63,998 bases of DNA, filler included, from Jimgerdemannia flammicorona (GCA_003990765.1; 3 parts of 3 records of this genome joined end to end with filler, not necessarily neighbours in it); one strand, 5' to 3'; positions 1-63,998 are shown, numbered from the whole stretch's first letter. The notes: a model not told the origin generated them from the letters alone. Made by a program: numbers and translations.

Positions 1-650
1 CCCTCCCACCACTCTGCTCACAGATCTTTACTACCAAGCTGTGCCGTTGACCCCCCTGAGGACCCCAACCCACCCACCATCCAGTCAGCAGATCCCCCAA
101 CAGCCCCTCCCATCTTAATACCTTCTCCTGCAGCCCCAACCTCCGCCCCTCCTCAAATACAAAGAGCCAATGTCCTGCCAGGCCCACCCATACCGCTAAT
201 ACCCACCCTACAGTGAGCCACTGATTGCCTACACCACCTACAAGTCTAGATTCTAAATCTTCCCAGCGACCTCTCTCCCCATCTGGCCTCCTTTCAACCC
301 CCAGCCGGTCCCCAATAGCTATCCAAAAGTCCCCCAGCATCTCACATTCCCCCAGCCAATGTTCCGGCATTTGTACAAATCCCCCAGCCTGCCCAACGTC
401 ATAACACTCCTCACAATCCAGCTGACCACCATCCACCAGATGCCCAGAATGGAAGTTCAACATAACATTCCTCCGCAACATCCGCCACCACACTACCCAA
501 AATTTGGGAGGAAGCCATCGCTGTACCTCAGTACTCCAAGACCAGATCCCTGCCCAATCCCACTCCTCACTAATCCTCACCATCTGCCAACTGCTCGGCC
601 AAAGATCCTGGCCCATTCGCCGCTGACACTCCACTCCCACATTACCTAAT
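1..650 (-). mobile_element. LINE family B, 3' portion of ORF2 (runs off window start)
   Basis: Reverse complement aligns by eye to 50200-50790 of the family B copy; retains some CpG, so less decayed. Confidence 0.75.
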
Positions 651-1345
651 CTCTGTAGTAACTTTCTTAGATTATCGATGACCTATAGCAATGATTAGTG
701 CCTTATGTATCAGAAGTTTACTTTGAGACCCCAGAACCAGCAGAACATTTAATAAACAAGAAGTCCACTGAAATAAAGCTACTAGCTGGATTCAAACCTC
801 TCCCAGTTAGTTAGTCTAGTAATAGGCCCTCCATCCTATATAAGGATAGCTAATTCCTACCAATGCACTGATATAAGTTTGAGAAATTTTGATTAAGTAT
901 ATCTAGTCTTATGTTATCTAAGAACTCAACAAGGATATTAGTTCTTAAGGAGGGAGAGATGTAATAATTTCATAGTCATATTTAGTCTTAGTCATTTTTG
1001 TATCTTTTAGTTAGTCTTTTCTTATTATTTCTTAAATATTCTACTATGTTCTGCCACCTTCTACTTACTTAGAAACCTTCTCTCAGTACCTAGACACTAC
1101 TAGAATATTCTTATCTTTCCTTGGTATCAAGCATCCTATCTTAGCTAATTATAGAACCTTTTAGAACATTGCAGAATAGTATTAATCAGCTTTACTGAAA
1201 ACCTATTTCTTGGTATTTCTCTTTCTTTCCAAGATCCTTTCAGATTTTTCTTTTAGATCATGTATAAATATCCTTATTCTCTGCCTGAATAAAGCTTAGA
1301 ATATTTTCTCTCAGAAATTCTTCAAGAATACTTGAATCTTTAAGT
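651..1345 (+). mobile_element. 3' remnant of an LTR retrotransposon (PPT plus LTR)
   Basis: Polypurine tract AAGGAGGGAGAGA 947-959 directly followed by TGTAAT at 960; TATAAATA ~1263 and AATAAA ~1288. LTR end uncertain. Confidence 0.55.
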
Positions 1346-1359
1346 ATCTCTTTGAGCTA

Positions 1360-2260
1360 CTTTAGGCCAACTAGAATTTCCAGACTTAGCTACTTCCTCT
1401 TAAAGAAACTAGAACTGTTATAGCATTCTTCTCTCTCTATGGAACCAAGCTGAAGTTCTTTACTGCCTACTACCCCCAGACTGATGGTCAAACTGAGTAA
1501 ACTAATAGGACTCTCAAGCAGATTCTTAGCATCTTCTGCTGTTACAAGCAGAATGATTGAGATAAGTACCTTGTACATGCCAAGTTTGTCTATAATAATA
1601 GCTAACAAATCTCTATAAAGAAGACTCCATTCTTCCTGAACTATGGTCAACACCTAAGGACTCTAAGTACTACTACAAAATCAGCAATCCCAGTAGCTCA
1701 AGATTTGGCCAAGACCATTTCTGACCTTACCCAAATGACAAGAGATGCTCTTATAGAAGTACAGGACTATCAGGCCAAGTATACAAACTTGAAGTAAAGG
1801 GAAGTCTCCTACAATATTGGTGATATGGTTATGCTTAGAACAGACCATCTCCATCCAGACACCCTGGTATAACAACTAGTCAAGAAACTCTATACTAGAA
1901 GAATTGAACTATATAAGATTGTGGAAAAAGTCAGTAAAGTCAACTACAAGTTACAACTTCCCTATAATATTCAAGTACACCCAGTATTCCATATCAGCCA
2001 ACTGGTGGACTACTACAAGAATCTCTTTTCTGAATATACAGTTCCACCACTACCCCAATTAGGATCAATGATCATAAGAAATTTGAAATTGAGAAAGTAG
2101 TTGATTACAAGGTCCACAAATATCCCAAAACAGTCAAGTGGTTTTTTCTCATTAAGTGGAAGGGTTTCCCCACCCATAATACTATTTAGGAAAAAGAAAA
2201 AGCTTTAGAAAATACATGCAAAGCCCTCTAGGACTATATGGAAAAACTTACTCCCTAGCA
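1360..2260 (+). pseudogene. Ty3/Gypsy integrase C-terminus, GPY/F module and chromodomain (chromovirus), decayed
   Basis: Manual translation: TAYYPQTDGQTE*TNRTLKQIL, TPFFLNYGQH, YKLQLPYNIQVHPVFHISQL, EFEIEKVVDYK...FLIKWKGFP...*EKEKAL; several stops. Confidence 0.9.
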
Positions 2261-2929
2261 AAGAAAGGAACTATAGCTCTAAAGCTTAGAGCATATAGCA
2301 AAGAAAGAAGATACCATATATTTATCTGAAATATATAATACTGAACATTAACAGAAAAAAGGAAAACTATATCTAATCAACAAGAAAGATACTCAGGTGA
2401 AGAACAACTACCATAGTATAGTAAAATGTATTTGAATAACTCTATTTCATACTATCTATGTCATCTCTGCTAGATGATGATAGATGTTTTATATAAAACT
2501 TAGGAAAGCCAACAATATCAAAACCAATCTAAGTCTATCCAAGTAACAGATATTATTACTAAGAATTGTCTCAGATTACAAGAAATACTATTTCCAAGAG
2601 GTTTGAACCCCCAGCTGTAATAATAGGAGCCCTCACTCTAGACAAGGATGACCAGTTCTTGCAAATGCACCAATAAGATAAAAAAAAAAGAGGACCAAGA
2701 TCTGTCAACTCTGTATAACTACAACTGTAAGTAGCAATATCTTTGAAATCAGGATTTTCTCATGTGGACCAGCACATGCTCTACTTATAATAATAGATCA
2801 CACATTCTGCTGGAAAGTATGATCAAATTAAGTTCACACCAGACAGATGAATAAGTATAAATACCCAAGACAAGAATATACTGCAATCATTATCTCCCTC
2901 TCTCTCTACAAAGAAAAGATAAGACAAGA

Positions 2930-3756
2930 ATGCCTGCTATCTATCACTAAACTATCTACTATAGCCAGCCCCTCTCAAGTCAAGTTGACTGTCTCTTTGG
3001 ATATATCCAGGTTGCTATCCAAGGAAGGAACTGCCACTCTGAGGCCCTTAACCTCTTCAGCCAGAACCTAGAACAATATGTCCTTGACTACTATGAAGTC
3101 ATTAAAAAGTCCTACCTTACTACCAGCTACCTAGAGATCTGGTATAAATATAAAATTGGTCACCAACTTCTTCAACATACAAATAGCCTACCCACTGACC
3201 AGGTCTCAGACTGGACCCATCTGGATAGACATGAGCAAAGACTAGCTAAGAAGGTCTATCAAATCATATGCTATACACCTTTTGCAATCCCCAACCTCAA
3301 CTATATATAACTGAAGAACTTCCAGAACCTCTTCTTCCTGAGGTTGATGAGCTAGAGATCAAGGTAGCCCAAGATGCCAACTCCTGAATTACCCTCAAGT
3401 TTACTGACTACAAATCCCACTAGAGACCTCTCCTATATAACAACTCAGACCAATGGCTCCAAGGTCTCTCTGACCTCTTTGAAGGATCACCCATCCAAAT
3501 GGATATTCCCAGATATGAGGATCAAGAACCCTACTTGGATGGTCTCAACTACATTAGATGGAGAACCCCTATCTCAATACTCATACCAGTTCAAGAACTA
3601 TTTGCAGACCTCATTGACTTCTCCACCCTAGACATTGAACTATCAGCAACCACCCCTCTAGCTATAGGAGAAGTAGACAACAATACTGAGAAAGACTCTT
3701 CAGCTTTCTCTCCCCTGGTTCTCAATTTCAAAATCAATAAGGATATTGATTTCTAA
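2930..3756 (+). pseudogene. Extra 3' ORF (~275 aa, unknown function) of the chromovirus
   Basis: ATG 2930, long near-open frame MPAIYH*TIYY...EIWYKYKIGHQLL...RLAKKVYQII, one frameshift ~3330, stop overlapping the PPT; GTATAAATACCC at ~2855. Confidence 0.6.
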
Positions 3757-3767
3757 GAGAGAAAGGA

Positions 3768-6700
3768 TATAATAGAATAAATGAATGAGCAGACTTCTTT
3801 TGCTCAAACCATTTGGAGCAAGCTAAGCCACACAGATATCTTTTTGTGAAAAACAACACATTTTCAAGTTTTCACTTTGTCTATACTGGTGTACAAGGTG
3901 CAGCAGGAGTCTGGTAACAGTCTACAATAAGTTTCATCAAATTCTGTGGAGTTTTTATTAGATGGCAACCCAGGGTTCATCAAACTCTGAGCATTTGGAG
4001 AGAAGGAGGCCTGGCCTGGGTCTCTCCAAGAGTTTTGCAGTAGTGGCCAGGGCCGGTACTGAAGCTGGTGGAGCAGGTGGTCAAGGAAGGCAGACAGGTA
4101 TTGAAAGTTGGCACACAGTGATGGGGGGCAGGAGGGCAGCTACTAGGCCTATAGGGGTAGGGTAGGGAGGATGTAGTGTTGACAGGGGTAGGGGTCAGGT
4201 GATTGGCCAGGTGACTGGTCAGGTGACTGGTCAGGTACCTGCCAGGGGCCAGGGGTCCAGAAGTAGTATGATTGGGACTGATATTCCTGGGGCTAAGCCA
4301 GTGGCTGGGGTGACTGCTAGAGTGTCTGAGAATAAGAAGAAGGCTATGATGACAGCCGACTCCAGTGAACTGGTAGTGCACCCCTTCTTCCCCAAGTCAG
4401 TGTCAATATGGGCCATTTTGGTAAATTTTTTGGAGCTGGGAATGTCTACTAGAGAGGTCTTATGGCTAGTTGGAGAGGAGGTTGCTGGGGTGGAGTTGCT
4501 GAAGTTTATCCCATCAGCTGAGGTGGTTGAGATAAGATTTGTAGAGGAGAAGGAGATGGTGAAAGCCTTGGAGAAAGGGCTGATCATCAAGAATATCAAG
4601 GTTAACATGGTAAAGTGCCTGAGGTAGGACCCACATACTGTGCACCTAGTGATTGAGGGGCTGCTGACATTGGGGAGACAGGAGACTAAAGAGATTGTGG
4701 CAGAGGCATTGGGGGCTTTTAGTGAGATGGTCAACTTTGGGTTTATGTTCTGGGAGGGGACCAAGCTGAGGAATGGCAACTGTGAGGTAATGGTGAGGCT
4801 GGAAGGCAAGGAGGCCACAGGGCTAGGGAGGGACTGGCCAGAAGTGATTTGTATTAGAGGGCAGGAGTACAAGGTGTGGCAAAGAAAGGGTTCTGAACAG
4901 GAGGAGGAGGAATCACTGATCACTCTAGAGGAGAGAGAGGCTGCAAAGGAATTGTGGAAGAGGAGATGAGAGGAGTTTTCCAAGGACTGGATCTGGATTC
5001 TGATAGATGAGAGGAGGAAGAGGTGGTGGAGGGCAAACTGGGAGTGCCTACAGACAGTCCTCCAGGGCTCGAAAGTGGAGGAAGAAAAAGGGCAGAGATG
5101 GCCAAGAATCAGATGGAAGAGGTGGAGATGGCTGAGGTGTCCTTTTCACAACTGGGGGGTATGGAGAACTTGACTCATGCACTAGTGAAGGGGAAGTGGG
5201 CTGATAGAGAGGAGGCGAATGAAGGGGGCTTTGAGGAGGCTGTCAAGGTGGTGCCAGAGACTCAGATAGAGGATGTTCATATGGCAGGAGCAGCAAATAT
5301 TCATTGGGAATGTCCAGAGGCAGGTGAAGTGGTGTGGCTAGAGAAGGGTACAGAGGAGGATGATCTGGTGGATATGGCCTCTGATGTGTTGGCAGATAGA
5401 GAGATACTATAGGAACTGAGCAGGACCCTGAGGCCTGCCACTCCTGGGCCCCTGGTAATGATGGCTGATGACTGGTATCAGACAGTGCTCGAGGAATTAG
5501 CAGAGGAGGATATCAAAGAGGTGGATGTGTTTAATGGATCCCAAGAGGCCTGGGAAGGATTCCTCAATATAGTATTGCAGGGGCCGAAGTTGGTGATGGC
5601 AATGGTGGCAGCACTTCTGGATGATGAAGGATATGAGGTGGATGAGGACCATATGGCTGACATCAGGAAGGTGGTATCTGAGTGAGTGGACATCTTCTGT
5701 AGCAGTGTGAATGGAGCCTGCATCTGGAGGGTTATCTGTGAGGAACAGAAGGTAATAATCTGTGGTCGGGCTGAAAAGGTGGTGGCAATTCCAGTGGAGC
5801 TTTAAATATTTTTATTCATGATGATGAACAGTCTATGTATTTTATTGTTAAATATCAATAGTTTGCATGATGGAGTGAAGAGAAGGTGTCTATTTTGTTG
5901 GTTGAAGGTCAGGAGATATGATGGGCATATAGAGAGTAAGACTATGAGGATTGGGGCAGGAAATGGTATGAAAGTATAGGCTGGAATGAGCAAGTGGGCA
6001 TTTTGATTGGCTTGGGGAGAGGTGAGCTGACAGAGGTTGTGGTATATGGTGATCAATTGGTCTGGGGGAGATTGAAAGAAGGAGCTGGAGATAGACTAGT
6101 GGTCAGCTCTGTCTACCTACCAGCAGTTGGCAGAGAGCAAAACCAATGGGTGGAGGGTTGGCTGGCTTGGGGAGACTGAGATGAGGTTGGGTTGGATGTT
6201 CTGGGGGGGGACTTTAATATGATGTGTGACAGGACATTAGATAGATCTGATGGTGGAGTTGGTGTGGCTGTATCTGCTGGGCTCTCGCGATGGCTCCAGG
6301 TTGGGAGAGATATGGGATTGGTTGATGGGGTTTAATGACATTAAGGGGAGAGACCAGGGCCATTTACTAGGTGGCACCCAGTTGGTGAGGACTTGGTTGG
6401 AATGAGGATCGATTGGATTCTGATAGCAGAATGCTGGGGCAATGTATTGGATTCAACAGGAGTATAGTGGTGTTCTTGGTCAGATCACTGGGGAGTAGAG
6501 GTGTGTGGGAGATTTCAGACAATCAGTAGAGGTGGAGGTAGATGGCAACTCAATGTAGCACTACTCAAAAGACAGGTAGAGAGAGACTGATTTGTGGCAA
6601 TTGCAAGGCAGGAAGTGACATGGTGGAAGAACAGTAGACAGTCAATAGCACAATGGTGGGGGAAATTTAAACATTTGGCAGGTACTTATTGGCATGATGT

Positions 6701-9700
6701 AGGGGAGGTAGCTGGAAAGGAGCAGAAGGATAGAGAAAGGAGAATTGAACAGAGACTATGTTGGCAGCTGAAATCTCTGAAAGGAGAGAATTTATCAGAG
6801 AAAAGACACTCCCAGTTGGCCAAGGAGATGACTGAGTTGTAGTTGGATTTGAAGGCAGCAGAAGATAGGGTGGTAGATGGGCTATTGGCAAGACTGTGGG
6901 TGAGGTGGTTGGAAGAAGGAGAGTGACCCACTAAGTACTTGTTGGGAATCTTGAAGGCCAGGAGGGTGCAGCACAGTTGGGCTTCAGTGTTGTTGGAGGA
7001 TGGAGTTGAGGTTACTGGTATTACCAATATGCTTGAAGAGATCTCTGGTCAATGGTACACTCTATGGCAAGATGGAGGAGGACTGGTGGAGAGAGAGGCT
7101 TCACTGGAGGATAATGATAATTTGGTTGGCAGCTGGCCAGTGGTAGCAGTGCTGGAGATAGGTGGAGCAGTCATGGATATGGTGGCCCTTGAGGAGGTGT
7201 TGCAGGTTCTGTGGAAAGTGCAGGCTGGTTCATCACCAGGGGAGAATGGGCTGCCTTGGGAGTTCTGGAAGAAGTTTCAAGTTGAGTTTGGGGGATGGCT
7301 TATTGAAATGGCAAACTTTGTGTTGAGTGAAGATTGCTGGATTGGCAATGACTCCTTAGGGTTAGTCTTTCTGCTCTATAAGGAGAAAGGGGATTGACAT
7401 ATGTGACAGAACTGGTGGACAATTATGTTACTAAATGTGGACAGAAAGTTGGTCTTCAAGATTCTAGCAGGGAGAATGCAACAATGAATTGGCCAATTGG
7501 TGGGTGAAGAACAGCAAGGATTTGTGAAGGGAAGACAGATCCGAGACAGTACAGCTTGGGTGCAAAATGTTTTGGAGGGCTGTGGAAGCTAGAAAGTAGA
7601 TAGGAGAATGGTGTTCTTAGATCAGGAAAAGGTATATAATAGAGTGAGGTAGGACTATCTAGAGGCAGTTCTGCAGAAGGCGGGATTTGGTATAGTGGAA
7701 GCTTGGAAACTGATGGACCTGGTGTGAGGCTGCTGGGCTGCAGTACTAATGAATAGGTGGAGTGGCCTGGAGTTTGTCTTGGAGAGAGGTGTGCTACAGA
7801 GGGATTCTCTTTTACCCCTACTCTATATTTTATCCTTGGAGCCTTTATTGGTATAGCTGAAGAGAAGGCTCACCAGACTGAAGATGGCGGAGGTGGTCTG
7901 GAAGCTGGGGGCCTTCGCTGATAATATAGTGGTAGGGTTAGGCTGTATGGCAGATGTGGCAAGATTGCAGGAAGGGGTGGAGCAGTATGAGAGACTGGCG
8001 GGGGCGAAGCTGAACTGGGACAAGTGTGAGACTATGGAGTTGAGAGCTGATTTGGGAGAGCATGGACATTTTGAACAATTGGTCCATACTGGAGAGGCAG
8101 TTTGATATTTGGGTATTTGGTTCTCAGTATATGAGATAGTGCTGCCAAAGGAGTGGTGGTGTGGAATGATACAGAAGTGGGAGAGTGCCTTGGTAGGCTG
8201 GTCATGAAGAGGATTTTCCTTGGTGGAGAGGATTGTAGTTTTGAATGTATATTGGTTACTGAAGCTGTGGTATTTGGGGTACCATTTGGACTTCCCTAGT
8301 TAGGTGGTACAGAAACTGAAGAAGGTGGTGAAAGGTTGGCTGTGGCAAGGAAGAAGGCTGCAGATTAGTTGGGAGATAGTGGTGATGCAGATGGTAAATG
8401 GTGGATTGGGGCTGGTGGATTTTAGGAGGTAGCTGAAGGTACTTCAGGGCTGGTAGAGTTGCCAATTGGCAGAATTAGGAGTAGATGGTTGGGGCAGACT
8501 GGCTATGGACAATTGGGAAGTCAGGTTTTGTCCCTGTAGTGAGGTTTGGAAGAATATGTGAAGCTTGCTTCAGGTTGGAAGGGTTAGCAGATTGTGCTAT
8601 CAGGGATTCTGGTGGGGCATTGTGGAAGCTTGGCTGGCAATGGAACTCACAGGTCCAGAGCTGGGGAAAGAGGAGGACATGGAATAGTGATGGTGGTGAC
8701 TTGGAGATATTTATATTGGTGGCCACCAGCTGGCAGAATACTCTCTGTCTGGGGCAATGGAATGGACTCAGACAGATCTACTTGTGAGGTGGCTGGTGGG
8801 TTGGCAGAAGGCTGGGTTTGGGGAAGATTGAGAGTGAGATCAGGTTTGGGGATGGGGGACCTCATTGCTCAAGGTTGTACCATCTAAGTTCTGGGTGGTA
8901 TGGTAGAGATTTTTATGAAGGAATGTCATGCTGGGGTATAGGATAGGGTGGATGGATGCCAAAGGTGTAAGAGAATGTGAGTGGTATTGTGAGCTGGATG
9001 GGGGTGTGGTGTAGATGCCAGAGCATGTCTTGGTGGCATGTCCAGGGGTTGAGGGATTTTAGCAGACATTGGAAAGCTATTGGTGTGGTGAGAGTGAGCA
9101 AGCAGGGGGCCACACTAGTTGGATGGTCAAGCAGTGACTGGTGGGAGAGATTGGGGACATCTGGGGTGGCCTGGGCTGGATTATTGGCATCTGGGTCCTG
9201 ATGGTGGTGCACTGGCAATGGGTGTTTGAGAAGGATCCTTGGATAGAGATTGGCAAATTGGTGGAGTGATGGAAGGGGCTGCTTCTGGAAGTGGTGCAAG
9301 GGTGGTGGTATCAGGAGAAGAGGCACCAGTTGGGGGCCATGAGGAAGGTACAAGACATTGTTCTGAGAAGTCAAGGGCACCTAGTGCTTAGTGAGAAGGG
9401 GGTGTAGTGGAAAGAAGATGTGGATTGATGGGGCCTTCCTTGTTTTTGTAGTTATAGTAATTATCTGATAGGGTCATGTTGTATTAGATATTTCTATAAT
9501 AAAGGAGTCCAAGTGACTATAAAAAAAATAAATAAATAAATAAATAAATGAGCAAACAGATGAGACATGACAAGTGATTATGTGACCTACAATAATGTCA
9601 TCATATGATTGAGTACAACATACAAATAATAAATAATGAATGTAACAAATGATGCAAAACAATATGAAAAACAATATCCAGCTTATCTCTAGCAATCAGT

Positions 9701-10288
9701 ACCACAGTAACTATTGCCATAGTAGCTGGTCATTGTCTAGTAATTGAGATTCTGATTACAAAGAGTTTTTTGCCACAAACTATCTAACAAAGGTCATGAT
9801 CACAAACCTCACTATAGTTACCAAATTAGTTACTTATACTTAGTCAGAAATCACAGACCAACTTGTATAAATACCCCTCAGTTTCTATCTGAAATAAAGC
9901 AGTTTTAGTTCAGTCTTTTATATAAGAATCAAGTCCCCCCCCCACACACACATTCTCCTGAGTCTTAGTAATAACATCTAAGTGACTCTAGTATTTCTGA
10001 CTAAACTCTAGAAGCATAGCTAACTTCTGTCAAAACTGAGACCAGTATATAAATTCCAAAGACTTAAGTAAACCCAATTGAACCTGAATTCTAAGGTGAA
10101 TTCAGTCTATGCACAGTAAAGAAAAAAATCTTTGAAAGATAAGGTACTGCTACTACAACTACTTTCAAGCAAGCACTTCCTCAAACTGAAGGTTTCTTGG
10201 TACATATTATATACTAAGTCTCTAAGTAATACCTTGTTTCCCTAAGTATCCAAAGGATAAGAGAGGGATAGAAATAAGAGTTATTATA
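3768..10288 (+). repeat. 3' LTR of the chromovirus, split by a LINE (3768-3791 plus ~9555-10288)
   Basis: Follows PPT 3755-3767; TATAAT...ATTATA termini (mutated TGTAAT...ATTACA); colinear with LTR 45437-46229 (-). Confidence 0.85.
3792..9539 (+). mobile_element. Near full-length Tx1/L1-like LINE (family A), decayed: ORF1 ~3962-5790, ORF2 APE-RT ~5818-9460
   Basis: APE motifs LNINSL, GGDFN, RIDW, SDH; RT motifs SPGENGLPWEFW, QQGFVKGRQIRD, LDQEKVYNRV, FADN; A-rich tail; 14/15-bp TSD 3777-3791 vs 9540-9554. Confidence 0.92.
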
Positions 10289-10935
10289 CTCTATTGGCTA
10301 CCCCTTATCCTTCCATCATATCACTTCCTGCCTTATAATCACCACAAATTAATTCTGCTCTACCAGTCTTCTGAAGAGAGCCATATTAAGTCACCAGCAG
10401 CCCCTACTATCACTAATCACCTGAAACCTGCCACACACCTCCACTTCCCAGTGATCTGACCAAGAGTATCACTATATCTCAGCAATGTCCAGCACATTGC
10501 TCCAGCATTCTGCTACTAGAACCCAGTTGATCCTTATCCCCACCAGACTCTCACCAATAGGATACCACTGAGTAAAGGGCCCTGGCTTTTCCCCCTGATG
10601 CTGTCAGACACTATCAACCAACTCCATATCTCTCTCAATCTGAAGCCATTATGAAAGCCCAGCTAAGATAGCTGTACCAACCCCAATTGATCACTATAAA
10701 CTTCCACCTCTACTAGCTCATCTCTTCTAACACCAACCAATATGCCCACCTGCTCATTTCAGCCAGCACTACTGTATCATTTCTTGCTCCACTTATTATA
10801 ATCCTGCCTACTATAGGCTCAAACATCCTGAAGAAGCACCATATCATACCTCCTGACTTTCAGTCAATAAAATAGATATCACTGCTTCACTATATCATAC
10901 AGACTATTGATATTTAATAATAATATATGTAGACC
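10289..10935 (-). mobile_element. LINE family A endonuclease fragment
   Basis: Reverse complement matches ~5830-6600 with internal deletions. Confidence 0.75.
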
Positions 10936-10939
10936 AGAC

Positions 10940-13900
10940 CTTTCTCTGGTAACATTCAGGTTATATAACTTTCTAACAATACTTTCAATACTGTTTTCAG
11001 AGAAAAGTTACTAGTATCATAGTAACCAATAAGTGTTCTGAGGTATATACTGGGCAGGATGGCTCTGGTGCATTTAACTGGCAATATGTTGGGAGGGGTC
11101 CTGGCTTGGGGGAAAGCATGAGGGGCCTACTGGTGGGAGGATGTAGTAGGGGAGAGGGAAGTACTGGAGGCCAGGGGACAGAGAGGGTGAGCTTTGCAGA
11201 GAAGGTGAAAGGGGGTCAGCAGGGAGCTGGGCTAGAGAGTTGGCTGAGGGGGAGTAAGATGATGGTGAAGACTACAGAGCAGGGGCTTTGAGGGAGAGAT
11301 CCTCTGGGGGGCCAGAGTAGTGGGGCCAGTAGTATAGTGGCTGAGAAGGTGACTGCCAATGGGAGTATGATGGGCAATCTGGAAAAAAATCCAGATGGGA
11401 CTACTGATGGTGTACTAAGCAGTGGGATGGGCATGAGGCCTAGTGATCTGGCTGATAGTATAATAGGACTGGTGGTGACACTATTACTCAAGAAGTCAAT
11501 CTCAGAATTCACAATCACTCTGTACTTCAGGGGCTTGGCAGTGATGGCAAAAATGGTTCTAGAGCTGATTGTGAAGCAGGTGGAAGGTGTAGCTTCTGTT
11601 AAGTTCTTGAAGGGACTGGAAGGGGTGGAGGTGGGCTTTGAGGAGGCAGGGTTGCTGGAGGAGGCACTGAAGGCTGGGTTGATGGTGGAGGAAGTGTATG
11701 TCTCAATAGTATGGTACTTGAGATGGGACCTCAGAGTGGTGCAGCTCCTAGTGAAGGGGTGCCTATTGTGACCACTATGGAAATGAGGAGGAGAGTTGAG
11801 GAGATTATGGCTGAATATAGGGAGGTGGTCAATATAGGGTTTAGGGTCGAAGAAGAGACCACCTTCTGAACAGAGAATGTTGATGTCCAGATTCAGCTGG
11901 CAGGGAGGGAGACTACTGGCAAGGTGCATAATTGGCCTTTGGTGATGATGTGGAGAGCTTTTGTGTATAAGGTGATAAGAGTAAAGGGGAGTGAGGAGGA
12001 GGAGGAGGACCTGTTGGAGGCACTGGAGGAGCTGAGTGGTGTGGTGGAGTAGAGGGCAAAGTCTTGGAAGGTATATGTAGAGTCAATACACTTGGAGATT
12101 GTTAATGGGAAGTGGGTCCATATTGACAAGGGGCTGTAGAGAGGACCCAAGGTTACAGAAGGCAGAGGGAGTTGCTGGCAAGTCTGGAGGTGAAGCAGAT
12201 AAAGACTGCTGATGGCAGTGAGGATACTGGGGGAGCTTTGGTGAGTGTTTGGGCTAGGGGGCAAGGGGAGAATGTGGAGGTGGGTCTGGGGGGGGCCAGG
12301 AAGACACTGAGTAAGGACCTATATGAGAATGATATGTTTAAAGTCTGGAAGCAATCTCCTATACCTACTTCTCTGATCAGGTGGAGACTGGCTGAAAAGG
12401 GCCAAGTGGCAGAGGATGTGCCCATGTATAGTGCCCAGCAGGTGCACTTTGGGGTTTCTGAGGTGGTGAAAGATGGACAAGTGGTGGTAGTTAGAGAGGA
12501 GAAACTGGTGGATGTCTCAGAGGAGGGGTGGAATGAGGCTACAAGTGTGGGAGAGGATATCTCAATACTGAGTAGTGGACAGCCTGTGACCCCTGGGGGG
12601 AAGGAAGTGGAGAATCTACTGTAGAAATACTGGATAATGAATAACCTTGTAGCAGAGAAGCTGGGAGAAGTGGACCTGAGAGTGATGAGTGATGAGTACT
12701 GGGCAAGAATCTTATATGGTGATAGAGGGGTAGAGGCATTGAGGGCAGAGGTACTGACAGTTTTCCTGGAGGAGGAAGGGTATGAGATAGACAAGGAGAG
12801 GGAGGCTGAGCTGGCAGTTGTTGCTGGTGAGTGGGCCATTTACTGCTGGGAAAAGTGTCATGGTTTGCAGCTCTGGCAGGAGGCCTGTCTGGAGTATTGT
12901 GAGAATTTTGAGGAAAAGGAGGATGGGGAAATAGCTGAGCTACTGGAGGGATTGGAAACCAAGAGAGCTGAGGAAAAGGCAGTGTCTGCTGAATATGACC
13001 TGGACTTGGCAAGAGAGGTGAGGGATATGGAGCAGTAGAGGATGTATTTTCAACTCCATAATATTTCTTATGAATAGTACAACCAATATTTTCTCTCTCA
13101 ATGTGAATGGGTTATGGGGTTTATGTCAGCATCAGAACATTTTTGCTTGGCTGAAGAGACTGGAGGCCAATCTCTTTCTTTTGTAGGATGTCAGGTGTGA
13201 GGATGATTTAGACAGACAGGAGTAGACTAAAGAATAGGGAGGAGAGGTAGTATGGAAAGACAAGGTGGAAATTCTGGTCTGGAGGGGCAGAGGAGAGATA
13301 TAAGAGGTGAGGAGCTGGAAAGACAGGCTGGTTTAGGGAGAGTGGATTTAAGCAGGTTGGGAGCTAGTTACAGTGGGATCTTGCTACTGTCCTGCTATTT
13401 GGGGGAAGCATGTAGACTGGGTGAGAGACTTCCTAGAGAGTAGGGCCTTTACAGAGGCTGGAGTGAATATGCTTGGCAGGGACTTCAATATGGTTCAGGA
13501 TGTATTGGTGGATAGAACTGATGAAGGGCAGGGGGCTGAGGGTCAGAGTGGCAGTCTAGAGGCATAGGAGGAGGTAGAGAGACTAAGTGCACTGGTGGAT
13601 GCTGGCAGGGGACTTTGGGGCATTAGGAGAGTATATATGCACTGGGCCAGGGGTCTGGGGACAAGGATTAACTGGGTTTTGACTGCAGACTACTGGGGAT
13701 TAGATATCTGGAAATCACTGGAGATTGAATGGTGTCCATAGTCAGATCATTGGGGGTTGTTAGGGCATAGACATTTTGGGGGGAGTGGGGATGGGCTTGG
13801 ACATTGATATCTAAATTCCTCTTTGTTGAATAATAAGGAGCTGTGAGATAAGTAGGCTGTAGACATTCAGTAGAGAGTGGTGAGATGGGTACAGGAGGGG

Positions 13901-16283
13901 ACCCCCATGGGTATCAGGGGGAGGTGGCTGAAGGAGGCAGCTAGGGTCCACTGAGGAGAAGCTGATAAGATGGCTGGCAGATAGAGGAGGTGATAGGTGG
14001 CATGGGCTTCTGCTAGGCTGGCTCAGCTTCTGGAGGATAGGGCTGGACTATTGGCCCTAGAGGGGGGGGGAGGACTGGAGATTGCTATGGGTATAGAAGG
14101 AGATAGAGGAGCTACAACTGGTGATAAGAGAGGAGGAGGAGGCATGGGTACAGAGTTTGGCAGCATGATTGTAGTGGCAGGGACTGGAGGAAGGGTAGAG
14201 GCCCTCTAAGTTTCTCATGAGGGCCCTTTGGACAAAAAGAGTTCAGCAGAGATGGGAGGGGGCATTGGATGCTGATGGACATCTGATGCATAGCATACAA
14301 GATATTCTCAAATTGCTAAAGAAGAAGTAGAGTGGTTTGTTGAGTGAGGAGGAGGGGGGGACTGATGAGGCTGCCATTGACCATACTTTGGAGAATTAGC
14401 ACCCACTATAGATAGGAGGACTGGACAGCCTGGTGTTACCAGTACAGGAGGAGGAGATTTGCCAGGTTCTTGCCATAACTTCACTGGACACAGTACTGGG
14501 AGAAGATGGTGGGAATCCTCAGTATATTAGAAGAATTGATGGCAATGTGTGACTTAGTGCTAGAGTTGGGGAGATGGGTGGGTGAGCAGGATCTGGGGCT
14601 GGTGGCACTACTTTATAAGGACAAGAGTAGGAGAGAGGACTGAAGGAACTAGTGGCTGATCATACTGCTGGATATAGACAGGAAGTTGGTTACTAAGGTG
14701 GTAGTGGTGAGGTTGTAGAGGGTGGCCCAGCAGGTGTTGGGGGAGGAGCAGTGGGGCTTTGTAGTTGGCTGGCTCATTAGAGATAGCACAGCTTGGGTGT
14801 ATGATGTTATTGAGGTGGTACAAGCCTGTGGACTAGATGGGTATCTGGTTTTTATGAATCAAGAGAAGGCCTATGACCATATCCAGCAGGTCTGGTTGGT
14901 AAAGGTACTGGATAGGATTGATATCTCTCAGCAGTTCCAAGTAACAATAATCAGTCTACCGGAAGAGAGTCAGGTGGTGCTCATGTGCAATAAGTACCAA
15001 GGGGGGGCTTTTTCTCTAGATAGGGGGATCTCTCAAGGGGACCTGCTGTCTCTCATTTTATATATGCTCTCATTGGAGCCATTGATAGACAGAATCTGAT
15101 GGACAAGTATTTCAATGCTCCTTTTTCTACTACCTTACCAGTCACAATGGTTTGGTAGGCAATCTTCTGAGTCCACTTTCCACAATTATTACCCCCTCTA
15201 TCTCAGGTTGGTTTGCTGTACCTGTTGCAGAGTAGTGGAAGGGAGGCAATGGTGATAAGTTGCCCCTTTATTGATATCAGATCAGTGTCTTCTCCACTTT
15301 TTCACAGTTTCTAGTACCTTCAGCTGCATCTGGAGTGCATTCGTTTTGGTGCAGCACCTTCTTCCTTTTGCCATCACCAACAAGGTACTGTCTTGGTGTA
15401 TCATGGGCTATGTAGGGAGTCAGCCGATCTTGGGTATCAAGTGCTCAGTATAGGTTACCTGTAGGTCCTTGATGTCTGTGGTGGGGCCCTCTGACTTTGA
15501 CAAGCTTTCCAGCAAGTGCAGTTCTGATGTAGGTGACTGCTTTTTGGGTATTGTCAGGATGGAAGAGGAGATGGCCATCACAGATAGGAGGAAGGGTGAT
15601 AATGGTGAACCAGTAGGGTGCCAGGCTGGGGGTGGTCATCAGGGCTGGGGCGGGTACTGCTTCAGTAGAGCCTTTTGATTGATGCAGAGCAGTTAGGTAG
15701 TAGGTGTCACTTTTGGCTTCTTTTGGCAATTTGGCAGGTTGTGCCCCAGTTATTGGAGGGGGTTGGGGGGCCCAAGGCTATCTATTTCAGGTATCTTGGC
15801 TGCACTTAACTAGAACTGGGAGCTGATATAGCAATATGATTGAGGCCTGCAGACTTGAGTAGTAGGGTATTGGGGGTCTCCTCCCACCTCACATATAAGT
15901 CCTTTACTCACCTTGACTGAGAGAACCAGACCCTACCCACTATAATGTACTTTGATGAGGGTTTTTCTTTGTCTATTATTCTCTTTAGGGTGGCAGGGGC
16001 TATTCTATTCAGCTCAGGTGTGGCCTTATACATATGTTGGGGTCTCAGGCATGCACTTTTGGTCATTGGCATATGGCTGGATTCCCCCTGGTGGTAGGGA
16101 GAGCATGGTGTATAGAATGAGGTGTGGGCCAATATAGGCCCTGCTGCACCTGGCATAATTAAGCTGCTGGACAATAGCTAGCCTGGATTAATAGGGGAGC
16201 AGTGTATGATAGGTGGTGGGGGAGGGTTTTGGCCTATATAGTCTAGGTTCTCTTCCAATAAAAATCTGTGGAACATTGAGTCC

Positions 16284-16318
<35 letters not shown>

Positions 16319-17985
16319 CAGAATCTGATAGAAGATAGTAGGGCTCTCAGTATTGGGCATTGGATGGAAAGTTGGAGCCTTTATAGATAACATGGTGGTT
16401 GGCTTGAGATTGATTGCTGATATAGAGGAACTCAAGATAATGGTGGAGTAGTATGAGGTATATTCTGGGGCTAAACTTAATTAGTATAAGTATAAGATGA
16501 TGGTGTTAGATAATGGCCTGGTGGGAGGAGATATCATTGGAATAATTATCTCTGCTAAAGAGGTAGTGTGATACCTAGGTGTTTATCTCTCAGTTTATGG
16601 GTCAGTCTTATCTAAGGCTTAGTGAGAGCAGTAAGTTGTGATCTGGGAGAAGGCCCTGTGGAGTTGGAGTGGCCATCAGATATCTCTAGCTGGGCATGTT
16701 TCTATTTTGAATATCTACTAGCTACTGAAGCTGTAGTATTTGGCTTATCATTTGGACTTTCCAGCCTGGGTGGTGAAGCAACTATTGAAACTAGCCAAGG
16801 ATTGGATCTGGACCAGGAGGAGGAGTCAGATTAGCTGGAAAATCTTATCTCTGCCAGTCACTAGAAGTGGTCTGGGGCTGGTTGACTTTCCAAAGAGGCT
16901 GCACTGCCTGAGAGTATAGTGGTTGAAGAGGGTGGTAGAGCTGAGAAATAGTAGCTGAGTTCTCCTGATGAAGAAGGACTGAGAGATGAGGTCCTCACCA
17001 AGAGGCTCTACAGATGATCTACTGTCCTTGGTCAGGCTTCAGAACAATGGTCTCATGTGGTATAGGGGATTCTGATAGAGAGTTGTAGATGGGGTATATC
17101 ATATTGGAATTCACTGGTAGAGAGATAAAGGGGAGATGCCTTGGGACCCTGTGATGTAGAGATGGGATCATATGCTATTAGTGGTATCTTGCTGCTTGAT
17201 TTCAATATTAGTGATGGGGTAGAGTGTCAGAGGGGGTTAGGACAGGATTTGTGGCCTGATGGATAGCAGCAGGGGAGGAGTGAGATTGGAATAGAGTCTG
17301 GGCCTAGAGTGCTGAGGTCAGATAATAGCTGCTACCAAAGTACTGAGTGGTCTGGTAGTACTTATTGTGGAAGAATGTTATGCTCAACTTTCACTCAGGC
17401 CATCTGGTTGAGGGGGGTAATTTTGACTGTGAGGAGTGCTTTAATGTAGAGCAGGAAGGGGGTTTTGTACAGATACTTGAACATTGGCTGAGAGAGTGTG
17501 AGGTGCTAGATGACTTTTGATTGGCAATAGGGCATCAACTAGGTATTATGTATAGGGAAGTTGATGTGAGAGACTGGTGGGAGAACTTGTGGGATAGATT
17601 GGTGGGGGGGGGTTGGGTCAGAGTGACTCACTTTGGGTTGAATTATAGCTGTATGAGTGGGGTTAGTGGGCCACTGGTTGTATATTTTTAAGGATGAGAG
17701 GAGACTAGATTTGAGGGTATGATTGCTGAGGTGGGAAGGGCTGATGGAGGATATCTTGATGGGCTGATGGCTTGGTTGAGATATGAAGAGTGGTTGGCAG
17801 CATAGTTTGGTTGAGAAAATCTGTTGGCAGAGTGGAAGGAGAGTTAGAATAGTGGGTAAAAGGGTATCTTTCAAGTATAAAGAGATAGAGGGGGGCCCCT
17901 CTAGGGGGATTGGGTAGTGAGAGGAGGTACTGTAACTATATCTATAGACTGGTAATAAATAGTGAAGTCTAAGTGACTTTAAAAA

Positions 17986-18003
<18 letters not shown>
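10940..18003 (+). mobile_element. Near full-length Tx1/L1-like LINE (family B), decayed, interrupted at 15101-16316
   Basis: ORF2 start MNSTTNIFSLNVNGL at 13070; GRDFN, SDH; RT QWGFVVGWLIRD, NQEKAYDHI, GISQGDLLS, FIDN; polyA 17981-18003. Confidence 0.88.
15101..16316 (+). mobile_element. Unidentified 1.2-kb polyA-tailed retroposed element, copy 1
   Basis: AATAAA and ~30-nt polyA; exact 13-bp TSD GACAGAATCTGAT at 15088-15100 and 16317-16329; second copy at 22776-23855. Confidence 0.85.
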
Positions 18004-18025
<22 letters not shown>

Positions 18026-18029
18026 TGTA

Positions 18030-19510
18030 GACTATTTATCATTATCAATAAAAATGTTGAAAGCTTTGCAGGAATTGCCACCCCTTCTCAGCCCTACTAT
18101 GGATAATTTTCTTTTATTTCTTACAGATTGTCCTCTAGATATGAGCCCCATTCACACTATTACAGAATGCATCCACCTACTTAGATGTAACTTTCCTTAT
18201 GTCAGCCATCTTATCTTCATCAATATCATACCCCTTATCATCCAGAAGCACTGCCACTATTGCTATCACCAACTTTGGTCCTTGTATAGCAACATTGAGA
18301 AATTTATCCCAAGTCTCCAGAGATCTATGAAATATATCCACTTTCTTGATATCCTCCTCTGTAAGTTCCTCAAGCACTGTCTGGTACTAGCTATCTGCCA
18401 TTATCACCAGAGGCCCAGGAGTAGCCGGCCTAGGGTTCCTACTTAACTCCTGTAGTAGCTCTTTATCTGCTGAGACATCAGAGGCCATATCTACCAGATC
18501 ATCCTCCTCATTGACCTTCTCCAGCCTCACTACCTCACCTGTCTCCAGATACTTCCAATGAACATTCACTGTCTCTGCCATATAGATGTCCTCCAATTGA
18601 GTCTCCAGTACTACTTTAGTAATATCCTCAAAACCCCCCTCTCTTGCCTTCTCGTTATTAGCCTACTTCCCTTTCACTGATATATGAACTGAATTCTCTA
18701 TATTATCCAGCTGTGAAAAAGACATCTCTGCTATCTCTACCTCTTCTATCTGACTCTTGGCCACCTCTGCCCTCACCATCTCTTTCTCTTTTGAACCCTG
18801 GAGGACTGTCTGTAGATATTTCTAGCTCTATTTCTGCTACCTCTTTTGCCTCCTATCCATTGAAATCCAGATCCAGTCCTTAGCAAACTTCTCTCATCTT
18901 CTCTTCCACTGTATCTTTGTAGCCTCTCTCTCCTCCAGAGTGAATAACAATTCCTCCCCCTCCTGCTCAGATCCCTTTCTCCTCTATATATTACACTCTT
19001 GACTATTAATATAAATTACCTCTAGCCAGTCCCTCCCTAGCCCTGTTGCCTCCTTGCTTTCTAGTCTCACCATTACCTCACAGTTGCCATTCCTCAGCTT
19101 GGTTCCTTCCCAGAATATGAAGCCAAAATCAACCATCTCACTAAAGCCCCCCAGTATCTCTGCTACAATTCCCTTAGTCTCTTACCTACCCAGCATTGGC
19201 AATTCCTCCACTACCAGATACACTATACATGGATGTACATCAGGTATCTCATCATCCCAACCTTGATGTTCTTGACCACCAATCCTTTCTCCAGGGCCTT
19301 CATCATCTCCTCCTTCTCTACAAAGCCAATCTCCACTGCCTTTGCTGATGGAATAAACTTCAGTGACTCTGCACCAGCAACCTCCTCACCCATAAGCTGC
19401 AGAACCTCTGGCAGATATACTCAGCCCCAAGAAGTTTGTCAAAATAGCCCACATTGATACCAACTTGTAAACAAATGGGTGCACTACTAGTTTACCTAAG
19501 TCAGCTGTCA
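18030..19510 (-). mobile_element. LINE family A ORF1 fragment
   Basis: Translations (MLEELTEEDIKKVDIF, EEDDLVDMASDV) match ORF1 at 4350-5830. Confidence 0.85.
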
Positions 19511-21110
19511 TTTTTTTTTTTTTTATAGTCTCTTGGACTTTGCTATTTATTACCAGTCTATTAAATATAAATACAGTACCCCCTCCCACTACCTAATCCC
19601 TCTAGGGGACCCCCCCTCCACACTTTTATACTTGAATACCATCTTATCACTAACTACTACAACTCTCTCCCCACTCTGCCCACAAATATTCTCTATTAAA
19701 TAATGTCAATGACCTCTCTGCAGACTCCATCTCAGCCACCAATCTATCAATATATCTACCATCAACCCTTCTCACCTCAATAGCTGCTCTCCCAAACCCA
19801 AATATCTCTCTTTCTCAAAAACAAACAGCCAGTATCCAGCTAGCCCCCCCATATAGCTAAAACTCAACTAATGGTGAGCCACTCATTTCTAACCCCCCTC
19901 TGATCAATTTATCCTTCAGATCCTCCCAATAATCCCTCTTATCATCCCCTCTCCTCACAACACCCAATTGATTTCTAACTGCTAACCAAAAGTCTCTAAG
20001 TATCTTATACTCTCCCAGTCAATATTCTGGCATCTGTACAAATCTCCCTTCCTTTTCTACATTATAACACTCCTTACAATCAAAGCTTCTCCCCTCTACA
20101 AAGTGGCCTGAATGAAAGTTGAGTATAACATTCCTCTATAGCATATGCTATCAAACCACTCAGTACTTAGGTGGCAGTCATTGCTATATCTCTATACTCT
20201 AGGTCCAAACCCCATTCCAGTCCTACTCCTCTCTAATATCCACCATCTGCCAGCCACTAGGCCATACATTCTGTCCCAACCCTCTCTGGCACTCAACCCT
20301 ATCACCAATATCAAAGTTAATTAGGAGAGTATCTCCCAACAATACTCAATCCTATCTCTATATTACTGGGCCCCAAGGTATCTCTCCTTCAGCCCCCTGT
20401 CAGCAAATACTAATGCAGTGTACCCTATCCACTACTCTCTATCAGAAGCCCTTATACCATATACATCCACTATTCTGAAGCCCAACTAAGGACAGTAGAT
20501 CTCCTGTAGAGCCTCTTAGCAAGAACCTCATCTTCTAGACCTTTTTCATCAGAGGTATCTAGCTATCACCCCTCAGTTCCACAGCTCTCTTCAGCCACAA
20601 GCTCTCAGACAATACAGCCTCTTCAGGAAGTCAACCAGCCTAAGACCTCCTTTAGCCACTGATAATGACAAGAATTCCCAGCTAATCTGACTTCTCCTCC
20701 CAGCCCAGATCTAATCTGTAGCCAGCTTCAATAGCCTCTTTACTACCCAAACTAGAAAGTTCAGATAATATACTAAATACCATAGCTTCAGCAGCCAGGA
20801 GATATTCAAAATTGAAACATGACCCACCAAAGATATGTAGTGGCCTTCCCAACTCTGTATAGCCTCCCCCCAAATAGCCACCCACTATTCTCACTAAGGT
20901 CTTGATAGGACTGACCCATAAATTGAGAGTTAAATACCCAAGTACTATACAGCATCTCCAGTAGGGACAATTGTTCCAATGACATCTCCTTCCACCAGAC
21001 TATTGCTCAATACTATTATTTCACACTTATGCCAGTTGAGTTTAGCTCCAGAGTGTACCTCATACCACTCCACTATTTCCTGGAGTTCCTCAACATCAGT
21101 AATTAATTTC
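19511..21110 (-). mobile_element. LINE family B 3' part with polyA tail
   Basis: PolyT 19511-19524 followed by the reverse complement of the family 3' end; similar to 16400-17980. Confidence 0.8.
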
Positions 21111-21320
21111 AGGAGGGGGATCGCTGGGAGGACTTCAAATCTCGGCTTGTGGGTGGGGTTGGGGACAGTTGGCTCACTGTAGGATGGGTGTTAGCAGTGT
21201 GGGTGGGGTTGGCGGGACATTGGCTATTCATATTTGAGGAGGGGCAGTGGTTGGGGTTGCGTGAGAAGGTTTTAAGGTGGGAGGAGCTGGTGGGGGATCT
21301 GCTAACCGGGTGGTGGGTGG
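21111..21320 (+). mobile_element. Less-mutated LINE family B 3' fragment at a contig end
   Basis: Similar to 50515-50720 but retains CpG; abuts the gap. Confidence 0.65.
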
Positions 21321-21420
21321 NNNNNNNNNNNNNNNNNNNNNNNNNNNNNNNNNNNNNNNNNNNNTTAATTAATTAANNNNNNNNNNNNNNNNNNNNNNNN
21401 NNNNNNNNNNNNNNNNNNNN
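21321..21420. other. Artificial scaffold gap (44 N + TTAATTAATTAA + 44 N)
   Basis: Six-frame stop linker within exactly 100 nt. Confidence 0.97.
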
Positions 21421-21875
21421 GACGGGCATAACAGGCAAGATGGGCATAACGGGCAAAACAGGCAAGATGGGCAACATGGGCAAGACAGCAAGACGGGCGA
21501 CATGGGTAAGACGGGCAAAACGGGCAAAACGACACGGGCAAGACTGGCAAAATGGGCAAGATGGGCAACACAGGCAAGACAAGATGGGTGACATGGGCAA
21601 GATGGGCAAAACAGGCAAAATGACAGGCAAGACAGGCAAGACGGGCAAGACAGGCAAGGCGGGTAACATGGGCATGACGGGCAAGATGGGCAAGACGGTA
21701 AGTCGGGCGACATGGGCAAGACGGCAAAACGATACGGGCAAGACGCGGGTAACATGGGCAAGACAGGCAAGACAGGTAAGATGGCAAGATGGGCGACATG
21801 GGCAAGATGGGCAAAATGGGAAAAATGACATGGGCAACTGGGCAACCGGGCAAGACGGGCAAGATGGGCAAGATG
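21421..21875 (+). repeat. 9-bp minisatellite (GAYGGGCAA)n
   Basis: About 50 degenerate units of GACGGGCAA/GATGGGCAA/ACAGGCAA. Confidence 0.9.
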
Positions 21876-22172
21876 GGGAGGCACTAATAGGGGTAGGCCA
21901 GGTGCACTAGATGCCAAGTACTTGAGGTGGTTGGGGCTTACAACCCATATCCACTCTTGGGTGGGGCAGGCTAGGTAGGAGCATCTAGTTACTTGGGCAG
22001 TGAGGTCACAACTCATATCCTAAAGGTGCTTAGATTGTTATTGGTTTGGAAATTGTAGTGTGAGAGTAGGGTGGGGTGAGATGCAGAATGTGGCTGCTGG
22101 TATGGCATGAGGATTTTAGATAGTTAATAAATGGGGCTCTGGCCTATAGAGGAAAAAAAAAAAAAAAAAAAA

Positions 22173-22420
22173 TAAGATATAGTACAGAGTTGGGGGTTTG
22201 AATATTTTGATAGTAAACTAGAAGATTGGGGCCTTTGCTGATAATATAGTGGTCAGGCTGGACTTGGTGGAGGATGTGGCAGTACTGAAGAGTACAGTGG
22301 AATGGTATGAGGAGTGTTTAGATACTAGGCTCAACTGGCATAAGTGTGAGACTCTGGTCCTAGGTAGAGGAATTGTTGATGACAATATGATTAAAATAGT
22401 AGTCCCAGCTAGAGAATGAG
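22173..22420 (+). mobile_element. LINE RT fragment
   Basis: KIGAFADNIVV...LNWHKCETLV, homologous to 7900-8040. Confidence 0.75.
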
Positions 22421-22775
22421 TAGAATAATATTTCACAAAATAGTACTGGTTTAGTGAAGAGTATACTAAGGCATGTTACTGTAGTTACTAAAGTTAAGAG
22501 GAAATATACAAAATATTAATTATTAGTAATAATGTGATTCAGATATCATCAGGATTATAAGTGTACCAATGATTAATATAACTTTAAAAGATAATAACTA
22601 ATTATATAATTATCCAAATAAGACAAAACTAATATAGTTAAAAGCTCTAATTATGCTTTATTATTAATTAAAAAATAGCTTTAATAGTATTTATATTTAA
22701 GCTATAAAAATTTAAAAAATAAAAAAATATAACATTGGTACACTTATGTCTTTCACTATATAAAGAATATATAAT

Positions 22776-23855
22776 CTTAGGTTGGTTTGCTGTATCTGTA
22801 AGAGTATGATGTGAGAGAGGCAATAGTGATGAATTGCTTCTTTATTAGTATTGAATTAGTGTCTTCTCCACTTTTTCATAGTTTCTGATACCTTCAGCTA
22901 TATCTGGAGTATATCTGTTTTAGTATAGTACTTTCTTCCTTTTATCATCATAAATAAGATGTCATCTGGTGAATCATAGGTTATATATAAAGTTGGCTGA
23001 CCTTGGGTATCAAGTATCAGTATAGGTTATCTGCAGGTCTTCAGTATCTATAATAGGACCCTCTGAGCTTTCTAGTGAGTATAGTTCTGATATATATAAC
23101 TATTTTTTGGGTGAAGTCAGGATTGGAGGAGAGATGGCCATCACAGATAAGAGAAAGGGCAATTACAGTAGACCAGTAAAGTACCAGACTGGGAGTAGTC
23201 ATTGGAGCTGGAACAGGTACTATATCAGTAGGGCCTTCTGATTGGTATAAGGTGATTAGGTGGTAGATATTACTCTCAGCTGCTTTGGTGATTTGTAGAG
23301 TTAGGCCCTAGTCATTAAGGATAGTTGGGGGGTCTGAGGCTACTTAGATTAAGAATCTTGGCTATACTTAACTAGAACTAAGAGCTGATATGGCAATATA
23401 ATCAAGACCTATAGGCTTGAGTAGTGAGATATTAAGGGTCTCCTCTCATCTTATATATAAGTCCTCTACTTATCTTATTGGAGAGAACTAGGTTCTACTC
23501 ACTATTCTATACTTTGAGGGGAGTTTTTCTTTATCTGTTGCTCTCTTTGAGATGATAGAGGCTATATGAATTGGCTCAGACATGGTCTTATACTTACATA
23601 TGTTAAGATTTCAGATATATACCTAAAGTATATATTTATTACTCTCTAGTAGTAGGAAGAGCATAGTATATAGAATGAGATAGAGACAACTTTACTCTAC
23701 TGTACCTAGTATGGTCAAGCTACTGAACAATAGCTAGCCTAGGTTTAATAGGGGTGTAGTGCTCAGGGAGTAGTGGGGGAGAGTTTTGGCCTATATAGTC
23801 TAAATTTTCTTTCAATAAAATCTGTGAGACTTCAGATCTGTAAAATAAAAAAAAG
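22776..23855 (+). mobile_element. Unidentified retroposed element, copy 2 (more decayed)
   Basis: Colinear with 15200-16290, same AATAAAATCTGTG end and A-rich tail. Confidence 0.8.
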
Positions 23856-23859
23856 TTAA

Positions 23860-24300
23860 TTCAGAGATAAAATCACTTATTCAGGAGAAAGTTGTGATGG
23901 TTGATCTGAATTAGGAACAATTATCAGAAGATAGACATTTGATTGCAGTATCTGAATCTATTCCTGATATAATATAGTATTATAGTTTAGCAGTCATATG
24001 ATCTCAGTTGTATGATTACAAAAAGCACAGCTGTACAAATCTCTCAGCTGTACAGATTTCACAGATATACTGATCTCTCAACTGTACAATATGACTCACA
24101 GGAAAAGAAGTCTTAACTGCCATATAGCTAGCAAACTTGTATAAATATCCCTAGTATCTAGAGTGAATAAACCTCAGATTGAAATAGTTCAAGCAAAGAG
24201 GCAAGGAACTAGTAAGCCTGCAGGCAGATACACTTTGAACTCACCCACCCCTGCACCTGAGGATTCTGAGGAATCAAAGAAGATCAAGTATTCAAGATAA
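23860..24300 (+). repeat. LTR-like remnant
   Basis: TTGTATAAATATCC...AATAAA arrangement as in the other LTRs; CpG-free up to ~24305. Confidence 0.4.
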
Positions 24301-38876: not shown

Positions 38877-39489
38877 GGGGAGCATCTTGCATAAAATTTA
38901 CAGCAGTAGATGAAGCATATTAACTGCGTCCGGTTCTAGCGCTCCATTTGCATTTGTCACGATTGTACATCAGAAGTTTACATTGCGCTTCGACCACCAT
39001 TACATTCTACACTAGAAGGAGTACTCGCCGAGCATCTAACGCTGGTCTCTGATAGTTTTGGGAATAATTCATTGAATCACGACAGTTCAAAGGCAATCAA
39101 CCTCTGCATGCGTTGTTCCCCGAGAAATATCTACATCATGAACAAATTGACATCACGTAAAACACAACGCAACCGCACGTCATCAACGTTATTGTCGTGG
39201 AAGGAACGTGGGTATTGTGAGTTAGAAGGAAGTTTGGACATTGGAACAATTTTCTTGAAGATTAGGCATAGCCCATCCAAATTTTCATTATTAAAAACAA
39301 TATGTTATTTGGCGTTAGAATATAGCATACTAGCTCAACGATATAATTCTGGTAGTTCGGAAAACACATGCCTGACGCTCACCACGCAACCACGTCTCAT
39401 ATGTTCTACTATATCCTCATTATGTATATCCCATACTACGAACCACGACCTTACAAATACTGGAACATGCACACATCAGTTTGGCATTA

Positions 39490-40720
39490 TCACCCTTGGT
39501 GCACCCGTGGCGTTCTTGCCCAAAGTACCCCATTAAAACATGACTCGTTCCTCTCTCTGAACCCATGCCGTTCCAATATATTATTTGTCGCAATCGAGAA
39601 AGGTTTCATGAAGCGTATATCCTCGAGCTTCTCGCAGTTCTCCACGACGGTGCGAAAGAATGGTGTCACAGTACCGGAAAACGAAAACATGTGCAGATAT
39701 TTGAGGCTCGGCCAGAGCACACTGTCACTTTCGACGGTGTGGTTGTAATTGATGCGCGAAATGTCGAGGACCTCGAGGAGCGGGAGGTGGACGCCGGCGA
39801 GAAATTCAAGAAAGCAGTCGGCCGCAAAGTTGCGTATATTGTTGCCAGGGAGGCCGAGGTAGCCAAGAGTGTTGGTGCAGGCCAGGACGATGACAGGGGT
39901 GGCACGAGAAGACGACAGAGATGTCTTCGTCGTACAATAAAAGATTGTTGCCGAGATCAAAGTGTGTGAGAGTCGGCGGCGGACGGTGAGCGAGGCGGGC
40001 AATGATTGGTTCGAAGGAGACAGTGTTGTGCTGGTTGTGGATAGATAAGTGGCGGAGGGTGGGCCAGGCGGCGACAGTGGATGCGAGATCAGCGGCGGGA
40101 GCGATGAGCGTGCACCGGTCGAAGCGCGCGGTGTGAATCCTGGAGCAGGAGCGGAGAACATGGAGGAAGCGCGGGGTTAACTCGACGGCGTCAAGATAAA
40201 TGTGGGAGAGATTGGTGCGGAAGTTGCAAATGAGCTGGACGATGGGGATGTGGTGCTTCCGAAAGCCCAGCGGAGGTGGAGCTCAGTGACGGCTTTGAGG
40301 TGAGGACTGAATCTGGAAACAAGTTGGCCTAGTCCTTTCACGCCATTTCTGTGGTTCCGTCGATTCGAGTCCTCGCCTTTCGAGTTTCAGCGCGCCGAGA
40401 AGCTGGACGATGGGATCCACGTGTTGAGGGTCGGGCTGCTCCATGTCGTTATTCTTGAAAAGTTGGAGCACGTCAATGTGGACCCGGTCCACGAGCGTTC
40501 TGTTCGCCAACCCGCAGTGTTTTGCCAGCGTCATGAGGTACGCGAGGTATTTGAGATCCGGTATGGTGTACTGGTGGAGGTCGAGTTGGAGGCGGGGAAG
40601 GAAATGGAAAGCGCAGTGGTACCATAAGCGGCATACCAAGGTGCAGGATATGAGGTCCAGTAGGTCATGCTTAATTTCTTCAAAGATTTGAAGAAGGAGC
40701 TCCGCGGGGAAATGTGGCAT
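39490..40720 (-). pseudogene. F-box / LRR-like protein with about three frameshifts
   Basis: N-terminal F-box FPAELLLQIFEEI...LISCTLVCRLW; LRR-like LTHFDLGNN, LEVLDIS, LKYLHM in shifted frames (~40345, ~40265, ~39905). Confidence 0.75.
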
Positions 40721-42724
40721 GGTGAAAGCGACAGAAGGGGCGCAGCGAACCCAACACGTGTTCTCTCAAGAATGATAACCCCCATTGACCGTAATACCTG
40801 GGAACCTTGTGCCCGACATGTCCCTTTTGGCAACGACTGGCAAAAAACTATCGCTGGAGAAGAAATAATAATTTTTTAGAATAATATTGGCATCCAATTG
40901 CACAACAGGATCAGGTCAGCGCTTCTACTGAGTACAGACGATGCTCAATCTCTGAAACCCCCTTTTGATGCCGATGTAAGGATTTGGGCGTGTGAGATTA
41001 TCCCGGTCGTATTTAGGGATAGATAGCAATTTTTGGAGAAGAGTATGATCTGCGGACATCAATTTAAGATATATATATTTTAGAATAAAATCCGAAGAAA
41101 AAATATATCTATTCATTTATATCATCTAACTAATCGTTACCGAGATCACGTTAGCTATTGAACTGTACTACCTTTTCACCAGGTGATATGTCTGCTACGC
41201 ACTAAAACTAGGCTAGAAATCACGGAGCAGACCCTTGATCTCTCGCGAGGAGTCCTCTATACCCATTTTACCAAATGTGTTCGACGTGCGTCTTCAGGCT
41301 AATGAGACGGATCATGATGGTTTGAAAGATGGAAGGGCCAGAGTAGCATTCTCATATATACATAATACAATGTTACTTTGACGAGCGTGATGATTAAATA
41401 TCAAAGAAACCGATGGTATTGACAATCGCCAGCGTCCCGTTTCTTGAAGTTTTGCGGTCATTCTCTTTCTCAACTGCTGAGATCCTGGTTCTATGTCGTA
41501 GACAGAAATAATTCGCTCAATATAATTATGGATATGAGCCATTAACACACGTGCGAGCCGAACACGTGAAATTGTGTCGGGTGGCTGGGCCATGTCGTGT
41601 CAAGGAATCCCAGATCATTGCTTACGCATGTGTCCACAGCTTTCGCCGCAAACTCATTTCTGTCAATCAGATGCCTGCCATCATACAACCGTCAGGATGG
41701 CGGAAAGCAACAGGTACGCATCATGTCGAATCGTGAGTATTGCGGATGGTATAAGGAGGGCGCGGGATGGATTGACAGCTTTCGAGGGGTGCACCCTCCA
41801 ACGGAATGGTTTGCCCATAGCGGGTCAAATAACGGCGTGAAGCATTGAAGTATTCCACTACCATTTCTTAATAACCCTCCTCCTAACACCTGCGTATCTT
41901 TAATTTCATAATCCGTAACCGACGAAAGCGGACCCATTCACCCCTCACCTTCTCACGCCGTTGGGTGCTGGTCGCACACGGCAGGATATCGGAGCCAGCG
42001 ATCGACCAAGAGAAGGCATGCTAGCTAGCCAACCAATCGCTTCCATCGGACACAAGCGGCTGGTGGAAGCTGCCGTAGTCGTCGTATGACGGTCCAGCGC
42101 TGGGCCGTCGAGGATGCAGACCTTCCATTGGTGACAGTGTGTATTCTTTTGTACATATTAATTTATCAATTTCGGATGCGCTGGAGGGGATTTGCCGTAG
42201 GCGGTTCACACCTCAAACACATCTCATGATCAGCTCCCATTTTCTCTTTAAGCTTCAGAACGGCAACGTCATCCTCTACTGAGCGCGACTGTCAGCTGTC
42301 TAGCTCAAGGTGCATAAGGTTTCATCGTGGCCCACTTAAAGCCATTGCTTGAAGGTGCGTTCGGTTTGGATCGACTGCTTATGTTGGTCGTTTGTGGCAA
42401 AGCCATTAAACCACTATATTCAAACTCCCACGCGCATCATTCACAGGCGAACACTATTTGAAAGTACTTACTACCGTTGGCATCCCATGCCCTTTTTACG
42501 GCGCAGGCGGCCATACGTCAAGCGACCAGGGTGTGCTGCTCAAAACGCCGTAACCACGGCGATGACATCGGATAAAAGGATCGTTTGCGTTGGTGTTGAC
42601 TAGGTGGGTAAGCATTACGAGTCTTGAATGAGCCTGGCATATTGCGGTTGCAATCTGGGCGGGGAGGGCACGAGTATCTTGATACCCAGAAATTCGTTGA
42701 TGTTCTTTTTTTTTTTTTTTTTTT

Positions 42725-42824
42725 NNNNNNNNNNNNNNNNNNNNNNNNNNNNNNNNNNNNNNNNNNNNTTAATTAATTAANNNNNNNNNNNNNNNNNNNN
42801 NNNNNNNNNNNNNNNNNNNNNNNN
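42725..42824. other. Artificial scaffold gap (44 N + TTAATTAATTAA + 44 N)
   Basis: Same linker as 21321. Confidence 0.97.
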
Positions 42825-45420
42825 AAGTCAGTTTCTCCCCATCCTTCACAAGGAGGGTTGTCTTGTTTGGGTTCCTCAGTCTGTTGAGCTTGGTGCTTCT
42901 TGGATTGAATTTTGAAAACTTTGGAGAGGCATGCATGGCATTCACCAACATGTTCCATGCAGTACATTTGAATAGAATGAGGGCATCATCCACATGGTGC
43001 ATAACCATCTGCAATTCTCTTATACCAGTTTTCATCATCTTCCTTCATGGTAGTGACCTTTTGACTGGGAGGTTTGTTGATAGATCCAAACCCTTTCTTG
43101 CCATGGTCTGTCTGGGAGAGTTCAGGGACTTCTTCAATGGTGAGATCTTGATGGATTTCTTCAATGATTGCTTGAGCAATTCTTTGGCCTACTTTGACTT
43201 CAAATGATGTGTCTCCAAAATTTTGCAAGATGACACAGATTTCATCAGTAAATCCTTGGTCAACTACTCCTCCTCCTAGCCCAATGTTGAACTCTTTGGC
43301 TAGGCTGCTTCGCTCAGCAAGGCGGATGTATGTACCTCTGGGGGCTTGTATTGTAATTCCTATTCATGCTGTAGCATTGGTACTTGGTGGGATGGTGAGG
43401 TCTTGGCTGCTGTAGAGGTCATATCCAGCATCAGTTGAGTGGGCCTTAGTGGGGATGGTAGCCTTGTACCATATCTTCTGTACTTTGATGACATTCTTGG
43501 GGTTCTTCTTTCCTGGGCCTTCTCTAATAATAGTAATGTTCTGGTTACTAGGTTCGCCTGCTCTATTCTTCTTCTCAGGGCATCTGAATGAGATGTGTCC
43601 TGCCTTCTTACAGATGAAGCACAATCCCTTTTCATGGAGCTGCCTCTTTTCATCCTCAGTGGGAGGTCTGGATCCCCTGGGGTTTCGCTGGTTCCTTTGA
43701 TCATTCTGTTGATCATATCTTTGATCATTTCTCCTGGTGGGGTTTCTCCTATCTTGGTTATTCTTCTTGTGTTCTCGGTTTTATGGAGCTTGTGCAGCAA
43801 GGATTTCGTGGGCTCTTCTTTGTACTTGGGCAAAGCACCACAAGTAGTGGGGACATCCTTGCAGAAGAACTTGTTCCTTGATCTTCTGGGTGAGCCAGTC
43901 TGGTAGGGCTGCAAAGAGATAGTTGGCTCTGGTATCATTGATGGCCAAATTGTTTTCCTGATAGGTAAGTCCCACAGTTTTGAGATAGGCATCCATTCTG
44001 GTGGCAAAGGTCTCTAGATCCTCTTTGCCATTCTTGTGGAACTTCATCTGGAATAGTTTGTTCCATGTTTCTTATATGTAGGCCACATTTCGGAATTTGG
44101 TCAATAGCAAGGCCTTGAGTCCTGGGCCTGCTTCGTAGTCATCCCAACCTGGTCTATTGTTGTCAGGTACTTGTCCATTGACTTGAGGGCAGGCTTCCCA
44201 GGTTACTGGGTATTATTCCAAGGTTCGCCAGAATTCGGCTGCTGTTCTAGTGAAGAATATAGCTACTGTTTCTACTTGTGCTGCTGATGTGGCAAATAGC
44301 TGTTGAAGGGTGCTATTCTGGTTGTTGGTGAGCATTCCTATAGGTACTCGATTGTCATTCCATTGGTTTGCTTGGTAGCCTATGTCAACTGCATTGATGA
44401 AATTTTTAATGTCACTGTTTTTTCCACTAAATGTTGGGATTCACAAAGTCTTGGTTGGTTTGTTCTGTTCAGCAATCTGTCCTACTATCCCTGCTAGTGC
44501 TGCTAGCTAAGTGGTCAGTGCTGCAATGTTGACATCTACCATTGTATTGACTATTGGTGGTGGGCCTATTGGGGTAGATTCTCCTGAAGATTGTTCTGCT
44601 TGGTGGGGTTGTGGTGCTGTATGACTTGGAGTTACTTGGTTCCCGGATATTAAGTCAAAGAGTCCTGTGAGAGAGGGTAAACCAAACCTCTGTATAGGTG
44701 GCTGAGTTGGTTCTGGGGTCTGATCTTCTTGACCTGTGGTTCCTTGGTAAATTCCTAGGCCTGCTATTCCTTATTGGCTATCATCAGACTGGTAACCTAT
44801 AGAGTCTTTGTCTAACTCCCTTCCTTGATGAGATAGTGCATCCTCATACTGACTAGGTCCTTCAAAGAGGATATCAGTCTCTGGCTGGGTTGATGGGCCT
44901 ACTTCTTGTTCAGCAGTAGGGGATAGATGGCCTGCTTGCTCATTCTCGTACCTAGTTATGGCAGAGATGTAGTATACAACTAGCCTATAGTAGAGAGAGG
45001 TCTTGGTTAGTGTATGATGATACCTGTCAGAGGCAATCCGCTCGGCAGCTGCTTCTCTTGCAGCAGGGGGTGTAATATAATCTAAAAAATCCTAGGTGGC
45101 TACAGCAGTAGATTCTGGGGTCCTAGTAGTTCCAATGTGTTCTTGGAGGAGTTCGTAGAACCTACAGCGGCTAACAATATTCCTAAGTCCTGGGTGGTAT
45201 ATGTATCCTAAAGACCTGGTATAGATCCTTGTAAGCCTGGTCAATTACAAGCTGGTGGATTCTTGGGTCTGTGGTTTCCTGGTACCACCTGGTCCTAATG
45301 GCAAGGGCTTCTCTGGCTCTGGTTTGAGGATCCACAGTTATTTCTGGGGATTACTCCTGTCCAAGGTTGGTCTTGTTCCAACTTCAGGAGTGTGTTCTTT
45401 GGTGCCTTCTTGGCTGGTAA
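42825..45420 (-). pseudogene. LTR retrotransposon gag (long N-extension) - CCHC knuckle - dUTPase - Cys/His motif, cut by gap
   Basis: One frame 44047-42826 with few stops: CFICKKAGHISFRC, then AGYDL, RSS, GVVDQGFTDEI, RIAQ, GKKGFGS (all five dUTPase motifs). Confidence 0.9.
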
Positions 45421-45421
45421 T

Positions 45422-45433
45422 CTGCTGCTACCA
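45422..45433 (-). promoter_or_regulatory. Primer binding site TGGTAGCAGCAG (initiator-Met-tRNA-like)
   Basis: 3 nt after the LTR end; TGG-TAGC pattern. Confidence 0.65.
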
Positions 45434-45436
45434 AGT

Positions 45437-46229
45437 TGTAATAACTCTCACTTCTACCCCTCTCTTATCCTTAGGATAATTAGGGAAGTGGACTATTACT
45501 TAGGGACTTAGTACACAATATATACCAAGAAGCCTTCAGTTTGAGGAAGCGCTTGCTTAAAGTAGTTGTAGTGGCAGTGTCTTATCTTTCAAAGGTCTTT
45601 CTCTGGGTTGCCTTCTGTTTCAAAGATCTTTCTCTTGTGCCCTATTTCGAGGGTCTTGTTCTTTAGTGTACACAGACTGAATTCGCCTTAGAATTCAGGT
45701 TCAATGGGTTTACTTAAGTCTTTGGGGATTTATATACTGGTCTCAGTTCTGGCAGAAGTTAGTTAGGCTTCTGGAGTTTAGTCAGAAACACTAGAGTCAC
45801 TTAGATATCATTAGTAAGACTCAGGGGAATGTGTGTGTGTGGGGGGACTTGATTCTTGTATCAAGGACTGAACTAAAACTGCTTTATTTCGGATGGAAAC
45901 TGGGGGGTATTTATACAAGTTGGTCCGCGATTTCTGATTAAGTATGAGTGACTAATTTGGTAACTATAATGAGGTTTGTGATCACGATCTTTGTCAGGTG
46001 GTTTTTGGTAAAGAATATCTTTATGATCAGGACCTCAATTACTAAGCAATGATCAGCAGCTGTGGCAACTATTGCTGCAGTGCCAGTTGTCAGAGATAAG
46101 CTGGATATCGTTTTCCACATCATTTCACATCATTCGTTATTCATATGCCGCACTCGATCATATGATGATGTTATCGCCGGGTCACATGATCATTCGTCTC
46201 ATTGCATCCCATCTGTTCGCTCTATTACA
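45437..46229 (-). repeat. 5' LTR (793 bp)
   Basis: TGTAAT...ATTACA termini, TATA and AATAAA, followed by PBS; homologous to 3768-3791/9555-10288. Confidence 0.9.
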
Positions 46230-47350
46230 GGCAATCAGCAGTTCCTCCTCCTCCTGTTCAGAGCCTGTCCTTCACCACACTTTGCACTCCTGTCCTTTGA
46301 CTTGAATCACCTCTGGCCAGTCCCTCCCTAGCCCTGTAGCCTCTTTATCTTCCAGCTTCACTATTATCTTGCAGTTGTTATTTCTCAGCTTAGTCCCCTC
46401 CCAGAACATAAACCCAAAGTTAACCATCTCACCAAAGCCCCCCAGTGCCTCTGCTACAACCCCTTTAGTCTTCTGTCTTTCCAATGTCAGCAGCCCCTCA
46501 ATCACCAGGCATATGGCATGCAGGTCCCACCTCAGACATCTCACCATACCAACCTTGATATTTTTGATGACCAGCCCTTTCTTCAAGACTTTCATCATAT
46601 CCTCCTCCTCTCTCTACTACCTCTGCTGACAGGATAAACTTCAGCAACTCTGCCCCAGCAACCTCCTCTCCAACTAGCCACAAGACCTCCCTAGCAGACA
46701 TTCCCAGCCTTAAGAAATTTGCTGAGATAGCCCATGTTGACACCAACTTGTAAAAGAAAGAGCACACCACCAGTTCACTAGAGCCTGCCACTACGTGACC
46801 TTCCTCTTATTCTTAGATACCTCAGCAGTCACCCCAGCCACAGGCCCAGCCCCAGAAATACCAGTCCCAGCTACACCACTTCCAGACCCCTGGCCCCTGA
46901 CAGGCACCTGACCAGTTACCTGACCAGTCACCTGGCTGGTCACCTGACTCCTACCCCTGTCTATACTACATCCCCCCTACCCTACCTCCATGGGCCTAGT
47001 AGCTGCCCTCCTGCCCCCATCACTGTGCACCAGCTCTCAATACTAGCCTGCCTTCCATGACCACCTACTCCTCTTGCTCCAGCACCAGCCCCAGCTACTG
47101 CTGCAAAACTCTTGGGAAGGCCCAGGCCAGGCCTCCTTCTCTCTAAGTGCTCAGAGCTTGATGAACCCTGGGTCACCATTCAATGAAAACTTCATGGAAT
47201 TTGATGAAACTTATTATAGACTATTACTAGACTCCTACTGCACCTTGTATACCAGTATAGACGAAGTGAAAACTTGAAAATGTGTTGCTTTTCATGAAAA
47301 GATGTCCATGTGGCTTAGCTCGCTCTAAACGGTTTGAGCAAAAGAAGTCC
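46230..47350 (-). mobile_element. LINE family A 5' end and ORF1 start, interrupted by the LTR element
   Basis: Matches 3792-4925 including the GACTTCTTTTGCTCAAACC 5' terminus. Confidence 0.9.
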
Positions 47351-47354
47351 TTCC

Positions 47355-50300
47355 TCTAATAAAGTGGACTAGAGAATGGGGAGGAGCTACTACTTGATTG
47401 ACAAAGTAGTGATTCTGATAAGGAAGGGTAGAGGAGATTTGGGCAGAATCAAGAGCTGGAGTGAACATTTGGTCTGGGGAGAATGGCATTGATCTGGGTG
47501 AGAATCAGTGAGGATTAGCTCCTACTACTGTCCTGCAGTTAGGGGTGAGCAGATTGAGTGGATTATAGATCTATTGGAGGAGGATATTCTCTTGGAGAAA
47601 GATATCAATGTTCTGAGAGGTGACTTTAATATGGTGTGGAATCCATAGATAGATAGAACTGATAGAGAGAGGAGTATAGATGGGAGGAGTGGTGGTCTGG
47701 ATAAGTGAGAGGAGGTGGAGAACCTTAGCTTCTTAGGAGATATGGATAGAACATAGTGGGGTGACAGAAGAGTCTATATACACTGGGTAAATAGACTGAG
47801 TACAAGGATTGACTAGATTCTGATGGCTGAATGTTGGGGTACTGATGTTTGGAGGACTCTAGAGGTGGAGTGGTGCCCATGGTCTGATCACTGGGGGCTA
47901 TTGGGGAAGGAGCAGTTTGGGGGAAGTAGAGATAGACTCAGATATTGGTGCCTTAACTCCTCCCTGATGACTGAGAAGGGGTTGTGAGACCCATGAGTGG
48001 AGGATATCTAAGTGAAGATTACTAATGATATGTACATGAGGGTTTATCTGTGAGTATCTATTAGATGAGACTGAGAAGGAGACTATAAGAGTTTATTGGG
48101 AAGAAGCTGGTAGGGAGGCTGGGAGGCAGAGAAGGAAGTAAGTAAGGTATACTTCTAATAGGCTGATTAAATTGTAGATAAAATGGGCTAATTTGCTTTC
48201 TTCTGATAAGATGGAGGATTGGAGGTTGAAGCAGGCAAAATTAGAGGTAGTAGAGCTGCAACAGGTATTGAGAAAGGAGGAGGAGATTTGTATGAAAGGA
48301 ATAGTTGCCAGACTATGGTGGCAGGGGCTTGAGGAAGGAGAGTGGCCTACTAGGTACTTGTCTAGGCTTCTTTGAGCTAGGAAGATACAACATTGATGAG
48401 ATGGAGTCTTGGATGCCAAAGAGGATATGGTGCATGGTATACAATAGATCTTGAGAGTACTGAAGGAGAGATGGCAGGGTCTGTAGAGTGAGAAGGAAGG
48501 GGGTGCAGATGAAGAGGTGATTTGAGACATACTGGAGGAGTGGAAACTACTGCAAGTAGAGAGACTTAGCGACTTGATCATACCAGTCCAAGAGGAGGAG
48601 ATCTAGAGAGTCCTTGCAGCAACTAAGCTTAGGACAGTATTAGGAGAGGATAGGTTACCTTGGAACTTCTGGAAGAAGATAGTGAGGGTCCCTAGAGTGT
48701 TAAGAGAGAGACTGTACTCTGTGACCATGTTCTTCTAAATGGCAAGTGGGTTGGGGAGCAGGACTTGGAGCTGGTGGCCTTATTGTACAAAGACAAGGAG
48801 AGGCAGGAGGACTGGAATAACTGGAGGCCAATCATACTTCTGGATATGGATAGGAAGATAGTGACTAAGGTGATTGGTGCAAGACTTCAGAAGGTTGCCC
48901 AACAGGTGCTGGGTGAGGAGCAGCAGGGTTTTGTAGGAGGCAGGCTTATCAGGAATGAGACTACCTGGGTGTATGACATTATTGAAGGAGCTCAGGCTTA
49001 TGGACTAGATGGTAGACTGGTCTTTTTGGACCAGGAGAAGACCTATGACCATGTTCAGTAGGTATGGCTGGGCAATAGGCTGGATAGAATTGGGGTTCCC
49101 CTATATTTTGGGGCTTCTATATTGAATCTATTAGAGAGCAGTTGAGTAGTGCTGATGTGTAATAGTCACCAGGAGTTGGCATTTCCCTTGGAAAGAGGAG
49201 TTCCTCAGAGAGACCCACTGTTTTCTATCCTTTATATTCTTTTATTAGAATCTTTAATAGATAGGATGTAACAGAAGATGGCAGAGCTCTCTATATATAA
49301 TGTGGTGTGAAAGGTGGGGGTCTTTGCAGATAATATGATAGTTGGACCTAGATCAGTAGCAGATATTGAGGTACTTAAGAAGACAGTGGAATAGTATAAG
49401 GTATACTCTGGGGTGAAACTCAACTGGTATAAGTGTGAGATAATTGTATTGGGGAATGGGTTAGTGAGAGGAGACATCATTGGAACAATTGTCCCAACAG
49501 AAGAGGTAGTGTGGTATCTGGGTATATTCCTTTCTGTATATAGATCTGTCTTATCATGAGTGTGGTGAGAGAGGAGGGTGGCCATTTGGGAGGAGGCTCT
49601 TAGAGGTTGAGGGGGTCACTATATCTCTCTGGTAGAGTGGGTGTTGATTCTGAATATCTACTGGTTTCCCAAGCTATAGTATGTGACCTATCACTTAGAC
49701 TTCCCAGCTTGGGTGATAAGAGGCTGACGAAACTGGCTAGAGATTGAATTTGAGCAGAGAGGAGATCCCAGATCAGTTGGAATACTCTTGTATTGCCAGT
49801 GGTTAGGGGAGGACTAGGCCTTGTAGATTTCTCTAAGCAGCTGTATTGTCTATGAGCTTGGTGGTTGAAAAGGACTATTGAACTACAGAGAGGAGATTGG
49901 GTACTGCTGATGCAGAAGGTATGGGAGATGAGATTCTCCCCTCAGAGATCATCAGGAGATTTGCTCTCTCTAGTGGATCTGAATGAAAGCTGATAGCTAT
50001 GATAAGAGCTTCTGGTAGGGGGTGGTGGATAGAGTGCACTGGATAGGCCTATGCTGGCAAGGCAATAAGGAGGAGGTACTGTGGGTTCCAGCTATGTGGA
50101 GATGAGACAGACTGCTTCTGGGGAGTCTTCTGCTTGCTGAGTTTGATATTGATGAGAGAGTGGAGTGTCAGCAGAGACTTGGCCAGAATTTTTAGCCAAG
50201 TAGTTGGCAGGCAGTAAGGATTGGTGAGAAGTAGGACTGAGCAAGAGTCTGGTCATGGTGTGCTGAAGTGTAGAGGTAGCTTTCTTCCAAGTTCTGAGTA

Positions 50301-50943
50301 GTATAGTAGTGGATGCTATGGAGGAATATTATGTTGAATTTCCATACTGGGCATCTGGTAGATGGTGGCTGATTAGATTGTAAGAAGTGTTATAATATAG
50401 AGTAGGTAGGGTGATTTGTACAAATATCAGAATATTGGTTGGGAGAGTGTGAGGTTCTAGGGGACTTTTGAATAGTGGTAGAGACTCAGCTGGATGTGGC
50501 AAAGAGACCAGATGGAGAGAGAGGTTGCTGGAAGGATTTGAAATCTTGACTAGTGAGAGGTATCAGTAATAGTTAACTCACTATAGGGTGGGTTTTAGTA
50601 TTATAGATAGAGTTGGCTGGACATTAGCTCTTTGTTTTTGAGGAAGAGTGATAGATGGATATACAGAAGAAGTTGTTAAGGTGGGATGAGTTGTTGGGGG
50701 ATCTGCTGACTGGATGGTAGATTGGTTAGGATCTCTAGAGTAGGTATCATTGCTGTCTGGTGAAAGGGATCTGTAAACATAGTAGTGGGTGGGTGGAGAT
50801 AGTGTTTGACAAAGTGGTCTTTCATTGAGAGAAAGTGGGGAGAGGGGGGGAAGGGACCCTCTAGGGAGATTAGATAGGAGTGGGCACTATGTATTAGATA
50901 GAGGATAGACTAGTATATTAATAAAGAAAGGAGTCTGAGTGAC

Positions 50944-50982
<39 letters not shown>
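47355..50982 (+). mobile_element. 5'-truncated LINE family B (APE-RT), decayed
   Basis: GDFN, SDH, EEGEWPTRY, NWRPIILLDMDRK, LDQEKTYDHV, FADN; polyA 50947-50982. Confidence 0.9.
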
Positions 50983-50983
<1 letters not shown>

Positions 50984-52297
50984 ATTCAGTAATAATAGTG
51001 GTCCTTGTTTCTATTTTATAGCAATAGAGGATATAATGATAAGAATCACTAATACCCAGATTGAGACTAGGAGTACTTCTTATATGGGTCTTTATAGCTT
51101 TTCTGATGTAATTCCTATACTTTGAGGTTTGGTAAGCAATAGACATTTTTATTTATTTGTAGTAAGTCTTTTAAACTATTTCTGTGAGCCTTGTTTGGAT
51201 TACTACTACTGTAGTAGTTTCTTGATCCTTTTATTATATTCCTTAAGATATCTGTTTTATAGTTATAATAACTCATAGTTAATCATCATTATTCATCTTA
51301 TAGCCTGAGTGAGTTATACCATATAATCTTCTTATACTCTGATCTGGTGGCTTGTAAGGAAAGACTGTCTTCTGTGAAGATATCATCATTCTGAGATCAC
51401 TGTTATAATATTTATTATATTATTTAAAGCTTTATTATAGTTTTTAGATTTTGGTATATAATATATTTTAATTTATATATTATATATTCTTAATTAATAA
51501 TTATTTTTAAGAAATATTTTAAAATTATTTTTATAAATAAATATAGTAAAAGATATCATTTAAAAAAGAATATTAGAATAATATGTATTTTTCTTATATA
51601 ATTTATAATAAGTATCATGTTCTTACAAACTATTATCTATTATTCAATAATTCTAAAAGATTGTACAGCTACTTGTCAACAGTCAGCATATATCCAAGAC
51701 AGAGACAGAGCTTAATGGAGAGTGATTCAATGTCCTCCTGCTGCTACAATTATTTATTCCAACTGATGGAAGGAAAATTTGATGACAGGAAGAATGACGG
51801 ATAATGTGGGTATTTTTCCCTTACGTGATATGTGAAGTTTGTCTACGTTACTTTTTACGACGGCAATGCAACTTCATGAACATGTTTTGCAACAATAGTA
51901 ATTTCAGAGATCCACACCTCTAGCATATTATGAATATAACTCAGTTTGAGAGAGCTCTGAAACTAGCTCTGATGATAGATATGGGCCTTCTCTTTTTATT
52001 CACACCAATCAAATATTGGAATACCGTTTTATTTATCATTTTTGTTATTTCAAACGGGATACAAGGTAAAGTAATGCAAGAGGATAGTAGATTTAAAATA
52101 TACAATAGAGCTATATTCGCAAGAGCCCCATTGGAAGTCGTGAGGGGGGGGGATCATGCCATTGGCGAAAGGATATATATACATATATACAATCGTTGCA
52201 CTCTCCAAGACGTGCTATCTTGCCAGAATACTGAGTAATCGACATCGACCAAATCAGCACGCTACCTTCCAATTATTGATCCGTATGGCCTTTAACT

Positions 52298-53205
52298 TCA
52301 CACCTGCCCGTGAAATAAATTTTGCCCCAGTTCTGGTTCGCTCGTCAGCATGATCCAGACGTCACCAGGGGGGTCCAGGCCTAAGGTTTTGGCACGTTCT
52401 AGCAAGCCATGTTAAGGTGGTTATGTAAGATTATGCTTAATATTTATGTGAAAGCGAATCGCTATTCCAGGCTTTCGCTTCTCTACAGAGAATATGTAGG
52501 ACATACCCCATCGCTCCAACCTTGACAATCCCACACAAGGGCCGTAGGCATAATTGAGATCGAAAGCTCGCAGTAGCTTGTCGCTGTCTTTCATATGCTC
52601 CTGGTGGACTATGGTCGTCGTGGTAGTGGAAGGCTTAGTATTTCAGTAATCGCTCCTTTATCAAAGTCGTCGGCACCGCATAGTTATATAATTGTATTGA
52701 AGTAGCGTGCCATTTATGTATGAAAAGGGAACCATAATACATTTACACTGCACTTACTCTCAATGGCGTTCTTGTTTCGGCGGGGGATCGTAGGCAAGTT
52801 CCATTCAAGCTCTTCAGTTACGCTAGAATCAACGGGGACTCTGCCATCGTCTTCATCTGATGCAGAGGCTTCGATCTCTTCCGCGTCAACCGGCGTCACG
52901 TCCCGCGCCGACTTCTTATTCGGCAATGCTGATGTTGAATCCGTTTTTGTTGAGGACAACTGTAGCGGGATGACAGGTCCCCCAATTCCTTCGTCATCGT
53001 TGAACTCCTTCCGCGACTTTTTTGTAGCTGAAACCACTGGGGACAATTTTTTGGGGATCTTGCCGGTGTCCAAGTCGCCGCGTCTCTTCGTGGTCGTACT
53101 CTTGAAGATGTCATTGACCTTCCGCTGTACTCCCGGAGTTGAGCCGGAAGAGGAGCGAGTTGTGCGGGGCGTGGTGAGGCTCGAAGTATTGCGTTTTGGG
53201 GCCAT
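52298..53205 (-). CDS. POLD4: DNA polymerase delta subunit 4 (POLD4/Cdm1 family), 216 aa; exons 53205-52758, 52608-52507, 52398-52298
   Basis: Spliced C-terminus LLRAFDLNYAYGPCVGLSRLERWERAKTLGLDPP is the family signature; GT-AG introns keep the frame. Confidence 0.92.
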
Positions 53206-54934
53206 GTTGTGAGAGAGAGAGAGTGTGTGTGTGTGTGTATGTGATCAATTGAGGCGAAGTTTATTAAAAAGTACCTCAATTGTTGGGTGTTGAAGTAATT
53301 ATATACCATCCAGGAAAATATATACGTCACCCCATTATTGAGATTTAGAATCCAGAAAAAAAAAAACTTTTATTGCGGCTATATCTCCAGAATAAAAATA
53401 TACATACCACTCCAAACCGCCGTATGCACCACCGCCAACGGATCATTCCCCAGCTACCAGCCTCCCGAGTAGCATCTGCATCAATCTCAAAAAATCGGAT
53501 GGCAAAAAAATAAAAATCGGATGGTGCTATAGAAAACCCAACCTCACCAATACACCCAAAACGCGTTGCGCGTTGCCTTCCACCATCCGCTTCAACACAT
53601 ATTTTTTTCTACACAGCTTCATCGGGTTCTACGAGTACCACCAACGTCGAGAAGATTTTACATCATCAGAAGAAATACGGACTTCTACTGCAGAAATTCT
53701 AGGCGAGTCTTTTTTTTAAAATTATCCTCCGCGTTTCTGAGACCTCCAAGCAGGTTATGCGACTAGGAGGGTCAATTTGCGCCCTGACCCTCTTACGTTC
53801 TGCTGTACGTCGTATATCGCAAGTCGGGTCCAAAGGACCTCTCTTGTGCACACAGCTACGGCGGGCATCTACCTTATGGACTAGCGGTCTGTTGTGTGCT
53901 TGGTGGTGGCCAATTTTATTCCTTCGTACTTCTCTTTCGTGATACTCATTCCTTTCATGTTAACTCATGATCGAAGACAATGAAGTTGAAGGAGATCGGT
54001 TGCAATCTCTGCTAGACTCATGTCAACCTACCTGGCATCACCATCAAAGTGAGAACGGGTGTGCTTGCCATCGAATTTAAATACGCCCAAAAAGATGTTT
54101 CTTTTGAGTGAAATGTGGATGAGCGAATTAATGTTTGTATTTTGATTAGATTAACTAAAGCCAGCGACTCCATTTGACTGGGGCGAAAGTTGATCGACGA
54201 GGATGCTTAGTGAATTGGGTAATTGTTGGGCAGCGTGGTTATCATTGAGAATCAAACCCTATTGTCCCTGGTTCCTGCAGGATGTGATCGTGCTAAAACA
54301 GTGTATTAATTCAATATTCTTTGTATGATTTTATAGTCGGCTCATTTCCGCTGTCTAAATGACAGGCGCGGACGTCTGGGTGTAAGAGCCCACCTTCAAT
54401 GCATTGATGACCATTTTCTTGTTGACGGGATGAGTGATCCCCGATGCGTCTGTTGTGGAGTCACGGCGCGGGCTTGTGTGGTTAAAGGCGGTTTCGGCAG
54501 GAAGTCCAAGTCGCAGTCTATCTTACGATAGGGTTAAAGGACCTCGTTCTAGCGGCGATGGTGACACCGAGGATGGGAGATGAGTCATTTATTTTATTTT
54601 TCCCTTCATTAGGCGGGTGAGCGGGAGCTTTATTATTTGTTTATATAAGCGATGTCGTCCCGATCATCTGCTCCCTGTGCTCCGGACAACGAAATATTTT
54701 CCCACTTACGTGCTTGACCATCTGCACATAATATGAAATGTCATTATGAATGGTATTTATTATCACATATGTCAATGAAAATAAGATAAAGGCGCCCATA
54801 GTTTTTGATACGCAAACGACCATTTACGAGAACAGAGAAAGCCTGCAACCACAGGAAAGGCGACTGAGATTAGTAAATCCCTACAGTATCACATCCCGTA
54901 TCATGCACACCGAAGTAATTTTCATCTTTGCAAC

Positions 54935-57900
54935 TTACTTGTGCTTGGTAACGAACGTGCGATTGAGCAGTTGGAGGATCTTGGACACATTCAGCTGTAC
55001 ATACTCAAGATCAAGGAGTTGCACGTTATCTTGTTGCTATGTGCATTTTGTTTGGAATAAGTAATCGTGGCCATGTTCATATATAACATTGTCCCAGTAA
55101 TCATGCCCATTTACCTTTTCTAGTAGATCATCTAGTTTGAGATCCATCTCAAGGATTGCCTTGTCGCGGCCTTGTGGAAAGGAAAGCTTCGGTTAACAAA
55201 CAAATAAAAGGCACTCTTCTACAAGTATAGCCCACTCCTTTAAACAACGAAGATATAATGTTCCGAACGAGAATGAGATAATTGCAAGTGCCGCATACCC
55301 TTGTAGTGCAGAGCGATGATAAACGTTCCGGGAATCGGCGATGTAATTGCGAAAAAGATATTAGCTCGCCTATGAGACAAAGGGAGGGAGGGAGGAAGAA
55401 GGCAGAATGTTGAGATAATGTGACATGCATGTAAACATAGTAGATGTACTTATGTACTATCGGAGATAAAATGTGAACTTGGAGGAATATGGAGCTCACC
55501 GATTATCCGGCACATTGCTTTCAACGATAATCCCTTCCTTCTCCAATTGTGCGTGTGTGAACTTGTATGGTCCCAACACTTGCGGCTTCGGCTGCTTTTT
55601 TACTTTCCCGTCAACCTCAACCCCGATGCCCACCGAATTCTTTGTCGCCTTCTCGCCGCCACCAGACTGAATACGAACATTTTGCAGATATGCCTTGTAA
55701 CTCTCCAACTGACTCCTTAGATAGTTGTTGTGATCAAGAATGGTTTGATAAACGCTTTCAAGGCTCTCAATTTCCTGGTTAACCTTTTCACGAAGGTTGC
55801 CGAGATGCGTGAGTTCTTGCGCGATCTCTTCGCCCAATAAAGCGTATCCATCTCGATGATCCACAACAACTGCCTCCTCTAGCTCTCGCATCATTTCTTT
55901 TACTTTTATGCCTTTACGAACAAGCTGAGCATCCTTCGTCGTCGCTGCGGTTTCCGCAATATAATCGAGTTGTAAGGGACGTTGGCTACCTAGATGAGGG
56001 AGCGAGCGGATCAACTGCACAAAGATCGCCTTGGTCTCCATATAAAGAATATCATTCTGAGTAATGTTGTTTTCCGACATCAGGGCTGTCGTTAAATCTT
56101 GAATAAGCAAGAAGGGCATTGGAATAAAGCTGTCAGAATTCGCATGTGATCTAATCATATCCAACCTTGCCACACACACATATATAGTGGATTCAACAAT
56201 ACGGAAATGGCACAAGAGTAATCACCTTGAATAGGAATTTCCCAACGACTAAACAACGGCAACACAAGTGTCTTATTGTCCTTCCTCGGAACTTGCGCAG
56301 GGGCCGGCCCCGCTTCGGTAACGAGAATGCGCAAATGATCCTTATCCTTTGGAGCGAGGATATCGATATGCTGAACCAGTAGAGCGTGGCTGTTGTAGAT
56401 CTCGTTCAGCGTGATATTGAGAATAATGTCTTTCTTTGAGAGCGCCATGTACTGATCCATCTCCAGAGATTCGTAGAAATCGCCGACCTCACAGAGCTCA
56501 TTCAAGAATTTGTTCATTCGCGTCTTATTGTTCTCGACGAAGGGATTTGTAGGGAGCATGTAGGCTTCCTTAGCATATGAGGGTTTGTTTGCAAGATTCT
56601 GGAGCATTTTGGCGATCTGGATACGCGTTACAAACATGTTTGATTAAACATGCACATATGTTTCCTCAAACACTTTGAAATAAAAAAATACTGCCTATGA
56701 ATGGAATCGAGATGATTGCTTACCAACGTCAAAGTCCTCCTTGGATGCTTACTGGGGATCCCATCAACGAGCATATACGCTTGGGGGGTCACGATTGCGG
56801 GATTGACGAATCGCAGAAAAAAAAACCCACCAATCAAAGAGCAAATCGCGAAATCCGAAGCTTCTGAGTACTTGCGCTTGGTCAACGATCGAATCTGCTT
56901 GCAGATCCAGCGAATACCATACGGAACTGAATCCAGGGAATCCAGGATCGTTTCGAGAAATGAATTGGCTACATCAATCAGCATCGCAAGCCGTGGGGCA
57001 ATTATTGCCTGAACATCTGGATTCTGTGCCGCTACATCAGGCGTCACGCTGCGTGGAAGATCTTCAGGGAGTTCGTTCGTATCTTGCTCAATCTGGATAA
57101 TCATTTGCTCATAAACCTGTGATTGCGCCAAATGAATGTACAGGGTTGGAACTACGTGAGTGAGAACTGGCCGAGTAGGCAAGATTGTAACCGTGCGCTT
57201 AATGAAAAACACAAACCTTCAGCGGATTGATTTCTAAATTGAGATCCTTATGCTCGATCAAGTTGTTGATTCGTTCGGCAAGCACAGACTTCAGGTAGGA
57301 TTGACCCGGTCCACGACGTGTATAGGTCGTCATCATGCGAGAAACGGGTGTATTAGCACGGAGTAGCGAACCGAATTCGGTCGAGGTTTCAAATTGAGCG
57401 GCGAGAACGTTCTACATGAGGGAGAGAGAACAAGATTGCATTAATGCCACGAAAGGTAATCCAATGATTAGGAGACATACAAAATTCCAAAACATAATCG
57501 CAATTCCGTTGATGGTCTATGGCCTCACCTGGAACATTGTCAACAACAAATGCTCTTCTCGTGATTCGTACTGATTTCCGTAGAGTGTGAACATGACAGT
57601 CTGCAGCAATGTATCGATTTCCGCCAAGCTCACAAGACGGCATAGCGAGGCGATGTGACGTGGCTCAGATTGCAGCAAGAAGAAGAGATTGCCGTACTGC
57701 TGCATCTTGCGGTCATCAGGATAATAATCGTCTGAAGCTTCCTCTTGCTCTTCAAGGTGGCTGGCAACTTCGTTTTGCTGATTTTTCGATAGAAAGGCCA
57801 AGGATAGGATGCAAAATATGTGAGGGTAAACTCGGCGAAAAAAAAGAATTGCTATCACTTCTGCCAAAAGGTCCTGTCCTCATGAATGTAATGCTACCAT

Positions 57901-58537
57901 TCAAGTTAACACATGTAAACGCCTATGTTATTTCACAGAAACAAGATTTTACCTCATCCAGCGCCATTCTGTTCTGAATGAGCAGAGCGATACGAGAATC
58001 CAAATATCGCACGTCACGCTCAAGGACAAAATTCTTTTTCGATTGGGAAGATATTTTCGACTTCAGATCTCGCAGGCGCTTTTGCGCTGTCGTGAGGAAG
58101 TGACAAAGACAAGTTGAAATATGTCAGTAACAGTAGGTTGGTGATAATACATATTCTCATGGAAACAACAAAAGCAAGCTGACAAGGGGTAAATAGGGAA
58201 GGCCACTAAAGAATGGAGGAGAAGGAGACAGGGCTCGCTGATACCCGGCTTCAACACAATTCCCCAATTGTCTTACAGGCCCTTGCCTAAGCATCAACAC
58301 ACAATGCAAAATACAGAACAAGTAAAGCTCACCTTTGGCCAACTCATCTTCCACCTCAACATCCTGCTCCGCGGCCATCGAATAGAACGCAGACACGGAG
58401 TAACGCTTGGAGGCTCGACCAGTTTTGCGGTTGCTGTGGTGGTTATTTGCTGCCGCGGCGGCAACGGCGCGCGAGACGACGTTGCTCTGTCCTGGATATC
58501 CAAATGACTGCACCATTCCACTGCGGCGATCAGTCAT
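54935..58537 (-). CDS. gap1: Ras GTPase-activating protein (S. pombe Gap1/Sar1 type, RasGAP + RasGAP_C), 797 aa, 10 exons
   Basis: Exons 58537-58333, 58086-57953, 57777-57529, 57411-57217, 57116-56724, 56616-56226, 56097-55500, 55369-55299, 55170-55115, 55036-54935 join in frame; LLRANT and [16 protein letters not shown] motifs. Confidence 0.93.
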
Positions 58538-58847
58538 GGTGTTGAATGAGTCGAGGCGGTGCGGGTTGTTTGTTCCCTGTGTTGACTAGCAGAAGGATGG
58601 ATGATCTCGGGTGGGGAATAGCTTAGGCTTGTGGTTGGTCGGGCGTCGGACGGTAGGTCTGGGCGGTGACACACAGCGCCCGCGTGGCCATCAACCTTGA
58701 TTGGTCCGTGGCTCCGTGTCCCACTCGGCCACTCGGAACAGACGGATCTTCCCGAGTTGGACGTAATTAACATAAGTTTGGAAGATTTTAACAATTATGA
58801 AAGCTCAACTACATGCAAATTATATGTACAAGATGGATAGTTAATAG

Positions 58848-61663
58848 CTAACGCCGCCGTTCGTCATTCGACGTTAATATTGACAATTCCACCTTCGACC
58901 GTGCCCGCCTAAGTCCAAATAACCTGAACCCTTTAGCCTCTGATTTACTAGTGAAATCTCCGCTCTTCAGATCTGTGTTGCTCCGAGAAGGCGACTTGAC
59001 GACTGGCGGTGATTGTGGAGAGCTTATGCCACTTTCGTCAACTCTGCCTTCCGTTTGGCCTCGGCTGGCTTGTCGTAGACTTGCGAATTCTGAGGATGCA
59101 GGGGAAACTAGTTGATGTTGGTTGTCTTCAGTAATAGTGAGACCACCCAACCCGACCAACATGCTCTCAGCATCAAGCGTTGAATTCGGATTAACAGATT
59201 CCTTCAAAACTGGCCGAATATTACTAATCACAAAATCCCCTTGCCACGATGAAGATGTTGGCATTGAGTGTATTGGTGATACTGGTTCCGAAGAAAAACA
59301 AGACGACGATGATGTAGGTAATGACGACGAGGATGTGAGTGCCGGTCGGGAGGAACTGAAAATTGCCGCTGGCCCTCTCGCAGGAACGAAGCTCAAAGGT
59401 GTGTGTGTCATGATCCTGTCACTGTCGCTCGTATCGGCATTGTGACCATGATTGATTTCGTCATGTATAGCATTAAAGCCACCTGAGGGCCATGGCAATT
59501 TGAATTTTGGTGGGTATGAAAGAGCGATGGGTGAAGACGACACGACCGACATCCCCGTGTTGGTGATATTCGGTAGCGGGGATGTTGATGATTGTCCAGC
59601 TGAAACTTGTGGGTGGTGATGATTTGGCGATGGATCAATTTTCGTTCTTGTATTCTGCGTTTTGCTCTTGACACAGCCATCGCCGCCCATTTCGCCATCG
59701 TCCCCGGTTTGATATTCGGGTCCAATTTCTCCTAAAAAAAATTTATTAGCATCCCACTCTGAAAAAAAATCTTCCATCGTCCTCCTGCCAACGTTAGCAC
59801 TGGTCGCACCAACAAACGAGGTGGATGGCCCATTTGGCGTGGCGGCGGCGAATTTTATTGAGCTCTTTGATATGGAGGTCGAATGTTGGGATGCTGTCGT
59901 CAAGATTGTAGCCGAATTGAGGTTCTCTGATAGCTGGCCCGATGAGATCGGGGTTGTAGCGGGAAAGGGTTGCGCCAAAGTGCTACGGAGTGGGATGGCT
60001 TCATCCTCACGATCATTGGTTTCAACTACCATAGAAATGTTTCTTTTTACTGTGAGTTCGTCATTCTGCTCATTCACCAATAACGGTATTGGCTCATGCA
60101 CATCGGGCTTGGGATCCTGGTCAATGTTGGGGTTTACAAAAAATCTCACTCCCCTACGATTCCATATCTGCTCGTACAGCCTTCTACGACAATCTGCGTG
60201 ATATTTGTTCGCACTCTTGCAGTCGCACTCGTCGCCACCTCGCGTATACTGGCAAATGTGTTGGTTTGTAGAGAGAGAAACCATGGGTAGGTCCTGCAGA
60301 AGGCCGAATTCCTGGCGGACACGAAGTGCAATCTCATTGTAGAGACAGACTTTGTTTTCGCGATACGATTCGCGGTTACCATAGTCTGCGTGGGTAAAAA
60401 CAAGAACGACGGATGGCCAGAAGTCCGTGACAGGGTGAAGGAGGTCGGAAAGAGTTCGCAGAGTGGTCATGACAAGATCGGAACTGCGAGAAAGGGGGGG
60501 AATAGAAAACTCCAAAGTTAGATGGCGGCCAATGTTGCATGTATATGAATCGAGTAATCCCCAAAGTAGCCGATGTTTTTTCCAGCCCGTTGACATACTT
60601 ACGTAGCGTAAATTTTGAAAACAACAAGTAGGACATTTACACCGCTGTTGCTGTTGTCGCTTCCATCGGCGCAGGCAAGGCTCATAATGGCGCTCCTGGT
60701 CTTGTTCAGCAGCTCCGCTTCACGACCTTCGGAATCCTTGAACCCTGGTGTGTCCATTATGTGGACATGGCACCCAAATGGGTTACGCTCGCGCTTGTAC
60801 CGTAGCAGCTATAAAGCAGGGTAGTGACAGAATTCAGATTCATTTGGCTGTTTAAGCACGCGATGCAGCAGTTAAGGGAAAGTCGATGCGCCTACCGGTG
60901 CCCAGAACCCTTTGAAATGTTTTATATCTTTGGTTATTGACTAAAGAAGCAAGCCATTCCTCGAACTGATTAATTGAGATTTGACTCATTGTTATTAGGG
61001 CGATCAGTAGTAATAGTGAGTATTCAGTACCTTGACAGCCATTTTTGCATCGAAGGGCATACTCCCTGCTGCAATGACATTTTTTGCATCGGAGGAAATA
61101 CCCCTTGCAATATCAATTTTGGCATCGAAGGGCATAGTTCCTACAATGTCATTTTTTGTATCGAAGGGCAGAGTCCCTGCAGTATCATTTTTTGCAGCGA
61201 AGGGCATACTCGTTGCAATATCATTCAGGAGACTGCTCTTGCCCTCGCCAGTCCTTCCGACAGCGATGATGACGATTGGTCTTGATTGGTCAACGCGGCG
61301 AGAATCAGGTGTGGCCAACCCCTCCTTGGAAGGGCTGATCGACGTGGAAGGATGTTCGCTAGTCCGATGAGTGGGGTTAGTTGTCGTCGGATGCCGGGCC
61401 CTTGCATTTCTTGCGACGATGTGAAAGAGGTCGTCGTCGTCGTCGTCGTCGTTCGAGGAATCGTCGTCCGAGTCGTTGCGGCCACCCACGCAGGTTAGTT
61501 GGTTGATAGTGGACAGCTCCTCCTGGGCGTCGTCGTCCGAGTTGTTGCCGTCGCCCACGCCCACGGTCCAGTTTGGTAGGTTGTTAGTGGGCAGGTTCTT
61601 CTGGGCGTCGCCATGACCATAGTATTTGTCATATGGGGTTTGTGGTTGTGGTGTGTCAGCCAT
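58848..61663 (-). CDS. AIG1/GIMAP-type P-loop GTPase, ~839 aa; exons 61663-61031, 60940-60896, 60808-60603, 60483-58848
   Basis: G1 GRTGEGKSS, G2 SITK, G3 DTPG, G4 FTHAD; long Ser/Pro-rich C-terminus. Confidence 0.88.
61043..61225 (-). repeat. Five coding 36-39 nt tandem repeats within the G domain
   Basis: NDIATSMPFAAK / NDTAGTLPFDTK / NDIVGTMPFDAK / IDIARGISSDAK / NVIAAGSMPFDAK. Confidence 0.9.
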
Positions 61664-62079
61664 TTCATTCCAGGTTGTTTTGGTGTATATACATATCGCC
61701 CATTGATTGTGGATTTGGGGGAGCGGTAGGTACGGAGTGTCCAAATATAGCAATAACAGTCACAAGCCTATGATGACGACACACCAACATGGGCGTGACA
61801 TCACTCGAGCATCTGGCTCGGTCACCGCGGGTAGCCAATAACCATCTTCTTTATTGTTCAACGTTAATTGATAAAGTACGAATAGAAAAGATAAAAAACA
61901 AAATGCAGACTCTCGACCAAACCGACCACGCTTGCCCAAGAGTTCACGCAATGAAAGTTGTAAAAGTACAAGTAAAAAAAAAAAAGTTATCGAAACGACA
62001 ATGAAACGCGCAAGCAGGACAAAACATGCCAAGTGTATTAGTGTTCCCCAAGCGAAGCCCAAGAACCCTGTCGTAAAGA

Positions 62080-62858
62080 TGCTCAAATGCACGCGTGAGA
62101 GACGAACCCTCCTAACCTCTGAACGAGATATTGAAACTGACAAACCATCACGAAGATTGACAATTGCTTTGGCGAAAGTCATCAACTCGCGCCTGTTGTG
62201 CGAGCGAATTTCCTCAAGTTCCGCCTTCGTCGTTGACGTATACAGTATCGTCTGGATCTAACACGAAACTATGACACAAACTGATATGGCATAACAAAAG
62301 ATCCTTCAATATAAATTCAAGTAAATAATACCAGGTCAAAAAGGCACAACACTTGCTGCTCCTCACTACACTGCATTCCAAACTCAAATAAGGCATCCTC
62401 TATTACTTTTCCTGTAGATAGTCGCCATTTTTGGTCATCCTGCATGTCTCCGAAAGCCTTCACGAAGGCATCCAGATTTGCTCGCGCTGGCTTCAGTCTT
62501 TAAATTTGTCGCAAGAGCCAATTCTCCTGATGTCGTAATTCCCTGACGTATCTCCATCTTACTTCCTCATCCCTCAGCTAATATTAAAGATAGGAAAACA
62601 AAGTGAGTCGTATGACTTATTTCATTCTGAGTTTTAATTACCATCATTCTCACCCTTTTAGTCAATGTACACGCAGATATCTCATCTTCGTCGATGTTTC
62701 GCTTTCTATTCTGTGCTGCCTAGAATGAAAGACAATTATAACTATCAAACATTAAAAGCCATAATTATGGAAACAAAAGTATCATAAACAGATTTAAGGA
62801 TTTACCTTTTCTTGACCTCCTTGGTTTTCGGTGAATCCAACTGAGAAGGTTCCATCAT
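62080..62858 (-). pseudogene. Decayed spliced gene of an uncharacterised family (KWxLxxGxxxED...EHxCHSF motif)
   Basis: KWRLSTGKVIEDALFEFGMQCSEEH|LCHSFVLDPDD joined by a GC-AG intron 62356-62281; frameshifts on both sides. Confidence 0.6.
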
Positions 62859-63074
62859 TGTTTATAGCTCCATTTACAGTTCGCTCATAAACGTTGGACG
62901 ATGGAGGTGAATCAAGGGTTCCCCGATCATATCCACTGTCTTACGATTCTCAAGCCACGATCTTGTCTTTTGACGATCACTACGGAAACTCGGGAAATTA
63001 GCAACATTTTCGATTAGCACACCCCAACTATCTATCACTTTCCCATTCCGCCAGGTGAGGTCTCTATCTATAAA

Positions 63075-63270
63075 AGCTATTTACTATATTTATATTTACT
63101 ATATTTATACTTACTATATTCAAGCTCATCATATTTATACCTACTATATTCATACTATTCACTGGCTCATTATTCACTGGCTTACTATTATATGGTGAAA
63201 CTATAGTAATGTAGCAAGGTTACTTATAGTTTACTATTTATCTACTCATTATTTACTGAAACTATGACTA
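63075..63270. repeat. AT-rich short tandem repeats (TATTTATACTTACTA-like)
   Basis: Visible ~15-bp periodicity. Confidence 0.6.
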
Positions 63271-63626
63271 TAGTTATATAGTAAGACTAGTGCTCTGAAT
63301 GGATGCAATTTTTCTGGATGAGATTCAATTCAGATTTATTATATGATAGATTTGAATCAACTTAGATTAGTCCTATAATCTGATTTAGATTGATCTGAAT
63401 TGATCCAGATCAATCAAATTTTTTTAGTAATATCACCCTTTCTTTATCATTGGTGATACATATTGCAGAACTTATTGTTAGAGTAATTTATTTGACAATA
63501 TTCTTCATATAATTATCAAAACACTAGCAGTTAAAAATAGTAAATTGTTACATTACTATGTAGAGATAGACAAAATGAACATAGAGCCAAAGTAATCATT
63601 ACTTACTTCCAAAACTCTGACAATAT

Positions 63627-63627
<1 letters not shown>

Positions 63628-63692
<65 letters not shown>

Positions 63693-63921
63693 GTCTCATA
63701 GACTTTACTATTTATTATCATTTTATTAGCTATAAGTACAAAACTCTCTCCCACTATCTAATCTCCCTAGGGGGACTCTCTCTCATATCCTCATACTTGA
63801 ATATATATCACTCTATCACCCACTACTCCAACTCTCCTCATTCTGCTCATAAAATTTTTTCACTAATTGATATTACTGACCACTCTGCATACCCCATCTC
63901 AGTCACTAGTCTGTCAAAACA

Positions 63922-63925
<4 letters not shown>
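63628..63925 (-). mobile_element. LINE family B 3' end with long polyA
   Basis: PolyT followed by ATAGTCTCATAGACTT, as at 19511-19760. Confidence 0.8.
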
Positions 63926-63984
<59 letters not shown>

Positions 63985-63998
63985 CTTTTTTTTTTTTT

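Follow-up and report, generated by a model that had tools for sequence, protein, structure and literature searches.

The stretch of DNA analysed here (the window, 63,998 nt from Jimgerdemannia flammicorona) raises the question of whether a dUTPase lying directly behind a nucleocapsid zinc knuckle in one part of it, and a chromodomain lying behind an integrase in another, come from a single family of LTR retrotransposon, and if so where the dUTPase and its companions originated. The window is made of three contigs joined by N spacers, with positions 1–21320 belonging to contig C1482 and positions 42825 onward to contig C1509; the spacer at 42725–42824 is not element sequence. The 5′ half of the element lies on C1509 and the 3′ half on C1482, so that the two are not physically linked and represent separate insertions.

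The 5′ half occupies 42825–46229 on the minus strand and is an inactivated copy of a high-copy fungal retrotransposon. It opens with a 793-nt LTR (45437–46229) bounded by TG...CA with 7-nt inverted termini; in full-length copies the LTRs measure 730–827 nt and have the same ends. Three nucleotides behind it is a primer-binding site (PBS; 45422–45433) that complements the 3′ end of the genome's initiator-type tRNA-Met at 11 of 12 positions. What the preliminary description had called a long gag resolves into a leader frame of ~268 codons without an in-frame AUG (44543–45350) and, in the same frame, the gag capsid region (43622–44542), whose first Met is at 44542 and which is 43% identical to that of family C, described below. 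A single CCHC zinc knuckle follows (43580–43621; PF00098, E 0.001, 19.5 bits, slightly below the 20.8 cut-off) and, 29 codons behind it, the dUTPase domain (43073–43492), which PF00692 matches in two pieces at E 2.7e-5 and 2.1e-18. Next come a Cys/His module without a Pfam family (42893–43027; core C-P-H-x11/12-C-x2-C), which recurs in families C and D as well as in six proteins from databases, and the start of an acidic linker to the protease (42825–42892), which is cut by the contig end ~40 codons short of the protease active site. The frame is interrupted by twelve stops from 45439 to 42826, including one within the dUTPase (43364–43366), and a 4-nt insertion near 45203 disrupts the leader relative to all ten full-length copies. 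Despite these lesions, the earlier reading of PBS, gag, knuckle and dUTPase in one frame with no intervening protease is borne out, and all five dUTPase motifs that it named are present. The gag of family A returns no Pfam match at cut-off, here or elsewhere; its ESM Atlas leads, at 0.89–0.91, are retrotransposon gag clusters from fungi and are to be taken as leads only. Together with intron-bearing genes and a pectinesterase, they agree with a fungal host.

The 3′ half, on the plus strand, is 5′-truncated and starts at 1423, inside the integrase core, rather than at 1360 as first proposed. It retains the 3′ part of the integrase core with the SH3/GPY-F region (1423–2066), a chromodomain (2067–2273) that is 72% identical to a copy matching PF00385 at E 2e-11, and a sense-strand ORF3 remnant (2835–3756) whose stop abuts the polypurine tract (PPT; 3755–3767). 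The 3′ LTR is split into its first 27 nt (3768–3794) and the remainder (9547–10288) by a LINE-like insertion with an A-rich tail and an ~11-nt duplicated site (3795–9546), which is not part of the family and whose class was read from the sequence rather than from a library scan. The LTR at 45437–46229 matches that at 9550–10286 at 76.6% (BLAST), which upholds the assignment of both to one family, and a global alignment of the same two LTRs gives 615 matches, 92 transitions, 13 transversions and 92 gap columns. Against full-length copies, the 5′ half is 89–94% identical with 0.002–0.012 transversions per site and the 3′ half 81–82% identical with 0.024–0.031; because of this difference the 3′ insertion appears to be of the same family only in a wide sense, either older or of another subfamily. 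The idea that the element could be reconstructed from these two halves is accordingly right about the layout, which is real in full-length copies, but not about the halves, which are different insertions on different contigs.

Copies elsewhere in the genome connect the two. Searches with the dUTPase stretch and with the integrase–chromodomain stretch gave 930 and 978 first-look candidates, respectively, with 40 scored in each case, and these figures are not copy numbers. When 20 loci were fetched from the dUTPase side, the chromodomain lay on the same strand 3.43–3.47 kb downstream of the dUTPase in 16 and at 4.67 kb in one more, the remaining three being interrupted or ending early; from the integrase side, the two domains are linked in 9 of 15 loci. 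Ten copies have two LTRs and measure 8.6–9.2 kb, and eight of these carry exact 5-nt target duplications. Their LTR pairs are 89.5–93.6% identical, with 50–70 transitions versus 0–14 transversions, and the ratio of observed to expected CpG is 0.13 in the internal part of the element versus ~1.0 where the window is rich in genes. No RNA dataset was listed as containing this internal part, a result that has no bearing on expression. These copies, which we refer to as family A, have been inactivated by C-to-T decay that is strongest at CpG. Nested repeat clusters surround them.

Family A is a chromodomain-bearing Ty3/Gypsy element of ~9.1 kb that reached high copy number and is now decayed. Its order is LTR, tRNA-iMet PBS, AUG-less leader, gag, CCHC knuckle, dUTPase, Cys/His module, protease (PR), reverse transcriptase (RT), RNase H (RH), integrase (INT), SH3 and chromodomain, followed by ORF3, PPT and LTR. 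The leader through the chromodomain form one frame of ~2000 codons, as no stop is common to three quarters of the copies over ~6 kb (75% of 10 copies, positions 887–6876 of reference copy L107, bar one frameshift in L107). One 759-aa stop-free stretch matches the Pfam families zf-CCHC, dUTPase, aspartyl protease and RVT_1 in that order, further copies match RNase H, Integrase_H2C2, rve, SH3_Tf2-1 and Chromo, and a 387-aa stop-free stretch holds PF24626 (E 5e-18), PF00385 (E 2e-11) and rve together. The family is identified as a chromovirus by its chromodomain, which follows the SH3/GPY-F module in the same frame at the C-terminal end of the integrase, and as Ty3/Gypsy by the PR-RT-RH-INT order obtained across copies, the TG...CA LTRs, the tRNA PBS, the PPT and the short target duplication. 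The best solved-structure match of the RT is Ty3 RT at E 2e-63, with HIV RT at ~1e-13. Priming on tRNA-iMet is indicated by the match of the PBS to the genome's tRNA-Met, whose 3′ end it complements at 12 of 12 positions in copies L026 and L030, and which we take to carry initiator features. As in the 3′ half, the ORF3 stop abuts the PPT. The preliminary description had inferred this layout, with a dUTPase and a chromodomain in one element and PR, RT and RH unseen, and the full-length copies supply every part of it. The finding that it named as refuting this, a dUTPase and a chromodomain that never share an element, is contradicted by the copies.

Selection was assessed from transversions only, with one natural reference copy set against 46 loci. 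The dUTPase gives an omega of 0.22 (21 N, 20 S; p 5e-6; off-frame 1.4–1.5), as low as any core domain; gag gives 0.32, RT 0.50, the leader 0.46 (p 5e-4) and ORF3 0.40 (p 8e-4; off-frame 0.78 and 2.11), with off-frame controls across the tested regions ranging from 0.78 to 2.44. The dUTPase was thus under purifying selection while family A replicated. Of 36 copies in which the dUTPase domain is complete, 10 are free of stops within it, and all five motifs, including the motif-3 aspartate, are present in the commonest forms. Motif 3 reads Gly-Phe in family A versus Asp-Tyr in the cellular enzymes compared, a change that could reduce activity.

The genome holds three further abundant families with a dUTPase. 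Family C has the whole layout of A with longer LTRs. Family B shows CCHC-dUTPase-PR and, over ~6 kb, lacks both the Cys/His module and ORF3; most of its loci in the comparison did not extend far enough to reveal RH, INT or a chromodomain. Family D, which is without a chromodomain, reads gag-PR-Cys/His-dUTPase-RT-INT in 6/6 loci and carries an ORF3 homologue in all six, placed inside 1.1–1.8-kb terminal repeats in the five loci that display both repeats at this size. The order of modules is therefore mirrored, with dUTPase-Cys/His before PR in A and PR-Cys/His-dUTPase-RT in D. Median identities of A to C and of A to D, respectively, are 43% and none for gag, 33% and 24% for PR, 53% and 37% for RT, 43% and none for RH, 49% and 28% for INT, and 45% and none for the chromodomain. 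The accessory modules give 41% and 40% for the dUTPase, 45% (over two thirds of the module) and 52% for Cys/His, and none and 37% for ORF3, the last at E 2e-41 in 6/6 D copies. By these values the element core goes with A–C, and the accessory modules lean towards A–D. On balance we favor, by a narrow preference, a history in which ORF3 and probably the Cys/His module were exchanged by recombination between the lineage of A and the distant, non-chromodomain Gypsy lineage of D. In the Cys/His tree (61 columns) A+C is rejected (p-AU 0.028), and A+D is recovered at 78/85 only. The case for exchange rests on distances rather than on a clean conflict of topologies, because the RT tree, which took in this genome's families and two database rows, leaves A+D unrejected (p-AU 0.06) and supports A+C at only 36/3.

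A distinctly less probable account, which nevertheless deserves weight, needs no exchange at all: the common ancestor of the chromoviral families A and C and the non-chromoviral family D would already have had the dUTPase, Cys/His module and ORF3, with later rearrangement in place, loss in B and rapid divergence in C. The unrejected A+D grouping in RT agrees with it, as do the distances among element dUTPases, which are all about equal (34–45%). Additionally, the 3′ ORF of family C is faintly similar to ORF3 (hhalign probability 7.5%, E 0.005), a similarity that would be consistent with an ORF inherited from a distant common ancestor and rapidly diverging in C. However, ORF3 is as similar between A and D as RT is (37%) and more similar than INT (28%) or PR (24%), which is unusual for an accessory gene; the Cys/His tree rejects the A+C grouping, and for gag, RH and chromodomain no match between D and A is seen.

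Returning to exchange as the preferred history, the modules that would have moved can be described further. We consider the Cys/His module most likely to be a small zinc finger accompanying the dUTPase. A knuckle-dUTPase-Cys/His profile run against 1.84 billion representatives yields, among its best 150 matches, one near-identical and six divergent proteins that cover the module (P0008, P0020, P0023, P0039, P0041 and P0066), and three of the divergent proteins continue into a protease. The module has no Pfam match under E 0.08 (3 rows), and within family A its 11 N and 0 S transversions give no sign of selection, which counts against the exchange. A metagenome contig bearing the Cys/His pattern (one of 14 matches) is without element genes and was rejected as a chance match.

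A genome search with ORF3 gave 6165 candidates, and five database relatives are 35–65% identical to it. Pfam returned nothing under E 0.05 (8 rows), the best PDB match reached only E 0.39, the first Atlas matches, at 0.90 with low feature counts, provided no lead, and none of 95 pattern matches in viral contigs was confirmed. In the 600 nt ahead of ORF3 the frames differ between copies at A-runs, and introns were considered there. Our best guess, a doubtful one, is that ORF3 might be a counter-silencing or chromatin factor, because its location would allow production from a 3′ or LTR-driven RNA and because two lineages exposed to heavy CpG decay have retained it. Neither ORF3 nor the Cys/His module has a Pfam entry, and both recur as protein families in other datasets.

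The leader shares 27% identity with its counterpart in family C (E 9e-9, 6/6 C copies). There is no in-frame AUG in the leader of any of the seven readable copies (of 10) of family A, nor near the leader start in five copies of family C, and seven of nine copies have a GTG as codon 6 or codon 14. A near-cognate start or a spliced exon would likely explain the AUG-less leader. A still more speculative proposal, improbable as it stands, would combine these features: distant Gypsy lineages may trade an accessory kit, consisting of a dUTPase with a Cys/His zinc module in mirrored order and an ORF3 of 210–270 residues, at the 3′ end or within the LTR, that would act against a host cytosine-methylation/deamination defence, while the Gag of A and C would gain a 270-residue N-terminal extension through a non-AUG start or a spliced exon. 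If true, this would amount to a retrovirus-like accessory gene set in a fungal retrotransposon. Four abundant families in one genome, which place the dUTPase in two positions and differ in whether they have the Cys/His module and ORF3, provide a test bed for following the origin and exchange of such modules by trees.

As for the origin of the dUTPase itself, a PF00692 search of the genome gave 8265 candidates, of which 150 were scored, and a quick tree of 74 of 157 rows and a careful tree of 26 rows were used. Most of the 139-column tree has no resolution, and the alternatives A+B+C (p-AU 0.107), A+C (0.234) and A+D+P0002 (0.32) are all unrejected. In the comparison with the host enzyme that had been proposed, an exclusive clade of family A and host is rejected (p-AU 0.03). 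The family A dUTPase appears to be an old element-borne lineage rather than one newly taken from the gene of this host.

The position of the dUTPase, immediately after the knuckle and ahead of the protease, could suggest that it derives from the betaretroviral NC-dUTPase or has a particular origin in common with it, its layout being homologous to that of MMTV and MPMV; motif 2 also reads RSS, as in several element-borne matches. We regard this as very unlikely. The best solved-structure matches are cellular-type enzymes (E 4e-18 to 1e-16), with lentiviral entries lower; 1duc scores 2e-10, and 2d4l is absent among the 41 structure matches. The RT is of the Ty3 type by a wide difference in E value (2e-63 versus ~1e-13 for HIV). 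In betaretroviruses the NC-dUTPase is joined by ribosomal frameshift, whereas gag and dUTPase of family A share a frame. The position of the dUTPase, moreover, varies freely within this genome and among the fungal elements described in the available portion of PMC2864245. The preliminary description's comparison with betaretroviruses is therefore sound as to position, and nothing beyond position ties the two.

Less likely still is that the dUTPase is a recent, functionless passenger from host mRNA, a reading that the data largely refute. The host gene, which has three introns and lies on C33350, was indeed retrocopied at least once (L057, 97% identical to the host exons). That retrocopy is only 41% identical to the family A domain, the A+host clade is rejected, the omega of 0.22 speaks against a passenger, and all four families, as well as database proteins, retain the dUTPase in frame. 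Finally, a chimera of two unrelated elements sharing only an LTR, which the halves on different contigs and their 76.6% LTR likeness might have suggested, is refuted by the linkage of dUTPase and chromodomain in 17/20 and 9/15 loci and by the exact target duplications of 8/10 full-length copies.

With these alternatives weighed, we put the probability at roughly 0.8 that family A is, as a whole, a decayed dUTPase-carrying chromovirus with an element-borne dUTPase lineage, the exchange of modules being favored only by the narrow preference given above. Chromodomains target chromoviruses to heterochromatin, and that of family A may likewise steer insertion there, with which the nested repeat clusters around its copies are consistent. 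We hypothesize that the polyprotein would assemble the particle, bringing the enzyme into it, and that the protease would then free a trimeric dUTPase, probably still bearing the knuckle or the Cys/His module. The freed enzyme would hydrolyse dUTP at the site of reverse transcription and so keep uracil out of the cDNA, and the attached knuckle or Cys/His module could hold it on nucleic acid. This predicted role is drawn by analogy with retroviral dUTPases (PMC4531489, available portion), where the betaretroviral NC-dUTPase offers a working model in which the enzyme stays bound to the nucleic acid during its copying.

How family A compares with known systems was assessed from the available portions of the papers, with the exception of PMC3248453, whose main text makes no mention of dUTP. 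In the literature searched, the coverage of which stops short of subscription papers, Repbase and GyDB, we found no paper on such a Cys/His module, ORF3 family or AUG-less leader. Like family A, MMTV and MPMV have the dUTPase directly behind the nucleocapsid; as described in PMC4531489, they join a Gag-derived NC to a Pro-derived dUTPase, whereas family A has one frame and one knuckle. Family A further differs from betaretroviruses in its Ty3-type RT, its chromodomain and its lack of env, and its ORF3 has no Pfam or PDB match. The bdelloid rotifer elements Juno, Vesta and TelKA also carry a dUTPase in Pol, with an extra Zn knuckle behind it in Juno, and in rotifers varied ORF3s are common to unrelated retroelement lineages; unlike in family A, the dUTPase lies between PR and RT, there is no chromodomain, and the ORF3s are known enzymes or env (PMC5408684, as excerpted). 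PosPlaTy3-5, the Phanerochaete dUTPase Metaviridae and Tuber Tmt1 resemble family A in having a dUTPase inside a fungal Gypsy polyprotein, but their PR-dUTPase-RT order is that of family D, while the dUTPase of family A precedes the protease (PMC2864245, PMC5408684, as excerpted). An association of such domains has also been noted in Entomophthora muscae, where dUTPase, protease and CCHC domains are enriched together (PMC11105155, as excerpted), and the excerpted text of PMC2774666 compares the betaretroviral dUTPase with that of fungal chromoviruses.

The closest counterpart is found in Novikova et al. 2010 (PMC2864245), the available text of which places the dUTPase at the amino-terminus of Pol in PosPlaTy3-3, at the carboxyl end in PosPlaTy3-4 and between PR and RT in PosPlaTy3-5, cites the Phanerochaete and Tuber elements and considers the domain to have been gained independently. 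A supplement caption in it names dUTPase domains of chromodomain-containing Gypsy elements, and the legend of Figure 3 refers to additional ORFs whose function is not known. PosPlaTy3-3, from Postia placenta, is like family A a fungal Gypsy element with the dUTPase behind gag and before the protease; compared by description only, it differs in that the available text is silent on a Cys/His module, an AUG-less leader and an ORF3 family (PMC2864245). The preliminary description gave a match of the layout to a described family as grounds for refutation, and PosPlaTy3-3 largely provides such a match, its dUTPase position being in print; the Cys/His module and ORF3 we did not find there. Family A shares the PosPlaTy3-3 layout type, with no claim to family membership, for which that paper asks 90–100% amino-acid identity in RT and integrase. 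Placement of a dUTPase behind gag is already known in fungal chromoviruses and is ordinary, and its position here adds one host to a pattern published in 2008–2010, while the question of role and origin left in the available text of PMC2864245 gains direct evidence of purifying selection on the dUTPase.

The ORF3 of family A, the chromodomain-bearing Gypsy element, has a homologue of 260–290 codons in family D, a non-chromodomain Gypsy (loci L133–L138), where it lies inside the LTR. Family D is very abundant, with 2808 first-look candidates in the genome search, and its PBS differs from that of family A. Family C, the sister chromovirus of family A, has its own 3' ORF that extends into the 3' LTR (L120, 8000–9000; L105, 2644–3105), and this ORF bears only a faint likeness to the ORF3 of families A and D. 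Some family A copies are arranged in tandem with one LTR in common, and others are nested in or beside further copies (L050, L117, L025 and L027).

LINE-like repeats occupy positions 3795–9546, 11000–21300 and 46230–51000 of the window; they are nearly devoid of CpG and show extreme strand asymmetry, with a GC skew of about ±0.5. The 3' LTR of the second insertion is interrupted by one of these repeats, and the family A 5' LTR ending at 46229 is itself inserted into another. The N spacers at 21321–21420 and 42725–42824, each with a central word giving a stop in all frames, join three separate contigs of similar length, and links across them are non-physical. Short tandem and simple repeats lie close to contig ends (21421–21877, 38637–38876 and 63622–63998). 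Host genes include pectinesterase pieces within a gene-rich stretch (28727–29872, plus strand; PF01095, E = 7e-18 and 6e-17) and, on the minus strand, IQGAP-like RasGAP and RasGAP_C exons (55496–57215) and an HLH-domain gene (34966–35628).

The host dUTPase gene (L140, contig C33350) contains three introns, and a 97% identical, intronless retrocopy (L057, contig C6287) carries substitutions in motif 2. Among database proteins, the dUTPase matches P0098, P0074 and P0002 include element proteins laid out CCHC-dUTPase-PR or PR-dUTPase-RT, as well as a badnavirus polyprotein whose domain has RSS at motif 2, the same as in the element.
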